63,135 nt of DNA, taken from positions 1 to 63,135 of the forward strand of contig JAZNHR010000025.1 in the NCBI GenBank assembly GCA_045577075.1. The letters run 5' to 3'. Of this stretch, positions 1 through 63,135 are shown piece by piece. Within the stretch, counting starts at the first letter, position 1; each line of letters starts with the position of its first letter. The notes under the pieces were generated by a model. That model was not told where the DNA came from. It made no database searches and saw only the letters and a program-made list of their open reading frames with translations. This DNA comes from Clostridia bacterium (GTDB lineage Bacteria; Bacillota; Clostridia; UMGS1883; UMGS1540). The translations under genes and the position numbers were made by a program.

Positions 1-111
1 CCTCCTTTTCTTGTCTTTAGTATAGCAGAAAAAAAGCCCTTTTGCAATTCGCAAAATGTCAAAAGTTTTTGCCCATGTTTTGTTGAAATGGGAGAAAAAG
101 AGGAAAAGGTA

Positions 112-141
112 TTTACAAAGGTAAATATTGTATGATATAAT
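112..141 (+). promoter_or_regulatory. sigma-A-type promoter upstream of lipoprotein gene
   Basis: TTTACA (112-117), 18-nt spacer, extended -10 TGaTATAAT (133-141). Confidence 0.5.
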
Positions 142-215
142 CAATATGTTGTTTCGTTGCAAAGCGTTTTGCAGCGGGACTTTTTTGTGCAGACAAATGG
201 AAAGGAAGAAAAAAC

Positions 216-935
216 ATGCGAAAAACTATAAGTGGTATCCTGGTGGGCGTGCTTGCACTCAGCCTATGTGCTTGCGGCACGGGGGAAGAAGAGGAGAAGA
301 ATTCCTCAAAAAATAAGAAGCTTGATTCTGTCCATTATACAATTGAGCGGGAGGATGCATCGGTCAAGGACGCAGGCGGCAATTACATTTTACAGGCGTT
401 TTATGACAGCGTGGTGATAAAAGAGGAAGGCGATGTTGCGGATAAAATAAACGAACAAATTAAAGAAGCCGCCGATGCTTTTATGCACGAAGCACGTGAG
501 CGCGCTGCATTTGCGAAGGAAATGGCATCTTACGGCAGGGTACATAAGCACTACGCCGAGGCGGAAGTTGTGACAAACGCAAACGGCATCTTGAGTATTC
601 GCCTGACGAAAAACTTCTATAGCGGCGGCGCACAGGACGTGGACACCATTGCCGGCATGAATTTCAATTTGGAAACGGGCGAGAAACTTACCCTTGAGGA
701 CGTTTTTGATATGCCGGAGGAAAGAGTAATCGCGTTTTTGAAGACCCAGACAACAAACTATGCATCGGACAATCCCCACCTTCTCGCCGGAGTCAATGCG
801 CTGATTGATGGCTATACCGCTGAAGAACACTTTAATTACTATATACAGGGAGATGTGCTGTACCTCTGTTATCCTCCGGACTCCTTTGGCCCGAGATCCA
901 TGGGGACAATTATCGTGGAGTGCCCCATTCGGTAA
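216..935 (+). CDS. lipoprotein, DUF3298/DUF4163 (RsiV/PdaC-like) domain
   Basis: 239-aa ORF. Signal peptide with lipobox LSLCAC-G. Motifs FYSGGAQ and NFNLETGEKLTLEDVF are typical of DUF3298. Confidence 0.7.
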   Translation: MRKTISGILVGVLALSLCACGTGEEEEKNSSKNKKLDSVHYTIEREDASVKDAGGNYILQAFYDSVVIKEEGDVADKINEQIKEAADAFMHEARERAAFAKEMASYGRVHKHYAEAEVVTNANGILSIRLTKNFYSGGAQDVDTIAGMNFNLETGEKLTLEDVFDMPEERVIAFLKTQTTNYASDNPHLLAGVNALIDGYTAEEHFNYYIQGDVLYLCYPPDSFGPRSMGTIIVECPIR

Positions 936-980
936 GAAGTGCGAAAACGCAAAATTAGACCTGTAACGAAAGGAAAAACA

Positions 981-1181
981 ATGGAAGAACTGATCCAAAG
1001 AATAAATTTTCTTGCCCGTAAATCGAGAGAACAGGGGCTTTCCGAAGAAGAGAAAGCCGAGCAGGCTCTCCTTCGAAAAAAATACATTCAGGCTTTTCGG
1101 CAAGGTATGGAGAATACCATGGAAGGCGTGTATGTGATAGATAAAGATGGGAACAAGAAAAAGATAGAAAAAAGAAAATAA
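981..1181 (+). CDS. DUF896/UPF0291 family protein (YnzC-like)
   Basis: In-frame ATG at 981 after GAAAGGAAAAACA. The 66-aa product MEELIQRINFLARKS..EEEKAEQ..LR..Y...FR follows the B. subtilis YnzC pattern. The track start at 939 is probably too early. Confidence 0.75.
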   Translation: MEELIQRINFLARKSREQGLSEEEKAEQALLRKKYIQAFRQGMENTMEGVYVIDKDGNKKKIEKRK

Positions 1182-1185
1182 AGAA

Positions 1186-1216
1186 AAAGGGAAATCGCAA
1201 TGCGATTTCCCTTTTT
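1186..1216. terminator. bidirectional intrinsic terminator between the ynzC-like gene and hppA
   Basis: Perfect 14-bp inverted repeat AAAGGGAAATCGCA/TGCGATTTCCCTTT, flanked by A-run and T-run. Confidence 0.75.
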
Positions 1217-1227
1217 GAATACTTGGT

Positions 1228-3333
1228 TTAGAAAAGACGAATACTGGCGAATAAGCTGCCGAGCGTGTTTGCAACTGTAGACATCATCTTAATGAAGATA
1301 TCAAGGGCTACGCCGACAACGTCCTTACGCGTGTCACCAATGGTGTCACCGGTAACAGCAGCCTTATGTGCTGCGCTGCCTTTACCGTGACCCTGGAGTG
1401 CGCCACTTTCAATATACTTTTTCGCATTATCAAATGCACCGCCGGAGTTACCCATAAAGAGTGCACGGGGAATAGCACAAATCGTTGCACCAACGAGAAG
1501 ACCGCCGACAAATTCCATGCCGAATAGAATACCGCCAACAATGGGGATAAGCAATGCCAAAACAGAGGGCAGAAGCATCTTGCGAAGCGCCTGCTGTGCA
1601 GCAAGCTGTACACAGCGGTTATAGTCAGGCTTTACCGTGCCTTCCAGTACACCGGGGATAGAAAGCTGTCTGTCGCCTTCCTTTGCCATAAACTGGGCGG
1701 CATCAATGGTGTTATCGGTAAGAAGGGCGGAGAAGTATTCAATCAGCGCACCGCCGATGATACCGCCTGCGATAACAACGAAGGAAGCCATATTCAGGAC
1801 AGGATCTCCGGTGCCATTTGAAATAAAGCTCTGTACATAAGCTACGATGAGAGAAACTGTGGCAAATGCAGCGGAACCGATTGCAAAGCCCTTACCGATT
1901 GCGGCCGTGGTGTTACCGACAGAGTCAAGCTTATCGGTGATAACGCGAACGTCAGCGGGAAGGTGGCAGGATTCTGCAAGACCGCCGGCATTATCCGCAA
2001 TGGGGCCAAACGCGTCAATAGAAACGGTTGCGCCTACGAATGCAAGCATACCGAGTGCGGAAAGTGCAATGCCGTATGTACCGCAAAGCCAACCGGAAGC
2101 AAATAAAGCAACACCGATCAGCAAAATGGGAAACAGGCAGGAACGGGAGCCGACAGCGTCACCCTTTGTAACGATGAAGGCTTCTCCTTCGGGTGCCATT
2201 TCCGCAAGGCGACGGGTGGGTTTGAAGTCAGCACTGGTGTAGTATTCTGTCAGCATGCCGATGGCAACGCCACAGATAACGCCTAAAACGCTGCAAATCC
2301 AGGGCGTCAGCCAACCGCAGGTGAAGTATTCGGGAAGTGTCTGCCCATTAAAAATCAGGTAGGAAGCGCCAAGACCCAAGAGAGACGTAAGACCTGCAGA
2401 AATGTAGGTTGCAAGGTTGAGTTCCTTGGAAGGATTGTCACCCATTTTACGAATTGCCGCAAAGCCGAGACCGAGGAGGCAGCTGAGCATACCGCAGCCA
2501 GCGAGCACAACGGGGAACACCCATGCAGATGTAAACATTTCGCCGCTAAAGAGGGAAAGTGCCAAGATGATTGCTGCGGAAATGGTCGCAACAAAGCTTT
2601 CCAGAAGGTCGGAGCAGTTACCGGCAATATCGTTTACGTTGTCACCGATAAAGTCTGCTACAACGTTGGGAACGCGGCTGTCATCTTCCGGCATATCGTT
2701 ACGTACTTTTGCCAGAATATCGGAAGAAATGTCAGCAGCCTTTGTGTAGTTACCGCCGGCTACACGGTTAAACATTGCAACGAGAGAGCAGCCGAGGGAA
2801 TACGTTGTAATTCGCATAACGATGGGGTTTGCGCCAAGGCTTGTGATAAAGCCGGTTCCTTCGGTGGGACCGTCAAAGCCCCAGGCGAACAGGACAACCA
2901 GAAGGCCGAAAAGGCCGAGTGCTTGTACGCTAAGACCGCTGATGCTGCCGCCGCAAAGGGCAACCTTTACAGTTTCGCCGATGGAGCGGCTTTCCAGTGC
3001 TTTGTTGGCAGTTCGTACGTTTGCATAGGTTGCACTGCGCATACCAAGGATGCAAACGAAACTGCTCATGAGTGCGCCGATAATCAGTGTAAGACCGGCG
3101 GTCTTTTCGATAAACAGGGAGAAAAGCGCTGCAACAATAATTACAACAATGGCGATCGCCTTAAATTCCGTTTTGAGGAATGTGGATGCACCATCGCGGA
3201 TAATGCCGGCCATTTCAACCATCTCGTCCGTGCCTTCACGCATTTTGCGAATGCGGATAAAATTAAAGAAAACATAGGCGAGTGCTAAAATGACAACAGC
3301 AAAAAGAATGCCTAAAATTGTCGTGGTGTTCAT
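1228..3333 (-). CDS. hppA: membrane-bound ion-translocating pyrophosphatase (M-PPase), divergent
   Basis: 701 aa, multi-TM. Motifs YTKAADISSD, PEDDSRVPNVVADFIGDNVNDIAG, DNAGGLAE, GNTTAAIGKGFAIGSAA, GGAFDNAKKYIE. Confidence 0.9.
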   Translation of the reverse strand: MNTTTILGILFAVVILALAYVFFNFIRIRKMREGTDEMVEMAGIIRDGASTFLKTEFKAIAIVVIIVAALFSLFIEKTAGLTLIIGALMSSFVCILGMRSATYANVRTANKALESRSIGETVKVALCGGSISGLSVQALGLFGLLVVLFAWGFDGPTEGTGFITSLGANPIVMRITTYSLGCSLVAMFNRVAGGNYTKAADISSDILAKVRNDMPEDDSRVPNVVADFIGDNVNDIAGNCSDLLESFVATISAAIILALSLFSGEMFTSAWVFPVVLAGCGMLSCLLGLGFAAIRKMGDNPSKELNLATYISAGLTSLLGLGASYLIFNGQTLPEYFTCGWLTPWICSVLGVICGVAIGMLTEYYTSADFKPTRRLAEMAPEGEAFIVTKGDAVGSRSCLFPILLIGVALFASGWLCGTYGIALSALGMLAFVGATVSIDAFGPIADNAGGLAESCHLPADVRVITDKLDSVGNTTAAIGKGFAIGSAAFATVSLIVAYVQSFISNGTGDPVLNMASFVVIAGGIIGGALIEYFSALLTDNTIDAAQFMAKEGDRQLSIPGVLEGTVKPDYNRCVQLAAQQALRKMLLPSVLALLIPIVGGILFGMEFVGGLLVGATICAIPRALFMGNSGGAFDNAKKYIESGALQGHGKGSAAHKAAVTGDTIGDTRKDVVGVALDIFIKMMSTVANTLGSLFASIRLF

Positions 3334-3340
3334 GTCGTTT

Positions 3341-3640
3341 TTACCTCCATAAAATTTCTTTTGTTACATATGTAACGTGATTTGCTTTCGAAGCGGAGTC
3401 GCGTTCGATAAAAAGGGTGAAGTCTTTGTGTTCTTTCATAACCGTAGCAGGGACCATGTTGTTGGGTTTCTGTGTCATGGTGTCGCAAATTGCATTTGCC
3501 TTTACAGGATGGGATGCGCCGGTAGAGAGAATAACACGGGCTTCGCCTTTTTCAGTGGTTGCATTTCAGAGAATTTCTGCAATCCGTTTTGCAACCTTTT
3601 CCCCGAGATACGTGGGGTTTTCGCGGATGCGAATTTCTAT
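3341..3640 (-). pseudogene. internally deleted relic of a nagB-like glucosamine-6-phosphate deaminase/6-phosphogluconolactonase gene
   Basis: Minus-frame translation IEIRIRENPTYLGEKVAKRIAEIL*NATTEKGEARVILSTGASHPV...NMVPATVMKEHKDFTLFIERDSAS matches the NagB N-terminus (..LGLATGxTP) and C-terminus (PASxLxxHxxVTxxxDxxAAS). ATA sits where ATG is expected, there is an in-frame TGA at 3566-3568, and about 170 central codons are missing. Confidence 0.55.
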
Positions 3641-3679
3641 AAAAACAACAACTCCTTTCACAAAACAAAATTTGGTAAA

Positions 3680-3708
3680 ATTATATCATAGTATTACCGC
3701 GGTGTCAA
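3680..3708 (-). promoter_or_regulatory. consensus sigma-A promoter driving the nagB relic and hppA
   Basis: Minus strand: TTGACA (3708-3703), 17-nt spacer, TATAAT (3685-3680). Confidence 0.65.
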
Positions 3709-3754
3709 GCTTTATCGGATTTTTTCGCAAAATCTTTTCCTATTAAAATAAAAG

Positions 3755-3779
3755 AAGTCACTGCTTTTCGCAGTGACTT
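3755..3779 (-). terminator. intrinsic terminator downstream of aconitase gene
   Basis: 10-bp stem AAGTCACTGC/GCAGTGACTT with 5-nt loop. T-rich tract follows on the minus strand. Confidence 0.7.
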
Positions 3780-3793
3780 TTTAGGTAATTTTT

Positions 3794-5719
3794 TTAAGCG
3801 TTTTGCTTTGTGTAATTGAGAAGCCCGCCGGCCTTCATAATTGCTTTCTGGCGGTCTGACAGGGACAGGGTCGTCTTAAATTCCGTGCCGCGGGTTACGT
3901 TCTTTACAGTAATGACGTCACCTGCCATAAGCTGGGAGGGAGCATCTTTAATTTCCAGCACATCGTTTAAGGAAATTGTATCGTAATCCGCCTCGTTTCC
4001 GAAGGTGAGGGGTAAAATGCCGGAGTTTATCAGATTTGCCATATGAATACGTGCAAAGCTCTTTGCAATAACGGCACGAACGCCCAGGTATAACGGCACA
4101 AGCGCGGCGTGTTCACGGCTGGAGCCCTGACCGTAGTTGGACCCGCCGACGATGATGCCGCCGCCGTTTTCTTTGGCACGGGTAGGGAAGTCAGGGTCAC
4201 AGGGGGTCAGGCAGAAGGAGGAAAGGTGCGGAATGTTGGAACGGAAGGGGAGAAGGGAAGCGTTAGACGGCATAATATGGTCCGTCGTAATATTATCCTC
4301 TACTTTAATTAAAACCTTGCCGTCTACCGTATCTGCCATGGGCTTATTGATGGGAAATTCTTTAATGTTGGGGCCGCGTACCACTTCGGGCTCCTGACCT
4401 TCCGGGGCAGGGGCAACCACCATGTTGTCATTTGTATAGAAAGCCTCGGGCATTTCCACTTCCAGTCTTTCACCAAGAAGAGACGGGTCGGTAAGGGTAC
4501 CGCAAATTGCAGAAAGTGCCGCCGTTTCCGGGCTTACAATATAAACCTGGGCAGACTTTGTGCCGCTTCTGCCTTCAAAGTTACGGTTGTTGGTACGAAG
4601 GGAAATAGCACCCGTCTTCGGAGCCTGTCCCATACCGATACAGGGACCGCAGGCACATTCTAAGATTCTGGCGCCGGCGTCAATCATATCGGCAAGCGCA
4701 CCGTTTTCTGCCAGCATGTGAAGAACTTGTTTGGAGCCGGGGCCGATAACAAGACTGACGTTCGGGTGTACGGTTTTTCCCTTTAAAATGGCCGCCGTCT
4801 TCATCATATCCGTATAAGAAGAGTTTGTGCAGCTACCGATAAACACCTGGTCTACGGGCAGACCGCCAAGCTCGCTGACGCGTTTTACATTGTCGGGGCT
4901 GTGGGGCATTGCAGTGAGCGAAACGAGAGAAGAAAGGTCAATGGTGATTTCTTCGTCGTATACGGCATCATCGTCTGCAAAGAGGGGGGTGAAATCTTCC
5001 TCGCGGCCCTGTGCACGGAGAAATGCACGGGTAACCTCGTCACTGGGGAAGACGGACGTGGTGGCGCCAAGTTCTGCGCCCATGTTGGTGATGGTAGCGC
5101 GTTCGGGAACGGAAAGGGTGGCAGCACCTTCGCCGGCGTATTCAATAATTTTGCCTACGCCCCCTTTAACGCTTAAAATGCGAAGGACCTCTAAAATGAC
5201 GTCCTTTGCAGAAACCCAGCCGGAGAGCCTTCCGGTAAGGTTTACGCGCACGATTTTCGGCATGGATAAAAAGTATGCGCCGCCGCCCATGGCAACTGCA
5301 ACATCCAGCCCGCCTGCACCGATTGCCAGCATGCCAATGCCGCCGCCGGTGGGGGTGTGGCTGTCAGAACCGAGAAGGGTTGCACCCGGCACGCCGAACC
5401 GTTCAAGATGTACCTGGTGGCAAATGCCGTTGCCGGGACGGGAAAAATAAATGCCGTGCTTTGAAGTAACCGTTTGAATATATTTATGGTCATCCGCGTT
5501 TTCGAAACCGGCCTGAATGGTATTGTGGTCGATATATGCCACGGATTTTTTCGTCTTTACCTTTGGAATGCCCATGGCTTCAAATTGCAGATATGCCATA
5601 GTACCGGTGGAGTCCTGCGTCAGCGTTTGGTCGATGCGAATGGAAATTTCACTGCCTGCCTTCATTTCGCCGGACACAAGATGCGATTGGATAATTTTCT
5701 GTGCCAGAGTAAGTCCCAT
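3794..5719 (-). CDS. aconitate hydratase (short, 641-aa clostridial type)
   Basis: Fe-S ligand context IGSCTNSS and ACGPCIGMG. C-terminal swivel domain with GSSREHAA. Confidence 0.9.
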   Translation of the reverse strand: MGLTLAQKIIQSHLVSGEMKAGSEISIRIDQTLTQDSTGTMAYLQFEAMGIPKVKTKKSVAYIDHNTIQAGFENADDHKYIQTVTSKHGIYFSRPGNGICHQVHLERFGVPGATLLGSDSHTPTGGGIGMLAIGAGGLDVAVAMGGGAYFLSMPKIVRVNLTGRLSGWVSAKDVILEVLRILSVKGGVGKIIEYAGEGAATLSVPERATITNMGAELGATTSVFPSDEVTRAFLRAQGREEDFTPLFADDDAVYDEEITIDLSSLVSLTAMPHSPDNVKRVSELGGLPVDQVFIGSCTNSSYTDMMKTAAILKGKTVHPNVSLVIGPGSKQVLHMLAENGALADMIDAGARILECACGPCIGMGQAPKTGAISLRTNNRNFEGRSGTKSAQVYIVSPETAALSAICGTLTDPSLLGERLEVEMPEAFYTNDNMVVAPAPEGQEPEVVRGPNIKEFPINKPMADTVDGKVLIKVEDNITTDHIMPSNASLLPFRSNIPHLSSFCLTPCDPDFPTRAKENGGGIIVGGSNYGQGSSREHAALVPLYLGVRAVIAKSFARIHMANLINSGILPLTFGNEADYDTISLNDVLEIKDAPSQLMAGDVITVKNVTRGTEFKTTLSLSDRQKAIMKAGGLLNYTKQNA

Positions 5720-5767
5720 TTTATGTACCTCCTAGATATTTAAAGCAGCGCCGCTGTGGGCGCCGCC

Positions 5768-5935
5768 TTACAGCTTGTTTTCTTCTGACCAGTGGCGCAT
5801 ACGAACCACGTTTTCCTCGCTGGGCCTTGCAGCCTGCGTATCTTTGTCCCGATACGCTTCCTCTGCGAGGGCATACGTGTCATACGGCTGTGGATTTTTT
5901 CGTTTTTCGTTCTTTTTCTTTTCCGGCAATGCCAT
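5768..5935 (-). CDS. small conserved protein, DUF3787-like (55 aa)
   Basis: Not in the track (under 60 aa). ATG preceded by GGAAAGGAG. Product is MALPEKKKNEKRKNPQPYDTYALAEEAYRDKDTQAARPSEENVVRMRHWSEENKL. The PSEENV..R.WSEENK tail resembles small clostridial DUF3787 proteins. Confidence 0.55.
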   Translation of the reverse strand: MALPEKKKNEKRKNPQPYDTYALAEEAYRDKDTQAARPSEENVVRMRHWSEENKL

Positions 5936-5990
5936 CGCTCCTTTCCGGGCTTAGCATTTGCCGTTTTAACTGAATTATTCCTAAAATAAA

Positions 5991-6009
5991 CTGCCTCGAT
6001 GCGAGGCAG
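5991..6009 (-). terminator. intrinsic terminator after the S1-domain gene
   Basis: CTGCCTCG-ATG-CGAGGCAG hairpin. TTTATTTT follows on the minus strand. Confidence 0.6.
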
Positions 6010-6026
6010 AATCTTTTATATACAAG

Positions 6027-6449
6027 TTAGTTATTTCCGCGACGGGAAATGGTGCGGCGCGGCTCGTTGCCTCGTCTTATGGACTGCATGCGTTCATCGC
6101 TTTCGTGCTTAAACTGCAGTAGTTTATCTTCAAAACTGTCTCCGGAGGTGTCTCGCTTTTTAGACCAGTCATATTCCATAGGCTGGGTACGGCGCGGCTG
6201 CAAAGGTTTTTCCTCCATGGTGGCCTTTTTAATGGAAAGTGCAATTTTTCCACTCGGCTCAATTGTCATGATTTTCACACGAACAGTTTGTCCTTCTTTC
6301 AAAAAGTCATGAATGTCTTTTACAAAGGCTACAGCAACCTCCGAGATATGTACAAGCCCCGTTTTGCCGTCACCAAGACTTACGAATGCTCCGAAATTCG
6401 TGATTCCTTCTACACGACCTTCGACAATTTTTCCAACCTCAAGCGCCAT
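6027..6449 (-). CDS. yabR: S1 RNA-binding domain protein (YabR-like)
   Basis: N-terminal S1 fold VGKIVEGRVEGITNFGAFVSL..GLVHISEV. Position downstream of divIC matches B. subtilis. Confidence 0.85.
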   Translation of the reverse strand: MALEVGKIVEGRVEGITNFGAFVSLGDGKTGLVHISEVAVAFVKDIHDFLKEGQTVRVKIMTIEPSGKIALSIKKATMEEKPLQPRRTQPMEYDWSKKRDTSGDSFEDKLLQFKHESDERMQSIRRGNEPRRTISRRGNN

Positions 6450-6512
6450 AAATTTACCGGTCTCCCTTCGGAAAATAAAGTATAAAGGGTCTTTACCGAA
6501 ATGAGAACAACC

Positions 6513-6815
6513 CTAACGTCCCGTTACGTCTACGAAAACCGTTTCATCCGGCAGGACAAGCCCCAGCTTCTCCCGGGCGACCTTTTCGATATATGCATCG
6601 GATTTAGAGAGCCCTTCCAAGTCCTGTACCTGGGCAAGACGACCTTCCGCTTCTGCAATGTCCGCTTCCAGCTGTGAAATCTGAGAATCAGACTCGCGGA
6701 GAGAAACCTGCTGCCCAATCAGCGCGTAAGAAAGGTAAAGGACAAGCGCTACCATAAGACAGACGTGCATATTTAATTTTCTTTTTGATTTCGCTTGACT
6801 TTTTCTCTTGTTCAT
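6513..6815 (-). CDS. divIC: septum formation initiator (FtsB/DivIC family)
   Basis: 100 aa. Single TM followed by a coiled coil, with a C-terminal EKVAREKLGLV.PDE motif. Confidence 0.85.
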   Translation of the reverse strand: MNKRKSQAKSKRKLNMHVCLMVALVLYLSYALIGQQVSLRESDSQISQLEADIAEAEGRLAQVQDLEGLSKSDAYIEKVAREKLGLVLPDETVFVDVTGR

Positions 6816-6872
6816 TTCTAAAACCCCACTTTTACTTATTATAGCGTAAAAAACTAAATTTGTAAAGACTTT

Positions 6873-7370
6873 TTAATACATTTTTCGTCTTTTTTTGAAT
6901 TTTTTTATACCGCACCAAAAATGTTCCCATTTGCCATAAATTTTTCTTTTCAAACTATGAAGAATGCGGCCCCAAAAACGGAAAATCGGTCGAAGGGCGC
7001 GGCACAAGATGATAAGCGGAAATAGGAGCACGCGGAAAACAAATCGGCAGAACAAGAAAAACCCGTTGGCAAGGGCCGTGAAAAACCGCACCATATGATC
7101 CCGAAAAATAAGGTGGTAGAGAAGTGCCCCCAATAGAATACCGCAAAAAATGTACCAGCGTGGCTGGCCGTAGTTGACGCGGTACATAAAGAAAAAGGCG
7201 GCGCAGGCAAAAAAGAGCCAGAACACCATGTCCTGCACGCCCACAAAGACGGTGCTGCTTTTCACAAGCCGCCGCAGGGTGCGAAACAAATCGAAAAAAA
7301 CGCCTGTCAACGCACCGCCTATGAGGGACAGCAGGAATACGTGAAGCTCGCTTGTAACAGAAATGGCCAC
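6873..7370 (-). CDS. yabQ: spore cortex biosynthesis protein YabQ
   Basis: 165-aa multi-TM protein immediately downstream of yabP. Conserved synteny. Confidence 0.8.
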   Translation of the reverse strand: MAISVTSELHVFLLSLIGGALTGVFFDLFRTLRRLVKSSTVFVGVQDMVFWLFFACAAFFFMYRVNYGQPRWYIFCGILLGALLYHLIFRDHMVRFFTALANGFFLFCRFVFRVLLFPLIILCRALRPIFRFWGRILHSLKRKIYGKWEHFWCGIKKFKKRRKMY

Positions 7371-7374
7371 GTCT

Positions 7375-7686
7375 TTAGCGGAACATACGCGCGAGGAAGC
7401 TCATGCCTTTGGATTTGCCGCCCGCTGCATCGCTGTATACAAGGGAATCCACTTGTCCCTCAATGGCAACTTCTCCCGTTTCTACCGAAAGCTTGTTTAT
7501 GTGCAATTCGCTTCCTTTAATGGTCAGTGTGCCTTCATCGGTAAAGAGGGTGATACTTTCCTCGTCAAAACAGTCTACATCTTCAATGCCGGAGAGAGTC
7601 AGCTTTTTTCTGTTTTCCAAAATCAGATTATGCAGCACTTCTTTTGGGGCCGCTTTTGAAAAACGCTTTTCATCTAACATTTGCAA
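7375..7686 (-). CDS. yabP: sporulation protein YabP
   Basis: 103 aa. Motifs HNLILENRKKLTLSGIEDVDCFDE and ITLFTDEGTLTIKG are typical of YabP. Confidence 0.9.
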   Translation of the reverse strand: MQMLDEKRFSKAAPKEVLHNLILENRKKLTLSGIEDVDCFDEESITLFTDEGTLTIKGSELHINKLSVETGEVAIEGQVDSLVYSDAAGGKSKGMSFLARMFR

Positions 7687-7868
7687 CTTCCTTTCTTTGG
7701 GTGATTGTATATTAAATATATGGCAGGACGGGTTTGTTTAGAACAAAAATACATATTTTTCAGGGCATAAAACCACAGATACAGGAAAGATACATTCTCG
7801 GTTTTTGCCGTTTTTTCGGCATTTATGCGTATGGGATTATAAAAAAACAAAAAAAATATATTTTTTTC

Positions 7869-7897
7869 TTGACAAACGAAATAATTTGTAGTATACT
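7869..7897 (+). promoter_or_regulatory. consensus sigma-A promoter of tRNA-Met/tRNA-Glu operon
   Basis: TTGACA (7869-7874), 17-nt spacer, TATACT (7892-7897). Confidence 0.75.
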
Positions 7898-7926
7898 AAT
7901 ATCTGCGCTTAAGCGATAGGTCATGT

Positions 7927-8003
7927 GGCGGTGTAGCTCAGTTGGCTAGAGCAAACGGTTCATACCCGTTAGGTCGGTGGTTCGAGCCCACTCGCCGCTA
8001 CCA
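7927..8003 (+). tRNA. tRNA-Met (CAT), elongator type
   Basis: Cloverleaf with acceptor GGCGGTG/CGCCGCT, anticodon stem AACGG/CCGTT, loop TTCATAC, T-loop GGTTCGAGCC, encoded CCA. Lacks the initiator GGG/CCC anticodon stem. A tRNA-Ile2 (lysidine) identity cannot be fully excluded. Confidence 0.9.
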
Positions 8004-8009
8004 TCATTT

Positions 8010-8084
8010 GGCCCCTTGGTCAAGCGGTTAAGACATCGCCCTTTCACGGCGGTAACACGAGTTCGATTCTCGTAGGGGTCACCA
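8010..8084 (+). tRNA. tRNA-Glu (TTC)
   Basis: GGCCCCTTGGTCAAGCGGTTAAGAC..CCCTTTCACGG..GTTCGATTC..GGGGTCACCA. Anticodon loop CTTTCAC. Confidence 0.95.
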
Positions 8085-8087
8085 AAA

Positions 8088-8118
8088 AAAGAGCACTTCG
8101 AAAGAAGTGCTCTTTTTT
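8088..8118 (+). terminator. intrinsic terminator of the tRNA operon
   Basis: AAAGAGCACTTC-GAAA-GAAGTGCTCTTT followed by a T-run. Confidence 0.85.
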
Positions 8119-8203
8119 CATATCGAATAATCTGTGAATTTTTGGTAAAATTTTAGCTATTTCTTTACTGCTTATATGTTATAATAAGATGGGAGGGAAA
8201 AGT

Positions 8204-9268
8204 ATGAAAACAAAACACAAAACTTTTCTTATGGATGCAGGGATTACCGTTGGCATTTTGGCGGTATTTTTTCTTTTGAGTCTGGATCTCAATCAGGTAC
8301 TAAATGCGTCGACGCTGATTCCGTCGATTTTCGTACTGGCCGTTTTTCTGATTTCCTTGCTTACCCGCGGCTATTGGTATGGCATTTTTGCGGCGCTTGT
8401 CAGCGTGCTCGCGGTAAATTTTGCCTTTACGTTTCCCTATTTTGCCTTCAACTTTAAAGTGCACGAAAATATAATTTCCGCTGTCATTCTAATCGTAGTT
8501 ACCACCGTTACAAGTACGTTGACGACAATCATCAAGCGGCAGGAAAAGATGCGGCTTGGGGCGGAAAAAGAAAAAATGCGGGCAGACCTGCTTCGGGCGG
8601 TTTCCCACGATTTGCGAACGCCGCTCACTGCTATTTATGGTGCTGCGTCCACCGTCATTGAAAACTATGATGCCATTTCGGACGTACAAAAACAGGACAT
8701 TCTGTGCGGCATACAAAATGACAGTAAGTGGCTGATTCGAATGGTAGAAAACCTGCTTTCCATCACGAAGCTAGATGCCGGGGGCGTGCGTCTCCTGAAA
8801 AACCCGGTGGTACTGGAAGAACTTGTGGACACCGTGCTGGCAAAGTTTAAAAAGAATAATCCCGGCCAGGCCGTAGACCTTTCCATGCCGCAGGATTTTA
8901 TTATTGTGGCGGCAGATGCCATGCTCTTGCAGCAGGTGCTTTTAAATCTTTTGGAAAATGCCGTACAGCATGCAAAAGGAATGACAGAGCTTCGCCTTTG
9001 TATTTCAACAGAAGAAAATCAAGCCGTTTTCGAGGTTATGGATAACGGCTGCGGCATGGAAAAAGAAAAACTGAAGTCTGTTTTTTCGGGGTATTATACG
9101 GAAGAGGAAGGGCCAACTGACAGTCAAAAACGGTGCATGGGCATCGGTCTATCGGTTTGCGCCGCGATTATCCGTGCCCACGGCGGCGAAATCGAAGCGG
9201 AAAACAGAAGAAAGGGCGGCATGGTCTTTCGGTTTACGCTGGAAATGGAGGAGGACGCCGATGAATAA
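8204..9268 (+). CDS. sensor histidine kinase, KdpD C-terminal-like (DUF4118 TM + HisKA + HATPase), no Kdp N-terminal sensor domain
   Basis: ATG at 8204 follows GGGAGGGAAAAGT. Four TM segments, H-box LRAVSHDLRTPLTAI, N-box LLNLLENAVQH, G-box DNGCGM. Confidence 0.85.
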   Translation: MKTKHKTFLMDAGITVGILAVFFLLSLDLNQVLNASTLIPSIFVLAVFLISLLTRGYWYGIFAALVSVLAVNFAFTFPYFAFNFKVHENIISAVILIVVTTVTSTLTTIIKRQEKMRLGAEKEKMRADLLRAVSHDLRTPLTAIYGAASTVIENYDAISDVQKQDILCGIQNDSKWLIRMVENLLSITKLDAGGVRLLKNPVVLEELVDTVLAKFKKNNPGQAVDLSMPQDFIIVAADAMLLQQVLLNLLENAVQHAKGMTELRLCISTEENQAVFEVMDNGCGMEKEKLKSVFSGYYTEEEGPTDSQKRCMGIGLSVCAAIIRAHGGEIEAENRRKGGMVFRFTLEMEEDADE

Positions 9269-9968
9269 TAAATATAAAATTTTACTGATTGAAGATGAAG
9301 AAAATATTCGCAAATTCGTCACCGCCCTCTTTGAGGCGAACGGCTATCAGGTACTGACGGCGAAAACGGCAGGCGGCGGCCTTTCCATGTTTTCTTCTCA
9401 CTTGCCGGATTTGGTTGTGTTGGACTTGGGACTTCCGGATCAGGATGGCACCGCCTTTCTCTGCGAAATCCGTAAGGAATTTACTACGCCCGTTATCGTG
9501 CTTTCCGCCCGGAGCGATGAAAGCGACAAGGTGGAAGCCCTCGATATGGGGGCGAACGACTATGTGACAAAGCCCTTCGGCGCGGCCGAGCTCGTGGCAC
9601 GCGTTCGAGGTCTTTTGCGTACAAATTCTCCCCGTGCAAGCGAAGGAAAACTGCCGGACGGCAAGTTTACCTCCGGCGGCATGGTCATTGATTATAACGC
9701 CCGGAAAGTCTATCTGGAAGGCGCGGAAATCAAGCTTACACAAACGGAGTTTAACATTATGGCACTTCTCTCCGAGCATTTTGGAAAAGTCCTTACCTAT
9801 GCGACAATTATTAAAGAAATCTGGGGCTATTCCGATTCCGGCAGTATAAAAAAATTACAGGTGAATATGGCAAATATTCGCCGAAAGTTTTCTCTCAAAC
9901 CTGGGGAAAATCAGTATATTTCCAATGAGCTGGGCGTAGGGTACCGCATGCATAACGACAGCGAATAA
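9261..9968 (+). CDS. OmpR-family response regulator (KdpE-like)
   Basis: MNNKYKILLIEDEENIRKF receiver domain (D..DLGLPD). C-terminal winged helix LTQTEFNIMALL..GVGYR. Start overlaps the kinase stop by 8 nt. Confidence 0.9.
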   Translation: MNNKYKILLIEDEENIRKFVTALFEANGYQVLTAKTAGGGLSMFSSHLPDLVVLDLGLPDQDGTAFLCEIRKEFTTPVIVLSARSDESDKVEALDMGANDYVTKPFGAAELVARVRGLLRTNSPRASEGKLPDGKFTSGGMVIDYNARKVYLEGAEIKLTQTEFNIMALLSEHFGKVLTYATIIKEIWGYSDSGSIKKLQVNMANIRRKFSLKPGENQYISNELGVGYRMHNDSE

Positions 9969-10050
9969 AAGTCTTAGCCGCATCTTTACCGCAAACCTGC
10001 TATACTGATAGCGATGAAAAAATATAGAAAAGCAAAAGAAAGGAAAAAGT

Positions 10051-11793
10051 ATGAGTATTTTTGATGTTTTGACACTGATTGGCGGACTGTGTTTGTTCCT
10101 GTTCGGCATGAGCGTAATGGGGGATGCCTTAGAGCGGCGTGCCGGCAGCGGTCTTAGTGCCATTATCGGAAAGCTGACTACCAATAAATGGGTAGGCTTT
10201 CTGACGGGACTTGGCGTTACCGCCATTATCCAAAGTTCATCCGCTACCACCGTAATGGTAGTAGGCTTTGTAAACTCGGGGCTGATGACGCTTCGGCAGG
10301 CCATCAGCGTCATTATGGGTGCCAATATCGGTACCACCGTAACGTCGTGGATTTTGAGTCTTGGAGGCATTGAAAGCAGTAATGTGGTTGTACAGCTTTT
10401 TAAGCCGACATCCTTTACACCTGTTCTGGCACTGATCGGTATTGCCTTTTTTATGTTTGGTAAAACCAACAAGAAAAAAGATACAGGCACCATTTTACTC
10501 GGCTTTGCCGTTTTGATGTTCGGGATGGATATTATGTCCGGCGCGGTTGCAGGTCTTCGGGATGTGCCGGCGTTTCGAGACCTTTTCATTCTCTTTAAAA
10601 ACCCGATTTTAGGCGTTTTAGCAGGGGCAATCCTGACGGCGATTATCCAGTCCAGTTCTGCATCTGTCGGTATTTTGCAGGCACTTACGGTCACGGGGCA
10701 GATTTCCTACGGTGCCGCCTTCCCGATTATTATGGGGCAGAATATCGGCACCTGCGTCACGGCTATTCTTTCCTCGGTCGGTACAAACCGAAATGCAAAG
10801 CGCGTAGCGATGGCGCATTTGTTATTTAATGTTATTGGCACAGTGATATTGCTGGTGCTATTATATGTTGTGAAATTTGTGTTTGTGCCGGCTCTTCTGG
10901 ATTCAGGCGCCACCCATTTCGGTATCGCGGTTGCCCACACGGTGTTTAACGTTGTCTGCACGGCGATTTTACTACCCATGTCCGGGCACCTTGAAAAGCT
11001 TGTGTGTTGGCTTGTGCCGGATGCGAAGGGCAAAGAAGAAAAGACGGAACTGGACGACAGACTTTTGTCTACCCCTGCCGTTGCCCTCGATGCATGTCGG
11101 AAGCAGGCGCTGTCTATGGCGAAATACGCTGTGCGCGCCCTTCGGGACAGTATTTATACCTTGTTTGATTATAAAGCGGCACTTGCGGAGGACATTCGGG
11201 AGAATGAAGAACGCACGGACCATTTGGAGGATGTTATCGGTAACTATTTGGTAAAGCTCTCCGCCTACCAGAAAAACGAGGACGAAAGTGCGGAATCGGC
11301 AAGACTGCTTCGCATTATCGGCGATTTTGAGCGAATTTCCGACCACGCGGTCAATATCTTGGAATCAGCAGAGGAGCTGCGGGACAAGAGTATACAGTTT
11401 ACCGATACAGGGAAGAAGGAACTTTCCGTGCTGGCGGATGCGGTAAGCGAGATTTCGGCACTTGCCTTTTCTGCTTTTGAAACAGGGGACACAGACACGG
11501 CTCTTGAAATTGAGCCGTTGGAAGAAATTATTGACAGCCTCAAAGAAAGGCTTCGTGCAAGCCATATTTCGCGCCTGCAAAAAGGGGAGTGCAGTATTGA
11601 GGCGGGCTTTGTCTGGTCTGACCTTTTGACAAATTTTGAACGCACTGCAGACCATTGCTCTAACATTGCCGGCTGCATCATTGAAACGTCCCACCATACG
11701 CTGCACATGCATGACAGTATTTACATTTTGAAATCCGAGAGTGAAGCGTTCAAAGAAAAATTTGCCTATTATTCCGATAAATATCAATTATAA
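10051..11793 (+). CDS. Na/Pi cotransporter family protein with C-terminal PhoU-like repeats
   Basis: 580 aa. Duplicated QSSSAT/QSSSAS motifs of the NptA family, plus two PhoU-type helices (ERISDHA, ERTADHC). Confidence 0.9.
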   Translation: MSIFDVLTLIGGLCLFLFGMSVMGDALERRAGSGLSAIIGKLTTNKWVGFLTGLGVTAIIQSSSATTVMVVGFVNSGLMTLRQAISVIMGANIGTTVTSWILSLGGIESSNVVVQLFKPTSFTPVLALIGIAFFMFGKTNKKKDTGTILLGFAVLMFGMDIMSGAVAGLRDVPAFRDLFILFKNPILGVLAGAILTAIIQSSSASVGILQALTVTGQISYGAAFPIIMGQNIGTCVTAILSSVGTNRNAKRVAMAHLLFNVIGTVILLVLLYVVKFVFVPALLDSGATHFGIAVAHTVFNVVCTAILLPMSGHLEKLVCWLVPDAKGKEEKTELDDRLLSTPAVALDACRKQALSMAKYAVRALRDSIYTLFDYKAALAEDIRENEERTDHLEDVIGNYLVKLSAYQKNEDESAESARLLRIIGDFERISDHAVNILESAEELRDKSIQFTDTGKKELSVLADAVSEISALAFSAFETGDTDTALEIEPLEEIIDSLKERLRASHISRLQKGECSIEAGFVWSDLLTNFERTADHCSNIAGCIIETSHHTLHMHDSIYILKSESEAFKEKFAYYSDKYQL

Positions 11794-11810
11794 CGTTAGA
11801 AAGGATACTT

Positions 11811-13226
11811 ATGAGAAAGACAAAAGTAATTTGCACCATAGGCCCAGCCTGTGAAGACGAAAATATTTTGACCCAGATGTGCCTGGAGGGCATGAACGTG
11901 GCGAGACTCAATTTTTCTCACGGCACCCATGAGGAACATCAGCAAAAAATTGATTTAATAAAAAAAGTTCGGGAAAAGCTGGATTTACCCATTGCCATTA
12001 TGTTGGATACAAAAGGGCCGGAATACAGAATTAAAACCTTTGCAGAGAAAAAAATCACAGTTGCGGAAGGGGATACCTTTACTTTTACAACGGAAGAAAT
12101 CGAAGGGACAAGAGAAAAAGTATCCGTAAACTACAAAAATTTGATTGCGGAGCTACATATCGGGGACACGATTACGGTCAATAATGGCCTTGTTATTTTT
12201 GAAGTGCAGGAGATTCGTGAGACGGAAGCGGTGTGCAGAGTTGTAGTAGGCGGTACGCTTTCCGACAGAAAAAGCATGCATTTCCCCGGCATCGTTATGA
12301 AGCATGATTTTTTAAGCAAGCAGGACAAAGAGGATTTGCTGTTTGGAATTCAGAATGATATTGATTTTGTGGCGGCATCCTTTGTTTCCCGAAAACAGGA
12401 TGTGGCAGATATTCGGAATTTTCTTGATGAAAATGGCGGTCGAGACATTGATATTATAGCAAAAATAGAGAATCGCTCAGGGGTAGATAATATTGAAGAA
12501 ATCTGCGAACTGGCAGACGGCATCATGATTGCTCGCGGCGATTTGGGCGTGGAGATTCCCTTTATCGAGGTGCCGGCAATTCAAAAATATCTAATCAACA
12601 AGTGCAGACTGCTCGGCATTCGGGTCATTACCGCTACAGAAATGCTGGAATCCATGATATATAATCCCAGACCCACTCGTGCTGAACTGTCAGACGTGGC
12701 AAATGCCGTATATGACGGCTCTTCTGCCATTATGCTTTCAGGCGAAACGGCATCGGGACAGTATCCCGTACTGGCTGTGAAAAACATGGTGGAAATCGCA
12801 GAGTTTACAGAGCAAAAAATTCATTATATCAATCGGTTTAAGTCAACGGAATTTAAAATTAAAAATAATTTGGACGCGTTGTCCCATTCCACGTGTTCCA
12901 TGGCAATTACCCTCGGGGCGAAGGGGATTGTAGTAAATTCCATTAGTGGCCGTACTGCAAGAATGGTCAGCCGTTTCCGTTGCCCCGTGGATATTCTTGC
13001 TACAACCACCTCGAAAAAAGTACAGCGCAAACTGAATTTAAGCTGGGGCGTAAAGCCTGTTTTATGCGAAGAATTTTCATCTGTGGAGGTTATGTTTTAC
13101 AGTGCCCTAAAAACCGCAAAGGAAATCTTTCATCTAGAAAAAGGAGACAATGTGGTTTTGACCGGCGGGCAAATTAACGGTAAAAGCGGCAATTCCAACA
13201 TCATTAAAATTGAACAAATTCAGTAA
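11811..13226 (+). CDS. pyk: pyruvate kinase
   Basis: MRKTKVICTIGPA..MNVARLNFSHG..MLDTKGPE..IMIARGDLGVEIP. Confidence 0.95.
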   Translation: MRKTKVICTIGPACEDENILTQMCLEGMNVARLNFSHGTHEEHQQKIDLIKKVREKLDLPIAIMLDTKGPEYRIKTFAEKKITVAEGDTFTFTTEEIEGTREKVSVNYKNLIAELHIGDTITVNNGLVIFEVQEIRETEAVCRVVVGGTLSDRKSMHFPGIVMKHDFLSKQDKEDLLFGIQNDIDFVAASFVSRKQDVADIRNFLDENGGRDIDIIAKIENRSGVDNIEEICELADGIMIARGDLGVEIPFIEVPAIQKYLINKCRLLGIRVITATEMLESMIYNPRPTRAELSDVANAVYDGSSAIMLSGETASGQYPVLAVKNMVEIAEFTEQKIHYINRFKSTEFKIKNNLDALSHSTCSMAITLGAKGIVVNSISGRTARMVSRFRCPVDILATTTSKKVQRKLNLSWGVKPVLCEEFSSVEVMFYSALKTAKEIFHLEKGDNVVLTGGQINGKSGNSNIIKIEQIQ

Positions 13227-13231
13227 GCTTA

Positions 13232-13281
13232 AAAAATCCGTATTTTCGGCAGGGATACGCTTGCCAAAATACGGATTTTTT
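13232..13281 (+). terminator. intrinsic terminator after pyk
   Basis: 15-bp inverted repeat AAAAATCCGTATTTT/AAAATACGGATTTTT with 19-nt loop and a trailing T-run. Confidence 0.7.
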
Positions 13282-13323
13282 GTTATACTGTATATAAAGT
13301 CTGTTTTTGGAAGGGTGCATGAA

Positions 13324-14190
13324 ATGGAAAGCATAAAGGCGAAAAATATATTGCTGCTTACGCTGGCGGGTTTTATCAACGCGTTTGGCGTTACGGTGTT
13401 TTTAACGCCCGTAAAACTGTATGACGGCGGCATTTCCGGCACCTCTATGCTGCTTTCACAAATTACGCCGGCATATCTTTCCCTGTCCGTTTTTCTGCTC
13501 CTTTTAAATATACCACTTTTTATCTTCGGGTATAAAAAGCAAGGAAAAGTGTTTACCTTGTATTCTGTATATACCGTGGTTATCTATTCCCTTGGTGCAT
13601 GGCTGATTACAGATGTTTTGCCCATTGATGTCTCTCTCGCCTCGCCCCTTGCGGGGAATGACCTACTCCTTTGCGCTTTATTCGGCGGTATGATTTCGGG
13701 CGTGGGTAGCGGGCTTACCATTCGCTTTGGTGGCGCCATTGACGGGGTTGAGGTTATGGCGGTGGTGTTCGCAAAGCGCATAGGGGTAACGGTGGGTACG
13801 TTCGTTATGGTGTATAACGTACTTTTATATGTCATCTGCGGCATGCTTTTAAATAGCTGGATTTTGCCCCTTTATTCCATTGTTACGTATGCGGCGGCAC
13901 TCAAAACCATTGACTTTATTGTCGAGGGTATTGACCGCTCCAAGGCCGCTACCATTATTACTGCAAAGCCGCAGGAAATTTGCGCCGCCTTGATGGAAAC
14001 CTTTGAAAGCGGCATTACAAAGCTGGAGGCGAAGGGCGGCTACTCCAATACCGATAAAACGATGCTGTATTTTATTGTAGACCGTTTCCAGATTTCCAAA
14101 ATGCGCGAGATTGTGCACGGACTTGACGAGAGTGCATTTATCACCATTACGGAAGTGGCGGATGTATTTAAGGCAAACATGGGAAAATAA
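13324..14190 (+). CDS. YitT family membrane protein (DUF2179 C-terminal domain)
   Basis: Start taken at MESIKAKNILLL (13324), because the upstream part of the track ORF overlaps the pyk terminator. Multi-TM N-terminus and a DUF2179-like C-terminus (GITKLEAKGGYS...VDRFQISKMREIV). Confidence 0.8.
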   Translation: MESIKAKNILLLTLAGFINAFGVTVFLTPVKLYDGGISGTSMLLSQITPAYLSLSVFLLLLNIPLFIFGYKKQGKVFTLYSVYTVVIYSLGAWLITDVLPIDVSLASPLAGNDLLLCALFGGMISGVGSGLTIRFGGAIDGVEVMAVVFAKRIGVTVGTFVMVYNVLLYVICGMLLNSWILPLYSIVTYAAALKTIDFIVEGIDRSKAATIITAKPQEICAALMETFESGITKLEAKGGYSNTDKTMLYFIVDRFQISKMREIVHGLDESAFITITEVADVFKANMGK

Positions 14191-14217
14191 AAAAGAATCC
14201 ACTTGCTCATATTTAAA

Positions 14218-14263
14218 GTGCACCTCTAAAAGTTAAACACTTTTGGAGGTGCACATCTTTTTT
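14218..14263. terminator. terminator between convergent yitT-like and rubrerythrin genes
   Basis: GTGCACCTC...GAGGTGCAC with additional inner pairing. ATCTTTTTT follows on the plus strand. Confidence 0.65.
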
Positions 14264-14276
14264 GCGTGAATTCTTT

Positions 14277-14816
14277 TTAATAATTTTTGGCGAGAATCTT
14301 AAAGTAAGCCTTCGGATGCGCACAAACGGGGCAAACCTCGGGAGCCTGGGCGCCTACATGAAGGTGACCGCAGTTTGCACAAATCCAAACCTGTTCGGTA
14401 GGCTTTTTAAATACTTCGTCCTTCTCGATGTTGGAAACGAGTGCATTGTAGCGTTCCTCGTGTTCCTTTTCGATTTTGCCGACGGAATCAAAAAGAAATG
14501 CAATATGGTCAAAGCCTTCTTCCTTTGCAACGCGTGCAAATTCGGCGTACATTTCCGTCCATTCGTACTTTTCGCCGCTAGCGGCGTCTTTTAAGTTGGT
14601 AAGCGTGTCGGGCATGCCGTCATGAAGAAGCTTAAACCAGATTTTGGCGTGTTCTTTTTCGTTGTTTGCAGTTTCCGTGAAGATTTCCGCAATCTGCTCA
14701 AAGCCGTCCTTCTTTGCCTTGGAAGCGTAGTAGGTGTACTTATTTCTGGCTTGGGACTCGCCTGCAAAGGCAGCCATTAAGTTTGCTTCTGTTCGGGAAC
14801 CTTTTAAATTTGCCAT
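14277..14816 (-). CDS. rbr: rubrerythrin
   Basis: Diiron motifs E..E.H repeated. C-terminal rubredoxin CANCGH...CPVCAHP. Confidence 0.95.
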   Translation of the reverse strand: MANLKGSRTEANLMAAFAGESQARNKYTYYASKAKKDGFEQIAEIFTETANNEKEHAKIWFKLLHDGMPDTLTNLKDAASGEKYEWTEMYAEFARVAKEEGFDHIAFLFDSVGKIEKEHEERYNALVSNIEKDEVFKKPTEQVWICANCGHLHVGAQAPEVCPVCAHPKAYFKILAKNY

Positions 14817-14878
14817 GAGAAAAACCTCCTGAAAATTTTTTGTATTATAAGCGAAATTTTCGCTATAAGTACCGCTAA

Positions 14879-15394
14879 TTATGCAATGTAAACGTTACGG
14901 GGATTATATCGTTTAAAGGACTGCACCATGTCCTCCGTGGGCTGAAAAATCACGCAGGTGCGAACGCCCACACGCTCGAAAACCGCAAAATAGTTTTCTT
15001 CATGCCCGTCGTACGCGACGAACGAGCGGCAGGGGAGAGACCTATATTCCGCAAAGTAATTGCCGCGGTTTACGGGGGCAATGATTTCACATTCCCGACT
15101 GTCAAAGGAAATCATACGCTTACGCTTTTGTTTTGCAATGATTTGGTCAATGTCCACCGTGCCTTCTGTTACGATATATTCGTACTCCCAGTTATGGAGT
15201 GCCGCCGCACGGATTCCAAAGAACAGTGCGAAAAAAGCACCGCATAGGCCAATGTAGCGAAGCCCCATGATAAGCCCTATATAATAGGCCACAATCGCCC
15301 CTGCAATGCCTGCGACAACAAAGCCTACGTCCGTAAGATATTCCTTCGGCGTTTTTTGGTGGCGCACAATCGATTCATAAAAACCTTCCAGCAT
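14879..15394 (-). CDS. conserved hypothetical membrane protein (2 TM N-terminus plus soluble C-terminal domain)
   Basis: 171-aa ORF with coding-like composition and two predicted TM helices (VGFVVAGIAGAIVAYYIGLI, GLCGAFFALFFGI). No family assigned with confidence. Confidence 0.5.
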   Translation of the reverse strand: MLEGFYESIVRHQKTPKEYLTDVGFVVAGIAGAIVAYYIGLIMGLRYIGLCGAFFALFFGIRAAALHNWEYEYIVTEGTVDIDQIIAKQKRKRMISFDSRECEIIAPVNRGNYFAEYRSLPCRSFVAYDGHEENYFAVFERVGVRTCVIFQPTEDMVQSFKRYNPRNVYIA

Positions 15395-15403
15395 AGTATC
15401 CTC

Positions 15404-16354
15404 CTATCTGTCCTCGCGGAAATAGTTGTTGCCGCAGCCCTGGGGCTGTCTCCGTTCCCTGGATTTGCGAATGGAAGCCACAACTAAGATAATGGTTGTA
15501 ATCACATAAGGCAGCATTTCCAAAAACGCGGCAGGAATTTGCAGCCAGTCCACACGAAAGCGAATAACTTCAAACATACCAAAAAGCAGTGTACCCAAAA
15601 TTGCCTTGATGGGATTCCAGTTTGCAAAGATAACCAGGGCTACCGCAATCCAGCCCTGCCCGTTTACACAGGCATTTTGCCACTGGCCGCCGAAAAAGAA
15701 CAGGGACAAGTAGGCGCCGCCAAGGCCACACACACCGCCGCCTAAAAGAATATGCAAATACTTTGTACGGGCGACCTTTATACCAGCGGCATCTGCCGTC
15801 CCGGGCGCTTCACCGACTGCCCGCATGCGAAGCCCCGCACGGGTCTTATTCATGTAGAAAAAAGCCAAAACGGCAATGACAATGCCAAGATATACAAGTA
15901 TATTATGTGAAAAAAGGAGCTTGCCTATGTATGGAATTTCGCCGAGCAGCGGAATGGGTTTGTCAGCAAGGCGAGCAATCATTGCCGGAGAAAGCTTCGG
16001 CAAAAGTCCACCGTTTGCCGCAATCATGCGAAGGCCGAAAAAGTTTGCAAACGCGGTGCCAAAAATCGTAAGGGCAAGCCCTGCCACCGTCTGGTTTGCC
16101 CGAAGGGAAACGGTAAGCACGGCATAAATCAGTGCGCCGAACATGCCGGCTAAAAAGGCGGCAAGAAGGGCTACAAGAAGGCTATCCGTATGGAGCCCTG
16201 CAAAAAAGCCGAAAAAGGCACCCAGCCACATCATACCTTCGACGCCGAGGTTCATATTTCCTGCTTTTTCCGTAATAATTTCTCCCGTGGTGCCGAACAG
16301 CAGGGGAATACCGGCACGAATGGCGGCGGTCAGTAAGTTAATCAGGCTATTCAT
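15404..16354 (-). CDS. ABC transporter permease (BMP/nucleoside-type, YufQ/NupQ-like)
   Basis: 316-aa multi-TM protein. Overlaps the upstream permease gene by 4 nt. Confidence 0.85.
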   Translation of the reverse strand: MNSLINLLTAAIRAGIPLLFGTTGEIITEKAGNMNLGVEGMMWLGAFFGFFAGLHTDSLLVALLAAFLAGMFGALIYAVLTVSLRANQTVAGLALTIFGTAFANFFGLRMIAANGGLLPKLSPAMIARLADKPIPLLGEIPYIGKLLFSHNILVYLGIVIAVLAFFYMNKTRAGLRMRAVGEAPGTADAAGIKVARTKYLHILLGGGVCGLGGAYLSLFFFGGQWQNACVNGQGWIAVALVIFANWNPIKAILGTLLFGMFEVIRFRVDWLQIPAAFLEMLPYVITTIILVVASIRKSRERRQPQGCGNNYFREDR

Positions 16355-17436
16355 GCTTTTTCCCTCCCTCTGTAAATAATTTTATACTGCATAAAGAAGT
16401 CAAATGCCAAAATCACAAACAGGATAATGCCCTGGAGAATATCAGCAACGGCAGGGGAAAGACCAAGTTTTAATAGTGCGCTGCCGGAGCACCCTTGGGT
16501 AAGGGTTGCAAACAGCATGGAGAAAAGCACGCATACAAAGGGATTAAGGCGCGACAGCCACGCGATAATAATGGCAGTAAAGCCGCGGCCACCGGCAACG
16601 CTTTCCCCGAGGGTATGCTCAATGCCGGCCACCTGAATCATACCGGCAATACCGCAAAGGGCACCGCTTATAAACATGGTGCGCATAATAATGCGGCTTA
16701 CATTCATACCGGCATATCGCGCGGTGTTTATGCTGTCACCGATAACGCTGATTTCGTACCCCTGCTTTGTATACCGCAGATATACAAAAGCGAGTACGAC
16801 GAGCACCACGGTGAAAATCCAGCCCATATGTACGCCCCCCACAATATCCAGGCGAGCACGCTGCGCAAACTTGGCAATGCCGGGGAAGCCCGGGGTTTCC
16901 GACCAAGGGCCGTCCTTAAGATAGGTAATAAAGCTGAGCGCGATATAGTTGAGCATCAGCGTAAACAGCGTTTCGTTCGTATCAAACTTCGTCTTAAAGA
17001 ATGCCGGAATAAGCCCGACAATACCGCCGCCGATTGCCCCTGCCAGAAACATCACCAAAAGGAGAAGGTAGTGTGGCATTTGGCTTTGGAAAAGCGCAAA
17101 GTAGGAAGCAAAAATGGCGCCTGCAATCATTTGCCCTTCCGCGCCGATATTCCAAAACTTCATTTTAAAAGCAACGGAAACGGCGATAGAGGTAATGACA
17201 AGGGGAATCGCATAGCCAATTGTTTTAAATACATAGGAGCCGGTACGGGCAGATTTAAAAGCACCGTCAATAATTACGCCGTAAACGGTAAAGGGGTTTT
17301 TGCCGAGACACAGAATAAAGAGCCCGCCTATAATCAGCGCGGCAACGAGAGAAATAAAGGAGAGGAGAAGGGGCTTAAAGCCTGTACTTTCCGCCTTCTT
17401 CGCCAGATGGAATCTGGATAAAAAATTACTCAGCAT
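16351..17436 (-). CDS. ABC transporter permease (YufP/NupP-like)
   Basis: Start taken at ATG 17436 (MLSNFLSRF), 8 nt after GGAGG. The track start at 17463 would overlap the ATPase gene by 38 nt. Confidence 0.8.
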   Translation of the reverse strand: MLSNFLSRFHLAKKAESTGFKPLLLSFISLVAALIIGGLFILCLGKNPFTVYGVIIDGAFKSARTGSYVFKTIGYAIPLVITSIAVSVAFKMKFWNIGAEGQMIAGAIFASYFALFQSQMPHYLLLLVMFLAGAIGGGIVGLIPAFFKTKFDTNETLFTLMLNYIALSFITYLKDGPWSETPGFPGIAKFAQRARLDIVGGVHMGWIFTVVLVVLAFVYLRYTKQGYEISVIGDSINTARYAGMNVSRIIMRTMFISGALCGIAGMIQVAGIEHTLGESVAGGRGFTAIIIAWLSRLNPFVCVLFSMLFATLTQGCSGSALLKLGLSPAVADILQGIILFVILAFDFFMQYKIIYRGREKA

Positions 17437-18952
17437 CACGCATACCTCCTTCCGCACTTGCATCGGTCATCAGCAGTCCCAGTTCTTCTTTCGTCGTTTC
17501 ACGGGCGTTTACAATGCCCGTGACTTTGCCGTGGCAAAGCACCATAATTCTGTCGCAAAGCTCCAGCATGACGTCCAAATCCTCGCAGATAAAGAGCACG
17601 CCGGTGCCTTTTTGCTTTTGTTCGTTTAAGGCATCATATATGGCATAGGAAGTGTTAATATCAAGCCCACGAACGGGGTACGCCGTAATCAGGACCTGGG
17701 GATTCGATTCAATCTCGCGGCCTAAAAGTACCTTTTGCACATTACCGCCGGACATACGGCTGACAGGCGCGTCCAGACTTGCGGCGGAGATGGAAAGTTT
17801 GTCCCAAACCGTCTTCGCCATCGTGCGTGCCGGTTTTTTCTGTACAAACGGCCCCTTGGCATCCTGATACGTTTTCAAAAGCATATTATCCGTAATCCCC
17901 ATGGAGGCGGCAAGCCCCATGCCAAGACGGTCCTCGGGGATAAAGCTCATGGAAATACCGGCTTTAAAAATTTCACGAGGCGTCATATTTTCAATATTTT
18001 TATTTTTAAACAGGATGGCACCCTCGGAGATGGGCATAAGACCTGCAATCGTTTCGCAAAGCTCACGTTGCCCGCTGCCGGCAACACCGGCTACGCCTAA
18101 GATTTCGCCGCTTTCCAGCGTCATGGATACGTCACTGAGTGCTCGAATCCCGTCCTCCGTGTCCACGGAAAGATGGTGGGTTTCAAGCAGTGTGCCCGTG
18201 TGGGTTTTCTCCGGGCGGTCAATGGAAAGCTCGACGGGTCTACCGACCATAAGCTCTGTAAGAGAGCGAATGTTTGAGGACGCCGTTTCCACCGTGGCAA
18301 CGCTTTCGCCTTTGCGAAGGACAGTTACCCTGTCGCTGATTTCCATAACCTCCCCAAGCTTGTGGGTGATAATGATAATGGCACAGCCTTCCTCGCGCAT
18401 CCGGCGCAAAATATCAAACAGACGCCGGATTTCCTGTACCGTTAAAACGGCAGTCGGCTCGTCCAGAATTAAAATATTGGCACCTCGGTATAAAACCTTT
18501 AGAATTTCCACCGTTTGCTTTTCGCCTACAGACATATTGTATACTTTTTTCTTTGGGTCAATGGAAAGCCCAAAGCGGCGGCTGATTTCTTCCACCTTAT
18601 CAAAACGGGACTTTCTGAGAAATGCCCCGGGCTCGGAGCCGAGAATAATATTGTCGGCGGCGGTATAAATATCCACCAGCTTAAAATGCTGATGAATCAT
18701 GCCGATGCCGAGGCGGTTTGCGTCCTCCGGGGCATGAATGCTTACTTTTTCACCGCCGATAAAAATTTCGCCACCATCCGGCTGGTAAATACCGGCAAGA
18801 ATGTTCATAAGCGTCGTTTTACCGCTGCCGTTTTCGCCGAGAAGGGCAAGAATTTCACCATGGTTTACCGATAAATCAATATGGTTATTGGCGAGCACCG
18901 GACCAAAAGATTTTGTGATACCGCAAAGCTTTATGGCAGGCTGTTTGTTCAC
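17426..18952 (-). CDS. ABC transporter ATP-binding protein, duplicated ATPase (YufO/NupO-like)
   Basis: 508 aa. Walker A GENGSGKTT, signature SVGEKQ and SGGNVQK, Walker B ILILDEPT. GTG start. Confidence 0.9.
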   Translation of the reverse strand: MNKQPAIKLCGITKSFGPVLANNHIDLSVNHGEILALLGENGSGKTTLMNILAGIYQPDGGEIFIGGEKVSIHAPEDANRLGIGMIHQHFKLVDIYTAADNIILGSEPGAFLRKSRFDKVEEISRRFGLSIDPKKKVYNMSVGEKQTVEILKVLYRGANILILDEPTAVLTVQEIRRLFDILRRMREEGCAIIIITHKLGEVMEISDRVTVLRKGESVATVETASSNIRSLTELMVGRPVELSIDRPEKTHTGTLLETHHLSVDTEDGIRALSDVSMTLESGEILGVAGVAGSGQRELCETIAGLMPISEGAILFKNKNIENMTPREIFKAGISMSFIPEDRLGMGLAASMGITDNMLLKTYQDAKGPFVQKKPARTMAKTVWDKLSISAASLDAPVSRMSGGNVQKVLLGREIESNPQVLITAYPVRGLDINTSYAIYDALNEQKQKGTGVLFICEDLDVMLELCDRIMVLCHGKVTGIVNARETTKEELGLLMTDASAEGGMRDAE

Positions 18953-19080
18953 GGGATAACCATTCCTTTCTTTGGTGTAACTTTCTGTTCCTTATAAGAA
19001 GACAGCAAAAAGGGGTGCTGTCCTCTTATAAGGAGAGCGACCTTTTTTGGCCGCTCTCCGAAAGACTCACTTTGGGAGTC

Positions 19081-20232
19081 TTATTCTACAACGTTTGCAA
19101 AGTACCAGTTAATGCCGCCTGTGATGGTTGCATCATCGAGTACTGCGCCGCCGGCAGGAACGATCACGTTGCCCTTGTTGTCAACGAGTTCCTTTTCTAC
19201 GAGGGCGCCGTCCACGATTGCTTTGCCTTCGAACACCTTAAATTCGCCGGACAGAATCTTAGCCTGTGCAGCTTCAATGGCTTCCTTAGTGCCTTCTGCG
19301 CAGTTGTCGGACAGGGGAGAGAGGGCAATGAGGCCATCGCTCATGCTGCCGAAGTAATTTGCATTAGACCACTTGCCTTCCATGGCTTCTTTTGCAGCCT
19401 TGGTGTAGTATACGCCCCAGTTCCAAACGGGAGCAACTAGGTGTGCACCGGGTGCATCCTTGGTCATGTCAGAGTTGTAGCCACAGCCCCAAACGCCGCG
19501 TTCTTCTGCCGCAACCTGGGGAGCTGTTGTGTCACAGTGCTGGCCGAGAACGTCACAGCCCATGTCGAGAAGGGCTTCTGCCGCTTTCTTTTCAAGGTCA
19601 GGGCTAAACCAGCTGTTGGTAACGCGAACGTAAATCTTTGCATCGGGATTTACAGAAGCAACACCCATTGCAAAGGCGTTGATACCGCCGGTAACTTCTG
19701 CGTTTTCTTTGCCCATAGCGGCAACGTAGCCGATTTTGTTGGACTTGGTCTTAAGACCTGCGGCGATACCGGTGAGGTATCTGGCTTCGTAAATACGGCC
19801 GAAGTAGTTATTCATGTTGGTGTCGTTCGACTTGTAGCCTGTGCCGTGGGAGAAAATGATGTCCGGATATTCCTTTGCCATTTCTTCCATGGTGTTCATG
19901 TAGTTAAAGCTTGTACCAAAGATAATGGAGCAGCCTTCGTCGATACATTCTTCAATGGCAATCTTGGTTGCCTGCACGTCTGTGTCATCAATATTGACCT
20001 TGCGGATAATCTGGTCATCGGAAAGACCGAGATTGTCGCGCATGGCAATGATGCCCTGTTCGTGTGCATAGGTGTAACCTGCGCCTTCAGCCGGGTCGCT
20101 GATGTGGATAACGCCGATTTTGAAGTCAGCGTTTGCGGCGCCACCCTGGGGTGCGGGGGTCTTGGTGCACGCTGTGAAGGTAAACACGAGCGCCAGTGCC
20201 AAAAGGATTGCCAAAAGTTTTGCGTGTTTCAT
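19081..20232 (-). CDS. BMP family ABC transporter substrate-binding lipoprotein (nucleoside-binding type)
   Basis: True start MKHAKLLAILLALALVFTFTAC (lipobox) at 20232 after AAGGAGGAAAACAAA. The upstream part of the track ORF runs into xpt. Confidence 0.85.
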   Translation of the reverse strand: MKHAKLLAILLALALVFTFTACTKTPAPQGGAANADFKIGVIHISDPAEGAGYTYAHEQGIIAMRDNLGLSDDQIIRKVNIDDTDVQATKIAIEECIDEGCSIIFGTSFNYMNTMEEMAKEYPDIIFSHGTGYKSNDTNMNNYFGRIYEARYLTGIAAGLKTKSNKIGYVAAMGKENAEVTGGINAFAMGVASVNPDAKIYVRVTNSWFSPDLEKKAAEALLDMGCDVLGQHCDTTAPQVAAEERGVWGCGYNSDMTKDAPGAHLVAPVWNWGVYYTKAAKEAMEGKWSNANYFGSMSDGLIALSPLSDNCAEGTKEAIEAAQAKILSGEFKVFEGKAIVDGALVEKELVDNKGNVIVPAGGAVLDDATITGGINWYFANVVE

Positions 20233-20299
20233 TTTGTTTTCCTCCTTAATTTTACGCTTTTGCGTTTTATAAACACGGCTAGAAAACCGTATTTTACAC

Positions 20300-20872
20300 T
20301 TAGGCAAAGGATATGCTGCCGTCATCGCCCATAGAAGAAACAATGGCAAGAGATTCTACGCGAAGCCCCGTATCACGGACGATTTTGCCGCCGGACTGAA
20401 AGCCCTTTTCCACCGCAATGCCGGCACCGACGAGGGTAGCCCCTGCATCCCGTACAAGGGAAGCAAGCCCTAAAAGCGCGCTGCCGTTTGCCAGGAAATC
20501 GTCAATCAAAAGGACGCGGTCTTCCTTATGTAAAAACTCCTTGGAAACAATAATATCGTAAACGCGGCCGTGGGTAAAGGATTCCACGCGGCTTGTATAT
20601 ACGTCCCCTGCAATGTTTTTGGTTTGCGTTTTTTTGGCAAACACCACCGGCACGTTAAAATACATGGCCGCAAGGCACGCAATGCCGATGCCGGAGGCTT
20701 CAATAGTCAGGATTTTTGTAACGTTTGCCCCCTCGAAACGGCGGCGAAACTCCTTGCCCATTTCACAAAACAGGTTTACATCCATCTGGTGATTTAAAAA
20801 GCTGTCAACCTTCAAGACGTTGCCCGGAAACACCTTGCCGTCCTTTATAATTCTGTCTTTCAGTAATTGCAT
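20300..20872 (-). CDS. xpt: xanthine phosphoribosyltransferase
   Basis: [31 protein letters not shown] aligns with the B. subtilis Xpt N-terminus. PRPP motif [11 protein letters not shown]. Confidence 0.9.
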
Positions 20873-20968
20873 AAAAACCAAGGCCTCCAATTTAGCAGGA
20901 AAAGTATAGTCATATTTTACATGAAATCGACAAAAAAAGCAAGTTTTTTACAAATTTTATTCATATTT

Positions 20969-22345
20969 TTACCGGTTGACCCAGTTTAAAATTAAGTCTT
21001 TCGCTAAGGGTGCACAGGCAGAGCCCGTAGTCCCGGCGTTTTCGAGCACGATGGCAAGGGCAATTTGCGGATTTTCTGCCGGGGCGTAGGCAACAAACCA
21101 GGCGTGGTCCTTTTGCCCTTCGATTTCTGCAGTACCCGTTTTTGCGGCAACGGACATGCCGCTAATGCGCACGCCTTGCCCCGTGCCTTCCTCCACGCAA
21201 GCCTCCATCATTGCACCTACTTTTTGCGCCGCGGTCGAAGAGATGGCGCGTTGCCAAATGCGGGCGTCTTTTTGATAAACCGTTTCCCCGTCCTTTTCGG
21301 CATACTTTACAACATATGGCTCCATCATCACGCCGTCATTTGCGATGGCGGCGGCAATCATTGCCATATGGAGAGGTGACGTGGTGGTTTGCCCCTGTCC
21401 GTACCCCACGGCTGCGACCTCTGTTCTTTCCGGCGAGCCGAGGAGGGTCGTACTTTCCCGAACAGGAATATCAAAGGGAATCTCCCCGTTAAAGCCAAAG
21501 TTTTCGGCGGTCTCTCTAAGCTTTTGGGCGCCCAGCATATCCGCGATGTGGGCAAAATACGTATTGGAGGATTTGGCAAACGCCGTTTCCATATCCAGTT
21601 CGCCGTAAGTTTTTTTATTATAGTTATAAATGGGCTGCCCGTCAATATAAAGGGGCTTAGTATCGTCGTATTCCGTGCCCTCGAGGCCGTTTTCCACTGC
21701 CGCCGCGGCAGTAATGATTTTAAACACCGAGCCGGGCACATAGTTCCACTGGGTGGCACGGGGGTAAAAGAGACCCGAAATTTCAGAAAGCTTTTCATAA
21801 TCCTCGGAAAGGGTGTTGGGGTTAAACGAGGGGTTTGACACCATGCAGAGGACTTCTCCCGTCACAGGGTCAAGGGCTACCACGGACCCCTTCCTGCCGC
21901 CGAGCTTTTCTGCCGCTAGCTTTTGCAGTTCGTGGTCAATGGTTAAATGCAAATCCGAGCCTTCCGTATCCTCCGCGCCTAAAAGCGTCTGTACAAAGTC
22001 CGCCTGCCCACCGCCGAGGATATACTCGTTAAAGCTTGCCTCCAGAAGGGAACGCTGATACTGTGGATGGCTGTAGCCGATAAGCTGTGCATACAGACTG
22101 TCATAGTGATGGATACGGGTTTGTCCACCTGCATGCATTTCACTTTCCACAAGGCAGGTACCCGTGCGGTCATAAATACTGCCGCGTTTTACGGTTTGTT
22201 CCCGTGCATAGGTACGGGGATTACCGCTTGCATTGGCAAGGTCATGACTCTTGAAAATCTGAAAATATGTAAAGTAGAGCACAACGCCGGAAAATAAAAT
22301 CAGCATTGCCATTAAAACATACACGGCTTTTTTATTAAATGTCAT
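20969..22345 (-). CDS. penicillin-binding protein 2 (class B transpeptidase, PbpA/SpoVD-like)
   Basis: Start at MTFNKKAVYVLMAMLILF (22345), overlapping the ftsW/rodA stop. Motifs PGSVFK, SSN, KTGT. Confidence 0.9.
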   Translation of the reverse strand: MTFNKKAVYVLMAMLILFSGVVLYFTYFQIFKSHDLANASGNPRTYAREQTVKRGSIYDRTGTCLVESEMHAGGQTRIHHYDSLYAQLIGYSHPQYQRSLLEASFNEYILGGGQADFVQTLLGAEDTEGSDLHLTIDHELQKLAAEKLGGRKGSVVALDPVTGEVLCMVSNPSFNPNTLSEDYEKLSEISGLFYPRATQWNYVPGSVFKIITAAAAVENGLEGTEYDDTKPLYIDGQPIYNYNKKTYGELDMETAFAKSSNTYFAHIADMLGAQKLRETAENFGFNGEIPFDIPVRESTTLLGSPERTEVAAVGYGQGQTTTSPLHMAMIAAAIANDGVMMEPYVVKYAEKDGETVYQKDARIWQRAISSTAAQKVGAMMEACVEEGTGQGVRISGMSVAAKTGTAEIEGQKDHAWFVAYAPAENPQIALAIVLENAGTTGSACAPLAKDLILNWVNR

Positions 22346-23642
22346 CGGAAATATCCTCCGTTCTTGCGGAAATTGCCTGCAAAATTGCAAGGGAAGCAAA
22401 GGAGGTGGCAAGAGAGCTGCCGCCGGCACTCATAAAGGGCAGGGTGATACCGGTTAGAGGAATCAGCTTCGTTACGCCGCCGATAATAATGAGCGCCTGA
22501 AAACCGAACATTACGCTTATCCCGAGGGCCACGGCTTTATAAAACGGCGTTTTTACCATGAGGGAAATTTTAATGCCGCGGTAAACGAGCATAAAGAAAA
22601 GGAACACCACCGCCGCACCGCCCAGCATACCGAGCTCCTCGTAGATGGCGGAGAAAATAAAGTCACTTTTTACTACCGGAACGCGCCAGGGCTGTCCCTG
22701 CCCAATGCCGGTGCCGGAAAAGCCGCCTGCACTCATGGCGTAAAGGGACTGGGCAATTTGATACCCCAGGTCATTTGTGCCCGTAAAAGGGTCACGCCAG
22801 ATGGCAACGCGCTCCTGTATATGGGACATAAACTTATACCCCAAAAGGCCGCCGCCGCACGCCAAAACGGCGTTGATAAGCAAAAAGTAATATTTTGAGT
22901 CCATGACAAACTGCAAAACGAAATAAATCAGGAAATACAAAACGGCAGAGCCCCATTCGCGCTGGAGCACCAAAAAACCGAGATGCATGTAAGCATACGC
23001 CATAATGAGAATTTGGCGGCCGGTATGGGAATTATATAGGCGCATGACAAACTGCGCCGGACGCAGAAGAAACGGCACCCGTTTTCTCAAAAAGGCAAAA
23101 AGGGCGTCATGGGGGCGGTCGTAAGGTGCAGTAAAGAGCGCCGCAAGCCCCAAAATAAACAAAATTTTGATCGGCTCTGAGGGTTGTATACTAATGGGAC
23201 CGAGGCTCAGCCAGTTTTTTGCGCCATTTACACGGCTCCCAAGGAGTAATGTGGCCATAAATAGGAAAAAAGCAAGCAGTGCATAGGCGGGAAAAAACTT
23301 TGGCCATGCCTTTATGCGCCGAAATAGGAGATAGATGATATAAAAGCCTGTCATACCCACATAAAACCAGGTAATTTGTGTGATTGCCTGGGAAGGGTCA
23401 AGACGGAACAGCATGACGATACCCACCGTCAAAAGGGCGGAGACAATTAAAAACAGATACTGGTCGCCCATGGAAAAAAAGACAATAAGCAAATAGGACA
23501 CAAGCACAATCGCCAAAAGGGCAAGGGAATAGTAAAGTCCCGTCACATCCACGGCATTGCCGGTGAAAAAGAGAATGCCAAACCCTAAAAGGTTTATAAG
23601 AATAACCAGAAAAAGAGGGGTAAGCTTTCGGAAATTACGCAT
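22335..23642 (-). CDS. FtsW/RodA/SpoVE family peptidoglycan glycosyltransferase
   Basis: 435 aa, about 10 TM. Motifs SLGPISIQPSEPIKI and SDFIFSAIYEELG. Confidence 0.9.
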   Translation of the reverse strand: MRNFRKLTPLFLVILINLLGFGILFFTGNAVDVTGLYYSLALLAIVLVSYLLIVFFSMGDQYLFLIVSALLTVGIVMLFRLDPSQAITQITWFYVGMTGFYIIYLLFRRIKAWPKFFPAYALLAFFLFMATLLLGSRVNGAKNWLSLGPISIQPSEPIKILFILGLAALFTAPYDRPHDALFAFLRKRVPFLLRPAQFVMRLYNSHTGRQILIMAYAYMHLGFLVLQREWGSAVLYFLIYFVLQFVMDSKYYFLLINAVLACGGGLLGYKFMSHIQERVAIWRDPFTGTNDLGYQIAQSLYAMSAGGFSGTGIGQGQPWRVPVVKSDFIFSAIYEELGMLGGAAVVFLFFMLVYRGIKISLMVKTPFYKAVALGISVMFGFQALIIIGGVTKLIPLTGITLPFMSAGGSSLATSFASLAILQAISARTEDISDDI

Positions 23643-24093
23643 CGCCCATGTCCTCCGTTACAAAAATAAAAGAAAGCTGCCCAAGGTCAATTTTGTCACC
23701 ACTGAGAAGCTCAATAGGGTCGCCCTGGGCACGCTTGCCGTTTAAAAACGTACCGTTTGTACTGCCCAGGTCCTGCAGATAGCAAGCCCCTTCACGCCAG
23801 ATAAAGGCGGCATGCCGCTGGGATAAAAACGGGTCATCAATGGGAATTTCGCATCTTGTACCGCGTCCCAAAACGGAGTCTTTTAAAACCGGATAGTTTT
23901 CCTCTACGGGAAAGTCCAGTGTGTGGCGCAGATTTAAAAGCTTTATGTATGTGTGGGCGGCAATGTCGCTGTTTTTTCGGCGGCGCATTACCTCAATATC
24001 CCGGGAGACCATTTGTATAATTTTAATCATGAATAAATAAACTGCCAGCACAAAAACGTAAGAAAGCAGTTTTGCAATCAGTGAAAAAGGCAT
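23635..24093 (-). CDS. FHA domain-containing membrane-anchored protein (FhaB-like)
   Basis: N-terminal TM. FHA core GRGTRCEIPIDDPFLSQRHAAF...GSTNGTFLNG. Confidence 0.85.
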   Translation of the reverse strand: MPFSLIAKLLSYVFVLAVYLFMIKIIQMVSRDIEVMRRRKNSDIAAHTYIKLLNLRHTLDFPVEENYPVLKDSVLGRGTRCEIPIDDPFLSQRHAAFIWREGACYLQDLGSTNGTFLNGKRAQGDPIELLSGDKIDLGQLSFIFVTEDMGDA

Positions 24094-24189
24094 CGTGTTC
24101 TCCTTTCCTTTTTAATATCCATATTGTACCATACGAGAGGAGAAAATGCAACTTTTTTTCCGTTCGCCGCAGTTTATGGAAAAATCATC

Positions 24190-24218
24190 TTGACAAGGCG
24201 AAAAAATTTGCGTACAAT
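24190..24218 (+). promoter_or_regulatory. sigma-A promoter of the DUF4432/lrp pair
   Basis: TTGACA (24190-24195), 17-nt spacer, TACAAT (24213-24218). Confidence 0.65.
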
Positions 24219-24258
24219 AAAGGAGGCTAAAGAAAAAATACGGAAAAGGAGAGAAAGT

Positions 24259-25350
24259 ATGGCAACATTTTATTTAGACAAAGCAAATTTTACAGATGCG
24301 GAAAAGCAGATTATTTCCCATGGAGACATTCGCGTCAGCACGTTTCGGTATTCTACCGGCACCGCAGCGCTCAAAGTAGAAAATAAGCGTGGTTATTTTA
24401 CCGTTTTGCCGTTTTGGGGGCATCAAATTTGGCGTGCAAACTTTGACGGCATTGATTTGCATATGGATACAGGCCTTGCGGAGCCTACGGAAGTGGAGCA
24501 GTTCCTCGAGTCCTATGGTTGCTTCGTGATGCATTCGGGCCTTTCGGGCGTAGGCGCACCGGGGCCGGAGGATAGTCACAAGCCCCACGGCGACCTGCCT
24601 GTTGCAGCCTTCAAAGAGCCGAGAGTAGAATGCGGAGAGGATGAAGGCGGCCGCTATGTAAAGGTTCTTGCTACTTTCCATAAATATAAAACATATTCCG
24701 ATAACTATAAATTTACTTCCGGCTATAAGCTGTACGAAAATGGTGCTGTGATTGCGTCTTCCGTAAAAATCGAAAACCTTCGCAAGAGACCTATGGAATA
24801 CGCCTATCTTTGCCATATAAACTTCATGCCCTTTGACGGGGCAAAGCTTTATTGCACCGCCCCTTGCGATAAGGACCATCTGGAGGTCTTTAAAGCAATT
24901 CCGGCGTCCATGCCCGAAAAGGATGCCAGGGCACTTTCCGATTATATGGATAAAATGCAAAACACCCCCGAGGTGCATTACACCGTGGACTCCAAAACCC
25001 AGATGTATGACCCGGAAATTGTTGCCAGAATTGATTATCTGGCAGATGAAGAAGGCTATGCCCACACCATGCAAAAACGCACGGACGGCTATGCCTGCTA
25101 TGTTAAGCACCCTGTAGAGCCATTAAATAACAGCCTGCGCTGGATTTCCCGTACCCAGGATGAAGAGGCCATGGGTATGGTACTGCCTGCAACCGCTGAC
25201 AATAAGGGGTATACCTACGCGAAAAAAGCAGGAAAAATCCGCACCATCGAAGGCGAGGGCACGCTGGAATTTACGATTTCCTTTGGTCTTTTAGTGCCTG
25301 GGGAAGCAGATGCAATGCAAAAGAAAATTGAGAAGGTGCTTACAAAATGA
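24259..25350 (+). CDS. aldose-1-epimerase-like protein (DUF4432 family)
   Basis: Start at MATFYLDK (24259) after AAAAGGAGAGAAAGT. 363 aa, beta-rich mutarotase-like sequence. Family call made from memory of DUF4432 proteins. Confidence 0.5.
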   Translation: MATFYLDKANFTDAEKQIISHGDIRVSTFRYSTGTAALKVENKRGYFTVLPFWGHQIWRANFDGIDLHMDTGLAEPTEVEQFLESYGCFVMHSGLSGVGAPGPEDSHKPHGDLPVAAFKEPRVECGEDEGGRYVKVLATFHKYKTYSDNYKFTSGYKLYENGAVIASSVKIENLRKRPMEYAYLCHINFMPFDGAKLYCTAPCDKDHLEVFKAIPASMPEKDARALSDYMDKMQNTPEVHYTVDSKTQMYDPEIVARIDYLADEEGYAHTMQKRTDGYACYVKHPVEPLNNSLRWISRTQDEEAMGMVLPATADNKGYTYAKKAGKIRTIEGEGTLEFTISFGLLVPGEADAMQKKIEKVLTK

Positions 25351-25796
25351 TAGACGCCATTGACTATAAAATTTTGCATTGTTTAAAGAAAAATGCAAGA
25401 CAGAAAGCGTCGGTAATCAGTAATGAAATTAACCTTTCCGTCTCAGCCGTTTTAGAGCGCATCCGCAAGATGGAGAAAAGTGGTATTATCGAAGGATATA
25501 CCGTGACGCTGGACCAAAAAAAGCTTGGGAATGATATGACGGCGCTTATGGAGGTAAGTCTTGAACACCCACGGCACTATGACTCGTTTACGTCCATGAT
25601 TCGGGCACATGAAAACATTATTTCCTGTGACTATTTAACCGGGGACTTTGATTTTATGCTGAAAATTTTGACGGATAGCTCCGAAAGTCTGGAGGCCATC
25701 CACCGCCAGGTCAAAAGCCTGGCAGGCGTTTCCGCCACCCGAACGCATTTTGTTTTGAAAAACGTAAAAAATGAGCAGACTGTTATTCCAAAGTAA
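25347..25796 (+). CDS. Lrp/AsnC family transcriptional regulator
   Basis: MIDAIDYKILHCLKKNARQKASVISNEINLSVSAVLERIRKMEKSGII HTH, plus a RAM domain. 4-nt overlap with the upstream gene. Confidence 0.9.
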   Translation: MIDAIDYKILHCLKKNARQKASVISNEINLSVSAVLERIRKMEKSGIIEGYTVTLDQKKLGNDMTALMEVSLEHPRHYDSFTSMIRAHENIISCDYLTGDFDFMLKILTDSSESLEAIHRQVKSLAGVSATRTHFVLKNVKNEQTVIPK

Positions 25797-25806
25797 ATAG
25801 AACATG

Positions 25807-25845
25807 AAAACGGAGTCGTGCAATGCACGGCTCCGTTTTTGTTTT
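25807..25845. terminator. bidirectional terminator between lrp and tlyA
   Basis: AAAACGGAGTCGTGC-AAT-GCACGGCTCCGTTTT with A and T flanks. Confidence 0.75.
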
Positions 25846-25854
25846 TATATTCGT

Positions 25855-26649
25855 TTATTGCGCCTCTTCATGCGCTTTGTCCACCGTTTCCCATATAGGT
25901 GCTTCAATGCTTTCGGCGTCGGATTTTGCAAGGTGGAGAAGGTACTCTATATTTCCCTTCGGGCCTTTTACGGGCGAAAAGTCAAGACCCAACACGGAAA
26001 AGCCCGTTTCCTTCGCAAAAGCAATCACGTTTCCAATAACTTCCCGATGGGTTTCCTTATCCCGTACAACGCCCCCTTTGCCGACCTTTTCTTTCCCGGC
26101 TTCAAACTGGGGCTTTATAAGGCAAACCACCTCGCCGCCTTCGCGAAGAAGCGTATGGGCGACGGGAAGGACAAGGCGAAGGGAGATAAACGAAACGTCA
26201 ATGCTGGCAAAGTCAGGATTTTCCGGCACTTCCTTTTCCGTAACATACCGAATATTGGTGCGCTCAAGATTGACAACGCGCTCGTCGGTACGCAGGCTCC
26301 AGGCAAGCTGGCCGTACCCGACGTCAATGGCATATACTTTTTTCGCGCCGTTTTGGAGCATACAGTCCGTAAAGCCGCCGGTGGAAGCACCGATATCCAT
26401 ACAAACAGCGTTTTCCAGAGAAATGGGGAAGGACACCATGGCTTTTTCAAGCTTTAACCCGCCGCGGCTGACATAGCGGAGCGTATCCGTCCGCACCTCG
26501 ACTTTGTCGCTGTCCGCAACAGGCTGGCCCGCCTTGTCTGCTTTCTGCTCATTGATATAAACGTCCCCGGCCATAATGACGGCTTTCGCCTTCTCACGGG
26601 TCGGCACAAATCCGTTTTCCGTTAAATATACGTCCAGCCTTTGTTTCAT
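25855..26649 (-). CDS. tlyA: TlyA family rRNA 2'-O-methyltransferase
   Basis: S4 domain MKQRLDVYLTENGF. SAM motif CMDIGASTGGFTDC. Confidence 0.9.
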   Translation of the reverse strand: MKQRLDVYLTENGFVPTREKAKAVIMAGDVYINEQKADKAGQPVADSDKVEVRTDTLRYVSRGGLKLEKAMVSFPISLENAVCMDIGASTGGFTDCMLQNGAKKVYAIDVGYGQLAWSLRTDERVVNLERTNIRYVTEKEVPENPDFASIDVSFISLRLVLPVAHTLLREGGEVVCLIKPQFEAGKEKVGKGGVVRDKETHREVIGNVIAFAKETGFSVLGLDFSPVKGPKGNIEYLLHLAKSDAESIEAPIWETVDKAHEEAQ

Positions 26650-28469
26650 GCTTTTACAATCCTTTCTGCGTCCGCGGCAAGACTTGCGGCGTCCAGCTTA
26701 TATAGTGCATAAAGTTCCTCTATAGTGCCTTGGGGGACAAACGTATCAGGGAATGCTTTGGTATATACGCGATACCCACCGAGTGCTGCGGCAATTTTTT
26801 CGCCGATGCCACCGGGGGCAGTATTATCTTCAATCGTAATGATGCGCCCCGTTTTTTTGACGGAAGCGGTAAGACAGGGAATATCAATGGGCTTTGCACA
26901 GCGTAGGTCAATTACCTCGGCGCTTATGCCTTTTTCCGCAAGAAGAGATGCGGCAGAAAGTGCCGTATGGGTCATGCGGCCGAGGGCGGCAATCGTCACG
27001 TCCGTACCTTCTCTAAGGATTGCCGCCTTGCCAAAGACAAAGGGCGGCGCGGAAAGGGGAGAAAGCGAGCCTCTCGGGTACCGAACGGCAATGGGGCCAT
27101 CATGATTTTCTACGGCATAGCGGAGCATTTCTTCCAAACCATTCAAATCTGCCGGCGCGAGCACCGTCATGTTCGGAATATGGGTCAGGAACGAAAGGTC
27201 AAAAATCCCCTGGTGGGTTTCGCCGTCACCGCCTACAACCCCTGCCCGGTCTACTGCCAGTACCACATGGCCGCCCGAGAGGGCAACGTCATGCACAAGA
27301 GAATCATAGGCGCGCTGGAGAAAAGAGGAATAGATAGAAAGCACAGGGAGCATACCGCCTGCAGCAAGGCCTGCGGAAAATGTGGCGGCGTGGGCTTCGG
27401 CAATGCCGGTGTCAAAAAAACGGTCAGGATATTTTTGCATAAATTCGCCAAGACCCGAAGAATCCGGCGTGGAAGGCGAAATGGCGACGAGATTTGGAAT
27501 TTTCTCCGCAAGGGACACGATGGTTTTGCCAAACCGAGTGCTACAGCTCTCTGCTGCAGATTTTTCGGGGGACACGGCGTGATAGAGGGAGGGCGTCTCC
27601 TCGGCAGGGGCATAGCCCTTCCCCTTTTTCGTTAAAACGTGCACTAAGACGGACTCAGAAAGTCGCTTTGCTTCTTCAAGGGTATCGCAAAGCTGACGAA
27701 TATTATGCCCGTCCACAGGGCCGAGATATCTACACCCAAGCTTTTCAAAGACAACGCCGGGCGTTACGCAATACCGCAAAAGTCGGCTGAGTTTCTTCAT
27801 CGCCAGCGCGGAGGGCTTTCCAAGTACGGGAATGCGGTGCAGAAATTCACTCGTTTCCCGCTTGACTGTATAGTAAGCAGAACGTGTACGGATTTTATTT
27901 AAGTACTGGGAAAATCCGCCCACGACCTGCCCGATAGACATTTGGTTATCGTTTAAAATGACAATGACCTTGTGCTTGCAATGGGCAATGTGATTCAGCG
28001 CTTCCATGGAAAGCCCCCCGGAAAACGCCGCATCGCCGATGACAGCAATCGCCTCGCCGCCTTTCTGCTTTAAATCCCGTGCCGCCGCAAAGCCGAGGGC
28101 GGCAGAAATGGAGGTAGAGGAGTGGCCGGTGTCAAAGCAGTCATATTCGCTTTCCGCTTTTTTGGGAAAGCCGGACAAACCGCCAAACTGCCGTAAAGAA
28201 GCAAACTGCTCTCTGCGGCCGGTCAAAATTTTATGTACATAGCTTTGATGTCCCACGTCCCATATGATTTTATCGTGGGGCACAGAAAAAATACGGTGCA
28301 GTGCGACCGTAAGCTCGACTACACCGAGATTCGAGGCAAAATGCCCCCCTGTTTTCGGAACATTTTCAATTAAAAAGGCTCTGATTTCGGCACAGAGCTT
28401 TTCTAATGTAGGCACGTCCATCGCCCGAAGTGCGGACGGGGACTCTACCGAAGAAAGAAGAGTTTCCAT
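26646..28469 (-). CDS. dxs: 1-deoxy-D-xylulose-5-phosphate synthase
   Basis: 607 aa. GGHFASNLG, DVGHQSY, GDAAFSGG TPP motif. Confidence 0.95.
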   Translation of the reverse strand: METLLSSVESPSALRAMDVPTLEKLCAEIRAFLIENVPKTGGHFASNLGVVELTVALHRIFSVPHDKIIWDVGHQSYVHKILTGRREQFASLRQFGGLSGFPKKAESEYDCFDTGHSSTSISAALGFAAARDLKQKGGEAIAVIGDAAFSGGLSMEALNHIAHCKHKVIVILNDNQMSIGQVVGGFSQYLNKIRTRSAYYTVKRETSEFLHRIPVLGKPSALAMKKLSRLLRYCVTPGVVFEKLGCRYLGPVDGHNIRQLCDTLEEAKRLSESVLVHVLTKKGKGYAPAEETPSLYHAVSPEKSAAESCSTRFGKTIVSLAEKIPNLVAISPSTPDSSGLGEFMQKYPDRFFDTGIAEAHAATFSAGLAAGGMLPVLSIYSSFLQRAYDSLVHDVALSGGHVVLAVDRAGVVGGDGETHQGIFDLSFLTHIPNMTVLAPADLNGLEEMLRYAVENHDGPIAVRYPRGSLSPLSAPPFVFGKAAILREGTDVTIAALGRMTHTALSAASLLAEKGISAEVIDLRCAKPIDIPCLTASVKKTGRIITIEDNTAPGGIGEKIAAALGGYRVYTKAFPDTFVPQGTIEELYALYKLDAASLAADAERIVKA

Positions 28470-28470
28470 A

Positions 28471-29073
28471 TTATTTCCTGCTTTTCTTTAGTCGGAATGA
28501 AAACAGTGCAAGAAATTTACCGATATAAAAAACAAATTGGTTGCACTGATTGATCGCAATGGTTTTCCCGAGGGCTTTGCCACCCACCGTCAGGGCGGAA
28601 ACGGTGCCCGTAACAAACAGGCTTGTAAGGAGCGAGGGGAGAGAGTAATTCGTTACAAGCTGAGAAGCGATAAAGCTACCCGTGGCACCGCTTACGATGC
28701 CGCAGATATCCCCTACAACGTCATTACAAAAGTTTGAAACCTTTTCCGCATTGCGTATAAGGCGAATGGACTCTGCCGCTCCGCGGACACGGTTTGAAGC
28801 CATGGCGTGAAACGGGGCTTCTGCCGCCGTGGTGACTGCAATGCCTAAAATATCAAATATAATACCGAGAAATACGATGGTCAGCAAAATCAAAAACGCC
28901 ACCGTCATGGCCACATTCCCAAGGAGAGAAGAGGTTACAACGGTAATGGAAACAGAAAGAAAAAAGGTTAAAAGAATCGTCGTAATAATCCAGGACACGC
29001 TTACCTTTCGGCGCAGCGTGTGACTGCTTTTTACTTTCATTTTCCTGCGTTTATGGGGCACATCCTCTTTCAC
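28471..29073 (-). CDS. oapA: small 4-TM membrane protein, OapA-like (OLE-associated protein A candidate; CNNM/DUF21-like TM fold)
   Basis: Probable GTG start at 29073, 6 nt after AAGGAAGA; alternative ATG at 29040. The upstream part of the 257-aa track ORF runs through the structured RNA and is not coding-like. Sits immediately downstream of the large ncRNA and upstream of dxs. Confidence 0.6.
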   Translation of the reverse strand: MKEDVPHKRRKMKVKSSHTLRRKVSVSWIITTILLTFFLSVSITVVTSSLLGNVAMTVAFLILLTIVFLGIIFDILGIAVTTAAEAPFHAMASNRVRGAAESIRLIRNAEKVSNFCNDVVGDICGIVSGATGSFIASQLVTNYSLPSLLTSLFVTGTVSALTVGGKALGKTIAINQCNQFVFYIGKFLALFSFRLKKSRK

Positions 29074-29094
29074 GATACGTCTTCCTTTTATAAA

Positions 29095-29706
29095 AAATTT
29101 GGTGGTAGAATACGGAGTAAATTTTGCGGCATAGGTCCGAGACGGATTTCCCACTTCCGTGCCCGCGCGTCGCCGCTCCGGGCCGTTTCCGATTAAACAG
29201 AAGCCGAGCCAGAGGCTCGATTCGGATTGCCACTTAGTCCGCACTGCAATCCTCCGTATTCCACAGGTTACTGAACAGCCTAGGAGATTTCCTCAACAGT
29301 CAAACCGACTCTTAGCCTTTTTTGCAGATAGGATTTCAAACAGCAATATCTCCGATTTGTTGGCCGACAAATCGGGGCATGAACCGTTATCCTTCATACC
29401 CACGCAAGGCAGGCTACTCTGCCCACAGCGCCAATACGGCACCGCATGGCAGGTTTACTCCTACGCCGTACTCCGCCCTGTCGCCCACAAGGGACGAGCA
29501 GAGGTAGAAGCACGTACGCAGGTCTCCACGGAAAAGGGGTCAACGCTCGCATGCCATTGCGAATCGCCCCTAAACCTTAACCCCCAGCATCGACCCCCGA
29601 CTGGGCGTCGAAAGCCAACACCAGGAACTTCATCGATATGCCCTTCTACGGATTTTTAGGCCCGTCTTGGGAACCGGCATCCTGACTAGGATACTGCACC
29701 ACCTTT
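29095..29706 (-). ncRNA. ole: large structured non-coding RNA, candidate OLE (ornate large extremophilic) RNA
   Basis: About 610 nt between its own consensus promoter and the oapA-like gene, with no credible ORF. Many perfect local hairpins, for example CCGATTTGT/ACAAATCGG at 29352-29375 and CGAGCC/GGCTCG at 29205-29219. A 5'/3' closing helix GGUGGU (29698-29703) pairs with ACCACC (29101-29106). The ncRNA-oapA-dxs-tlyA context matches the known OLE locus. Boundaries are approximate. Confidence 0.65.
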
Positions 29707-29712
29707 CCATGC

Positions 29713-29741
29713 AGTATATCATATCTTTCGCACTTTGTCAA
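29713..29741 (-). promoter_or_regulatory. consensus sigma-A promoter of the OLE-like RNA
   Basis: Minus strand: TTGACA (29741-29736), 17-nt spacer, TATACT (29718-29713). Begins 3 nt after the prmC stop. Confidence 0.75.
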
Positions 29742-29744
29742 ATT

Positions 29745-30551
29745 TTATAACGCTTTTTTTCGCCCGACAACGCATCGCGCATTGCCGCCGAGATCATATA
29801 AAATTTCGGTGTTTTCAAAGAAGGGGTCCAGTATAGCTTTGACCTGCTCCCCTTGCCTGTAGCCGATTTCAAGTCCTAGATATCCCCCGGGGGCAAGGGC
29901 GCAAAACGCTTTTTCGACAATCACGGGATAAAACAGAAGTCCATCACTGCCCCCGTCAAGGGCGGAAAAAGGCTCGAAATCGCGCACGTCCTTCGAGAGT
30001 GTAGAAATCGTATCCGTTTCAATATAGGGGGGATTGGATAGAATGAGGTCAAAGCGTGCGGGCAGCGCATCCTTTAAAATGTCCAGATGTAAAAATTCGG
30101 CCTCTACGCCGTGCCGGCGCGCATTTTTCTCACTGATTTCCAGTGCAGGCAAAGAAATGTCCGCCAAAGTCAGGGCTTTTACGGGCGTGTTTTTTGCAAT
30201 GGAAATACCAATACAGCCGCTGCCGCAGCAAAGGTCAAGCACCCGTGCGTTTTCCGCGTGCTCGATTGCCCATTCTACGAGGCGCTCCGTGTCGGGACGC
30301 GGGATGAGCGTTGATTCGTCCACATAAAACGGCAGAGAGAAAAATTCCTTTTCCCCGAGAATGTACGAAAGGGGATAGCCTGTACGCCTTTTTTCGCACA
30401 AAGCAAGAAAAGCGGCCTGCACCGCATCCGGCACAGGCTCGCTGTAAAGAAATAACAGTTTTTCACGAGGCACGCCCATACAATGGGCTAAAAGCACCTC
30501 AGCATCCAGCCGGTCAACGCCGGCAGAGGATAAAAGCTGTCTGATTACCAT
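29745..30551 (-). CDS. prmC: peptide chain release factor N5-glutamine methyltransferase
   Basis: 268 aa. LDLCCGSGCIGIS SAM motif and the NPPY motif (SNPPYI). Confidence 0.9.
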   Translation of the reverse strand: MVIRQLLSSAGVDRLDAEVLLAHCMGVPREKLLFLYSEPVPDAVQAAFLALCEKRRTGYPLSYILGEKEFFSLPFYVDESTLIPRPDTERLVEWAIEHAENARVLDLCCGSGCIGISIAKNTPVKALTLADISLPALEISEKNARRHGVEAEFLHLDILKDALPARFDLILSNPPYIETDTISTLSKDVRDFEPFSALDGGSDGLLFYPVIVEKAFCALAPGGYLGLEIGYRQGEQVKAILDPFFENTEILYDLGGNARCVVGRKKAL

Positions 30552-31465
30552 TTGTCATCCTCCGGATTCCCCGTCAGCGTTTCGGAAAGGGCGGCGATGG
30601 CACATTCGATTTGCCCGTCGTCAGGCTCAATGGTGGTAATGTGCTGGAGCCACACACCGGGGGCAGAAATGATGCGGGTGAACGCATTTTCGTGGCGGCC
30701 GGCAAATTTAATCAGCTCATAGCCGATACCGGCAACAATGGGAAGTGTTAAAAGCTTAATGCCTGTGCGGACGAGGGGATTATCGGCAGTAATAAACATG
30801 GAAATGATAATGCCCACCAGTAGCACCAAAATCATAAACGAAGTGCCGCATCTCGGGTGAAAACGGCGCATTTTTCGCACGTTCTCTACCGAAAGGGGCA
30901 GGCCTGCCTCATAGCAAAATATGGTTTTATGTTCTGCACCGTGGTACATAAAAGTGCGGCGCATATCCTTCATAAGTAGCATAGCGCACATGTAGCCTAC
31001 AAAAATGAGAATGCGAAGGCCCCCTTCAAAAATGCCACGCCAGATGCCATTGTCAAGAGAAGGCACCGCGTCCGCCAAAAGGCGAAAGAGAAGGGACGGC
31101 AGGTAAATAAACAGACCTACGGAAAGAAGCAGGGCAAACACAACGCTTGCCACCATAAAAAGGCTCATGATAAGCTTGTTCTTTTTTTCGTCCTTTTCCT
31201 CTTCTTCCTCAAGCCCTGCAATTTCTGCCGAGCGCATCAGGCACTTATACCCGTAGCGCAGGGAATCAATCATGTTAAAAATACCGCGAACGAAGGGAAG
31301 CTTAAAAAACTTTGCCCTGTTGTTTTCGGGGGTGGGCATGGTTTCAAGGACAATTTCCCCTTCCGGATTTCGTACTGCCATGGCAGTTGTTTTCGGTCCG
31401 CGCATCATAACGCCTTCTATAAGCGCCTGGCCGCCGATGCTTGTTTTATGTGTAGATGGTTTCAT
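30545..31465 (-). CDS. DUF1385 domain-containing membrane protein (YqhQ-like)
   Basis: Start at MKPSTHKTSIGGQALIEGVMMRGP (31465) after AAGGAG. GAEHKTI motif. Usual partner of prmC. Confidence 0.85.
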   Translation of the reverse strand: MKPSTHKTSIGGQALIEGVMMRGPKTTAMAVRNPEGEIVLETMPTPENNRAKFFKLPFVRGIFNMIDSLRYGYKCLMRSAEIAGLEEEEEKDEKKNKLIMSLFMVASVVFALLLSVGLFIYLPSLLFRLLADAVPSLDNGIWRGIFEGGLRILIFVGYMCAMLLMKDMRRTFMYHGAEHKTIFCYEAGLPLSVENVRKMRRFHPRCGTSFMILVLLVGIIISMFITADNPLVRTGIKLLTLPIVAGIGYELIKFAGRHENAFTRIISAPGVWLQHITTIEPDDGQIECAIAALSETLTGNPEDDKW

Positions 31466-31569
31466 ATCGTAATAACTCCTTTGTGTTTTGCATCCTTTCT
31501 TCCTTATAGTATAGCAGAAAAGAGTGTGGCGCACAAGAGATTTTTCCCGAATTTATAATTTGTTAAAAA

Positions 31570-32103
31570 TTAGTCGGCAAAATACAAAATCTCGTCCAAG
31601 GCCTTCCGCTTTTTCGGGCGAAGGGTATCGTCTTTTGCGTAGCCGACGGCGATAATCAGCCGAATCCGATTTCCTACAGTATCGCCTAAAAGCGCCTTTA
31701 CCTTGCCCTCGTCAAACCAGCCGAGAATACAGGTGGAAAGCCCGAGAGAAGTAGCAGCAAGGCAAAGATGGGCGGTGGCAAGCCCGATATCAATCGGGGC
31801 ATACTGCTGGTCTTTGACTTTCCCTGCAATGGAAGCGGCAAGGGTGGCGCGTTCTTCGGAAATGACGATAAAGGCAGGGGCGTCATTTGTAAATTTATTC
31901 ATGCCCATCCCCTGTGTGCACTGCGCAAGTGCCTCTCGTTTTTCGCCCGATACCACCGTAAAGCGCCAGGGCTGGGAGTTACAGGCGGACGGGGAAAGAC
32001 GGGCTGCCTCTACCATGTGGCAGAGCAGTTCTTTTTCTACGGGGCGGCTGTCAAAATTACGGCAGCTTTCCCGTTTTTCTATGAGTGTAAAATAGTTCTG
32101 CAT
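31570..32103 (-). CDS. nitroreductase family protein
   Basis: 177 aa. RESCRNF...SPSACNSQPWRF motif. Confidence 0.85.
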   Translation of the reverse strand: MQNYFTLIEKRESCRNFDSRPVEKELLCHMVEAARLSPSACNSQPWRFTVVSGEKREALAQCTQGMGMNKFTNDAPAFIVISEERATLAASIAGKVKDQQYAPIDIGLATAHLCLAATSLGLSTCILGWFDEGKVKALLGDTVGNRIRLIIAVGYAKDDTLRPKKRKALDEILYFAD

Positions 32104-32160
32104 GAAAAACCCTCCTTTTTGCTTAGTATATCACACGGGAGGAGAAAAGACAACAGATAC

Positions 32161-33243
32161 TTACACTTTTTCCCTCTTAAGACGGCGAATGGCGGCGACA
32201 AGGAGCGTAATAAGCGGCAGGAGCATTTCAAAAACACCAAAGAGGTAGGCACCCATATTTCGAAACCAGTCAGGAAGCGTAAGGCCTGAACGGAAGAGAT
32301 ACATAGCAGAAAGAATAGCCGCGGCAGAAAGAAACAAAAGGCATATACCGCGTTTTTCAAAGGTTTTTCCCAAGGTATCCTCCGCTGCCCGAATGGTGGC
32401 ACAAAGAAGAACACTGATTTTAAAAACGCGCATGATAATTAGGGTAAAGGCAAACACGATTTCAAGACGGGAAAAAACGTTCATTAGATTGATAAGGCGA
32501 ATTGCCTCGTACGTCGGCTCCGTCAAATAGGAAAGACCAATGCCGAGGGTGGCAATGTCCCGAAGAAAGGTGACGAGAAGATACGCACTGCCAAGGAGCA
32601 GTCCCCAGAGAAAGCCTTTTTTTACGTTCGCCTTTCTGTCCGCATACGGTAATAAAATCAAAAAAACGATGATTTCGCAAAGGGGTGCGGCGGCAAGGAC
32701 GAAGGACCCTTGGGCGTATTTTTGCACGCCCAGTGTAAGAACGGGCAGAAAATTTTTAAGTTCCATGTTCGGAATGAGAAGAAGGGAATTTAAAAGGAGT
32801 GCGGAGGCCATGAAAACAAAGAATAAAAAAGCATTTCTTAGAATCACCACAATCCCCAGCTTTGCCGCGGCGGCACAGACGGCGGTGACTAAGATGAGGG
32901 TGACGAGCATAGGCGTTTCGGGCATAATAAATCCGGTAAAAAAGTCCCCGATATTTCGAAGGCTGACTGCTGTAAACCCGAGACAAAACAGGGTGTACAC
33001 CGCGTTTAAAAGCCGCCCGAGATGTTTGCCGTATACGAGGCTGTGTATCTCCAGGAGCCCATAGCCGGGGAAACGCCGGATTAGTAGGATGTAAACGCCA
33101 ATCACGGCAAGGCTTAGAAGAAGTGCTAAAAGGGCGGTAAGCCAGGAATCCTGAAAAGTAATTTGCGTTACAAAAACGGTAAAGAGAGAGGAACCGCCAA
33201 TGAAGGTGGCAATCCCGAAAAGAAGCTGACGTGTGGTAAACAT
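32161..33243 (-). CDS. spore germination protein, GerAB/GerKB (APC-superfamily permease-like) subunit
   Basis: 360 aa, 10 TM. Third gene of the ger operon. Confidence 0.85.
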   Translation of the reverse strand: MFTTRQLLFGIATFIGGSSLFTVFVTQITFQDSWLTALLALLLSLAVIGVYILLIRRFPGYGLLEIHSLVYGKHLGRLLNAVYTLFCLGFTAVSLRNIGDFFTGFIMPETPMLVTLILVTAVCAAAAKLGIVVILRNAFLFFVFMASALLLNSLLLIPNMELKNFLPVLTLGVQKYAQGSFVLAAAPLCEIIVFLILLPYADRKANVKKGFLWGLLLGSAYLLVTFLRDIATLGIGLSYLTEPTYEAIRLINLMNVFSRLEIVFAFTLIIMRVFKISVLLCATIRAAEDTLGKTFEKRGICLLFLSAAAILSAMYLFRSGLTLPDWFRNMGAYLFGVFEMLLPLITLLVAAIRRLKREKV

Positions 33244-33255
33244 ATGGTTCCTCCT

Positions 33256-34398
33256 TTATTTTACCGGCCTACCGATGCGTCCCGAGGAGTCAATTTTCGT
33301 TTTGACCTCCACCCGAACGGGCAGGTTATGAAATTCTGCATCTTGCATCGTTTCCCAGACTTTGGGGTGATAGCGGTAAAGTACGTCTGAAAATCCGAAA
33401 ATATCTGCCCGAAGCTCCTGGCTTTTTTGGAGACAGGCACGGATTTCGCCTTCAATTTCTCCGGCAAATGCTCCGAGGAGACGGTCAACACCCTCTTTTG
33501 TGGTATAATTTCCCTTACCCCGTTCGCTCCCGAGGGCACCCTCTGCCTCTGCCTCCAGTACCATGGTAACGTTTTGGTTTTCGTCCACTTCCGCGCGAAT
33601 ACCGCCTTTGGCGCGAATGACCTCAATGCCCACCTTGTCCTCGTCCATGGGCACCATGAGGACTGCCTGTTCCACTTCGTTCATCGTCCAAAGAAGGCCG
33701 CGCGTTTCACGCTCGGAAAGCTCACCAATCATCTTATCACCGTCAAAAACGGCAGTTCCCGTCATGTGGAGCACGTCCTCGCCTCCCGAGTTATCAATTT
33801 CAATAATAGGAATGAGAGGTGCGCCTTTTTCGGCGGCAAGCTTATTCATATAATCGAATACCGTCACCGTCATACCCGTAGAAAGCTGCTTTTGGGCCTG
33901 AATCAGGTCATGGATGTGCAGTGCCGGTATACTTTGAAAGCCGGCGTTTACGTCCAGTACATCTGCACCCTTGCCACGGGCTACCAGCAGATGCATGTCT
34001 AGACGCAGCTCATGGTCACGCAGGAAAAAGTCCATATAATTGCCAAGACCCTCTTCCGCCGTTTCCTGCCCGAAAATGACTACATAATTATGTGCCATGT
34101 AGAGCTTGGAGCCGGACTTTGAAACAGAGGAACGAATGGAGGGAAACACATATTCTCCCGTAGAGGAAAGATTTAAGTAGGGCTTTTGGTCACCGCCGCC
34201 GCTTTTTCCTTCGCTGGCGGCGCTTATGGTGCGCGTGTTGGCAATCTGGGCGGTAATTTCGATTTCATCTTCCTTTTCGCCTTTGTCCACAGCAAAGCCC
34301 ATCACGATTGCAATTTTGCCGATTTCCCGTCTGTTCCAGCAGCCGCAAAGGCTAAGGCACAGAAAAAAGGATAAAAGTATGGCTAGCGTTCTTTTCAT
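33256..34398 (-). CDS. Ger(x)C family spore germination lipoprotein
   Basis: ATG 34398 (MKRTLAILLSFFLCLSLCGC lipobox), 5 nt after AAAGGAG. The track TTG start at 34413 is less likely. Confidence 0.85.
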   Translation of the reverse strand: MKRTLAILLSFFLCLSLCGCWNRREIGKIAIVMGFAVDKGEKEDEIEITAQIANTRTISAASEGKSGGGDQKPYLNLSSTGEYVFPSIRSSVSKSGSKLYMAHNYVVIFGQETAEEGLGNYMDFFLRDHELRLDMHLLVARGKGADVLDVNAGFQSIPALHIHDLIQAQKQLSTGMTVTVFDYMNKLAAEKGAPLIPIIEIDNSGGEDVLHMTGTAVFDGDKMIGELSERETRGLLWTMNEVEQAVLMVPMDEDKVGIEVIRAKGGIRAEVDENQNVTMVLEAEAEGALGSERGKGNYTTKEGVDRLLGAFAGEIEGEIRACLQKSQELRADIFGFSDVLYRYHPKVWETMQDAEFHNLPVRVEVKTKIDSSGRIGRPVK

Positions 34399-34409
34399 GG
34401 CGACTCCTT

Positions 34410-35957
34410 TCAAGGTTTACTACGCCTGGGATTGCGCCGGGCGAGATTTGAAGGGCGCGTTAAAAGCCAGCGAAGGGGCAGGCGGAAAAGTGCGTCCTTG
34501 TTATCGGCAAGGTGAAAGGGAACAGCAGGGGAAAGATAGGGAATGCCAAAGGAGGACAGGGCGCCAAGGTGCAAAAGGAGAAGGAGAAGCCCCAGCGTCA
34601 GCCCCAGCCCCCCGAACACACCGGCAAGGAGCAAAAATAAAAGACGTAAAATCATGGAAGCGTTTGCCTGCGCCGGCGCGGCAAAGGCGGAAACGGCGGT
34701 GATGGCAACGGCGATGACCATGGGCGCACCGATGATGCCGGCACTAACTGCCGTTTCCCCGATGATAATGGCACCTACCATGCTCACCGCCTGCCCTGCA
34801 GGACGGGGCAGGCGAATACCGGCTTCTTTTAAAATCTCAAACACAATAATCATAATCAGCGCTTCAATGACGGCAGGGAAGGGCGTGTTGCCCTCTGCCG
34901 CCGCCATGGAAAGGAGAAGCTCCGTGGGGATAAGCTCTTGGTGAAACGTCGTCAGCGCTACATATAAAGGAAGCGCCAAAATACTAATCATAAACGCCGA
35001 GAACCGCACCATACGAAGAGCGGAGGCGAAAAGGGGCGCAATATAGTAGTCCTCCGTCGTTTGAAAATTCTCTACAAAAAAAGAGGGAGCAGTTAGAACG
35101 TAGGGAGAGCCATCCACGATAATTGCCACCCTGCCTTCGAGGAGCTTGCCTGCCACGGCGTCGGGCTTTTCGGAGCTTGCCATGGTGGAAAAGAAGGGGG
35201 AGCCGGGGTCGGCAATGTACTGCTCTATATAGCCGGAGTCTAAAATGCCGTCGGTATGAATGGTCGTGAGCCGTCGCCGCACCTCTTCCACAAGGGAGGG
35301 GTCGGCAATGTTTCGGACATAGCAAATGGTGATGTAGGTATTCGTCTTTTCGCCGACAATCATCTGCTCTAAGGTAAGAAACGGGCTTTTAATCTTGCGG
35401 CGCAAAAGGGCGGTGTTTGTCCGCATGTTTTCCACAAAGCCTTCTCTAGGTCCACGGAGAACCGATTCTGTCTGCGGCTCCTCGACGCTTCGCTGGGGAA
35501 AGCCCTTGGCGTTTATGATAATCGCGCCCGGAATACCGTCAATAAGGACGGCTGCGTCCCCGGATAAAACCCCTTGGATAAGGTCGCCGAATTTCTCAAT
35601 GGGGCGGCTTTCGCCTGCTGTCATGTATAGGCTTTGCACTTCTTCCATGGTGCGGGGACGTACTGCTTTTTCTTCGCCGACAAAGCCGTCATACATCAGC
35701 GGCTTTACAATTTCCAGCGCAACGCGGTCCGCACGAATCAGCCCGTCAACGCAAACCATGACGGCCTCCGTTCGGCTTTGCCCAAATTGAAAACGGCGCA
35801 AAATCACATCGCCGCTGCCGCCAAACATATCTTTCACCAGTTTTATATTCACAGCCAGCTTTTTTTCAATTTTCATATTTTCCCAAGGGTTGTCGTCAAT
35901 CCCGAAAGCGTCGTGTCTGGAAGAAAGTGCGTTTAAGATGGCAGCCAATTTCTTCAT
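34410..35957 (-). CDS. spore germination protein, GerAA/GerKA subunit
   Basis: 515 aa. Soluble N-terminal domain plus C-terminal TM bundle. GPREGFVE motif. Confidence 0.9.
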   Translation of the reverse strand: MKKLAAILNALSSRHDAFGIDDNPWENMKIEKKLAVNIKLVKDMFGGSGDVILRRFQFGQSRTEAVMVCVDGLIRADRVALEIVKPLMYDGFVGEEKAVRPRTMEEVQSLYMTAGESRPIEKFGDLIQGVLSGDAAVLIDGIPGAIIINAKGFPQRSVEEPQTESVLRGPREGFVENMRTNTALLRRKIKSPFLTLEQMIVGEKTNTYITICYVRNIADPSLVEEVRRRLTTIHTDGILDSGYIEQYIADPGSPFFSTMASSEKPDAVAGKLLEGRVAIIVDGSPYVLTAPSFFVENFQTTEDYYIAPLFASALRMVRFSAFMISILALPLYVALTTFHQELIPTELLLSMAAAEGNTPFPAVIEALIMIIVFEILKEAGIRLPRPAGQAVSMVGAIIIGETAVSAGIIGAPMVIAVAITAVSAFAAPAQANASMILRLLFLLLAGVFGGLGLTLGLLLLLLHLGALSSFGIPYLSPAVPFHLADNKDALFRLPLRWLLTRPSNLARRNPRRSKP

Positions 35958-36100
35958 TTTAGGGGCTCCTTTCGCACGCTTTTTGCAATAGTTTGCCTTT
36001 CTTCTCGGAATTTATACCCTTTTTTTGCACACATAAAGCCCGAAAAATCGGGAAAAATAGAAAACGGCAGTGATTTTTCTGAAAAAAATAAAAAAAAGAC

Positions 36101-36130
36101 TTGACAAAAGGCGGAGGAGTATGCTATTAT
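36101..36130 (+). promoter_or_regulatory. sigma-A promoter of tRNA-Thr/tRNA-Tyr operon
   Basis: TTGACA (36101-36106), 18-nt spacer, extended -10 TGcTATTAT (36122-36130). Confidence 0.7.
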
Positions 36131-36150
36131 ATTTCTTGCGTCATGAAAGC

Positions 36151-36226
36151 GCTGGTGTAGCTCAATTGGCAGAGCAGCTGATTTGTAATCAGCAGGTTGC
36201 GGGTTCGAGTCCCATCACCAGCTCCA
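36151..36226 (+). tRNA. tRNA-Thr (TGT)
   Basis: Acceptor GCTGGTG/CACCAGC, anticodon stem GCTGA/TCAGC with loop TTTGTAA, T-loop GGTTCGAGTCC, encoded CCA. Confidence 0.95.
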
Positions 36227-36233
36227 GACATTT

Positions 36234-36318
36234 GGAGGGGTTCCCGAGTGGCCAAAGGGGGCAGACTGTAAATCTGTTGTCAGTGACTTCGGTGGTTCGA
36301 ATCCACCCCCCTCCACCA
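36234..36318 (+). tRNA. tRNA-Tyr (GTA), long variable arm
   Basis: GGAGGGGTTCCCGAGTGGCCAAAGGG..GACTGTAAATC..variable arm..GGTTCGAATCCACCCCCCTCCACCA. Confidence 0.95.
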
Positions 36319-36351
36319 AAAAACGTGCAGTTTGCACATGTATGTAGATGG

Positions 36352-36396
36352 AACAATGAATATTAGCTGCACGCTGAGTATTCATTGTTTTTTTAT
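36352..36396 (+). terminator. intrinsic terminator of the tRNA operon
   Basis: 13-bp stem AACAATGAATATT/AGTATTCATTGTT followed by TTTTTTT. Confidence 0.8.
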
Positions 36397-36430
36397 ATTC
36401 GCCCGGCGGATATAAAGCGGAGATACGATT

Positions 36431-37315
36431 ATGAACGTAAAAAAGTTTTTTATAATTTTACTTTTGATACTGCTTGCAGCCGTTACTGCCTTCGCAGGCG
36501 TTGTTGTAGGCTGGGTGTACAGTTCACCATTTGCGTTCGGTGACCACGGCAATGCCCTGGCGGAAATCGGCAAGGATGGGATTGTAAATATTCTCGTTGT
36601 GGGGAAGGACCATGTGGGCGCCAATACGGACGTGATTATGGTAGCTTCCTTAAATACGAAAAGCCATAAAATTTCTATTTTGTCTATCCCCCGCGACACG
36701 CGTGTAAATTTCCACGGCGAGCGGAAAATCAATTCTGTCTACGGGTATGCCCAAAGCCGCGGCATGAAAAAGGAAGAGGCGCTGATAAACGTGGTATCCC
36801 AAACGTCGCGCCTGCCCATTCATTACTATGCCATTGTCAATCTCCGCGCGTTCCGCGATATTGTAGATGCCCTCGGCGGCGTGGAATATAACGTGGAGCG
36901 GCCGTATCACTACGAAGATGAATTACAGGATTTATATATTCATATTGACCCCGGCTACCAGACTTTATACGGGGAAGATGCGGAAGGGCTCATTCGCTTT
37001 AGAGCCGACTATATCGAGGGCGATATTAAACGCGTACAGGTACAGCAGGATTTTCTGTCTGCCATGTTACAGCAGAAACTGCAGCTGAAATATATTTCTA
37101 AAATTCCGGATATTTATGAAAAAGTTACAGAGAATGTAATTGGGAATCTGACGGTAAATGACCTGATTGATTTTGCAAAAGCGGCCATGTCCTGCGAGAC
37201 CGAGACGTATACGCTTCCCGGGCATAATTCCACTACTTCTTCGGACTGGATTCGGGATGATGACGAAACGGACAGGCTTATTCGGGAGAATTTTGGATAT
37301 ACTGCCGAAAACTGA
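36431..37315 (+). CDS. LCP (LytR-CpsA-Psr) family protein
   Basis: N-terminal TM. Motifs NILVVGKD..NTDVIMVASLN and SIPRDTRV. Confidence 0.9.
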   Translation: MNVKKFFIILLLILLAAVTAFAGVVVGWVYSSPFAFGDHGNALAEIGKDGIVNILVVGKDHVGANTDVIMVASLNTKSHKISILSIPRDTRVNFHGERKINSVYGYAQSRGMKKEEALINVVSQTSRLPIHYYAIVNLRAFRDIVDALGGVEYNVERPYHYEDELQDLYIHIDPGYQTLYGEDAEGLIRFRADYIEGDIKRVQVQQDFLSAMLQQKLQLKYISKIPDIYEKVTENVIGNLTVNDLIDFAKAAMSCETETYTLPGHNSTTSSDWIRDDDETDRLIRENFGYTAEN

Positions 37316-37380
37316 AAAAAGTCTTGCATTTAGGCGAAACATCGTATATAATTGTACTGCATGTGCAAAGGAGAGGGATT

Positions 37381-37995
37381 ATGCGTTTTTTTGTTAAAAA
37401 TTTCACTATACTTTTGTGCATTGTACTGCTTTTTCTTTCTGCGGGCTGCGCGAAAACGCCGCAAGGCGGGAGTGCGAGCACGGGGCAAGGGAACACGTTT
37501 AAGGAGGGCGAAATTGTGAATATTAAAATTACGATGGCAGACGGCGGCGAAATGCTGCTGGAGCTGTATCCCGATAAAGCACCGAAAACAGTTGCAAACT
37601 TTGTAAAGCTTGCGCGCGAAGGCTTTTATGACGGGCTTACCTTCCACAGAATCATTGAAAACTTTATGATTCAGGGCGGAGATCCTTTGGGTACAGGCAT
37701 GGGCGGCGCGGATGAAAACATCCCCGGCGAATTTGCCTTAAACGGTTTTAAGCAAAACGATATTTCCCATAAGCGTGGCGTTATTTCCATGGCACGCGCC
37801 CAAAACCCCAACAGCGCAAGTTCCCAGTTCTTTATTGTACACGCAGATTCCACGTACTTAGACGGCCAGTATGCCGCATTCGGTATGCTGAAAGAGGGCT
37901 TTGACGTTCTCGACCGTCTTGCAAAAACGCCTGTCGGCATGGACGGGCAAACACCCACGGCCAAGCCGGTGATTCAAACAATCACCGTTGAATAA
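37381..37995 (+). CDS. cyclophilin-type peptidyl-prolyl isomerase, lipoprotein
   Basis: ATG 37381 after AAAGGAGAGGGATT. Lipobox LFLSAGC. Motifs FHRIIENFMIQGGDP and SQFFI. Confidence 0.9.
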   Translation: MRFFVKNFTILLCIVLLFLSAGCAKTPQGGSASTGQGNTFKEGEIVNIKITMADGGEMLLELYPDKAPKTVANFVKLAREGFYDGLTFHRIIENFMIQGGDPLGTGMGGADENIPGEFALNGFKQNDISHKRGVISMARAQNPNSASSQFFIVHADSTYLDGQYAAFGMLKEGFDVLDRLAKTPVGMDGQTPTAKPVIQTITVE

Positions 37996-39027
<1,032 letters not shown>

Positions 39028-39040
39028 GAATCGTCTTTTA

Positions 39041-39069
39041 AAAGGGTTACCTTCGGGTAGCCCTTTTTT
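39041..39069 (+). terminator. intrinsic terminator after gap
   Basis: AAAGGGTTACC-TTCG-GGTAGCCCTTT followed by a T-run. Confidence 0.85.
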
Positions 39070-39140
39070 ACGTTTATGGATTGACTTTTTTTCTAAAATC
39101 CGTTATACTGGTAGGGACAAAAGAGGAACGGAGAAAAAAC

Positions 39141-40358
39141 ATGAAAAAAGCGGAACTTTTGGCACCGGCAGGGGACCTTGAGCGCCTGAAGGTAGCAATT
39201 TTATATGGAGCAGATGCAGTCTATATCGGCGGCGAGGAGTTTTCTATGCGAACGGCATGCGATAACTTTACGGCCGAACAAATGAAAGAAGGTATAGCCT
39301 TTGCAAAAGAAAGAGATAAAAAGGTGTATGTGGCACTGAACGTCATTATGCGCCAAGGGGATATGGACGTTTTGGGCGAGTATGTGCAAAATCTAGAGAA
39401 ATTAGGTGCGGACGGCGTCATTGTCTCGGACCTTGGTGCCTTCCGGCTTATCCGAAAAGCCGCACCCAATCTCCCCATTCACGTCAGTACCCAGGCGAAT
39501 ATCACGAATGCCGAGACGGCGCGTGCGTGGTACGAGATGGGGGCGGAGCGCGTCGTCCTTGCAAGAGAACTGACGCGGGAAGAAGTTATCTCTATTCGAA
39601 AAAACACCCCTTCTGACTTAGAACTTGAAATGTTCGTCCACGGGGCTATGTGCGTTTCCTATTCAGGCAGATGCCTTTTAAGTAATTACCTTATCGGCAG
39701 GGACGCAAACCGGGGGGACTGTGCCCAGGCTTGCCGCTGGAAATACACCCTCATGGAAGAAAAACGTCCCGGCGAATATATGCCGATTATTGAAAATGAC
39801 CGCGGTAGCTACATTTTTAACGCCAACGATTTGTGCCTGCTCGAATTTATACCGGAAATTTTAGAGGCAGGTGTATCAAGCCTGAAGATTGAGGGCAGAG
39901 TCAAAACCGAATACTATGTGGCAACGGTGGTAAAAGCGTATCGGCAGGAAATAGACCGCTATTATGAAAATCCCGAGAAGTACACCCTTTCCAAGGAAGC
40001 TATGGAAACGGTTTGCAAGGTAAGCCACCGCAGATATTGCCACGGCTTTTGGACGGGGGAAGCCAAAAACGGCTGTCAGTATCTCGAATCCAATTCCTAT
40101 GTGCGTGATTACCAGGTGGTGGGTATGGTTACAGAAGAAGAAGATGGGTTTTTGCGCTTTGGGGTTCGTAATAAATTCTCTGTAGGGGACACCTTGGAAA
40201 TTATGACGCCTGGGGGAGAAACATACACAAAACCCGTTACGGAACTCTATAACGAGGCGGGGGAAAGCATTCCTGACGCACCCCACCCCATGATGACTGT
40301 CCGTATTCCCATGGCAGGCAATTTCCCGAAATATTCCATGATTCGCAGGAGAATATGA
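39141..40358 (+). CDS. peptidase U32 family protein
   Basis: ATG 39141 (MKKAELLAPAGDLERLKVAILYGADAVYIGG). Motif EMFVHGAMCVSYSGRC. Confidence 0.9.
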   Translation: MKKAELLAPAGDLERLKVAILYGADAVYIGGEEFSMRTACDNFTAEQMKEGIAFAKERDKKVYVALNVIMRQGDMDVLGEYVQNLEKLGADGVIVSDLGAFRLIRKAAPNLPIHVSTQANITNAETARAWYEMGAERVVLARELTREEVISIRKNTPSDLELEMFVHGAMCVSYSGRCLLSNYLIGRDANRGDCAQACRWKYTLMEEKRPGEYMPIIENDRGSYIFNANDLCLLEFIPEILEAGVSSLKIEGRVKTEYYVATVVKAYRQEIDRYYENPEKYTLSKEAMETVCKVSHRRYCHGFWTGEAKNGCQYLESNSYVRDYQVVGMVTEEEDGFLRFGVRNKFSVGDTLEIMTPGGETYTKPVTELYNEAGESIPDAPHPMMTVRIPMAGNFPKYSMIRRRI

Positions 40359-40388
40359 GGTGATTTTTAAACAATTTATAAATTTTTC

Positions 40389-40417
40389 TTGACAACAGAG
40401 GAAGAATTTAGTATACT
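40389..40417 (+). promoter_or_regulatory. consensus sigma-A promoter of sigH
   Basis: TTGACA (40389-40394), 17-nt spacer, TATACT (40412-40417). Confidence 0.7.
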
Positions 40418-40454
40418 ATATCTATCGCATATGGGCTTTGCTAGGAGGAATGGA

Positions 40455-41093
40455 ATGCAAAACGAAGTGCGTCCGGAGAAGTTCGAAGCTTTGACCGACG
40501 AAAGGCTTGCACAGCTCTCGCAGGCGGGAGATGACGAAGCGACGGAATATCTTCTTTCCAAATATCGCACACTGGTACGGCGGAAGGCGAGAACGTATTT
40601 TCTCATCGGTGCCGACAGGGAGGATATTGTACAGGAAGGTATGATTGGGCTTTTTAAGGCTGTGCGGGATTATAAAGAGGACAGGCAGTCGGGCTTTCGG
40701 GCGTTTGCGGAGCTTTGCATTACACGCCAGATTATTACGGCAATTAAAATGGCAACACGGCAAAAGCATGCACCGCTAAATACCTACGTTTCCTTAAATC
40801 GCCCCTTAGGCTTTGAGGAATACGAGCTGACGCTTCTTGACGTTGTCAGCCGGGAAGAACAGGTGCTGGACCCCGAAGAAATTGTTATTCATCGGGAGCA
40901 GTTCACCGATATCGGTGCAAAGCTTTCCGGGATTTTAAGCGCGTTTGAGCGCAAGGTGCTTTCTCTGTATATCCGGGGAGAGTCCTATCAGGAAATCGGT
41001 GCCGTTTTAGGGAAAGAACCAAAATCCATTGATAATGCCCTGCAGCGCATCAAGCATAAAATCCAGAAATATGTGGAACGATATCCAAAATGA
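40455..41093 (+). CDS. sigH: RNA polymerase sporulation sigma factor SigH
   Basis: ATG 40455, 6 nt after GGAGG. Motifs YFLIGADREDIVQEGMIGLFKAVRDYKEDRQSGFRAFAELCITRQIITAIK and YIRGESYQEI are typical of SigH. Confidence 0.9.
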   Translation: MQNEVRPEKFEALTDERLAQLSQAGDDEATEYLLSKYRTLVRRKARTYFLIGADREDIVQEGMIGLFKAVRDYKEDRQSGFRAFAELCITRQIITAIKMATRQKHAPLNTYVSLNRPLGFEEYELTLLDVVSREEQVLDPEEIVIHREQFTDIGAKLSGILSAFERKVLSLYIRGESYQEIGAVLGKEPKSIDNALQRIKHKIQKYVERYPK

Positions 41094-41094
41094 T

Positions 41095-41168
41095 GCGGGT
41101 ATAGCTCAATGGTAGAGTTCCAGCTTCCCAAGCTGGCTGTGCGGGTTCGATCCCCGTTACCCGCTCCA
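41095..41168 (+). tRNA. tRNA-Gly (CCC)
   Basis: GCGGGTATAGCTCAATGGTAGAGT..GCTTCCCAAGC..GGTTCGATCCCCGTTACCCGCTCCA. Starts one nucleotide after the sigH stop. Confidence 0.95.
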
Positions 41169-41284
41169 ACGCTTCGATGCGTTTATATGCCCAAAGCTTA
41201 CGGTGAGCACTGTGCACGGCACAGGAGGGTCGGTTCGACTCCGGCGGGGGTAACATTCATTTATTTCAAAGTGAGGAGATCATT

Positions 41285-41554
41285 ATGTTCGAGGACAAAA
41301 CATTAGTTTGCAAGGATTGCGGTAAGGAATTCGTTTTTACTGCAGGAGAACAGGAGTTCTACGCAGAAAAAGGCTTCCAGAATGAACCCATGCGTTGCAA
41401 AGAATGCCGTATTGCGAAAAAGCAGGCACTTCGTGAAAATCGCGAAATGCACACAACTGTTTGCGCAGCTTGCGGCAAAGAAGCAAAGGTTCCCTTCATT
41501 CCGAAGAATGACAGGCCGATCTATTGCAGCGAATGTTTCGCAAATCACCAATAA
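41285..41554 (+). CDS. zinc-ribbon domain protein (two CxxC...CxxC units, zf-trcl-like)
   Basis: 89 aa. CKDCGKEF..CKEC and CAACGKE..CSECF. RBS GAGGAG. Confidence 0.8.
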   Translation: MFEDKTLVCKDCGKEFVFTAGEQEFYAEKGFQNEPMRCKECRIAKKQALRENREMHTTVCAACGKEAKVPFIPKNDRPIYCSECFANHQ

Positions 41555-41587
41555 TCTCTCACTTTGAGAGTTATACTGTGTGAAAAG

Positions 41588-41620
41588 AAGGGCACGCAAG
41601 TCTTTTGCGTGTCCTTTTCT
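41588..41620 (+). terminator. intrinsic terminator after the zinc-ribbon gene
   Basis: AAGGGCACGCAA-loop-TTGCGTGTCCTT followed by TTTT. Confidence 0.8.
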
Positions 41621-41658
41621 CAAACATAACGGCTATTCTCGATGAAAGGAAAATGCAT

Positions 41659-42846
41659 ATGAAAAAAACGTTGGCCTTCATACTAACTGTACTTTTTATA
41701 TTTCCTACTGTTTCCTGTAAAAAACAGGAGAATACGTCCCGGCCTACGCCGTCCCCTGCAGTTTCTCTCGATGAAATCGAGAAAATATACGAAACAGACC
41801 CGAATGGCGCGGCGTGGACCATGCTTTCCGGTATGTCTTTAGATGAACGGATTTATCAGCTCTTCCTGGTGGCACCCGAAACCCTTTCCGGCGGTACGCC
41901 CGTGACGGAAGTGACGGATGCAGTGCGTGAAGGGCTTACAAAATACCCCGTGGGGGGCGTAGTGCTATTTGGGGATAACATCGAAAACCGTGACCAGGTG
42001 ACAAAACTCATCGGAGACATGCAGGGTGCCTCGAAATATCCCCTCTTTATGGCGGTGGACGAGGAAGGCGGTACGGTTTCAAGACTGGGTAGTAAGGACG
42101 GAATGGGTGTGTCATCTCAGCCACCTATGCGCGAAGTCGGGGACGGCGGTGACGCACAGCGTGCATATGAAATCGGCAAAACCATTGGTACGGAAATTCG
42201 CGCCCTTGGCTTTAACGTAAATTTTGCTCCCGTTGCCGATACCCTTGTAAATCCCGACAATACGGAAATCGGCTCCCGTTCCTTTGGTACGGACCCCATG
42301 GTAGTTAGCATCATGGTGGAAAATATGGTCAAAGGCCTTCGGGAAAGTGGCATGGCAAGTGCCGTCAAACACTTCCCCGGTCACGGCAGTGCGGAAACGG
42401 ATTCTCACAGCGGCAGAGCCAGAAGTACGCGCACCCATGAAGAAATGGCAGTCAGCGACCTTTTGCCCTTTAAAGCCGGGATTGAGGCCGGGGCGGACTT
42501 TGTAATGATTTCCCACATGGTCAACAAGAGCATTACAAAAACCGATATGGAATGCTCCATGTCCACAAACGTGATGACAAATATTTTGCGAAACACCATG
42601 GGCTTTCCCAATATTATTATTACGGACTCCCTTTCCATGGGTGCCATTACCGGATACTTCTCGGCAGGGGCTGCGGCGGTAACGGCGTTTGAGGCAGGAG
42701 CCGATATGCTGTTGATGCCGGCGAACATCGAAGAAGCGGCGGCAGCAATTCGAGGTGCCGTGGAAAGCGGAAGAATCAGCGAAACGCGCCTTAACGAAAG
42801 CGTTTCCCGTGTTTTAAAGGTAAAACTGGAGCGAGGCATTCTCTAG
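41659..42846 (+). CDS. glycoside hydrolase family 3 beta-N-acetylhexosaminidase (NagZ-like) lipoprotein
   Basis: MKKTLAFILTVLFIFPTVSC lipobox. KHFPGHG motif. An alternative ATG lies 6 nt upstream at 41653. Confidence 0.85.
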   Translation: MKKTLAFILTVLFIFPTVSCKKQENTSRPTPSPAVSLDEIEKIYETDPNGAAWTMLSGMSLDERIYQLFLVAPETLSGGTPVTEVTDAVREGLTKYPVGGVVLFGDNIENRDQVTKLIGDMQGASKYPLFMAVDEEGGTVSRLGSKDGMGVSSQPPMREVGDGGDAQRAYEIGKTIGTEIRALGFNVNFAPVADTLVNPDNTEIGSRSFGTDPMVVSIMVENMVKGLRESGMASAVKHFPGHGSAETDSHSGRARSTRTHEEMAVSDLLPFKAGIEAGADFVMISHMVNKSITKTDMECSMSTNVMTNILRNTMGFPNIIITDSLSMGAITGYFSAGAAAVTAFEAGADMLLMPANIEEAAAAIRGAVESGRISETRLNESVSRVLKVKLERGIL

Positions 42847-42859
42847 AAAGGAGTAGCCT

Positions 42860-45800
42860 ATGGGATTCGTACATTTACATGTGCATAGCGAGTACAGTCT
42901 CCTTGACGGTGCTTGCCGTATTCGGGACCTTGTACAAAAAGCAAAGGCGGAGGGACAAGCAGCGCTTGCCCTTACGGACCATGGCGTTATGTACGGTGTC
43001 ATTGATTTTTACGATGCGGCCATGGAAGCCGGCATTAAACCGATTATCGGGTGTGAGGTGTATACCACCGACGGCGACCGCACGCAGAAAACAGCAGGGC
43101 GTGACGAGGAAATCGGGCATCTTGTGCTGCTTGTAAAAAATGAAGAGGGGTATAAAAACCTCATTCGTATGGTATCCGTAGGCTTTACAGAGGGGTTTTA
43201 TTATAAACCCCGTGTAGATATGGAAACACTTCGGGCAAATAGCGGCGGGCTGATTGCCCTTTCTGCATGTCTTGCAGGGGATATTCCCCGTGCCCTGCTT
43301 CGCGGCGAGTATGACGACGCGAAAATGCGTGCCCTTCGGTATAGGGACGTCTTTGGGGAAGGGAACTTTTATCTCGAACTACAGGACCACGGCATTGAGG
43401 AACAGCGAAAGATAAATCCCCTGATCGTGCGGCTTTCGGAAGAAACGGGGATTCCCCTTGTGGCGACGAATGACGTCCACTATATTGAGAGAACCGACGC
43501 CAAATATCAAGACGTGCTCCTTTGTATCCAGACAGGGAAAAACGTCAGCGATACGGACCGTATGCGGTTTACGGGCGAAGAATTCTACTTAAAGAGCGAA
43601 GGGGAGATGGCGGCGCTGTTCCCCTATGCACGCGCTGCTATTTCCAATACCGAGAAAGTGGCGGACGCATGTAATTTTGATTTTAAATTCCATCAGCGCC
43701 TGCTTCCAAAATACGATGTGCCGGGCGGCGAGGACGCCTTTGCCTATTTAAAAGCCCTGTGCGAAAAGGGGCTTTCCGAGCGATACAAGACGCCCACCGA
43801 TGAAGCCAAAGAACGCCTTTCCTATGAGCTTGGCGTAATCCAAAGCATGGGCTTTGTGGATTACTTTTTAATCGTGTGGGATTTCGTCCACTTTGCAAAG
43901 TCAAGCGGTATTGCCGTAGGTCCCGGCAGAGGCTCGGCGGCAGGGAGTATCGTGGCGTACAGCCTCTATATTACAGATGTTGACCCCCTTCGGTATCAGC
44001 TTCTTTTCGAGCGTTTTTTAAATCCGGAGCGCGTTAGCATGCCCGATATTGACATTGACTTTTGCTATGTGCGAAGACCTGAGGTTATTGACTATGTAAA
44101 CCGCAAGTACGGCGCGGACCATGTGGCGCAGATTATCACATTTGGTACCATGGCGGCGCGCGGCGTCATAAGAGACGTGGGGCGCGTCCTAGGCATGTCC
44201 TACCAAGAAGTAGACGTGGTGGCAAAAATGGTGCCGAACGTATTAAACATTAAGCTGCGGGACGCTTTGGAAATGACGCCGAAACTCAAGGACTTATACG
44301 AAAATGACAGCCGTATTCGCGAGCTTATCGACACGTCCCTCGCCCTTGAGGGACTACCGCGCCATGCCTCTACCCACGCAGCAGGGGTCGTCATTTCCAA
44401 TGCACCCGTTTCGGTGCATGTTCCGCTGCAAAAAAACGATGAAGTTATTACGACCCAGTTCCCTATGGGTACCTTAGAGCGGCTGGGACTTCTTAAAATG
44501 GACTTTTTAGGCCTTCGGAACCTTACGGTCATACAGGATGCCGCCGAAATGGCTGGCATCACCATGGACACGAAAAACATGGCATACGATGCGCCCGAGG
44601 TCTTTGCCCTTATCAGCCGCGGCGATACGGCAGGCGTATTTCAGCTGGAGAGCGCAGGCATGAAGTCCTTTATGCGTGAGCTTTCGCCGGACTGCCTGGA
44701 AGACGTCATCGCCGGTATTTCTCTATACCGTCCGGGCCCGATGGATTCCATTCCTACGTATATCCGCAATAAAAAGAATCCTGAGAAAATTACGTATCTG
44801 CACCCTAAACTGGAGCCTATTCTCCGCGTTACCTACGGTTGTATCGTCTATCAGGAGCAGGTTATGCAGATTGTACGGGACATCGGCGGCTACAGCATGG
44901 CACGGGCGGACTCTGTTCGTAAAGCCATGAGCAAAAAGAAAACGGACGTTATGGAAAAAGAACGGGAAGTTTTCATAAACGGCCTTATAGAGGACGGAGA
45001 AATTAAAATTGCCGGTGCTGTGCGAAATGGGGTTCCGGCTAACATTGCCAACCAGATTTACGACGCTATGATTGACTTTGCAAAGTACGCCTTCAATAAG
45101 TCCCATGCGGCGGCGTATGCAGTATTGGCGTATGAAACGGCGTATTTAAAGTGCTTTTATAAAGTATACTTTATGGCGGCACTATTTAACAGCGTCCTTG
45201 GGAATATGGACAAAATTGCAGCATACGCGGTGGAATGTGAAAAGATGGGGATTCGTCTCCTGCCGCCGGATATGAATAAAAGCTATTATAAATTTACGGA
45301 AGAGGACGGCAACATTCGCTTCGGCCTTGGGGCTGTCCGCGGCGTCGGGCAAGGTTTTTCCGACAATGTGGCACGGGAGCGCGAAACAAATGGCACTTTT
45401 GCCGGTCTCGGCGATTTCATCGAGCGTATGCTCGGGAAGGATATGAATAAGCGTGCCCTCGAAGAACTGATTTGCGGCGGTGCGTTTGATTTTACGGGTG
45501 CCCACCGTGCCCAGCTTCTGGCAAGCTACGAGTCTATGCTGGAATCGAAGGCAGGACGTGCGAAAAATAACATTGCCGGACAGCTTTCCCTTTTCGGGGA
45601 TGCTTTGCCCCAGACGGATACGTACCCGAACGTGCCGCCCCTTTCGGCGAAGGTGCGTCTTGCAAAAGAGAAAGAGGCGCTGGGCATCTATATGTCGGGC
45701 CATCCTTTGGATGCCTATAAAGAAGTGATTGCCGCCATAAAGCCGGTTTCTATTTTAAGCCTTAAGGACACAGAGGATAGCCCCTATCACGACCGCCAGC

Positions 45801-46279
45801 GGGTCGAGGTGGCAGGCCTTGTTTCCGGCAGAAAAAATAAAATGACAAAAAATAATGCCCTGATGGCATTCCTTACGATAGAGGATTTGACGTCTTCTAT
45901 GGAAGTGATTGTGTTCCCCAAAGTGCTGACGGCGTGTGACGAGGCCGCGGCGGAAGGCGCGGCAGTGCTTGTTCGTGGCACCTTGAGCCTTCGGGAAGAA
46001 GAGGAGCCGAAGCTTTTGGCAGATGAAATTCGCCTTTTGCCTGCTGGCGGCGAAGTGGGAAGCAGTATCACGATAATGGTTAAAAAAGGAGAAGAAGGAA
46101 AAATAGACCGTTTTCACAAAACTGTCCTTGCCCACCCGGGCATGGATACTTTGTATCTTGCAGTAGACGGCAAAACGTATAAAACAAAAATGGGCGTTTC
46201 GAAAAGTGCCGCCTTCTTAAAAGCGGCGGCGGAACTTTTTGGGACTGACAGCGTAAAGGGAGAGGAGGAATCAGTATGA
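42860..46279 (+). CDS. dnaE: DNA polymerase III alpha subunit (DnaE type)
   Basis: 1139 aa. PHP domain MGFVHLHVHSEYSLLDG and Pol IIIa core motifs. Confidence 0.97.
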   Translation: MGFVHLHVHSEYSLLDGACRIRDLVQKAKAEGQAALALTDHGVMYGVIDFYDAAMEAGIKPIIGCEVYTTDGDRTQKTAGRDEEIGHLVLLVKNEEGYKNLIRMVSVGFTEGFYYKPRVDMETLRANSGGLIALSACLAGDIPRALLRGEYDDAKMRALRYRDVFGEGNFYLELQDHGIEEQRKINPLIVRLSEETGIPLVATNDVHYIERTDAKYQDVLLCIQTGKNVSDTDRMRFTGEEFYLKSEGEMAALFPYARAAISNTEKVADACNFDFKFHQRLLPKYDVPGGEDAFAYLKALCEKGLSERYKTPTDEAKERLSYELGVIQSMGFVDYFLIVWDFVHFAKSSGIAVGPGRGSAAGSIVAYSLYITDVDPLRYQLLFERFLNPERVSMPDIDIDFCYVRRPEVIDYVNRKYGADHVAQIITFGTMAARGVIRDVGRVLGMSYQEVDVVAKMVPNVLNIKLRDALEMTPKLKDLYENDSRIRELIDTSLALEGLPRHASTHAAGVVISNAPVSVHVPLQKNDEVITTQFPMGTLERLGLLKMDFLGLRNLTVIQDAAEMAGITMDTKNMAYDAPEVFALISRGDTAGVFQLESAGMKSFMRELSPDCLEDVIAGISLYRPGPMDSIPTYIRNKKNPEKITYLHPKLEPILRVTYGCIVYQEQVMQIVRDIGGYSMARADSVRKAMSKKKTDVMEKEREVFINGLIEDGEIKIAGAVRNGVPANIANQIYDAMIDFAKYAFNKSHAAAYAVLAYETAYLKCFYKVYFMAALFNSVLGNMDKIAAYAVECEKMGIRLLPPDMNKSYYKFTEEDGNIRFGLGAVRGVGQGFSDNVARERETNGTFAGLGDFIERMLGKDMNKRALEELICGGAFDFTGAHRAQLLASYESMLESKAGRAKNNIAGQLSLFGDALPQTDTYPNVPPLSAKVRLAKEKEALGIYMSGHPLDAYKEVIAAIKPVSILSLKDTEDSPYHDRQRVEVAGLVSGRKNKMTKNNALMAFLTIEDLTSSMEVIVFPKVLTACDEAAAEGAAVLVRGTLSLREEEEPKLLADEIRLLPAGGEVGSSITIMVKKGEEGKIDRFHKTVLAHPGMDTLYLAVDGKTYKTKMGVSKSAAFLKAAAELFGTDSVKGEEESV

Positions 46280-46959
46280 CAAGAGAAAAACTCGCACAGC
46301 GAAAGCTTCCTGACTACACAAAAGGTGAAGAAATTGTAAACATGGTTTCCCACATCTTAGGCTCGGTGGCGGGCATAGTGTCGCTAACCTTGGGGCTTGT
46401 AATTGCCGTTTGGTTTGGGGATGGATATAGCATCGCCGGTTCCCTTGTGTACGGCATTGCCATGATTTTACTCTATACGTTTTCCAGCATTTATCACGGA
46501 CTTGCAAGGCACCTTCTTGCGAAAAAGGTGATGCAGGTCATTGACCATTGCTCCATTTTCATTTTGATTGCCGGCACCTATACGCCCATTGTGCTCTGCG
46601 CCATACGGCGGTTTAATCCGTATCTGGGCTGGATTTTATTCGCGGCAGTCTGGGCGGCGGCAACCGTGGGCATCGTCTTAAACAGCATTGACATCGGCAG
46701 GTACAAGAAATTTTCTGCTGCATGTTATCTTCTCATGGGCTGGTGCATTGTGTTTGCCTATCCTGCCCTTGGTTTTCTCGTAAGCCGCGGCGGCACTGGG
46801 CTGCTTCTTGCCGGTGGAATTTGCTATACGGTAGGCGCAGGCTTGTATTATTTCTTTAAGAAAACCCGGTATATGCACTCTGTTTTTCATCTCTTTGTAC
46901 TTGCTGGCAGTATTACACACATGCTGTATATTCTTTTGTATGTGCTGCGGGTAGAATAA
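46276..46959 (+). CDS. hemolysin III family (PAQR) membrane protein
   Basis: 227 aa, 7 TM. SSIYH..DH..I.AGTYTP motifs. 4-nt overlap with dnaE. Confidence 0.9.
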   Translation: MTREKLAQRKLPDYTKGEEIVNMVSHILGSVAGIVSLTLGLVIAVWFGDGYSIAGSLVYGIAMILLYTFSSIYHGLARHLLAKKVMQVIDHCSIFILIAGTYTPIVLCAIRRFNPYLGWILFAAVWAAATVGIVLNSIDIGRYKKFSAACYLLMGWCIVFAYPALGFLVSRGGTGLLLAGGICYTVGAGLYYFFKKTRYMHSVFHLFVLAGSITHMLYILLYVLRVE

Positions 46960-46960
46960 A

Positions 46961-47632
46961 ATGAAAATACATGCTATAGGAAGCCTTTCGGAACTGGAAA
47001 AGACGGAAAAAACGGGACTTTGCACCCTTCTTTATATGGAAAAGGGGAGGGGAAGAGTCCGCCTTGGGGACGCCGTTTATGAAGTAGGCACAGGCGAAGC
47101 GTTTTTGGTGCTTCCCGCCTTTTCCATAGAGAAGGTCGGGGACTGGCAAGGTGCAGAAGGGAAGTTTATCTCCTTTTCGGGCGGCGAAACACTTTCCACA
47201 GAAAACTGCACGCTGTATCCCGATGAAACGGCGAAACACTTGCTGCGGGAGAACACCAAAGAGAGTGCGGACGCGCTTTTTCTGCATCTTAAAAAAGAAT
47301 CCAATGAGAAAGCGTTTTCCCCAACGCTTCGGGCATATATGCGGGAAAACTTATACACACACCTTTCTCTGAAAGCGACGGCGGCAGACCTTGGCGTCAC
47401 CGTGCCGGCCTTGGAAAAGGCGTGCCGGGAGGCGTTTGGCCGTAGCTTTGGGGCGTATGTAGTGAAGGAACGACTGGAGCACGCAAAACATCTTTTGGCA
47501 AACCGAATGCTTTCTATATCGGACATTGCGCAGCGAATGGGGTATTCTTCTTCCCAGTATTTCTCCACGGCATTTAAAAAGGAGACAGGGCTTTCGCCTT
47601 CGGACTACCGAAAATATGTAATTAAACAATAA
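46961..47632 (+). CDS. AraC family transcriptional regulator
   Basis: C-terminal HTH ISDIAQRMGYSSSQYFSTAFKKETGLSPSDYR. Cupin-like N-terminus. Confidence 0.9.
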   Translation: MKIHAIGSLSELEKTEKTGLCTLLYMEKGRGRVRLGDAVYEVGTGEAFLVLPAFSIEKVGDWQGAEGKFISFSGGETLSTENCTLYPDETAKHLLRENTKESADALFLHLKKESNEKAFSPTLRAYMRENLYTHLSLKATAADLGVTVPALEKACREAFGRSFGAYVVKERLEHAKHLLANRMLSISDIAQRMGYSSSQYFSTAFKKETGLSPSDYRKYVIKQ

Positions 47633-47660
47633 AAAAGGGACAGTTTACTGTCCCTTTTTT
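47633..47660. terminator. bidirectional terminator between araC-like gene and rnpB
   Basis: AAAAGGGACAG-TTTA-CTGTCCCTTTT. Confidence 0.8.
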
Positions 47661-47664
47661 ATAT

Positions 47665-47996
47665 GAGCAAGCCTGTAAGCCGAGTTCTGTCAAAAGCAAT
47701 CATCTATCTACGCCGCACATCGCTATGCGGCTTTAGCCACCAGTCGAAGAAGCGCCGGGCCGGCTTATCTCTTCTGTCGGTGTTGCACCGAGTGGGGTTT
47801 ATACGGCCGGTATGTCGCCATACCGCCGGTGAGCTCTTACCTCGCCTTTCCATCCTTACCACAAAAAGTGGCGGTTGTTTTCTGTTACACTATCCTTAGA
47901 GTCGCCTCCACCAGACGTTATCTGGCACCCTTGCCCTATGGTGCTCGGACTTTCCTCACCAAAGCGAACGCTTTGCCGCGATTGCCCAGCTTACTC
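47665..47996 (-). ncRNA. rnpB: RNase P RNA
   Basis: Minus strand contains the universal P4 elements GAGGAAAGTCCGAGC and ACAGAACTCGGCTTACAG. P1 helix GAGTAAGC/GCTTGCTC defines the ends. The plus-strand track ORFs here are spurious. Confidence 0.9.
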
Positions 47997-48048
47997 ATAT
48001 GGATAGTATAACACAGGAAAGAGAGCGTTGTCAACGGTTTTCTGTCTT

Positions 48049-48762
48049 CTATTGGTGCATGAGCTGCCGGAGCCTTGTAATTGCCCGCTTTTCAGCTCTG
48101 GAAACCTGCACTTGGGAAAGACCAAGCAGTTTTGCGGTTTCGCTTTGTGTTTTATCCCTGAAATAGCGGCATAAAATCACGTTCTTTTCTGTTTCGTTGC
48201 CGGTATCCAGAAGCCGCAAAAGGGTAACGCGATCTGCTGCCTTTTCGGCGATGTCCTCGCCCTCGGCAAGCACGTCCCCAAGCTGTCCCTCGCCGTCCCC
48301 GATCGGTCGCTGGAGGGAGTCCGGGATTTGTACCGCTTCCATTGCCGCCGCAATTTCTTCCATGGGGACGCCAAGTGCTTCGGAAACAGCGGAAAGCGGC
48401 ACATCACCACCGGCTTTTTCAGAAAGGGTGCGGGCTGTGCTGGCGGCTTTTACGGCAAGCTCCCGTACGCTTCGGCTGACCTTTATGATGCCGCTGTCCC
48501 GAAGGTGCCGGCGTACCTCGCCCATGATCATAGGAACAGCATACGTGGACAGGGCAAGTCCTCGGGATAAATCAAACGCACGGACAGCTTTGATAAATCC
48601 AATTGCCCCAAGCTGAAAAAGGTCCTCGTCTTCTGTGCCTCTGCCACGAAAACGGGAGACCACGCTCCGAATCAGTGGCGCATTGTCTTTCGTGAGCGTT
48701 TCGAGCGCTGCTTCGTCACCGCTTTGTGCGGCACGAATCGCCTCGTATGTACCGTTATCCAT
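48049..48762 (-). CDS. sigF: RNA polymerase sporulation sigma factor SigF
   Basis: 237 aa sigma-70 group 3. Third gene after spoIIAA-spoIIAB. Confidence 0.9.
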
Positions 48763-49174
48763 GGATTCTTTTTGTCATTACAACGCGTGTTCCCTCGTCG
48801 AGCCGGGAGGAGACGGCGAGGCTGTCCATAAAGCTTTCCATCACGGTAAAGCCCATGCCGCTTCTCTCCAGATGCGGCTTTGAAGTATAGAGGGGGCGCA
48901 TCGCCTTTTCTACGTCCGCAATCCCTCTGCCCTTATCGCGGATGATAAAGGTCAAAAGAGAGCCCTTACATTCCATTTCCAGGCAGACCTTGCCACTTCT
49001 GCCCTCATAGCCGTGAATAATGGCATTGGTTACGGCTTCGCTCACGGCGGTTTTAATGTCGGCGAGCTCTTCCACCGTGGGGTCCAGCTGGGCGGCAAAA
49101 GCCGCCGCCGCAACCCGCGCAAACCCCTCGTTTACCGATTTTGCTTCTAAAATAATTTTCACCTTGTTTTCCAT
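48755..49174 (-). CDS. spoIIAB: anti-sigma F factor (serine kinase) SpoIIAB
   Basis: 139 aa. Motifs [14 protein letters not shown] and RSGMGFTVM. Confidence 0.92.
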
Positions 49175-49185
49175 CGTTTTCCTCC

Positions 49186-49521
49186 TTAAAGTCCGGCCGC
49201 GGCGGCGCTGACTGTTTCATACACGGGAATGATTTTATAAATCCCTGCAAGGGAAAGGAGCTTATCCGCCTCTTTTGACGGAGCTGCAATGCGCGTCGTG
49301 CCCCCAAGGGCGGCAATCATTTTATACCGTCCGATTAAAATACCAAGCCCGGAACTATCCATAAAGCGAAGCTGGGAAAGGTCGAAAATCAGATTCCGCA
49401 TGCCTGCGGCACTTATGCGGCTTTCAAGCTCTTCACGTACATAGGAAGCGTTGTGATGGTCCAGCTCTCCGCGAAGCGTTGCCACCAGCGCTCTCCCCGT
49501 AGTTTTACATACGACTTCCAT
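49186..49521 (-). CDS. spoIIAA: anti-sigma F factor antagonist SpoIIAA (STAS)
   Basis: ATG 49521 ([23 protein letters not shown]) after AGGAGG. Phosphorylatable DSSGLG motif. Confidence 0.9.
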
Positions 49522-49566
49522 AAATAGCCCTCCTAAATCTGGAAATTTTTTACAGATAAATGGAGT

Positions 49567-49619
49567 ATTCGCCCTCAAAAATAAAAATCCTTCCGCAAAA
49601 AAACACTACCTTTGTCGAA
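49567..49619 (-). promoter_or_regulatory. sigma-H-type promoter with upstream Spo0A box for the spoIIA operon
   Basis: Minus strand: AGGATTT (49591-49585), 13-nt spacer, CGAAT (49571-49567). 0A box TGTCGAA on the plus strand at 49613-49619. Confidence 0.55.
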
Positions 49620-49703
49620 TGGGTTTTTTTGGAAGAAAATTCAAAAAATTATGTAAACCAAAACAAAAGCAAACCAAAGCAGTAGCGAAAACCCTGAAAA
49701 AAG

Positions 49704-49800
49704 TTTTCCACATGAAAATGCCCTTTTTATCAAGTTATCCAATAAGTTATCCACATTATCCACACGAAAATGGCAGGTAAATTTCGGAATATGTGGAAAA
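49704..49800. promoter_or_regulatory. cluster of five DnaA boxes
   Basis: TTTTCCACA 49704-49712. TTATCCAAT 49735-49743. Two perfect abutting TTATCCACA at 49747-49755 and 49756-49764. Inverted TGTGGAAAA 49792-49800. Confidence 0.7.
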
Positions 49801-49954
49801 CTAAAAAGCGCATTTTTTCTGCGAAAATAGAGGTTTACAAAATTCTCATACTTCAGAAGAAAATAACAAAAAAATTTACGGAAAATCATGGAAATCTGTG
49901 ATTTGCTCTTTTATATTCCGCCCATATGTGCTATAATACGCAGTAAGAGGTGAA

Positions 49955-51940
49955 ATGTTCAAAATGAAGAAACGAATTGTATGCTTATGCCTGCTTTTAC
50001 AGTTTATTTTACCTGTTCGTGCGGCGGAAATATGGTCGGAGAAAACAGAAAAAATTGTAACCGAAGGCGTACGGCTAATACAGGAAGAACAGTTTTCGAC
50101 GGGTGGTTGGCAAAGTGTACACATACTGGAAATTGACCTTACAAATGAAAATTTGGAGCTTTCCACGCTTTTTGACAGCCGCGGTATAAGTAAAAGCAAA
50201 ACCGTGCTGAAAATGGCAGAAGAAAATGGAGTGGTAGCAGCTATAAATGGGGACTTTTTCAACTGGACGGGCACGCCGCTCGGATTTACTGTGCAGGACG
50301 GCAAGGTAATTTCCTCTCCTTCCCATGACCCGGGCCTTGCCGCGTTTATGGAAACCGAGGACGGGAGCGTGCTTTTTGACTATGTGGATATGTCGCTCTT
50401 TGTTACTTGCCCTGCAGGGTATAAGGCAGAAATTATTCATATCAATAAATACCATTCCATGCAGTCCATGGTGCTGTATACATCCGATTGGGGCAAAAAA
50501 ACGCCCGGCAGCCATGACGGTGTTTCCGAGCTTGTAGTCATAGATGGCATTGTACAGGAAATCCGTCTGGAGCAAGACGGCGTGGAAGTGCCGGAAAACG
50601 GCTATGTTCTAGCAACGTCTACCAAGACGAGCACATATCTTGTGGATAATTTCAAGCCGGGTGATGCGGTGGAGCTTTCCTACAGTCTTATGCCTGATAT
50701 TGAAAATATAAAGACTGCAATTGGAGGCGGTTCGGTACTGGTTAAAGACGGCAAACGTGCGGAATTTACCAATATTATTTCCGGCACACATCCGAGAACG
50801 GCAATCGGCATTGATAAGACGGGCGAAAAATTGTTTTTAGTCGCGGTAGACGGCAGGCAGACGGCCATGGCAGGCTTTACCCAGACACAGCTTGCAGAGT
50901 ACATGATTTCCCTCGGCGCTTATGGGGCACTGAATTTGGACGGCGGCGGCAGTACTACCATGGTGGCGAGAAACGGGGAAACGGGGACCCTTGAGGTTGT
51001 CAACACGGTTTCGGACGGCGCGCAACGTCCCGTTTCTACCGGCGTTGGCGTGCAGTTTACGGGGGAAGTAGGCACATTTACTTCTCTCAAAATCAGCGTC
51101 CATGGCAGTCCCGTTCTTGAAGGCGGCGAAGCGCATATAAGCCTTGGTGCCTATGATGAGTATCATAACCCCGTATATATAGCAGACAGAGAAATCACCT
51201 ATACGTCGGACGATGGCGACTTTGTTGGTAACGTATTTTATCCGGCGCATATCGGAAAATGTACAATAGAGGTCGCGTGTGACGGCGTTACGGCATCGAA
51301 AGAGATTGACGTTTTGCCGCGGCCGACTGCCTTTGCAGAAGAAAAACCAAAAAGCGGCGAAAGTGTTTTGATTTTGCCCGGCAAAGGCGCGGAAAATACT
51401 TTCCTTGCCGGACTTGTAAATAAGAGGCTTACCCAAATGGCAGACAGTGAGGAAACTGTGTTTGCATTCGGACAATATAAGGGCACGGCGGCAAGGGAAG
51501 TATCACGCTTTTCTGCGACAGAGCTAGAAAACAGCCTGTTTGTCACCATAGATGCAGGGCTCGGCAGTATTCGGGAAGTGGACAGCGCGCAGTGGCGATA
51601 CATTTTAGAGCTTTGTGAGAAAACGGACAAGAGAAACGTATTTTTCCTGCTGTCTGCACCCATTTCTGCGTTTACTGACGCTAAAGAAGCGGCACTTTTT
51701 GAGCGTGTGCTTTCGGAAACCTTGCGCGGACAAGGGACGGACGTATTTGTCATTACCACAGGCGAGAAAACAGAGCTTACGGAGAAAAACGGAATTCGTT
51801 ATATTTCTGTTGCGAAAACGGCAGCTATATCTGCCGAGCATTTATTTGACGATGCAAAGCAATGCGGCGTTCGCCTGACAGTCGAAGGCGACAGTGTGCA
51901 TTTTGAAACGGTACCGCTTTGGACACGGGAGGGACAGTAA
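49955..51940 (+). CDS. secreted phosphodiester glycosidase family protein (DUF2233/NAGPA-like) with Ig-like repeat
   Basis: 661 aa with signal peptide. Motifs AAINGDFF, RTAIGIDKTG..LVAVDGRQ and ALNLDGGGS. An extended -10 TGcTATAAT lies at 49929-49937. Confidence 0.8.
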   Translation: MFKMKKRIVCLCLLLQFILPVRAAEIWSEKTEKIVTEGVRLIQEEQFSTGGWQSVHILEIDLTNENLELSTLFDSRGISKSKTVLKMAEENGVVAAINGDFFNWTGTPLGFTVQDGKVISSPSHDPGLAAFMETEDGSVLFDYVDMSLFVTCPAGYKAEIIHINKYHSMQSMVLYTSDWGKKTPGSHDGVSELVVIDGIVQEIRLEQDGVEVPENGYVLATSTKTSTYLVDNFKPGDAVELSYSLMPDIENIKTAIGGGSVLVKDGKRAEFTNIISGTHPRTAIGIDKTGEKLFLVAVDGRQTAMAGFTQTQLAEYMISLGAYGALNLDGGGSTTMVARNGETGTLEVVNTVSDGAQRPVSTGVGVQFTGEVGTFTSLKISVHGSPVLEGGEAHISLGAYDEYHNPVYIADREITYTSDDGDFVGNVFYPAHIGKCTIEVACDGVTASKEIDVLPRPTAFAEEKPKSGESVLILPGKGAENTFLAGLVNKRLTQMADSEETVFAFGQYKGTAAREVSRFSATELENSLFVTIDAGLGSIREVDSAQWRYILELCEKTDKRNVFFLLSAPISAFTDAKEAALFERVLSETLRGQGTDVFVITTGEKTELTEKNGIRYISVAKTAAISAEHLFDDAKQCGVRLTVEGDSVHFETVPLWTREGQ

Positions 51941-52848
51941 TGCGTTACCTTATAGGTATTGATGAAGAGCGTGGCGAAGGTGTACTTTGTACGGAAACGG
52001 GCATTGCGTTGCGGCATGTAAAAACGGAAAACGGGGATGTACTTCGGCTCATCGAAAATATGACAGAAAAAATGCCCGTTCCCACAAGGCAAACGGCGAT
52101 ACATATTTGCCTTGGGGACAGGGCGGACGGCGCGGCGTGTGACAGACTTGAGGCAGAAATTACAGCCAAAATGGGAGAGAAGACGGCGGTAGCTTGTGAG
52201 GATAGAATGGTGCACCGCCTATATAGCTGTTTTGAAAAGGATGAGCCGGGGGTTGTGCTGTATGCATTTCCCGATGCCGGTGCCGGCAGACTACATGAAG
52301 GCGGTCTTGCAGTTGTTGGCGGCATGGGCGCACCCGTTTGGAGTGCGGGCAGTTGTTATCTTCTGGCGGCAGACACCATTCGGGCGGCACTTTCTGCGGC
52401 AGATAAAACCGGGCGGCCGACGGTGCTTACGTCCCTTTTGGAGCAGGCGGTGGGGCTGCCAATTGAGGATGTAAGGCAAGAAATCAGCAAAATGACAGAC
52501 GAAAAAATTGCTTCCTATGCAAGGCTTGCGGCAAAGGGCAACGCGTTAGGAGATGCGGTGGCAACAGAGCTGTGCGAGGCGATGACCGCGCCCCTTGCCG
52601 AATATGTGCGCGCCTTGTCTTTGTCGGGAGAAAGTGTGGCGGTAAAAATAACGGAAGTCCCAAGCTTTCTCCGTCCCTTTCTAAAAAAAGAACTTGGGAA
52701 ACTGCTTGGGAAAGGCTTTACCCTCTCCTTTTCGGATGCACCGATTTTGCTAGGCGGCGTGCGCCGGGCAGGCGAGATGCTTGGACTTTCCTGCGGTGCG
52801 GACTTTTGCCGAACATTTCTGGAAACATATTCAGTTGTAAGAAAATAA
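51940..52848 (+). CDS. BadF/BadG/BcrA/BcrD-type ATPase-like protein (GlcNAc-kinase-like), degenerate phosphate-1 motif
   Basis: ATG 51940 overlaps the upstream TAA (TAATG) and follows GGGAGGG. N-terminus reads YLIGIDEERGEG where the family has GIDGGGTKT. Family assignment is weak. Confidence 0.45.
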   Translation: MRYLIGIDEERGEGVLCTETGIALRHVKTENGDVLRLIENMTEKMPVPTRQTAIHICLGDRADGAACDRLEAEITAKMGEKTAVACEDRMVHRLYSCFEKDEPGVVLYAFPDAGAGRLHEGGLAVVGGMGAPVWSAGSCYLLAADTIRAALSAADKTGRPTVLTSLLEQAVGLPIEDVRQEISKMTDEKIASYARLAAKGNALGDAVATELCEAMTAPLAEYVRALSLSGESVAVKITEVPSFLRPFLKKELGKLLGKGFTLSFSDAPILLGGVRRAGEMLGLSCGADFCRTFLETYSVVRK

Positions 52849-52850
52849 AA

Positions 52851-52884
52851 AAACAGCTCGCCATTAGCGAGCTGTTTTCGTTTG
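52851..52884. terminator. bidirectional terminator (convergent with mgtE)
   Basis: AAACAGCTCGC-CATTA-GCGAGCTGTTT. Confidence 0.8.
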
Positions 52885-52885
52885 C

Positions 52886-54220
52886 CTAAATATGTAGAAT
52901 CATTTTTGCCACGGTAAAATAAAGCGCAAGAGCGCAGATGTCCACGATAGTGGTAATAATGGGGGAGGCCATAATGGCAGGGTCAAGCCCCAGCTTTTTT
53001 GCGCCGATAGGGAGAAGACAGCCGACAGATTTTGCAATAATTACTGTTGCCAATAAACTGATGCCGACTACAAGGCCGAGGGCAAAATTATGGTCATAGA
53101 AAAGATAGATGCGAAGGAGACTAACGAGAGCGAGAACGATGCCGCATAAAACGGCAATGCGAATCTCACGCCACCAGACTCTAAGGGCATCTCGCCCTTC
53201 GATTTCGCCAAGGGAAAGACCGCGGATAATAAGGGTTGAAGCCTGCGACCCACAGTTACCGCCCGTATTCATCAGCATGGGCATAAACGATACTAAAATG
53301 GGCATAACGGCGAAAGAATCCTGAAATTTCGTTAAGATTGAACCGGCGAAAATGGACGACAGCATCAGGAGCACCAGCCAAAGCACGCGGCGCTTTGCGT
53401 GGGCAAAAACGCCGGTTTTGAGGTACGGCGCTTCCGAAGGGGTCATAGCCGCCATAAGTTCAAAGTCCTCGGTGTTTTCCTGCTGCAAAACCTCCACGGC
53501 ATCGTCAATAGTGATGATGCCAACAAGCCGCCGTTCCCGGTCTACAACGGGCAGGGACAAAAAGTCATATTTCTGGAAAAGGTTTGCGATGGTTTCTCTG
53601 TCCTCGTCCGTGGAAACATAGATGACGTTTGTATCCATTATATCGCCGACAAGGGCATCCGTGTGCGCCAGAAGTAAATCCTTGGCAGTAACAATCCCCT
53701 CGAGTTTCCTGTTTTCATCCATGACGTAGCAGGTATAAATTGTTTCTTTATCCGGGCCGGTGCGGCGAATGGTGTCAAATGCCGCCCCCACGGTCATTTC
53801 CTTTTTCAGACCCACAAACTCAATGGTCATAAGACTCCCTGCGGAGTCATCCTCATACTTCAGAAAGCGGTTTATAAGTGCGCGTTTTTGCCCGGTGGTA
53901 TTTGCAAGCACACGCTTTACAACGTTTGCCGGCATTTCCTCAATAAAGTCAACGGCGTCATCGAGGAAAAGCTCGTCAATAATGCCGGAAAGCTCACGGT
54001 CCGTAATGCTTTCCACAATATGCATCTGCGTATCCGTTTCCATATAGCTGAAAACGTCCGCTGCCATACCTTTCGGGAGAAGTCGGAACACCCTTACGCA
54101 GTCTTCGTCCTCCAGCTCGTCAAAAAGCTCTGCCACGTCAACAATGTTCGCTTCCTCCAAAATAGAGCGAATTTTCATGTATTGCCGTGTTCTTAAAAGT
54201 TCTACAATGTTTTCAAACAT
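52886..54220 (-). CDS. mgtE: magnesium transporter MgtE
   Basis: 444 aa. N domain, tandem CBS domains, and TM domain with the GNCGSQ motif. Confidence 0.95.
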   Translation of the reverse strand: MFENIVELLRTRQYMKIRSILEEANIVDVAELFDELEDEDCVRVFRLLPKGMAADVFSYMETDTQMHIVESITDRELSGIIDELFLDDAVDFIEEMPANVVKRVLANTTGQKRALINRFLKYEDDSAGSLMTIEFVGLKKEMTVGAAFDTIRRTGPDKETIYTCYVMDENRKLEGIVTAKDLLLAHTDALVGDIMDTNVIYVSTDEDRETIANLFQKYDFLSLPVVDRERRLVGIITIDDAVEVLQQENTEDFELMAAMTPSEAPYLKTGVFAHAKRRVLWLVLLMLSSIFAGSILTKFQDSFAVMPILVSFMPMLMNTGGNCGSQASTLIIRGLSLGEIEGRDALRVWWREIRIAVLCGIVLALVSLLRIYLFYDHNFALGLVVGISLLATVIIAKSVGCLLPIGAKKLGLDPAIMASPIITTIVDICALALYFTVAKMILHI

Positions 54221-54422
54221 AAAAAAAGCCTCCCTTCTACCTAGGGCGGCAAGCAGGAAACGGGGGCGGCAGAAAGCCGTCCGTCAGTTTTTCAATATGC
54301 CACCCGAAGAGGGCGGTCTATGCTATCGGAAAGACTTGCAGACTGCCCCCGTAAACAAAGTTTTCATCCATAATCGACCGGGATATCCGTCCACAAGCTC
54401 ACTTCCTTTTCTCCTAAATTCT
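54221..54422 (-). promoter_or_regulatory. structured 5' leader of mgtE with terminator/RBS-sequestering hairpin (candidate riboswitch, class not recognised)
   Basis: Terminator GCCGCCCU-AGGUAGA-AGGGAGGC followed by U7 and then AUG (54250-54221) contains the RBS. Long-range helix ACGGGGGC (54352-54345) pairs with GCCCCCGU (54267-54260). Hairpin CCGCCC/GGGUGG at 54300-54316. The CCGCCCU heptamer occurs twice. Confidence 0.55.
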
Positions 54423-54428
54423 TTTACC

Positions 54429-54457
54429 AGTATATCACAAAAAATCGAGTTTGTAAA
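54429..54457 (-). promoter_or_regulatory. sigma-A promoter of the mgtE leader
   Basis: Minus strand: TTTACA (54457-54452), 17-nt spacer, TATACT (54434-54429). Confidence 0.65.
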
Positions 54458-54476
54458 GATTTTTAAAAGAAAAAAT

Positions 54477-54504
54477 GCCTTGCAAAGGAATTCCTTTGCA
54501 AGGC
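54477..54504 (-). terminator. intrinsic terminator after pcrA
   Basis: Perfect 12-bp palindrome GCCTTGCAAAGG-AATT-CCTTTGCAAGGC, followed by TTTTTT on the minus strand. Confidence 0.85.
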
Positions 54505-54512
54505 ACCGGTGT

Positions 54513-56711
54513 TTATTGTATTTTTTCAAGCTTTGCGTACGTTGCCAGAAGGGTTTTCTTCCCGGCCGAAAGAAAGTTAATTTCAAGCTTTGTGTCATTA
54601 CCTACGGGCACGGCAGAAAGAATGGTACCTTCCCCGAACTTCTTATGGCGAACGGTATCGCCAGCCTTAAGGTCACACGCGGTGGCTTTAGGGGCAGGGG
54701 ATGCAAAGGAGACAATGGTTGTACCAAACTGTGCCGGCCGCACGCGGCGCGGTGTGACGGGGGGCAGGTCCACACTAAAGCTTTGCGCGCCTTCCTCCGC
54801 ATACAGCGTTTCGGGAATATCCAGCATAAAACGGGAAACCCGATTTCGCGTAGTGGTGCCCATAAGGGTGCGGGTTTGGGCGTGGGTAATATAGAGGTTT
54901 GATTTCGCTCTTGTCAGCGCCACATAGCAAAGGCGGCGTTCTTCTTCAATCTCCGCGCTTTCGTACACGGCACGGAAGGAGGGAAATACCCCCTCTTCAA
55001 AGCCGGCAAGAAAGACGGTGGGAAATTCCAGACCTTTTGCCGTATGAATGGTCATGAGCGTTACCATGTCCATATCCTCGTCGTAATCGTCCACGTCCGA
55101 AACGAGGGCGATGTTGTCCAGAAAATCGGTTAAAGAGGATACTTCCGCTTCTTTTTCATATTTAAGCCCTACGGACAAAAATTCCTGCAGATTTTCAAGC
55201 CGCGCCGCATCTTCCGGATTCTCCGGATTAAATTGCGCGGTATAATTGGTTTTTTCAAAAATCAGCTTAATCAGTGCCGTGATGGATATTTCGCCTATTT
55301 CTTTTCGGATTTCTTCTATCAGTTCCGAAAAGGCGTGCATTTTTGCCCAAGACGAGCCAACGGCAGACGCGAAGGCATCGCTGCGAATGACGCCGTAGAG
55401 GCTCATTTCGTTTTCTTCCGCAATCTGCATGGCGCGCCCTAAAGAAGTAGCTCCAATGCCGCGCTTCGGCTCGTTAATAATGCGGGAAAGACTCACCGTA
55501 TCGTCCGGGTTATGCACCGTGCGAAGGTATGCAATGATGTCCTTAATTTCTTTCGCATCATAGAAGCGGTGCCCTTTAATAATCTTATAGGGGACAGCGT
55601 TTAAAAGAAGCTGTTCTTCTATGGGACGGGACTGGACGTTCATGCGGTATAAAACAACCATATCGCTATAGGGAATCCCTTCCTGGCGATGGAGGCGGGC
55701 AAGCTCCGAGGCAATGTAGCTTGCCTCGTCATATTCCGTATTTGCGCGGTACTTTATAATTTTATTCCCTTCGCCGTTATCCGTCCAAAGGTGTTTACCG
55801 AGCCGCTCTGTGTTATGCGCGATGACCGCGTTTGCGGCATCAAGAATGTTCTGGGTGGAACGGTAGTTTTGCTCAAGACGGATGGTTTTGGCATCGGGGA
55901 AGGATTTTTCAAACTGTAAAATGTTTTGAATGTCGGCACCGCGGAATTTGTAGATACTCTGGTCCTCGTCACCGACCACGCAGAGATTTCTGTGCTTTTC
56001 GGCAAGAAGGCTGACAAGGCGGTACTGCACCGCGTTGGTGTCCTGATACTCATCAACATGAATGTACTTAAACTTGTTGCGGTAATATTCCAAGACTTCG
56101 GGACACTCCTCGAAAAGGCGTACCGTCAGGCACAAAAGGTCATCAAAGTCCACCGCGTTAAATTTTTTGAGGCTCGCCTGATATCGGGCATATACCTTGC
56201 AAAAGCCTTCCATGCGGAAGTTTCCCCGGTGAAATTCACTGTAGCTTTCAGGCGTCATCATTTCGTTCTTTGCAGCGGAAATGTTGGAAAGGCAGGCAGA
56301 TACGGTATAGGTTTTCTCGTCCAGATTTAACGCTTTCAGACATTCCTTAACCACTGCCTTCTGCTCTGCGGCATCGTAAATCGTAAAATCCGCACCGTAG
56401 CCGATTTTCTCGATGTCACGGCGCAAAAACCGAACACAAGCAGAGTGGAAGGTACGCGCCCAGATATAAGCTGCGTCCTCGCCAACAAGCGTCTGCAAGC
56501 GGTTTTTCATTTCTGCCGCCGCTTTATTCGTAAAGGTGATAGCCAGTATGTTTTGGGGATTGACATGCTTTTCGCTGATTAAATAGGCAATTCGGTAGGT
56601 AAGGACCCGGGTTTTGCCGCTGCCTGCACCTGCCAGAACTAAAAGGGGGCCTTCCGTCGTTGTCACAGCCTCGCATTGTACTCGATTTAGTTTTGTCAGT
56701 AAAGTATGCAT
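54513..56711 (-). CDS. pcrA: ATP-dependent DNA helicase PcrA (UvrD family)
   Basis: ATG 56711 (MHTLLTKLNRVQCEAV..AGAGSGKT) after GAGAGGA. Helicase motifs I-VI present. Confidence 0.93.
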   Translation of the reverse strand: MHTLLTKLNRVQCEAVTTTEGPLLVLAGAGSGKTRVLTYRIAYLISEKHVNPQNILAITFTNKAAAEMKNRLQTLVGEDAAYIWARTFHSACVRFLRRDIEKIGYGADFTIYDAAEQKAVVKECLKALNLDEKTYTVSACLSNISAAKNEMMTPESYSEFHRGNFRMEGFCKVYARYQASLKKFNAVDFDDLLCLTVRLFEECPEVLEYYRNKFKYIHVDEYQDTNAVQYRLVSLLAEKHRNLCVVGDEDQSIYKFRGADIQNILQFEKSFPDAKTIRLEQNYRSTQNILDAANAVIAHNTERLGKHLWTDNGEGNKIIKYRANTEYDEASYIASELARLHRQEGIPYSDMVVLYRMNVQSRPIEEQLLLNAVPYKIIKGHRFYDAKEIKDIIAYLRTVHNPDDTVSLSRIINEPKRGIGATSLGRAMQIAEENEMSLYGVIRSDAFASAVGSSWAKMHAFSELIEEIRKEIGEISITALIKLIFEKTNYTAQFNPENPEDAARLENLQEFLSVGLKYEKEAEVSSLTDFLDNIALVSDVDDYDEDMDMVTLMTIHTAKGLEFPTVFLAGFEEGVFPSFRAVYESAEIEEERRLCYVALTRAKSNLYITHAQTRTLMGTTTRNRVSRFMLDIPETLYAEEGAQSFSVDLPPVTPRRVRPAQFGTTIVSFASPAPKATACDLKAGDTVRHKKFGEGTILSAVPVGNDTKLEINFLSAGKKTLLATYAKLEKIQ

Positions 56712-56826
56712 AAAAGTCCTCTCTCGTAAACAGAAAAAGGGCTGACCACAATGCACTGACCACGTAAAGCATTTTGCTTTGCGCCTTTCTCGCCTTGTGA
56801 TGCAGCCCTTTATATATCTGTATTTT

Positions 56827-57771
56827 TTAGGCGTTCTTCTTTGCGATGGTTTCCAGTGCCTTTTCGGCGATGTTTTCAGCCGTCAGGCCGTACATCTTAA
56901 GAAGGGGAGCAGGCTTGCCGCTCTTGCCGAACTTATCCATGATACCGACGCGTGTGAGGGGTGTGGGTGCGTTTTCGGAAAGAACTTCTGCAACTGCACT
57001 GCCGAGACCGCCAATGATGTTGTGTTCTTCTGCGGTTACAACTGCACCCGTCTTCTTTGCACTCTTTGCAATCAGCTCTGCATCGATGGGCTTTATGGTG
57101 TGAATGTTGATAACTTCTGCAGAAACACCCTTTTCAGCCAGAATTTTGCCAGCTTCAATGGCTTCCTGTACCATAAGACCTGTTGCGATAATCGTAACGT
57201 CCGTACCTTCCGAAAGCACAATACCCTTGCCGAGCTCAAACTTGTAGTCAGCGGGGTCAAAAATCTGGGGAACGGAGAGACGGCCGAAACGGAGATAGAA
57301 GGGACCATCATTTTCGATTGCTGCCTGTACGGCTGCACGGGATTCCGTAGCATCCGCGGGGCTAATAACTGTCATGCCGGGCAGGGCACGCATTAAGGCA
57401 ATGTCTTCGATTGCCTGGTGCGTAGGACCGTCTTCACCAACGGAAATACCGGCATGGGTTGCGCCGATTTTTACGTTGAGCTTCGGGTAGCAAACTGCGT
57501 TACGAATCTGTTCAAAGGCTCTGCCGGATGCAAACACGGCAAAGGAACTTGCGAAAACCGTTTTGCCTGCGGCTGCGAGGCCTGCGGCAGTTGTCATCAT
57601 ATTCGCTTCTGCAATACCCATATTGAAAAAGCGTTCCGGAAATACCTTTTTAAAGGAATCGGTTTTGGTGGACTTGGAAAGGTCAGCATCCAAAACTACA
57701 AAATCATGTTTTGCGCCAAATTCGGCCAGCGCTTCACCGTATGCTTCTCTTGTCGCTTTTTTATCAGCCAT
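56827..57771 (-). CDS. transketolase, C-terminal (pyrimidine-binding) subunit
   Basis: 314 aa. YGEAL, FFNMGIAEANM. Confidence 0.92.
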   Translation of the reverse strand: MADKKATREAYGEALAEFGAKHDFVVLDADLSKSTKTDSFKKVFPERFFNMGIAEANMMTTAAGLAAAGKTVFASSFAVFASGRAFEQIRNAVCYPKLNVKIGATHAGISVGEDGPTHQAIEDIALMRALPGMTVISPADATESRAAVQAAIENDGPFYLRFGRLSVPQIFDPADYKFELGKGIVLSEGTDVTIIATGLMVQEAIEAGKILAEKGVSAEVINIHTIKPIDAELIAKSAKKTGAVVTAEEHNIIGGLGSAVAEVLSENAPTPLTRVGIMDKFGKSGKPAPLLKMYGLTAENIAEKALETIAKKNA

Positions 57772-57772
57772 T

Positions 57773-58597
57773 TTAGTTTCCTCCCAACTCTTTCATAGCA
57801 ATAGCGTATTCTTCATCGTTCGGTGCCTTGCCATGCCAGCCGGCCTGGCCTTCCATGTAGGAAACACCCTTGCCTTTGATACTCTTTGCGATAATCACGG
57901 TGGGCTTGCCCTTTGTTGCCTTTGCATTTGCAATCGCGGCTTCCAGAGAATCAAAGTCATGTGCGTCGGCCAAAACAACGTTCCAGCCAAAAGCTTCAAA
58001 TTTCTTATCAATGGGGGTGGGGTTCATAACCTTGGTGATGTCACCATCAATCTGCAGACCGTTAAAGTCAACAAAAGCGGTGAGGTTGTCAAGGCCGTAG
58101 TGTGCGGCAAACATAGCCGCTTCCCATACCTGACCTTCTTCGATTTCGCCGTCACCCAAAATGGAGTATACGCGATAATCCTTCTTATCAATTTTTGCAG
58201 CCAGCGCCATGCCGTTTGCGGCACAGATGCCCTGACCGAGGGAACCGCTGGACATATCAACGCCCGGAACACCCTTCATATCCGGATGACCTTCGAGGTA
58301 GCTGTCTACACTGCGGAAACCCTTGAGGTCTTCCACAGGGAAGTAGCCGCGTTCTGCAAGCGTGCCGTAAAGTGCAGGTGCACAGTGTCCCTTGGAAAGA
58401 ACGAAACGGTCACGGTCGGGATTTTTGGGATTTTTCGGGTCGATGTTCATAACATCAAAATACAAATAGGCCATAATGTCGGCAATACCCAGAGAGCCGC
58501 CCGGATGACCCGCGCCGGCACTGTGTACCTCCGTTACGATGTGCTGGCGGATATGATTGGCCTTTTCAGCCAGCATTTGTTTCTTGGAATTTTCCAA
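57773..58597 (-). CDS. transketolase, N-terminal (TPP-binding) subunit
   Basis: 274 aa. GAGHPGGSLG and LGDGEIEEGQVWEA. The start is either TTG 58597 or ATG 58576. Confidence 0.9.
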   Translation of the reverse strand: MENSKKQMLAEKANHIRQHIVTEVHSAGAGHPGGSLGIADIMAYLYFDVMNIDPKNPKNPDRDRFVLSKGHCAPALYGTLAERGYFPVEDLKGFRSVDSYLEGHPDMKGVPGVDMSSGSLGQGICAANGMALAAKIDKKDYRVYSILGDGEIEEGQVWEAAMFAAHYGLDNLTAFVDFNGLQIDGDITKVMNPTPIDKKFEAFGWNVVLADAHDFDSLEAAIANAKATKGKPTVIIAKSIKGKGVSYMEGQAGWHGKAPNDEEYAIAMKELGGN

Positions 58598-58656
58598 AAC
58601 TAACGCATCCTTTCAAATCTATATTTTACCGCCGTAAGGCGGAAGGAAACAAAGGG

Positions 58657-59043
58657 TTATATTTGTGTTTCGCAAAGGAAATCATAAACTTGTTCCAGAA
58701 GAAAGTCCAGTCTTTCCATGCGGTTTTCGAGATACAGGAAACCCACAAGTGCCTCAAGCCCTGTGGCATGGCGGTAGTGAATAACCTCCGCGTGCTTTGG
58801 GATTGTGGCGGATTTTGCATTTCTGCCGTGACGGAATACCTGCAATTCCTCTTCCGTTAAAAGAGGCGTAATATGCTGTATGGCATGAAACTGTGCCGCG
58901 GCACAAACAAGATGTGATGCTTTTTGGTGCAGGACATTTACCTTTGCAGGCTCGGCTTCAGAAAGCCGCTTTCGCATATAAAGTCCGTACACCGCGTCGC
59001 CCACAAAGGCGAGCGTAAGAGGTGCAGTTATGCTCTGTGCCAT
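58657..59043 (-). CDS. mrnC: Mini-ribonuclease 3
   Basis: 128 aa. [30 protein letters not shown]. Overlaps the cysS 3' end, as in other Firmicutes. Confidence 0.9.
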
Positions 59044-60401
59044 TTTACGCCCTCACGTGTATCTTCCAAAACAATGCCCATTTCAAGAAGCTGTGCGCGG
59101 ATTTCGTCCGCGCGAGCAAAGTCCTTATTCTTTCTGGCGGCCTGTCGTTCTTCGATGAGGGCCTCCACGGTTTCGTCCGCTTTTTCTTCCGTTCTGCCGG
59201 AAAGAAGACCTAAAATACCTGCCAGCTCTTCCAAAACAGAAAGGCAAGCCCCTGCGGCGTTTTCACCGCCGCCGTCGAGGAGAATGTTTATGGCGCGTGC
59301 CATTTCAAAAAGGGCGGCAATGGCGTCCGCAGTGTTTAAATCATCGTCCATGGCGCTAAGAAATTTTGCTTTCTTTTCCGCAATTTCTGCGGGCACTTCG
59401 CCGTCACCACCCGGGAGGGCGGCAAGACGCTCGCGAACGGTATAGAGCCTGTCAAGTCCCGTTTTTGCCGCTGCCATCAATTCATCGCTAAAGTTTATGG
59501 GACTGCGATAATGGGCGGAAAGCATGAAGAAACGGACAACCTCGGGGTCATATTTCGCCGTAATATCCCGAACAGTAAAGAAGTTGCCCTTGGATTTGGA
59601 CATTTTCACGTTGTCAATATTTATGTAGCCGTTATGCAGCCAGTACCGTGCAAAGGGCGCACCGTCATGGGCACATTCACTCTGGGCAATTTCATTTTCG
59701 TGGTGAGGGAAGATAAGGTCCTTGCCGCCGCTGTGAATATCAATAGTTTCTCCGAGGAATCTGCCTGCCATGGCGGAGCATTCAATATGCCAGCCCGGTC
59801 TTCCCATGCCCCAGGGGCTTTCCCATGCAATTTCGCTAGGGGCCTTGCGCTTTTTCCAAAGGGCAAAGTCGAGGGGGTCATCCTTCCGTTCATCCACGCT
59901 GATGCGCGCGCCGGAAACAAGGTCTTCGAGGGGCTGATGGCTAAGTTTTCCATATTCCTTAAATTTTTTCGTGGAAAAATAAACGTCGCCATCCACCTCG
60001 TAGGCGTACCCTTTTTCGATTAAATCGGCACAAAGCGCGATAATCGCGTCAATATTTTCCGTGGCACGCGGGTGATGCGTTGCCTTTTCAATGCCGAGAG
60101 CACCGGCGTCTTCAAAGTACGCGTCAATATATTTTTCTGCCAGCTCCGGTACGGTTGTTCCTTCCTCGAGTGCGCGGTTTATAAGCTTATCGTCTACATC
60201 CGTGAAATTCTGTACAAACGTCACCTTATATCCGAGATAACGGAAATAGCGGCGGAGTGTGTCAAACACAATAAAGGGACGTGCGTTGCCAATATGAAAA
60301 TAGTTGTAAACAGTCGGCCCGCAGGAGTACATTTTTACTTCTCCCGGGACGAGGGGCACAAACGTCTCTTTTTGCCTGGTCATGGTATTATAAAGCTGCA
60401 A
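59028..60401 (-). CDS. cysS: cysteine--tRNA ligase
   Basis: 457 aa. TTG start gives [16 protein letters not shown] and KMSKS motifs. Confidence 0.95.
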
Positions 60402-60430
60402 GGTACACCGTTCCTTTCAAAATATAAACA

Positions 60431-60467
60431 CACAAAAAGCCTTGCCCTGTAAAAAACTTACGGGCAA
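60431..60467 (-). promoter_or_regulatory. terminator-like hairpin inside the cysS leader
   Basis: Minus strand: UUGCCCGUAA-GUUUU-UUAC(A)GGGCAA followed by GGCUUUUUGUGUG. Lies about 12 nt downstream of the predicted TSS. Confidence 0.5.
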
Positions 60468-60485
60468 TGCTATTTTTACCTATTT

Positions 60486-60514
60486 ATTGTACCACATGGC
60501 GGTCTTAAAGTCAA
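60486..60514 (-). promoter_or_regulatory. sigma-A promoter upstream of cysS
   Basis: Minus strand: TTGACT (60514-60509), 17-nt spacer, TACAAT (60491-60486). Confidence 0.65.
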
Positions 60515-60584
60515 ACTTTTTTTAAAGTCGCGAATGGAATTTTAGAAAATTGACATACTAGTCACGAGGAAAGGAGTGATTTTT

Positions 60585-61184
60585 GTGAAATTTCTTATGG
60601 TTTTATGCGCGGTTTTGATGCTTGGCGGCTGTAATATGACAAAGGATGATATTCCGATGCCCTCGGAAATGCCCACCATCAATCCTTCTGCGATTCCTTC
60701 CATTCTCCCTTCGGCAACACCTTCGGCGACGGAAAGCCCCGTCGCCCTCGGCGTTTTTATAACCGAAATTTTAGATACAACCCCCGCTCGCGTCCATAAC
60801 CTGCAAATTTGCGCCGGCGTTTTAAACGGCATGGAGATAGCACCCGGGGCAGAATTCTCGTTTAACGGCGCTGTGGGAGAGCGAACACGGGAAAAAGGCT
60901 ACGAAGAAGCGAGCATTTTGGTAGAGGGGAAGCGTGAAATGGCGATAGGCGGCGGCCTGTGCCAAATCAGCAGTACAATTTTTAATGCCGCAGAGGCTGC
61001 AGGGATGGAAATTCTGGAACGCCATGACCACACGGGTGAGGTTTACTATGTGGAGGTGGGGCGTGATGCCGCCATTTCCTTTGGAGAACAGGATTTTCGC
61101 TTTCGCAATACGCGAAACACCCCTGTTCGTATGGAGATTTCGGTAGAAAACACCCAGGTGCGTGCCGCATTGTTTGCAGTATAG
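60585..61184 (+). CDS. VanW family protein (lipoprotein)
   Basis: GTG 60585, 8 nt after AGGAG, gives MKFLMVLCAVLMLGGC lipobox. Motifs GGGLCQISSTIFNAA and HTGEVYYV. Confidence 0.85.
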   Translation: MKFLMVLCAVLMLGGCNMTKDDIPMPSEMPTINPSAIPSILPSATPSATESPVALGVFITEILDTTPARVHNLQICAGVLNGMEIAPGAEFSFNGAVGERTREKGYEEASILVEGKREMAIGGGLCQISSTIFNAAEAAGMEILERHDHTGEVYYVEVGRDAAISFGEQDFRFRNTRNTPVRMEISVENTQVRAALFAV

Positions 61185-61241
61185 CGGCTATACTTAGCAG
61201 AAAGCCCCCTTTTGTCATATACTGGCAAGGGGTGATTTTTT

Positions 61242-61724
61242 ATGCCGGCTGTGCAAGAATATGACAGACGAAAAGCAGTCCGGTATGCGGAAAAGTGGGC
61301 ATACAGCAGAAATCCTGCCTATTATGATTTTTCCGCTATCGGGGGAGACTGCACAAACTTTATATCCCAGTGCCTTTATGCTGGAAGCGGCGTTATGAAC
61401 TATACGCCCGAGGTGGGGTGGTACTATAGAAACCTCAATGACCGTTCTCCCTCCTGGACGGGGGTGCCGTTTTTATACGCATTTTTAGTGCATAATACGA
61501 TCCGTGGGCCGTATGCCGTCAAAACGGAAAAAGAAAACATGACACTCGGCGATGTGATTCAGCTCGGAAACGGGGAGCGGTTTTACCATTCTTTGCTTGT
61601 AACGGGGATTGAAGACGGCCGCATTTATGTGGCGGCACATACGTTTAATGCCTTTATGCGGCCTTTAGACAGCTACACATTTTCCGAGGCGCGCTATTTG
61701 CATATTGAAGGTGTATATGTGTAA
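61242..61724 (+). CDS. putative amidase domain protein (Amidase_6-like)
   Basis: 160 aa. Motifs YAEKWAYSRNPAYYDFS..GGDCTNFISQCLYAG and HSLLVTG. Confidence 0.8.
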   Translation: MPAVQEYDRRKAVRYAEKWAYSRNPAYYDFSAIGGDCTNFISQCLYAGSGVMNYTPEVGWYYRNLNDRSPSWTGVPFLYAFLVHNTIRGPYAVKTEKENMTLGDVIQLGNGERFYHSLLVTGIEDGRIYVAAHTFNAFMRPLDSYTFSEARYLHIEGVYV

Positions 61725-61728
61725 AAAA

Positions 61729-61764
61729 CACGAAAGACTCGCCCCTATGGACGAGTCTTTCGTG
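61729..61764 (-). terminator. intrinsic terminator, oriented for the minus-strand dac gene
   Basis: 13-bp stem CACGAAAGACTCG/CGAGTCTTTCGTG. The T-run is present only on the minus strand. Confidence 0.6.
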
Positions 61765-61787
61765 AGAAAAATGAAAAAGAATTGGTT

Positions 61788-61812
61788 GGTGGGATATATC
61801 TCCCACGCTTTT
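61788..61812 (+). terminator. intrinsic terminator, oriented for the plus-strand amidase gene
   Basis: GTGGGA-TATATC-TCCCAC followed by GCTTTTT. Confidence 0.5.
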
Positions 61813-61869
61813 TACTTTACCATAGATTTATGTCCTGACTATAAGGATTTTTTGAATAAATTGTGAACT

Positions 61870-63048
61870 TTATGCCGCACACCAGCGGCAGAGTAGCTCT
61901 GTAAGGATATTTCCAAAAGACTTTTTCGGAATACTTTCCGCGGCAACAAGTGGTACCTCGCCCAAAATCTCTTCGCCAACATGAAAAATTACTTTTCCTG
62001 CCGGGTCGCCTTCTTTCACCGGAGCCGAAAGACATTCTGCGGCTTCTATCCGCGTTTCCACGCGGGATTGCTTTGCTTTTTCCAAAAGTACAGAAAATGC
62101 CGCACCACAGCGCAAGGGGACATCGGTACGTATGCCTTTTTCTACTCTTGTGATGTAAACGGGTGTTTCGGTATCAGTTGTTTTGGCGATAGAATAGGTG
62201 GCAAAGCCGAAGTCCAGAAGGGCTCGTGCACTGTCAAACCGTTCCTTTGTGGAAGGCGCACCCATAATAACGGCGATGAGCTGCATATCGTCCCGCTTGG
62301 CAGTTGCGGACAGGCAGTACAGCGCGCCGTTTGTCGAGCCCGTTTTCAGCCCGTTTGCGCCGTCATAAAACCGAATCAGCTTATTCGTGTTGGCAAGACC
62401 AAATGCGCCGCCGCGGAGACTATCAACCCAAATGGTGGTAAATTCAAAAATACGCTCGTGCTTTAAAAGTTCGCGGCTCATAAGGGCGATGTCGTAGGCA
62501 CTTGTGACGTGTCCGTCTGCATCTAGGCCGTTGCAGTTGACAAAATGGGTGTTTTGCATGCCTAAGGATGCTGCCCGTTCATTCATTTGCCGGACAAACT
62601 CCGCTTCGCTCCCGGCTAAATGCTCCGCCATGGCAACGCAGGCGTCGTTTCCTGAGGCGACGGCAATGCCCTTCATCAGGTCGTATACCGTCATTTGCTC
62701 TCCCGTGTCGAGAAAAATGGTGGAGCCGCCCATGCGCTTTGCGTTTTCACTGGCAGTAACTACCGTATCAAACGTAATCTGCCCGTTGTCAATGGCCTCC
62801 ATAATCAGAAGCATCGTCATAATTTTCGTAACAGACGCCGGCGGCATTGCCTCATGGATATTTTGCTCAAAAAGAATTCGCCCCGTGGACGCCTCCATTA
62901 AAAGGGCAGACTTGGCACTTATCGAAAGGGCTGGTGTATCCGCCATGGCGGGACATGCAGGGACAATCAATATGCCGCAAAGCAGCAGAGATAAAAATTT
63001 TTTCAAAAAACAGGCCTCCAATCCGGCAAAAGAAATACCTTTTGCCAT
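61870..63048 (-). CDS. D-alanyl-D-alanine carboxypeptidase (PBP5/DacB/DacF type)
   Basis: 392 aa with signal peptide. Motifs SVTK, SGN and KTG, plus a C-terminal PBP5_C domain. Confidence 0.9.
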   Translation of the reverse strand: MAKGISFAGLEACFLKKFLSLLLCGILIVPACPAMADTPALSISAKSALLMEASTGRILFEQNIHEAMPPASVTKIMTMLLIMEAIDNGQITFDTVVTASENAKRMGGSTIFLDTGEQMTVYDLMKGIAVASGNDACVAMAEHLAGSEAEFVRQMNERAASLGMQNTHFVNCNGLDADGHVTSAYDIALMSRELLKHERIFEFTTIWVDSLRGGAFGLANTNKLIRFYDGANGLKTGSTNGALYCLSATAKRDDMQLIAVIMGAPSTKERFDSARALLDFGFATYSIAKTTDTETPVYITRVEKGIRTDVPLRCGAAFSVLLEKAKQSRVETRIEAAECLSAPVKEGDPAGKVIFHVGEEILGEVPLVAAESIPKKSFGNILTELLCRWCAA

Positions 63049-63135
63049 TTTGGTAGTATCCTATTCGCCCATGCCTGTATTTATGCCCTGGGGTGTGCTT
63101 TTTTATATACGTCTATAATTTTGTTTTCTACAATT

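Follow-up and report, generated by a model that had tools for sequence, protein, structure and literature searches.

The window analysed here, a 63,135-nt contig from a Clostridia bacterium, contains a stretch of 671 nt that separates the prmC stop codon from the GTG start (29073) of the next gene, which raises the question of whether this gap harbors a large structured RNA. OLE RNAs are about 600 nt long, comprise about 25 paired elements, and keep about 25% of their nucleotides almost invariant; the family has been in Rfam for years. Their hosts are Bacillota, anaerobes or extremophiles and often spore-forming, and the typical OLE cluster carries ispA (with xseA/xseB) upstream and dxs and tlyA downstream, an arrangement that is frequent but not defining. 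A first-pass annotation had proposed a candidate OLE RNA of about 610 nt in a gap of 700 nt, followed by a small transmembrane protein gene, dxs, and tlyA, and had called for a covariance-model search and a covariation analysis. The former returned RF01071 (OLE) at 29086-29718 on the minus strand (Rfam 15 scan of the whole window), with 485.7 bits relative to a gathering score (GA) of 50 and E = 1.9e-139. The match covers positions 1-616 of the 616 model positions without truncation, and is the single very strong Rfam match in the window. Its span exceeds the RNA itself, as the model takes in flanking bases; the RNA is about 606 nt long, a minor correction to the proposed length. The window RNA belongs to an already-known family, and a default Rfam scan detects this copy. 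Taken together with the covariation-supported structure described below, the proposal is borne out: the region is almost certainly a complete, intact, full-length-type OLE gene in a spore-forming Clostridia bacterium, in the order promoter (P(ole))-ole-oapA-dxs-tlyA-terminator.

Table 1 Features of the ole locus and its flanking genes in window coordinates.
Feature	Position	Strand	Details and basis
DUF1385	30545-31534	-	Upstream neighbor; context, outside the OLE unit
prmC	29745-30551	-	Upstream neighbor; context, outside the OLE unit
Sigma-70-type proximal ole promoter	29713-29741	-	-35 TTGACA 29741-29736; 17-nt spacer; TG 29721-29720; -10 TATACT 29718-29713
OLE RNA, full-length type	29101-29706	-	~606 nt, predicted 5' end to 3' strand of P1; RF01071 match, pairs, conserved columns
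P1 5' strand, GGUGGU	29698-29703	-	Flanking-pair covariation; RNAalifold
P2 5' strand (GCAG...CCUAG)	29697-29686	-	Partner 29283-29275; RNAalifold and window pairs
P3 5' strand	29684-29671	-	Partner 29311-29297; RNAalifold and window pairs
P4 hairpin, A-rich loop GCCUAAAAAU	29647-29666	-	Rfam match and RNAalifold
P9 arm	29316-29409	-	Tip P9.3 is the 9-bp hairpin 29375-29352, loop CGGCCA
3' domain ('domain 2', P10-P15)	29108-29261	-	Rfam match, RNAalifold, pairs, conserved columns
P1 3' strand, ACCACC	29101-29106	-	Flanking-pair covariation; RNAalifold; window pairs
oapA	28471-29073	-	200-aa membrane protein, GTG start; RBS AAAGGAAG at 29088-29081
dxs (1-deoxy-D-xylulose-5-phosphate synthase)	26646-28469	-	TIGR00204, 691.8 bits; start lies 1 nt past the oapA stop
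tlyA (rRNA 2'-O-methyltransferase)	25855-26649	-	TIGR00478, 279.2 bits; 4-nt overlap with the dxs end
Bidirectional intrinsic terminator	25804-25842	.	18-pair stem, U runs on both strands

Using a conserved 5' motif, we gathered at least 120 OLE loci from a one-genome-per-species collection; nhmmer found OLE in all 120 gathered loci, a number that is a lower bound for those that exist. RNAalifold applied to 46 OLE RNAs (the window and 45 loci) yielded a consensus of 147 pairs, 98 of which carry compensatory double changes, which is the covariation that had been asked for. The window RNA forms 140 of these 147 pairs (95.2%; the median of the set is 94.2%). Among 43 OLE RNAs from other lineages, 191 alignment columns reach 95% conservation or more, and the window RNA agrees with 190 of them. 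The sole mismatch, G to A at 29222, adjoins a shortened hairpin in the 3' domain. From P1 to P1 the window RNA measures 601 nt, the corresponding range among the 87 loci in the matches listed being 535-653 nt with a median of 577 nt. In the 46-RNA alignment, its identity to lineages past the closest relatives is 61-72%, a range inside which the Clostridium-genus OLEs fall, and it is 88-95% identical to the aligned genome-collection relatives L108 and L044. The OLE RNAs of four metagenome contigs (L121-L124) score higher with nhmmer than those of L108 and L044; in the close relatives, 140-142 of the 147 consensus pairs are present.

The same alignment bears on whether the region codes for protein. 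Two open reading frames exist in the window, a 166-aa frame on the plus strand (29159-29659) and a 257-aa frame that extends the downstream gene (28471-29244), the latter being identical to the public 257-aa gene call P0001. Both are lost in the relatives with 88-95% identical OLE: the longest stop-free run in the gap, 174 antisense codons in the window, falls to 69-122 there, and no sense frame that stays open across these relatives was found. Homologues of the downstream protein, among the matches listed, are 200-203 aa long and start at the position of GTG 29073. Substitutions within the region track base pairing, as the compensatory changes in 98 of 147 pairs attest. With a pairing-driven substitution pattern and without a conserved frame, protein coding is excluded, and the probability that we would leave to it is vanishingly small. 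The earlier remark that the gap holds no codon-like ORF thus withstood a conserved-frame check, the ORFs of the gap not being kept in relatives.

Could the RNA nevertheless be a decaying, non-functional OLE remnant that lost its function after the locus was rearranged? Upstream synteny is broken, one hairpin is short, and a single otherwise invariant base differs, yet 95% of consensus pairs and 190 of 191 conserved columns are intact, and the short hairpin is also present in other lineages, for instance in Christensenella. Rare defective ole genes are on record (PMC11332333); those published copies go with a missing OapA, whereas the oapA of the window is intact and adjacent. The near-consensus promoter is conserved in relatives, and so is the RNA, at 88-95% identity in L108 and L044 and higher still by nhmmer in L121-L124, with 140-142 of 147 pairs formed. 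We regard decay as highly improbable, and favor an intact gene.

The overall fold is closed by helix P1. A lone 6-mer complementarity about 600 nt apart, such as GGUGGU with ACCACC, could by itself be due to chance. Among the matches listed, the pairing of the P1 core, GUGGU with (A or G)CCAC, is kept in 97-100% of 87 OLE loci. Progressing outward from this core, the first pair is standard in 98% of the 87 listed loci (GC 54, AU 27, GU 3, UA 1); standard pairing falls to 83% at the second pair and 71% at the third. In a control with a shifted 3' strand, the first outward pair was standard in at most 66% of listed loci. The long-range pairing of GGUGGU with ACCACC, which had been put forward as closing the whole RNA, is therefore the known P1 stem; it covaries across the 87 listed loci, and RNAalifold gives the same helix. 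P1 appears under this name in Wallace et al. 2012, who map the 5' ends of the Halalkalibacterium (Bacillus) halodurans OLE to the P1 start (PMC3413148). Inward of P1, P2 and P4a mark the vicinity in which OapA binding has been placed (PMC9723947; PMC12265935).

The 9-bp hairpin at the tip of the P9 arm pairs CCGATTTGT (29375-29367) with ACAAATCGG (29360-29352) on the minus strand, and its loop contains a self-complementary GGCC at 29365-29362. A palindrome occupies the P9.3 tip in 46 of 46 aligned OLE RNAs, mostly with a GGCC core, in others with GAGCUC, GCGC, GUAC, or further sequences. In the cryo-EM OLE dimer, an L9.3 kissing loop bridges both RNAs and the L4 loop makes an A-A bridge (PMC12286853). 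The palindromic P9.3 loop of the window RNA would fit this kissing loop, and the dimerization motifs of the window, the A-rich L4 GCCUAAAAAU and the self-complementary L9.3, are read here from sequence alone.

In the 3' domain, a 6-bp hairpin pairs CGAGCC (29219-29214) with GGCTCG (29210-29205) around a TCT loop. This is a short form of a usually longer 3'-domain hairpin, without its common GGUGAC loop; among the matches listed, the shortening is common to the closest relatives and some Christensenella-type loci. Both this and the 9-bp hairpin had been picked out from the window at 29205-29219 and 29352-29375, and both prove to be helices of the OLE consensus. A hairpin with a GGCGAC loop is also present in the 3' domain of the window, where it represents the P13 region, and the P13-region hairpin is the site of OapB (PMC12265935). 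The window RNA is of the full-length type rather than a reduced variant, since P7, P8, a long P9, and the GGCGAC-loop hairpin are all retained.

Upstream of P1, the minus strand carries the TTGACA-17-TATACT promoter that had been described as perfect; it matches the sigma-70 consensus at 11 of 12 positions, with a TG extended -10 element. Shuffled 60-nt upstream segments reached at least 11 of 12 in 4 of 2420 cases. The predicted transcription start is at about 29706-29707, 3-4 nt ahead of P1, and the -35 hexamer begins 3 nt past the prmC stop codon (29747-29745). Proximal promoters are widespread at OLE loci: in the 60 nt that precede P1, 94 of 121 listed loci (78%) contain a sigma-70 match of 9 of 12 or better, relative to 16% of shuffled segments, and 74 of 121 (61%) contain one of 10 of 12 or better, relative to 2.6%. 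Among the matches listed, a TG precedes the -10 box in most promoter-bearing loci. At L108, a 1.6-kb insertion with an XRE-type regulator and small membrane ORFs parts prmC from ole, and TTGACA-17-TATACT still adjoins the RNA. The B. halodurans OLE likewise has its own proximal promoter, which lifts its expression more than 100-fold (Wallace et al. 2012, PMC3413148). The view that a strong promoter of its own sets the window RNA apart does not hold, a proximal promoter being the norm both in the listed loci (94 of 121) and in B. halodurans.

OapA, a protein of about 21 kDa, spans the membrane with four helices and has its basic residues in a cluster. In the window, the start codon of the gene that follows the RNA lies 27 nt past P1. 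Its 200-aa product has thousands of homologues; the closest among the matches listed are 200-203 aa long, and some are named CorB or DUF21. An OapA homologue (36-86% identity, tblastn) stands directly after OLE on the same strand in 95 of 98 listed loci. A crude Kyte-Doolittle hydropathy scan of the 200-aa protein detected three strong hydrophobic segments rather than four, and its N-terminus, HKRRKMKVKSSHTLRRK, is basic. Residues 62-193 match PF01595 (CNNM/DUF21) at a sub-threshold 20.1 bits (cut-off 28.4); Pfam found no CBS, CorC, or other domain in the protein. A weak CNNM similarity has been described for OapA (PMC11332333). By its homologues and position, the 200-aa downstream protein is the predicted OapA of this locus. 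The public 257-aa call P0001 and its counterpart in the window, ORF 28471-29244, have their start misplaced upstream and reach 171 nt into the RNA, so that the annotation is corrected: the true OapA has 200 aa, not 257 aa.

No terminator was found between ole and oapA, and one transcript can thus run from the RNA into oapA, whose RBS is merely 13 nt past the P1 end. This arrangement would also be expected of a long structured cis-acting 5' leader, a riboswitch or attenuator of oapA-dxs-tlyA, instead of a free-standing RNA. Against such a leader stand the match to the entire 616-position OLE model and the lack of any Rfam cis-regulatory family at its gathering score in the window. In 8 of 87 other listed loci a conserved terminator hairpin of its own follows the RNA, which makes it a separate unit there. 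In B. halodurans, OLE occurs as one RNA species of great stability, and its level varies independently of that of oapA mRNA (PMC3413148). A leader is very unlikely on these grounds, and we retain the reading of an OLE RNA gene transcribed ahead of oapA.

The first terminator found on the ole strand comes after tlyA, in a scan that covered sequence outside the dxs coding region. This terminator (25804-25842), past which lies a convergent gene for an AsnC-type regulator, is predicted to be the end of the ole-oapA-dxs-tlyA unit. The downstream order that had been proposed (noncoding RNA, small transmembrane protein, dxs, tlyA) is kept, the three genes being an oapA homologue and matches to TIGR00204 and TIGR00478; Dxs and TlyA are both downstream in 46 of the 55 listed loci with enough flank.

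Upstream, the locus departs from the usual arrangement. Queries taken from a canonical Bacillaceae locus (L014) found no ispA, xseA, xseB, nusB, or folD in the 63-kb window by tblastn. Upstream neighbors were tallied for the 101 listed loci whose upstream flank is 1.2 kb or longer: ispA is directly upstream in 85, xseA is adjacent in 3, prmC is upstream in 1 (L108), and other genes (RecG, an HslU-like ATPase, DUF819, a POR subunit) occupy this place in 12. The DUF1385-prmC context is common, among the matches listed, only to the closest relatives L108, L044, and L121-L124. The last four, reached by way of a relative's OapA (P0003), have the whole gerA-to-ftsW gene order as in the window. The upstream swap is lineage-specific, one of several alternatives to ispA, and the single real departure of the locus; the replacement of xseA-xseB-ispA by DUF1385-prmC noted in the first-pass annotation is real, though not unique, with parallels in other lineages.

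No terminator was found between prmC and the ole promoter. Cut from xseA-xseB-ispA, ole might be co-transcribed with prmC, which encodes a release-factor methyltransferase, and the new junction might be functional; we consider this speculative and unlikely. OLE complexes have emerging links to the translation machinery, through bS21 and the candidate partners uS7 and uS11, and prmC-ole co-transcription, if true, would add to them.

The closest loci, among the matches listed, are designated 'MAG: Clostridia bacterium'. Genes in the window include SpoIIAA-SpoIIAB-sigma, GerA/GerB/GerC, YabQ, and rubrerythrin, an indirect indication that the OLE-bearing host is probably a spore-forming member of the Clostridia, within the Bacillota. 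The locus shows that full-length OLE has been kept in spore-forming Clostridia that are not extremophiles and are probably gut-associated. With the window, the set of lineages that have lost the ispA-ole linkage, yet hold ole-oapA-dxs-tlyA and the proximal promoter together, grows by one. This loss of linkage with retention of the module supports the view that promoter, ole, and oapA are the conserved core of the unit. As a discovery the locus carries little weight, being an ordinary OLE copy with unusual upstream neighbors alone; the catalogue for Bacillota already runs to about 2,800 OLE copies (PMC11332333).

Relative to the experimental model, the OLE of B. halodurans C-125 with OapA, OapB, and OapC, the window RNA is of the same family and architecture. 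In both, oapA is followed by dxs and tlyA, a proximal promoter stands just before P1, and upstream read-through is possible. They differ in their upstream neighbors, DUF1385-prmC in the window as opposed to xseA-xseB-ispA in the Bacillaceae loci surveyed (e.g. L014), and in their hosts, that of the window being an uncultured anaerobic member of the Clostridia, known here from its sequence only, and not an alkaliphilic Bacillus. With the OLEs of C. acetobutylicum and C. botulinum, which form homodimers in cryo-EM (Kretsch et al. 2025, Wang et al. 2025), the window shares the A-rich L4, the GGCC P9.3 loop (PMC12286853), and the sequences GCCCA and AAUGGCAU, which are conserved in the loops of P5 and P6. 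The window RNA is slightly longer, about 606 nt relative to 577 nt, on account of its longer P7 and P8 arms, and one of its 3'-domain hairpins is shortened relative to theirs. OLE variant 1 (TANB77) and variant 2 (RF39), described from gut MAGs (Fernando and Breaker 2024, PMC11332333), likewise come from uncultured host-associated Clostridia-type genomes; unlike them, the window RNA retains P7 and P8, has kept a long P9, and still carries GGCGAC as the loop of its OapB-binding hairpin (PMC11332333). The MpfA/CorB/CNNM (DUF21) transporters resemble the window OapA in its sub-threshold CNNM match and in the CorB/DUF21 names of some relatives (PMC11332333). The window OapA has only 200 aa, lacks CBS/CorC, and stands outside the MpfA family proper.

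A working model can be drawn for the locus. The near-consensus promoter would start the RNA 3-4 nt before P1, and the RNA of about 606 nt could take the full OLE fold, with P1 closing it, P2 and P3 leading to the P4-P9 domain, and the P10-P15 domain next. Transcription would pass uninterrupted into oapA, and the frames of oapA, dxs, and tlyA, which abut or overlap, may be expressed from the same transcript. By analogy to the homologues in B. halodurans and Clostridium, the RNA would accumulate as a stable, abundant transcript and may dimerize via the A-rich L4, L5-L7 contacts, and the GGCC kissing loop of L9.3. It would bind OapA near P2 and P4a and so sit at the cell membrane, where the complex may aid tolerance of stresses such as short-chain alcohols or cold, too much Mg2+, and poor carbon sources, to which cells of other species become sensitive once the complex is lost; the functional literature behind these steps concerns OLE in other species (PMC3413148, PMC12265935, PMC12286853, PMC9723947). 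For the division of labor within the complex, we favor the proposal of the Breaker laboratory, by which OapA would be the core of a CNNM-type divalent-cation transporter and the OLE RNA its sensing or regulatory part, as CBS/CorC is in the all-protein MpfA.

The genes for the partner proteins oapB and oapC are normally elsewhere in the genome than ole. From the literature, about half of OLE hosts would be expected to have OapB and OapC, and MpfA copies would be few or absent. A Pfam scan of about 50 window ORFs found no gene for OapB, for OapC (L7Ae), or of the MpfA type. An S1-domain protein at 6030-6449 was considered as OapB and rejected: it adjoins divIC and yabQ, and a search of PDB sequences led to S1, PNPase, and YugI-type chains and to no OapB chain. 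We take its divIC-yabQ neighborhood to be the yabR arrangement of B. subtilis, and the protein presumably is YabR. The window also contains an MgtE transporter gene at 52886-54220.

The tip loop of the P9 arm (P9.3), whose kissing interaction bridges the cryo-EM OLE dimer (PMC12286853), lies within columns 426–446 of our alignment of the window OLE with 45 other OLE RNAs. Across this alignment the self-complementarity of the loop is kept while its sequence varies by lineage (GGCC, GGGCCC, GAGCUC, GCGC, GGUACC and UCGCGA, among others); as judged from the aligned sequences, these changes covary in the way that a kissing loop joining a homodimer would be expected to. In the 3′ domain of the window RNA, the hairpin directly preceding the predicted OapB-binding hairpin is shortened to 6 bp, and its loop reads UCU in place of the common GGUGAC. 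The adjoining position 29222 is an A, at a site where G is invariant in 43 other OLE RNAs. Of two close relatives, L108 is the same as the window here and L044 carries a U at the position of 29222; comparable shortening of the hairpin occurs in Christensenella-type loci.

The longest ORF downstream of OLE encodes 257 aa, with its 5′ end lying 171 nt within the RNA, and public gene calls exist both for this ORF (P0001, 257 aa, identical) and for its counterpart in a relative (P0016, 256 aa). Because the homologues among the matches listed are mostly 200–203 aa long, we place the true start of this gene, oapA, at the GTG at 29073.

Immediately 3′ of OLE, 8 of 87 loci (L020, L022, L023, L053, L070, L076, L088 and L111) possess a hairpin of conserved sequence, (A)GCUGAUAG-N5-7-CUAUCAGC, that precedes a U run and is positioned 7–12 nt beyond the 3′ strand of the closing stem P1; the hosts include Alkaliphilus, Caloranaerobacter, Tissierellaceae, Anaerosalibacter and Clostridium thermobutyricum. 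This hairpin has the appearance of a dedicated terminator whose stem is unusually well conserved. No counterpart follows OLE in the window. The tlyA gene and an AsnC-family regulator gene converge on a hairpin of 18 pairs, which has U runs on either strand and resembles a bidirectional terminator.

In L108, the closest genome-collection relative among the matches listed, an insertion of ~1.6 kb (L108 4040–5720) separates prmC from the ole promoter, which is unchanged despite it; the insertion holds an XRE-type HTH regulator (104 aa) on the ole strand and small membrane-like ORFs on the opposite strand. Two further OLE loci, L045 and L114, come from metagenome-assembled genomes labelled 'Deltaproteobacteria bacterium' and 'uncultured Bacteroides sp.', respectively. 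Their neighbours are Bacillota-like (nusB-xseA-ispA in L045, RecG in L114), and both are probably mis-binned contigs, in agreement with the few non-Bacillota OLE hits remarked on by Fernando and Breaker 2024 (PMC11332333).

The spoIIA-type and gerA-type operons of the window, together with its yabQ-divIC-S1 protein genes, mark the host as a spore-former, which fits the correlation that has been reported of OLE with sporulation genes. Elsewhere in the window, a second region is similar to Dxs or transketolase in their C-terminal half, sharing 34% identity with Dxs residues 302–606, and is probably a split transketolase subunit; a longer ORF over the same region had no match in the Pfam scan and is probably spurious.

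Features of the window, in forward-strand coordinates
Feature	Position	Strand	Remark
yabQ-divIC-S1 protein	6027-7370		
tRNA genes (n=5)	7927-8000, 8010-8081, 36151-36223, 36234-36315, 41095-41165	+	Rfam scan
Terminator-like hairpin	25804-25842		
Longest ORF after OLE	28471-29244	-	
Shortened 3′-domain hairpin with adjoining A	29205-29222	-	
P9.3 tip hairpin with its loop	29352-29375		
gerA-type germination operon	32161-35957	-	GerA, GerC, spore permease
RNase P RNA, class A, bacterial	47660-47997	-	RF00010, 274.7 bits, full length
spoIIAA-spoIIAB-sigma factor operon	48049-49578	-	
Probably spurious ORF	56779-57396	+	
Dxs/transketolase-like region	56839-57780	-

Follow-up and report, generated by a model that had tools for sequence, protein, structure and literature searches.

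An intergenic segment of about 200 bp (49647-49844) in front of the sporulation operon spoIIAA-spoIIAB-sigF is best explained as a cis-regulatory module belonging to that operon, and it suggests that in one deep, uncultured Clostridia lineage the genes for sporulation commitment may respond directly to replication status. In this lineage the module has five DnaA boxes with fixed spacing, of which one is perfect, three are near-perfect and one is kept weak, and an inverted pair of 11-mers (TTWTGTAAACC) brackets them. We analyzed it in a stretch of 63,135 nucleotides (the window), where Pfam confirmed the neighbouring genes named in a preliminary description, the spoIIA operon and a divergent glycosidase gene. 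The features are, by position:

48049..49521, minus strand: spoIIAA-spoIIAB-sigF operon, the presumed target (Pfam)
48049-48762, minus strand: sigF (Pfam sigma-70 regions 2/3/4)
48755-49174, minus strand: spoIIAB (Pfam HATPase_c_2)
49186-49521, minus strand: spoIIAA (Pfam STAS)
49567..49593, minus strand: predicted sigma-H-type spoIIAA promoter (GAAGGA, 17 nt, GAAT)
49613..49619, plus strand: consensus Spo0A box TGTCGAA (TTCGACA in spoIIA sense), at about -56 from the predicted start
49647..49659, plus strand: proximal 11-mer, block 5, AATTATGTAAACC
49704..49712, plus strand: DnaA box D, TTTTCCACA
49715..49729, unstranded: second A-run/GC/T-run palindrome, by box D, AAAATGCCCTTTTTA, its TTTT run invariant
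49735..49743, plus strand: weak DnaA box E, TTATCCAAT, two mismatches, 12 bp from box C
49747..49755, plus strand: DnaA box C, TTATCCACA, the anchor box
49756..49764, plus strand: DnaA box B, TTATCCACA, abutting box C
49792..49800, minus strand: DnaA box A, TTTTCCACA, pointing to spoIIA and opposing boxes B-D
49802..49816, unstranded: A-run/GC/T-run palindrome by box A, TAAAAAGCGCATTTT, semi-conserved
49832..49844, minus strand: distal 11-mer, block 1, TTTTGTAAACC in spoIIA sense, inverted partner of block 5
49955-51940, plus strand: NAGPA phosphodiester glycosidase gene, divergent from spoIIA (Pfam)

The preliminary description had placed five DnaA boxes at 49704-49800, and a coordinate check recovered all of them. 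Counting matches with at most one mismatch, the window holds 24, against 11.6 ± 3.3 expected (at least 24 in 0/100 shuffles), and four of these 24, plus the one weak box, fall within 97 bp. When the densest 100-bp stretch was scored in each of 2000 first-order Markov simulations of the window, it held one hit in 1666 cases, two in 333, three in a single case and four in none (0/2000); by our calculation, 433 bp of DNA with 32% G+C should contain ~0.16 hits, versus 4 observed. The density of the cluster is far above chance. TRF reports the abutting boxes B and C as a repeat of period 9 with 2.0 copies at 100%, and neither other tandem repeats nor a DnaA-trio-like trinucleotide (period-3) array were found at the module. 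Two further patterns had been noted earlier. The 52-bp-spaced longer direct repeat is present (TTTTCCACATGAAAATG and TTATCCACACGAAAATG, 88% identical) but not conserved in relatives, its extension outside the boxes being gone already in the closest one (88% SpoIIAA identity). The GAAAAT elements likewise lie near the positions given, but their periodicity is not conserved, and relatives keep only the A-runs adjoining boxes D and A. A perfect box within the NAGPA gene (50641-50649) was set aside as coding constraint, relatives differing there only at the would-be third codon position (GTG, GTC, GTT).

Relatives were picked by protein similarity alone. The module occurs in 15/15 loci (14 distinct sequences) of a monophyletic group of uncultured Clostridia, among which SpoIIAA identity ranges from 88% down to 46%, and a tree of three proteins (SpoIIAA, SpoIIAB and SigF) places the carriers in one clade with no non-carrier inside it. 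The expected conservation of the cluster in relatives was borne out, with module geometry kept in every clade locus, whereas among 50 complete spoIIA operons from outside the clade 43 had no box, five had one, two had two and none had three or more. Two Lachnospiraceae loci (L003 and L004) lack the cluster. A genome scan with SigF returned mostly actinobacterial SigF/SigB-type matches, with L001 and L002 as the only close relatives and another locus, L005, lacking a recognisable spoIIAA. Scanning metagenomes with a single SpoIIAA sequence as query gave no loci; a SpoIIAA alignment gave 80, with L092 the only clade member. The carrier organisms are uncultured and known from metagenome assemblies only; GCA_017620205.1, GCA_017450025.1, GCA_029006755.1 and GCA_054291925.1 are examples of carrier assemblies.

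Gene order within spoIIAA-spoIIAB-sigF is identical in all relatives. The upstream neighbour varies among carriers, being NAGPA, a 295/296-aa hypothetical protein or a CDP-alcohol phosphatidyltransferase; it is other than NAGPA in eight of them (L001, L083, L085, L088-L092), and L002, the ninth carrier without a recognised NAGPA neighbour, has a divergent 784-aa ORF upstream of the module. In L001 and L089 the upstream gene is co-oriented with spoIIA and the module is still present, separated from that gene in L001 by a terminator. Because the upstream neighbour changes and is co-oriented in two relatives, we assign the module to spoIIA rather than to the divergent glycosidase gene.

Module geometry is rigid across lineages: boxes A and B are 36 bp apart, B and C 9 bp, and C and D 42-43 bp, with 41-42 bp from block 1 to box A and 54-55 bp from box D to block 5. 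The spacer sequences drift freely and only their lengths are fixed. Relative to the spoIIAA ATG, boxes A to D lie at about -279(+), -243(-), -234(-) and -191(-). Information in the intergenic alignment peaks exactly on the boxes, reaching the same height there as over the Spo0A box and -35 element. Box A coincides with such a peak and reads TT(T/A)TCCACA in 13/14 lineages; box B keeps the core TCCACA in 14/14, with positions 1-3 variable; box C is a perfect consensus in 13/14 and TTTTCCACA in the remaining one; and box D is TT(A/T)TCCACA in 14/14. Across boxes B, C and D the TCCACA core is intact in 42/42 copies; all boxes alternate between A and T at position 3, and box B shows further variation at positions 1-2. 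Since the 9-mer is conserved and its variation restricted to tolerated positions, the boxes appear to be selected as DnaA boxes. Box E nearly always carries 1-3 mismatches to the consensus and is perfect in no lineage, yet its TTAT.C is invariant (TTATCCAAn in some lineages, TTAT(A/T)CAC(A/T) in others). The kept-weak box E, the rigid spacing and the bracketing 11-mers had not featured in the preliminary description. The two palindromes (49802-49816 and 49715-49729) form an inverted repeat, I2, with 93% complementarity, and the one adjoining box A follows the pattern AAAAcGCnnnTTTT in most relatives. An RNA element was ruled out by the absence of any Rfam match between 49522 and 49954, and a small ORF by stops that interrupt all frames in most lineages, none being open across relatives.

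The cluster had been described as lying just beyond a sigma-H/Spo0A promoter of spoIIAA, and downstream of it we indeed found both a sigma-H-type promoter and a Spo0A box of consensus sequence. The predicted promoter, with a start expected near 49560, combines an AGGA-type -35, a GAAT -10, SigH spacing and an upstream 0A box; across relatives its AAGG is invariant and GAAT mostly kept. Mapped SigH promoters of C. difficile have the same spacing, and spoIIAA is SigH-dependent there (PMC7438776). The Spo0A box, whose consensus TGTCGAA is contacted at G2, C4 and G5 (PMC3485338), reads TTCGACAAAAG in most lineages, and its distance to the -35 element is fixed at 27 bp. Block 5 lies 65-66 bp from that element in 12 lineages, but L088 has 55 bp and L091 has 76 bp between the two, so that both module-promoter indels amount to about one helical turn each; this helical-phase argument consists of two indel events, with a chance of ~8% by rough estimate.

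Given these sites, the geometry in which they are conserved and their attachment to spoIIA, we infer, on balance, that DnaA binds the module and modulates spoIIAA-spoIIAB-sigF transcription, with the fixed linkage to spoIIAA and the phase-keeping indels as indirect evidence for an effect on transcription. DnaA would bind the box array cooperatively, making occupancy a readout of the level of active DnaA. Located ~90-180 bp farther upstream than the Spo0A box and sigma-H promoter, the complex would present a constant helical face to them and would make firing of the operon by Spo0A~P and sigma-H RNA polymerase more or less efficient. The cell would thus produce sigma-F and its regulators only if replication status permits. 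At -148 to -236 relative to the predicted start, the boxes are too distant to repress by simple steric hindrance, and an action through looping, spreading of the oligomer or an accessory factor has to be assumed. As to sign, we lean towards damping of the operon by active DnaA over the opposite effect.

The best-surviving alternative, which we regard as unlikely, is that the array titrates, inactivates or reactivates DnaA and so controls replication initiation, one example being its shutdown at sporulation onset, without regulating spoIIA. The adjacency to spoIIA would then reflect descent only, or would allow nearby Spo0A~P binding to switch the array. Six non-oriC clusters of B. subtilis do restrain initiation, one of them still working after relocation (PMC3245932), and the kept-weak box suggests selection for cooperative, nucleotide-state-sensitive binding. 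The rigid box geometry and the conserved non-box elements resemble datA (five high-affinity boxes, PMC3245932) and DARS, loci that combine boxes with accessory-protein sites. However, the neighbours of such clusters vary between Bacillus species, whereas here a deep clade keeps the linkage to spoIIAA even as the neighbour on the other side changes, and the indels between module and promoter keep helical phase. Titration and regulation are, moreover, not mutually exclusive.

The flanking 11-mers are the most conserved elements of the module and are not explained by DnaA. Block 1 has TTT(T/A)GTAAACC invariant in 14/14 lineages; block 5, with ATTATGT.AA invariant, forms the highest information peak of the entire intergenic alignment. 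Within the window, exact TTWTGTAAACC occurs at these two blocks only, and their distance is 183-184 bp in the 12 lineages where both fit the pattern. A second factor may bind them. Block 5 contains TTATGTAAACC, identical to the published XerD arm of dif, from which block 1 is off by one base (PMC2731167), and XerD-only (XDS) sites exist that serve as protein landmarks, according to work cited in PMC11840125. The dif site itself is 28 bp long, with a XerC arm, a 6-bp centre and a XerD arm; here, no XerC arm or central region is conserved across relatives beside either block, and the 17 bp adjoining the XerD-arm-like 11-mer are conserved in the closest relatives only, which does not make it a dif or XerCD site. 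Unlike dif, both 11-mer copies are inverted with respect to each other and lie far apart, around DnaA boxes. We treat the XerD-arm likeness as a resemblance. A bolder extension of the DnaA reading, which we consider quite improbable, is that a DnaA oligomer and a second protein (XerD, Xer-like or other) on the 11-mers would form a looped or wrapped switch that senses initiator activity and chromosome status and directly gates the sigma-F operon, taking the place, in a Clostridia lineage, of the Bacillus checkpoints Sda and SirA. Compared by eye, the blocks did not match half-sites for cre/CcpA, TnrA, PhoP, CodY or parS, nor a sigma-F/G/K -10 element, at the observed spacing or past 5-6 nt. An invertible element between the 11-mers was rejected since the orientation is identical in all 15 assemblies.

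The blocks could also be read as parts of DnaA-dependent promoters held within the module, with block 5 (TACATAAT) as a -10 into spoIIA that places box D near -67, and block 1 (TACAAAAT, other strand) as an outward mirror -10. CATAAT agrees with the -10 consensus at 5/6 positions, a promoter scan in L001 calls TTTACT-18-CATAAT, and the two blocks face outward symmetrically. Against this, no -35 is conserved for either block (best matches 2-5 of 6, typical for A/T-rich DNA), on which ground they were rejected as sigma-A -10 elements, and the promoter scan of the window found no block-based promoter. Conservation over 11-13 nt including GGTTT exceeds the needs of a -10 hexamer, and nothing is conserved outward of block 1 towards the upstream gene. 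We hold this reading to be quite improbable.

It is very improbable that Spo0A or another regulator, rather than DnaA, binds the boxes. The reverse complement of a box, TGTGGAA, is one base from the Spo0A box TGTCGAA, and spoIIA promoters are direct Spo0A targets, often with degenerate boxes (PMC3485338). The differing base, however, is the contacted C4, and mutations at G2, C4 and G5 lower affinity about ten-fold (PMC3485338). This C4 is replaced by G in the intact boxes (box A in 13/14 lineages, boxes B-D in 14/14), and TCGACA appears in no box of any lineage. Conservation spans the full 9-mer, with the position-3 A/T toggle typical of DnaA boxes, and a separate perfect TGTCGAA in the same region implies that Spo0A of this clade uses a canonical site. 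Spo0A~P may nevertheless compete with DnaA at the boxes.

We give very little credence to the cluster being a chromosomal origin, half of a bipartite origin or origin-proximal clutter. Its five boxes do lie in A/T-rich DNA, and the genes on either side are locally divergent; non-oriC clusters of Firmicutes tend toward oriC proximity (PMC3245932). Yet a check of the large ORFs in the 63-kb window turned up none of dnaA, dnaN, gyrB, parB, rnpA and mnmG, cumulative GC skew climbs on both sides of 49.7 kb with no minimum there, and the flanking genes differ on both sides among relatives. A DnaA-trio-like array is missing, and the spacers beside the boxes, where an A/T-rich unwinding element was sought, are not sequence-conserved. 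Within these 63 kb, the lack of origin genes or a skew switch and the variable synteny favour the earlier view of a non-oriC cluster away from dnaA/dnaN. Least credible of all is regulation of the divergent NAGPA gene, which the preliminary description had thought equally possible: in the window the NAGPA promoter (TTTATA-16-TATAAT, 49910-49937) lies ~110 bp from box A, but with a different neighbour in eight carriers, a co-oriented one in two, the module retained throughout and no conserved sequence from block 1 to the upstream gene, this part of it falls.

If DnaA indeed acts on spoIIA through the module, the replication checkpoint would have been moved from the head of the Spo0A phosphorelay to the earliest compartment-specific sigma factor. 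Sda and SirA are generally regarded as confined to Bacilli. Little is understood of how sporulating Clostridia ensure that they enter asymmetric division with exactly two complete chromosomes; direct wiring of a DnaA array into the spoIIA promoter would explain this simply, and testably, for one lineage at least. The rigid geometry, the kept-weak box and the flanking 11-mers would also offer a clean natural substrate for studies of transcriptional control by DnaA oligomers from a distance.

DnaA is itself well known as a transcription factor. We found no paper naming both a DnaA box and spoIIA in the literature searched, and the names spoIIA, dacF and sigF are absent from the B. subtilis supplementary lists searched, which cover 269 in-vitro DnaA-bound regions. 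The E. coli loci datA and DARS1/2 resemble the module in having few boxes in a defined arrangement and orientation. They work with accessory-protein sites (IHF, Fis), and no IHF-type site was recognised in the module. They serve DnaA-ATP hydrolysis or nucleotide exchange rather than the regulation of genes. The high-affinity boxes of datA number five (PMC3245932). In P. aeruginosa, boxes of oriCII lie upstream of gidAB-parAB and DnaA directly regulates the adjacent operon (PMC13438810), but oriCII is origin-linked, in a Gram-negative host, with another target and no sporulation link. Several B. subtilis clusters (ywlC, yydA, ywcI-vpr, trmE-jag, gcp-ydiF) share near-consensus boxes and an intergenic position with the module; they repress neighbours and restrain initiation, apparently by DnaA titration (PMC3245932, PMC4447404). 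They are mostly oriC-proximal, with neighbours that differ between Bacillus species (PMC3245932), unlike the module here, which stays with a single operon throughout a deep clade and shows no origin mark in 63 kb.

The closest likeness is to the B. subtilis sda array (DBC[yqeG-sda]), in which non-oriC DnaA boxes extend over roughly 200 bp upstream of a promoter. DnaA acts as a transcription factor at such non-oriC arrays of B. subtilis, activating sda and appearing to repress ywlC, vpr, yydA and others; at sda, binding is cooperative and prefers the ATP form, and initiator activity gates sporulation entry (PMC4447404). Expression of spoIIA-lacZ in B. subtilis drops as DnaA rises, via sda (PMC12112137). 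The module here differs from the sda array in its rigid geometry, in the one box kept weak and in the inverted 11-mer pair around the array. The targets differ as well: in Bacillus, sda encodes a kinase inhibitor upstream of Spo0A, whereas the presumed target here is the sigma-F operon, downstream of Spo0A. The Bacillus route is indirect, from DnaA through Sda and the kinases to Spo0A, whereas the proposed module would act directly.

The five DnaA boxes that the preliminary description placed at 49704-49800 were all present on re-examination of the sequence, and Pfam bore out the genes it had named on either side (spoIIAA and a divergent glycosidase). They lie in a ~200-bp module upstream of spoIIAA-spoIIAB-sigF.

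Features of the spoIIA region (centres counted from the predicted start near 49560; approximate box distances from the spoIIAA start codon are those of the group of relatives)
48049-48762, - strand: sigF (Pfam)
48755-49174, - strand: spoIIAB (Pfam)
49186-49521, - strand: spoIIAA (Pfam STAS)
49570-49567: GAAT, conserved, downstream of the module, 17 nt from AGGA
49593-49588: GAAGGA, conserved, downstream of the module
49613-49619: perfect Spo0A box TGTCGAA, conserved, downstream of the module; centre -56
49649-49659, + strand: block 5 11-mer TTATGTAAACC, inverted partner of block 1; centre of block 5, -93
49704-49712, + strand: box D, TTTTCCACA; centre -148; about -191 from the start codon
49735-49743, + strand: weak box E, TTATCCAAT; centre -179; about -222 from the start codon
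49747-49764, + strand: boxes C and B, two abutting perfect TTATCCACA, on the strand opposite to box A; centres -191 (C) and -200 (B); about -234 and -243 from the start codon
49792-49800, - strand: box A, inverted TTTTCCACA, oriented toward spoIIA; centre -236; about -279 from the start codon
49842 to 49832, - strand: block 1 11-mer TTTTGTAAACC, inverted partner of block 5; centre of block 1, -278
49955-51940, + strand: divergent NAGPA phosphodiester glycosidase gene (Pfam)

Matches to the DnaA-box consensus (≤1 mismatch) numbered 24 in the window against 11.6 ± 3.3 expected, and four of these were packed into 97 bp. First-order Markov simulation of the window, repeated 2000 times, never put four matches into a 100-bp stretch and put three there only once; at the 32% G+C of the intergenic region (49522-49954), ~0.16 matches were calculated for its 433 bp. 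Elsewhere, the gene for a Bmp/PnrA substrate-binding protein carries a perfect box (20103-20111, - strand) and a one-mismatch box (20001-20009, - strand) 100 bp apart. A perfect TTATCCACA within the NAGPA gene (50641-50649, - strand), which reads TTATCGACA or TTATCAACA in relatives, was rejected as a DnaA site and ascribed to coding constraint because its variation fits third codon positions.

Other features of the window
28471-29244: ORF with only a weak CNNM match, overlapping the 3' part of the OLE RNA; it may encode the OLE-associated membrane protein, whose true start would then come later
29086-29718, - strand: full-length OLE (ornate large extremophilic) RNA, 485.7 bits
32161-35957, - strand: gerA-type germinant receptor operon
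40389-41093, + strand: gene for a 234-aa sigma factor
42860-46279, + strand: dnaE-type polymerase III alpha gene, 1.8 kb from sigF
47660-47997, - strand: RNase P class A RNA, directly downstream of sigF; it occupies the place of a 78-aa ORF without Pfam match (47663-47899), which is therefore spurious
54513-56756, - strand: PcrA/UvrD helicase gene

Relatives were gathered by protein similarity only, disregarding boxes. A SigF genome scan yielded L001 and L002, two closely related MAGs that both bear the label 'Clostridia bacterium', a SpoIIAA protein search gave a graded series (88% to 37% identity) from which eleven encoding contigs were taken (L081-L091), and a metagenome scan with a SpoIIAA alignment gave L092 and 79 more distant loci. 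The group thus comprised 15 loci including the window, 14 of them distinct (L090 equals L088 in this region). Conservation upstream of spoIIAA, which the preliminary description had proposed as a check, extended to every member: all 15 share the same box arrangement at a near-constant distance from the spoIIAA start codon. Stacked without gaps, the ~200-bp region aligns across lineages, with 41-42 bp from block 1 to box A, 36 bp from A to B, 9 bp from B to C, 42-43 bp from C to D and 54-55 bp from D to block 5, while the sequence of the intervening spacers drifts freely. Information peaks coincide exactly with the boxes and equal in height those at the Spo0A box and the -35 element. Across boxes B, C and D, all 42 copies keep the TCCACA core, and box C is a perfect consensus in 13/14 lineages. 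Every box toggles between A and T at position 3, box B varying at positions 1 and 2 as well; these substitutions obey the DnaA-box rule. Box E is nearly always imperfect (TTATCCAAn or TTAT(A/T)CAC(A/T) in most lineages) and therefore looks like a site kept weak. Boxes D and A each have, at a distance of 2-3 nt, a semi-conserved A-run/GC/T-run palindrome (AAAAcGCnnnTTTT; 49715-49729 and 49802-49816), which may mark a bend or bind another protein.

The most conserved elements of the module are not the DnaA boxes but the inverted 11-mer pair TTWTGTAAACC around them, invariant or nearly so in the 14 lineages. In 12 of them the search pattern fits both copies, which lie 183-184 bp apart; no further exact copy occurs in the window or the clade loci, and 303 kb of control loci contain the pattern only 6 times. 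Block 5 (TTATGTAAACC) has exactly the sequence of the XerD arm in published dif sites, from which block 1 departs by one base (PMC2731167). Since the carrier alignment and a repeat search revealed no conserved XerC arm or central region beside block 5, block 5 was not accepted as a dif site; B. subtilis is known to have XerD-only sites (cited in PMC11840125), and we take the likeness as no more than a lead. Alternatively, the blocks could be -10-like elements; no -35 element partnering them is conserved among carriers. A direct repeat (GAAGAAAATTCAAAAAA/GAAGAAAATAACAAAAA, 82%) lies just outside each 11-mer (49632-49648 and 49856-49872); its promoter-side copy is conserved only among closer relatives, and nothing is conserved in the copy beyond block 1.

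The controls were 50 metagenome loci in which the spoIIAA-spoIIAB-sigF operon is complete and is preceded by 400 bp or more of sequence. Of these, 43 had no box (≤1 mismatch), five had one and two had two, so A/T-rich spoIIA leaders do not gather boxes by themselves. The only control lineage with more than one box (L108 and L109; unrelated, 46% SpoIIAA identity) carries two boxes, each with one mismatch, at about -430 and -410 relative to spoIIAA and 21 bp from one another. A neighbour-joining tree built from the three concatenated proteins grouped all 14 distinct carriers into one clade of two deep branches and placed no non-carrier within it. SigF identity within this clade falls to ~40%, as low as in module-less lineages. 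A single gain of the module, followed by retention, is its probable history.

The promoter elements reproduce the AGGA-17/18 nt-GAAT layout of mapped SigH promoters in C. difficile, where spoIIAA depends on SigH (PMC7438776) and its upstream region is bound by Spo0A (PMC3485338). The Spo0A box lies a constant 27 bp from the -35 element, and block 5 lies 65-66 bp from it in twelve lineages, 55 bp in L088 and 76 bp in L091. The sole length changes from module to promoter, -10 bp in L088 and +10/11 bp in L091, fall in the stretch that runs from block 5 to the Spo0A box. Because each indel is about one helical turn, these two events are suggestive of a module that must hold the same helical face toward the promoter.

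The upstream neighbour varies among carriers.

Upstream neighbours of the module
Window, L081, L082, L084, L086, L087: divergent NAGPA gene
L002: divergent 784-aa ORF
L083, L085: divergent 295/296-aa hypothetical
L088, L090, L091: divergent CDP-alcohol phosphatidyltransferase
L092: divergent 293-aa ORF
L089: co-oriented histidine kinase
L001: co-oriented 444-aa ORF, then a strong terminator hairpin (3804-3830)

The carrier alignment revealed no conserved sequence between block 1 and the upstream gene. On both counts the module travels with spoIIA, and the earlier alternative that it regulates the glycosidase was set aside.

Comparison of these loci shows that strong purifying selection acts on the DnaA-box array, whose geometry is fixed and which in one clade is tied to the spoIIA promoter. 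We have high confidence in the prediction that the boxes are selected DnaA sites serving spoIIA. That DnaA modulates spoIIA transcription is a more guarded proposal, which we slightly favour: from known DnaA behaviour at box arrays outside oriC, DnaA would bind the array cooperatively and modulate spoIIAA-spoIIAB-sigF. B. subtilis DnaA activates sda, where its ATP form is preferred, and apparently represses ywlC, vpr, yydA and others (PMC4447404). We lean toward damping, because high DnaA activity lowers spoIIA expression in B. subtilis through sda (PMC12112137). As the array is far from the promoter, its action would imply looping, oligomer spreading or help from a factor on the flanking blocks. 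The main alternative is that the array titrates or otherwise modulates DnaA, as Bacillus clusters or datA do (PMC3245932). The box architecture would fit such a role, which leaves the fixed spoIIA linkage and the phase-preserving indels unexplained; titration and spoIIA regulation could coexist.

Spo0A sites were rejected: Spo0A contacts G2, C4 and G5 of its box (PMC3485338), whereas the reverse complement of the DnaA boxes (TGTGGAA versus TGTCGAA) differs at C4, TCGACA occurs in no copy of any lineage, and conservation extends over the whole 9-mer. Spo0A~P may compete with DnaA for the boxes. The preliminary description had also considered an oriC neighbourhood, of which the window bears no sign: its large ORFs include no origin marker genes, cumulative GC skew rises on either side of the module, flanks vary among relatives, and a trinucleotide array or conserved unwinding element is absent. 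The module matches no known RNA family, and stops in every frame in most lineages reject a coding sequence.

No paper combining 'DnaA box' with 'spoIIA' was found in the literature searched, and the B. subtilis supplementary lists of DnaA-bound regions that were examined do not contain the names spoIIA, dacF and sigF. Non-oriC DnaA-box clusters that act on a neighbouring promoter are already known as a kind of element; what is new here is the presumed target, the sigma-F operon itself, together with an array that is rigid, bracketed and conserved clade-wide.

Follow-up and report, generated by a model that had tools for sequence, protein, structure and literature searches.

The window, that is the whole stretch of 63,135 nucleotides from a gut Clostridium that was analysed, carries on its reverse strand (-) an mgtE gene encoding 444 amino acids (52886-54220; MgtE_N, two CBS domains, MgtE). 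The features of its leader described below are all on the same strand. Upstream of the leader is a pcrA/uvrD-like helicase gene (54513-56756) with an intrinsic terminator at 54474-54507 (-), and the mgtE leader is therefore a separate transcription unit. The promoter (54429-54457), already pointed out in the first-pass annotation, consists of the -35 box TTTACA (54457-54452), a 17-nt spacer and the -10 box TATACT (54434-54429), with a TG at 54437-54436 in the spacer that extends the -10. No other sigma-70-like site lies within 54100-54650, and the transcription start is predicted at about 54422. The corresponding layout, TTTACAA / TGnTAnAAT, is visible 5' of every homologous leader. A 91-amino-acid ORF at 54323-54598 was rejected as a real gene; it is the frame of the short leader ORF (uORF) described below, which remains open further upstream, across the promoter and into the terminator of pcrA.

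The uORF (54323-54394) has 23 codons, MDGYPGRLWMKTLFTGAVCKSFR, with a GUG start at 54394 and a UAG stop at 54325-54323. It is preceded by an extended Shine-Dalgarno (SD) sequence, AAAAGGAAGUGA (54399-54410), which can pair with the 3' end of the 16S rRNA at every base but a central one and leaves 7 nt between GGAAG and the start codon. A short leader ORF with an SD of its own is also found in ermC-like attenuators. The comparison with relatives comprised 20 distinct aligned leaders; examples were gathered via MgtE homologues and ten exact-protein look-ups. The 20 leaders, whose MgtE proteins are 57-92% identical to that of the window, share an SD followed by RUG and GAC-NNN-[UC]A[UC]-CCN-G[GA]N-CGA, and codons 1-7 upstream of mgtE thus read M-D-[GSA]-[YH]-P-[GE]-R. 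In the window these codons (54394-54374), which are the conserved part of the uORF, give the peptide start Met-Asp-Gly-Tyr-Pro-Gly-Arg. The pattern RTGGACNNNYAYCCNGRNCGA is unique in the window, where 0.01 matches are expected, and occurs once per locus, 5' of mgtE, in each of 29 fetched loci.

The uORF SD is kept as AAAGGA[AU]GUGA in 19 of the 20 leaders, at a spacing of 7-10 nt, and the start codon is always GUG (11) or AUG (9). This restriction contrasts with the adjoining spacer positions of the same helix, which change freely, with compensation. Two codons are invariant, GAC for Asp (54391-54389) and CGA for Arg (54376-54374). Codons 4-6 vary mostly at the third position (UAU/UAC, CCC/CCG, GGU/GGG) and the amino acid changes are few: Y/H and one G to E. 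CGA is the Arg codon in 20/20 leaders and also in all five leaders of a second group, MD[ED]xPR, and makes up 7.4% of the Arg codons in the long ORFs of the window. The conserved SD and start together with the third-position variation suggest that the uORF is translated. Codons 1-5 lie inside a helix, P0, so part of the nucleotide conservation, in particular that of GAC, could stem from pairing. The frame is open for at least 19 codons in 20/20 leaders and the stop is always 3' of the RNA segment called arm A below. Past codon 8 all three frames are used across arm A (GAV, GQS/GRS, GG), which shows that this region is conserved as RNA and not as peptide. A classical amino-acid attenuator was ruled out, there being no run of regulatory codons in the uORF.

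Four conserved, co-varying RNA segments can be told apart in the leader. Segment 1 (54379-54406) comprises the SD spacer, the start codon, GAC and CCCG, and is the 5' strand of P0. Segment 2, or arm A (54327-54352), ACGGGGGCAGUCUGCAAGUCUUUCCG, is the 3' strand of P0 and coincides with uORF codons 15-23; its part GGGCAGUC (54348-54341) doubles as 5' strand of the antiterminator helix P1. Segment 3, or arm B (54311-54318), GACCGCCC, has three possible partners: arm A, giving P1; GGGUGG, giving a 6-bp hairpin; and the SD arm of mgtE. This SD, with the U-tract after it, is segment 4, and its pairing with segment 3 is helix T. The duplex of segments 1 and 2 has an energy of -26.7 kcal/mol in the window (RNAduplex), while P1 there has seven of eight pairs and one A.C mismatch. 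Arm A starts 35-47 nt 3' of the uORF start in 20/20 leaders. As in ermC-like attenuators, the helices 1:2, 2:3 and 3:4 (P0, P1 and T) are mutually exclusive and segments 1 and 2 are inside the ORF.

In the window the terminal hairpin T (54221-54250) is made up of arm D GCCGCCCU (54250-54243), the loop AGGUAGA, arm E AGGGAGGC (54235-54228) and U7 (54227-54221). Arm E is the mgtE SD, and the U7 is followed by the mgtE AUG at 54220; that the last helix holds the SD of the regulated gene is a further feature of the ermC-like type. The stem has seven of eight pairs, and owing to its one G.A mismatch T was not called by a simple terminator scan, in spite of the U7 directly 3' of it. An SD-containing arm and 5-8 U just before the start codon are found in 20/20 aligned leaders, and the SD arm is paired in 20/20 unconstrained folds. 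T hides the mgtE SD, as far as the predicted pairing tells, and resembles an intrinsic terminator; it is a candidate for one, its termination activity being predicted. Both this hairpin, with SD, U7 and AUG in the order given, and its combination with mutually exclusive pairings had been described in the first-pass annotation and hold, the hairpin and U-tract throughout the 20 leaders.

Other elements of the window are restricted in their distribution. The heptamer CCGCCCU is duplicated (54316-54310 and 54249-54243), and a relay arm C, GGGUGGC (54299-54305), can pair with B or D. A variable hairpin P3 (54260-54282), GGACGGC-UUUCU-GCCGCCC (54282-54264), has as its 3' side GCCCCCGU (54267-54260), the partner of ACGGGGGC (54352-54345) in a perfect 8-bp helix. 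This GC helix and the choice of GGGUGGC between two copies of CCGCCCU had been noticed before, and both are present with the complementarity then reported. The 8-bp helix, the CCGCCC/GGGUGG hairpin and the stretch that separates them had also been taken as the sensing core of the element, a view that did not survive the comparison: they vary or are absent in relatives whose MgtE is 60-92% identical, and the 8-bp helix was rejected as a conserved element, as it is not possible even in the closest relative, L001. At the place of P3 the relatives have a hairpin of unrelated sequence. Arm C is limited to the lineage of the window, L001-L004 and L007, and absent from more compact forms; judged by this distribution, the relay of GGGUGGC and a second CCGCCCU is a lineage-specific insertion.

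The compact relatives, of about 92 nt, hold only the uORF and two alternative helices. In these forms 90-111 nt separate the start codons of uORF and mgtE. P1 forms a perfect helix of 7-9 bp, and its 3' arm pairs alternatively with the SD to give T, in which a G mismatch or bulge is conserved and which is followed by U6-U8. The uORF stop is 16-37 nt from the mgtE start, inside or beside arm B. Neighbouring genes differ between loci, and the switch element was found only 5' of mgtE in every locus examined. A scan of metagenome contigs with a degenerate SD and uORF pattern gave a single locus, L081. Another carrier, L082, belongs to a species met on more than 50 contigs. The leaders of the second group, MD[ED][YHS]PR..., have P0-type pairing as well; a separate GC hairpin/U-tract terminator precedes the mgtE SD in 4/5 of them and none was seen in the fifth, L021.

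The textbook control of mgtE in Firmicutes is the M-box riboswitch. The Rfam models gave no match to the leader of the window at the gathering score, and a scan of 54150-54560 on the mgtE strand at E <= 10 gave only noise (best E = 7.5). The M-box model (RF00380, threshold 44 bits) found nothing at gathering score anywhere in the window, nor at E <= 10 within 54150-54560, and the Mg_sensor covariance model (RF01056) did not match the leader at E <= 10. The same scan scores M-boxes at 137-146 bits in four other mgtE loci (L062, L069, L074 and L078), and the negative result for the window is therefore meaningful. The M-box and other Rfam families were ruled out as the identity of the leader by these covariance-model scans, in agreement with the first-pass annotation, which had seen no M-box and had suggested a divergent or new cis-regulatory RNA for Mg2+ homeostasis. 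By comparison of sequences the leader does hold up as a real cis-regulatory element of mgtE. The further idea of a ligand-binding riboswitch class is unsupported: the only strongly conserved sequence is the uORF (M-D-x-[YH]-P-G-R), which had been overlooked, and the compact relatives, with their uORF and two helices, leave too little for an aptamer.

In the four loci with an M-box, the M-box and its own terminator are followed in tandem by a related uORF switch, which ties the uORF device to Mg2+ control. The M-box and the uORF switch, as the tandem sequences indicate, are distinct devices that can act in series. Among the 80 closest species-level mgtE loci fetched, M-boxes were present in these 4 and an M-D-x-x-P leader ORF in about 30. 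uORFs of a related M-[DE]-x-x-P type also stand upstream of mgtE in Treponema and in other Firmicutes, and M-D-x-x-P recurs in families with unrelated nucleotide sequence. Of the mgtE loci that are more distant, 70 were checked for an M-[DE]-x(1-3)-P ORF behind an SD: 19/70 have one on the sense strand and 0/70 on the antisense strand.

P0 was predicted unaided by RNAalifold on a plain MAFFT alignment. The P0 cells are paired in 89.8% of cases, compared with 34-49% when the partners are slid. Compensatory changes occur at five P0 pairs, and the uORF start codon co-varies in its first base with the pairing partner (GC 10, AU 8). In the 3' half of the leader the loops vary and arm B is therefore misaligned by MAFFT; this half was left out of the pair counts and cognate arms were compared with swapped arms instead. 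The mean energies of cognate and swapped arms were -24.1 and -19.5 kcal/mol for P0, -18.8 and -16.0 kcal/mol for P1, and -11.4 and -9.6 kcal/mol for T, and for each of the three helices the cognate mean was reached by 0/5000 arm-swap permutations. The whole leader folds no better than shuffled sequence (z = -0.97). The above-chance signal comes from the comparison with relatives, all 20 of which keep the hairpin and U-tract ahead of the start codon, and not from the sequence of the window alone.

The uORF with its conservation pattern and the three co-varying alternative helices, all read from aligned sequences, make it fairly probable that mgtE is controlled by attenuation of the ermC/MgtL type, in which ribosomes on a leader-peptide ORF act on four RNA segments. 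In a leader without a ribosome, 1:2 (P0) and 3:4 (T) would form, the 3:4 pairing running in the window via the duplicated arms C and D, and mgtE would be off through the terminator-like hairpin and its hidden ribosome binding site. A ribosome lingering on the M-D-G-Y-P-G-R codons, the last of which is the invariant rare CGA for Arg, would cover segment 1 and leave segment 2 free. Segment 2 would then pair with segment 3 (P1) and segment 4 would stay single-stranded, allowing read-through by the RNA polymerase and an open SD, and mgtE would be on. A ribosome that is not delayed would enter segment 2 and block P1, so that T forms and mgtE is off. With codon 6-7 in the P site, the footprint of a ribosome would end just short of arm A, which starts at 35-47 nt. 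We infer that the uORF is translated, that ribosomes pause in it and that low Mg2+ is what slows them, the choice of Mg2+ as the likely signal following the analogy with MgtL (MEPDP...), where early translation fails at low Mg2+. A search of RNA-seq runs found none that covers the mgtE locus of the window.

Constrained folding agrees with this attenuator model in part. With segment 1 masked the SD arm is released in 10/20 leaders, and with segment 2 masked it stays paired in nearly all of the 20. For the window, masking segment 1 leaves the SD sequestered in the best fold, at -53.2 kcal/mol, compared with -47.3 when the SD is made to stay open, and the arrangement of the first-pass annotation, A:B' + B:C + D:E (-33.9), beats the proposed ON state A:B + C:D (-30.2). 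Equilibrium folding with masked segments thus only half supports the switch, and the model fails for the window at equilibrium; there the ON state must be kinetic, formed during transcription. The timing is demanding as well. In Bacillus-type Firmicutes the RNA polymerase outruns the ribosomes, leaving a ribosome little time to act on a terminator only about 90 nt further on. If ribosomes dropped off instead of pausing, P0 could re-form, which would count against the model. In the compact forms the uORF stop is in or next to arm B, and a terminating ribosome would also block T; this would give another logic, in which translation itself turns mgtE on.

That last point leads to an alternative in which the uORF is translated and the device is not specific for Mg2+. 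It may be a constitutive coupler, ribosomes finishing the uORF opening T to give a basal mgtE level, or a general gauge of translation speed like the erm, vmlR and msrD leaders, Mg2+ import going up whenever ribosomes stall. The four-segment layout is identical to that of ermC-type attenuators, a terminating ribosome in the compact forms would melt T, and the sequence contains nothing that names Mg2+ as the signal. The element is nevertheless found only 5' of mgtE in all loci examined, a sister family stands in tandem with M-box riboswitches, and the N-terminus with an acidic residue 2 and proline 5 is common to MgtL; a constitutive coupler, moreover, would need neither an invariant peptide nor a rare codon. 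A device of this kind is considered unlikely. It is quite improbable that the leader RNA itself answers to Mg2+ or another ligand with the uORF as an incidental feature or a by-product of pairing. Mg2+ could for example stabilise P0 or the GC-rich domain 54352-54260, T forming at high Mg2+, and the Salmonella mgtA leader, for which an RNA-only response to Mg2+ has reportedly been proposed, would be a precedent. The stable domain closed by the 8-bp helix exists in the window, but it is unconserved even in L001. P0 together with T is the predicted ground state in most leaders, yet there is no conserved unpaired core or junction, the compact relatives amounting to two alternative hairpins, and the leader neither folds better than shuffles nor matches Rfam. 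P0 spans the conserved codons and pairing could explain part of their conservation; however, GGN-CGA is outside P0 in the His-type leaders and still fixed, the RUG start and the SD spacing are kept while the spacer in the same helix drifts freely, and M-D-x-x-P recurs where the nucleotide sequence is unrelated.

The conserved block of about 40 nt could in principle also serve as a site for a trans-acting protein or sRNA that controls termination or access to the SD, the ORF-like appearance being coincidental. No candidate regulator is linked to the leaders, whose neighbours differ between loci; a binding site would not be expected to vary with codon periodicity or to show this SD/start geometry, and the helices already make a complete cis-acting switch. 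Such a site is very improbable.

Among known systems, the leader of mgtA in Salmonella and E. coli (RF01056) with its ORF MgtL is similar in having a short ORF ahead of a gene for a Mg2+ importer. The MgtL peptide begins with MEPDPT, and translation breaks off within its first six residues, an effect that low Mg2+ enhances and that induces mgtA (bioRxiv 10.1101/2021.02.02.429294). The two peptides have in common an acidic residue 2 and proline 5 (MEPDP... and MDGYP...) and, under the attenuator model, a critical event within the first six or seven codons; translation of the mgtE uORF is likewise proposed to pick between alternative helices that decide whether transcription continues. As in Mg_sensor, a proline-containing ORF, here with Pro5 invariant, overlaps alternative helices, in this case their segments 1 and 2, which points to a like way of working and not to homology. 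There is no sequence or covariance-model similarity between MgtL and the mgtE leader. The importer is the P-type ATPase MgtA in the one and the channel MgtE in the other, and the hosts are Enterobacteria and Clostridia, respectively. Termination is Rho-dependent for mgtA, whereas mgtE has an intrinsic-terminator-like hairpin with U7 that hides the SD, and the start of the mgtE uORF is itself sequestered in P0. The uORF peptide is less rich in D/E/P and carries the invariant rare CGA: MDGYPGR has 2/6 D/E/P after Met and the sister MDEYPR 3/6, short of the 4/6 for the intrinsic ribosome destabilisation (IRD) type, a count that is the rule for internal D/E/P-rich segments in the cited work (bioRxiv 10.1101/2021.02.02.429294).

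The mgtE leader also resembles the ermC and ermB attenuators, to which cat, vmlR and msrD are related. ermC-type attenuators have the same layout of four segments, 1:2 with 3:4 being off and 2:3 on; segment 1 lies in the leader ORF, the SD of the controlled gene lies in segment 4, and switching is again proposed to start with ribosome arrest within roughly the first ten codons. They differ in sensing ribosome-bound antibiotics, whereas the gene here is for a Mg2+ channel and the peptide is unrelated, and segment 4 here has a U-tract, so that transcription termination is probably part of the predicted output. The M-box (ykoK, RF00380) shares the position in a Firmicute mgtE 5' leader, the formation of a terminator and the off state at high Mg2+, but the mgtE leader of the window is without the aptamer. 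In Mycobacterium tuberculosis the pe20 M-box is accompanied by a conserved uORF2 / Rv1805A, a peptide stated to be mycobacteria-specific, with the role of the uORF unknown (PMC12810186, RNA 2026). Like the uORF of mgtE it is small and conserved, also in its N-terminal region, has a proline that never varies and belongs to a Mg2+-related leader, but it is located behind an M-box aptamer, with Rho-dependent termination, in a pe20-mgtC operon and not at mgtE (PMC12810186). The mgtE motif of Thioalkalivibrio, a riboswitch candidate with four stems and no uORF that is reported from this genus only (Breaker laboratory, NAR 2024, PMC11109978), is also a candidate cis-regulatory RNA with a stem enclosing the SD and start codon; its description, from one gammaproteobacterial genus, sets it apart from the Clostridia leader. 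No literature on an mgtE leader peptide or uORF in Firmicutes was found, and a leader-peptide switch for mgtE seems to be undescribed so far.

A wider reading, possible if rather doubtful, is that M-[D/E]-x-x-P nascent chains are a general, ribosome-intrinsic gauge of Mg2+ that was recruited to importer leaders repeatedly or anciently. MgtL in Proteobacteria, MDxYPGR, MD[ED]xPRSR and MDSGP[IL]P in Firmicutes and MDDPDG in Treponema would then all be examples. CGA, read via inosine-adenosine wobble, might add a second Mg2+-sensitive pause, and the uORF device would do the job ascribed to the M-box in most of the sampled mgtE loci (MgtE at least 53% identical).

Leaders of this kind are easily mistaken for orphan riboswitches, and annotation pipelines overlook both the uORF and the switch. 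If the attenuator model is true, the 92-nt compact forms would be a handy system for the study of pausing by a seven-residue nascent chain and one rare codon. The MgtL principle would extend from Enterobacteria to Gram-positives and from MgtA to MgtE, and many gut and rumen Clostridia would sense Mg2+ or the state of their ribosomes through the translation of a mini-gene.

The mgtE gene of the window (52886-54220, minus strand) encodes a typical MgtE with an MgtE_N domain, two CBS domains and an MgtE domain. The PcrA/UvrD-type helicase gene upstream (54513-56756) has a strong terminator of its own (54507-54474), which makes a separate unit of the mgtE leader. The sequence features that the first-pass annotation described in this leader are all present in the window sequence at the positions it gave: the TTTACA-17-TATACT promoter, which additionally has a TG extended -10; GCCGCCCU-AGGUAGA-AGGGAGGC followed by U7 and AUG; the perfect 8-bp helix ACGGGGGC/GCCCCCGU; and the CCGCCC/GGGUGG hairpin with the duplicated CCGCCCU. 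The observation is thus confirmed. As for its interpretation, a new regulatory leader other than an M-box stands, while a riboswitch is most likely wrong. Two further RNAs are found in the window, a full-length OLE (ornate large extremophilic) RNA (29086-29718, minus strand, 485.7 bits) and RNase P RNA (47660-47997, minus strand). A 309-aa ORF (51919-52848, plus strand), which converges on mgtE from its 3' side, matches nothing in Pfam at E <= 0.001.

The leader matched no Rfam family at threshold, and the mgtE strand gave only noise-level matches even at E <= 10. The identical scan detects M-boxes at other mgtE loci with 137-146 bits, so the M-box is truly absent from this leader and M-box identity was rejected. 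Taken alone, the leader folds no better than shuffled sequences (z = -0.97).

Related mgtE loci were obtained from a scan of a genome collection for the MgtE protein, from a single pattern scan of metagenomes and by looking up contigs encoding MgtE homologues. Leaders homologous to that of the window number 21, of which 20 were aligned; L094 was omitted, its sequence being that of L081 but for one base. All are located 5' of mgtE, yet the flanking genes vary, and the MgtE proteins are 57-92% identical to that of the window. The 8-bp helix, although real in the window, is impossible in the closest relative, L001, and cannot be regarded as a conserved feature. The sole strongly conserved block is found outside the helices first described. 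It consists of AAAGGAAGUGA, 7-10 nt and RUG GAC NNN [UC]A[UC] CCN G[GA]N CGA. Its 5' part is an extended Shine-Dalgarno (SD) sequence, able to pair with the 3' end of 16S rRNA at all but one base, and the start codon opens the peptide M-D-[G/S/A]-[Y/H]-P-[G/E]-R. The resulting leader ORF (uORF) of the window extends from GUG at 54394 to UAG at 54325-54323 (minus strand) and encodes MDGYPGRLWMKTLFTGAVCKSFR. The nucleotide pattern is unique within the window (0.01 matches expected) and has exactly one match, 5' of mgtE, in 29 fetched loci. The frame is open upstream, through the promoter to the end of the helicase gene (54323-54598, minus strand), which gives a spurious 91-aa ORF in ORF lists and hides the real 23-codon ORF.

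Comparison of the leaders shows a predicted layout of four segments, in which pairing of 1 with 2 and 3 with 4 alternates with pairing of 2 with 3. Segments 1 and 2 lie inside the conserved short ORF and segment 4 comprises the mgtE SD and the U-tract. In the first helix, P0 (1:2), the spacer, start codon, GAC and CCC of the uORF start region (54406-54379) pair with 54352-54327 (-26.7 kcal/mol); the partner segment starts 35-47 nt past the uORF start in the leaders compared. P0 was predicted unaided by RNAalifold from a plain MAFFT alignment, in which 89.8% of its cells are paired versus 34-49% for slid partners. Compensatory changes occur at five pairs; the G or A that opens the start codon likewise has a co-varying partner, forming G-C in 10 leaders and A-U in 8. 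In the antiterminator P1, arm A (GGGCAGUC, the 5' part of the second segment) pairs with arm B (GACCGCCC, 54318-54311). The two arms vary jointly: GGGCAGUC with GACUGCCC in L009, GGGCGGUC with GACCGCC in L088 and L004, GGGGUGG with CCAUCCC in L006, GGAGCG with CGCUCU in L092, GAGCGGU with ACCGCUC in L082 and GGGCGGU with GCCGUCC in L085. The putative terminator and SD sequestrator, T, is formed by arm B and the mgtE SD arm, followed immediately by U5-U8 and the start codon, and has a recurrent G mismatch or bulge at the same helix position. For all three helices cognate arms outpair swapped arms, the cognate mean being reached in 0 of 5000 permutations; as judged from the aligned leaders, the predicted P0, P1 and T co-vary.

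The start codon of the uORF is GUG in 11 and AUG in 9 of the 20 leaders, with no other found. In each of the 20 the ORF runs for 19-38 codons and stops only past arm A. In codons 4-6 the changes are mostly in third positions (UAU/UAC, CCC/CCG, GGU/GGG), the first and second positions being near-invariant except for Y/H and one G to E. The Asp is always GAC and the Arg always CGA, a rare codon (7.4% of those used for Arg in the long ORFs of the window). Peptide conservation ends after codon 8, and arm A falls in all three reading frames in different leaders (GAV, GQS/GRS, GG), so this stretch is conserved as RNA only. Because codons 1-5 are also inside P0, part of the conservation, above all of GAC, may serve pairing. 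Two observations argue that pairing does not explain all of it: the SD-to-start spacer, also inside P0, drifts freely with compensation (GCUU, ACUUU, AUUGC, GGAUUC and others), unlike codons 2, 5 and 7, and CCG-GGG-CGA remains fixed in the His-type leaders, where it is outside P0. An element made up of the conserved uORF and the helices very probably exists.

Eleven leaders, with start codons 90-139 nt apart, contain the four segments and nothing else, except that L008 and L009 have additional hairpins within the T loop; in L081, L088, L096 and L098, for example, this distance is 91-100 nt. In the compact forms compared (L081, L082, L085, L086, L088, L090, L092, L096, L098, L008 and L009) one G of arm B, at the same place in each, forms a mismatch or bulge in T and is paired in P1, making the antiterminator perfect and the terminator imperfect in every one. 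Their uORF stop is within or next to arm B; in most it precedes the mgtE start by 16-37 nt, the largest distance being 67 nt, in L008. A terminating ribosome would therefore also block T, which makes the switch logic ambiguous. The window and L001-L007 have an insertion within the T loop, in which arm C (GGGUGGC) and arm D (the second CCGCCCU) flank a variable hairpin (P3). The sequence from C to D is unrelated between relatives, and the 8-bp helix draws on the 3' side of P3. With the mgtE SD arm as arm E, B:E and C:D can make one long helix, which is the minimum-energy fold of the window, U-tract included; the alternative pairing B:C and D:E is the picture given by the first-pass annotation. 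The insertion leaves the switch logic unchanged: when B is taken up by A, D is taken up by C and the SD stays unpaired. L003, L005 and L006 have an additional small GC hairpin at the leader 5' end, between the -10 box and the uORF SD (in L005 CGGCAAAAUAUGCCG), which may be a 5' stabiliser; the window is without it.

The best explanation, and a reasonably probable one, is a ribosome-dependent leader-peptide attenuator. Without a ribosome P0 and T would form and mgtE would be off. A ribosome that initiates and lingers at codons 5-7 (Pro-Gly-Arg, CGA) would cover segment 1 and leave segment 2, just past its footprint, free to form P1; neither terminator nor sequestrator would then form and mgtE would be on. 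Advance of the ribosome into segment 2 would let T form again. The constant spacing of 35-47 nt fits a segment 2 that starts just beyond the footprint of a paused ribosome. When folded freely, 20 of 20 leaders have a paired SD arm; masking segment 1 released it in 10 of 20, and with segment 2 masked it was still paired in nearly all. These predicted folds partially support the switch. In the window with segment 1 masked the OFF fold is favoured at equilibrium (-53.2 versus -47.3 kcal/mol), so ON would have to be a kinetic product of transcription, which is usual for attenuators. The arrangement of the first-pass annotation has -33.9 and the proposed ON -30.2 kcal/mol.

The Mg2+ signal and the pause site are held with lower confidence than the element of uORF and helices. 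The sequence itself names no signal; we infer Mg2+ from the regulated gene, a Mg2+ channel, from the likeness to MgtL, and from a sister switch directly 3' of a true M-box in four loci. MgtL of E. coli and Salmonella begins MEPDPT, and its translation fails in the first six residues, a failure that low Mg2+ enhances so that mgtA is induced (bioRxiv 10.1101/2021.02.02.429294). MgtL and the window peptide share an acidic residue 2 and a proline 5. With D/E/P at two of six positions the peptide is under the four-of-six count, which the same work applied to internal segments, and a ribosome-destabilising (IRD) sequence was rejected as its class. The window leader would work in the manner of MgtL/mgtA and of the erm-type attenuators, the ermC-type having the same four-segment design, but neither model nor sequence places it in either group. 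It also differs from the Thioalkalivibrio 'mgtE motif' (PMC11109978) and from the mycobacterial M-box-plus-uORF (PMC12810186), the latter nonetheless setting a precedent for Mg2+ leaders with a conserved uORF that contains proline. Full-text literature searches turned up no account of a leader peptide before mgtE in Firmicutes.

A second group of leader ORFs, MD[E/D][Y/H/S]PR[S/E]..., was found in L012, L021, L040, L065 and L075. The uORF start is sequestered likewise (-23 to -34 kcal/mol), the Arg after Pro is always CGA, and four of the five have a separate clear GC hairpin/U-tract terminator 5' of the mgtE SD; none was seen there in L021. Of the 70 more distant mgtE loci, 19 have an upstream M-[D/E]-x(1-3)-P ORF behind an SD in the sense orientation, versus 0 of 70 on the antisense strand. 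The 19 include five Treponema genomes with a MDDPDGSTDYHIR leader ORF. In these MAGs (L023, L026, L031, L050 and L071) the conserved, SD-preceded ORF is 229-285 nt 5' of an mgtE about 55% identical to the Clostridial one, and is D- and P-rich, as is MgtL. In L100 and L101, whose lineage is more distant (57% identity in MgtE), about 40 nt separate pnp from the mgtE behind it, and a leader, a uORF and an M-box are all absent. An M-box is present in only 4 of 80 genome loci, those of Tissierella, Sedimentibacter and relatives (aptamers at 1178-1341 in L062, 1168-1331 in L069, 1178-1340 in L074 and 426-589 in L078; 137-146 bits). Directly behind the M-box and its terminator these loci have the sister switch, of 91-98 nt, with an MDSGP[IL]P uORF, a P0-type helix and an SD hairpin. 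The uORF is about 70 nt downstream, directly before mgtE, and has the four-segment switch as in the window leader. Two different Mg2+-related devices are here placed in series on a single leader.
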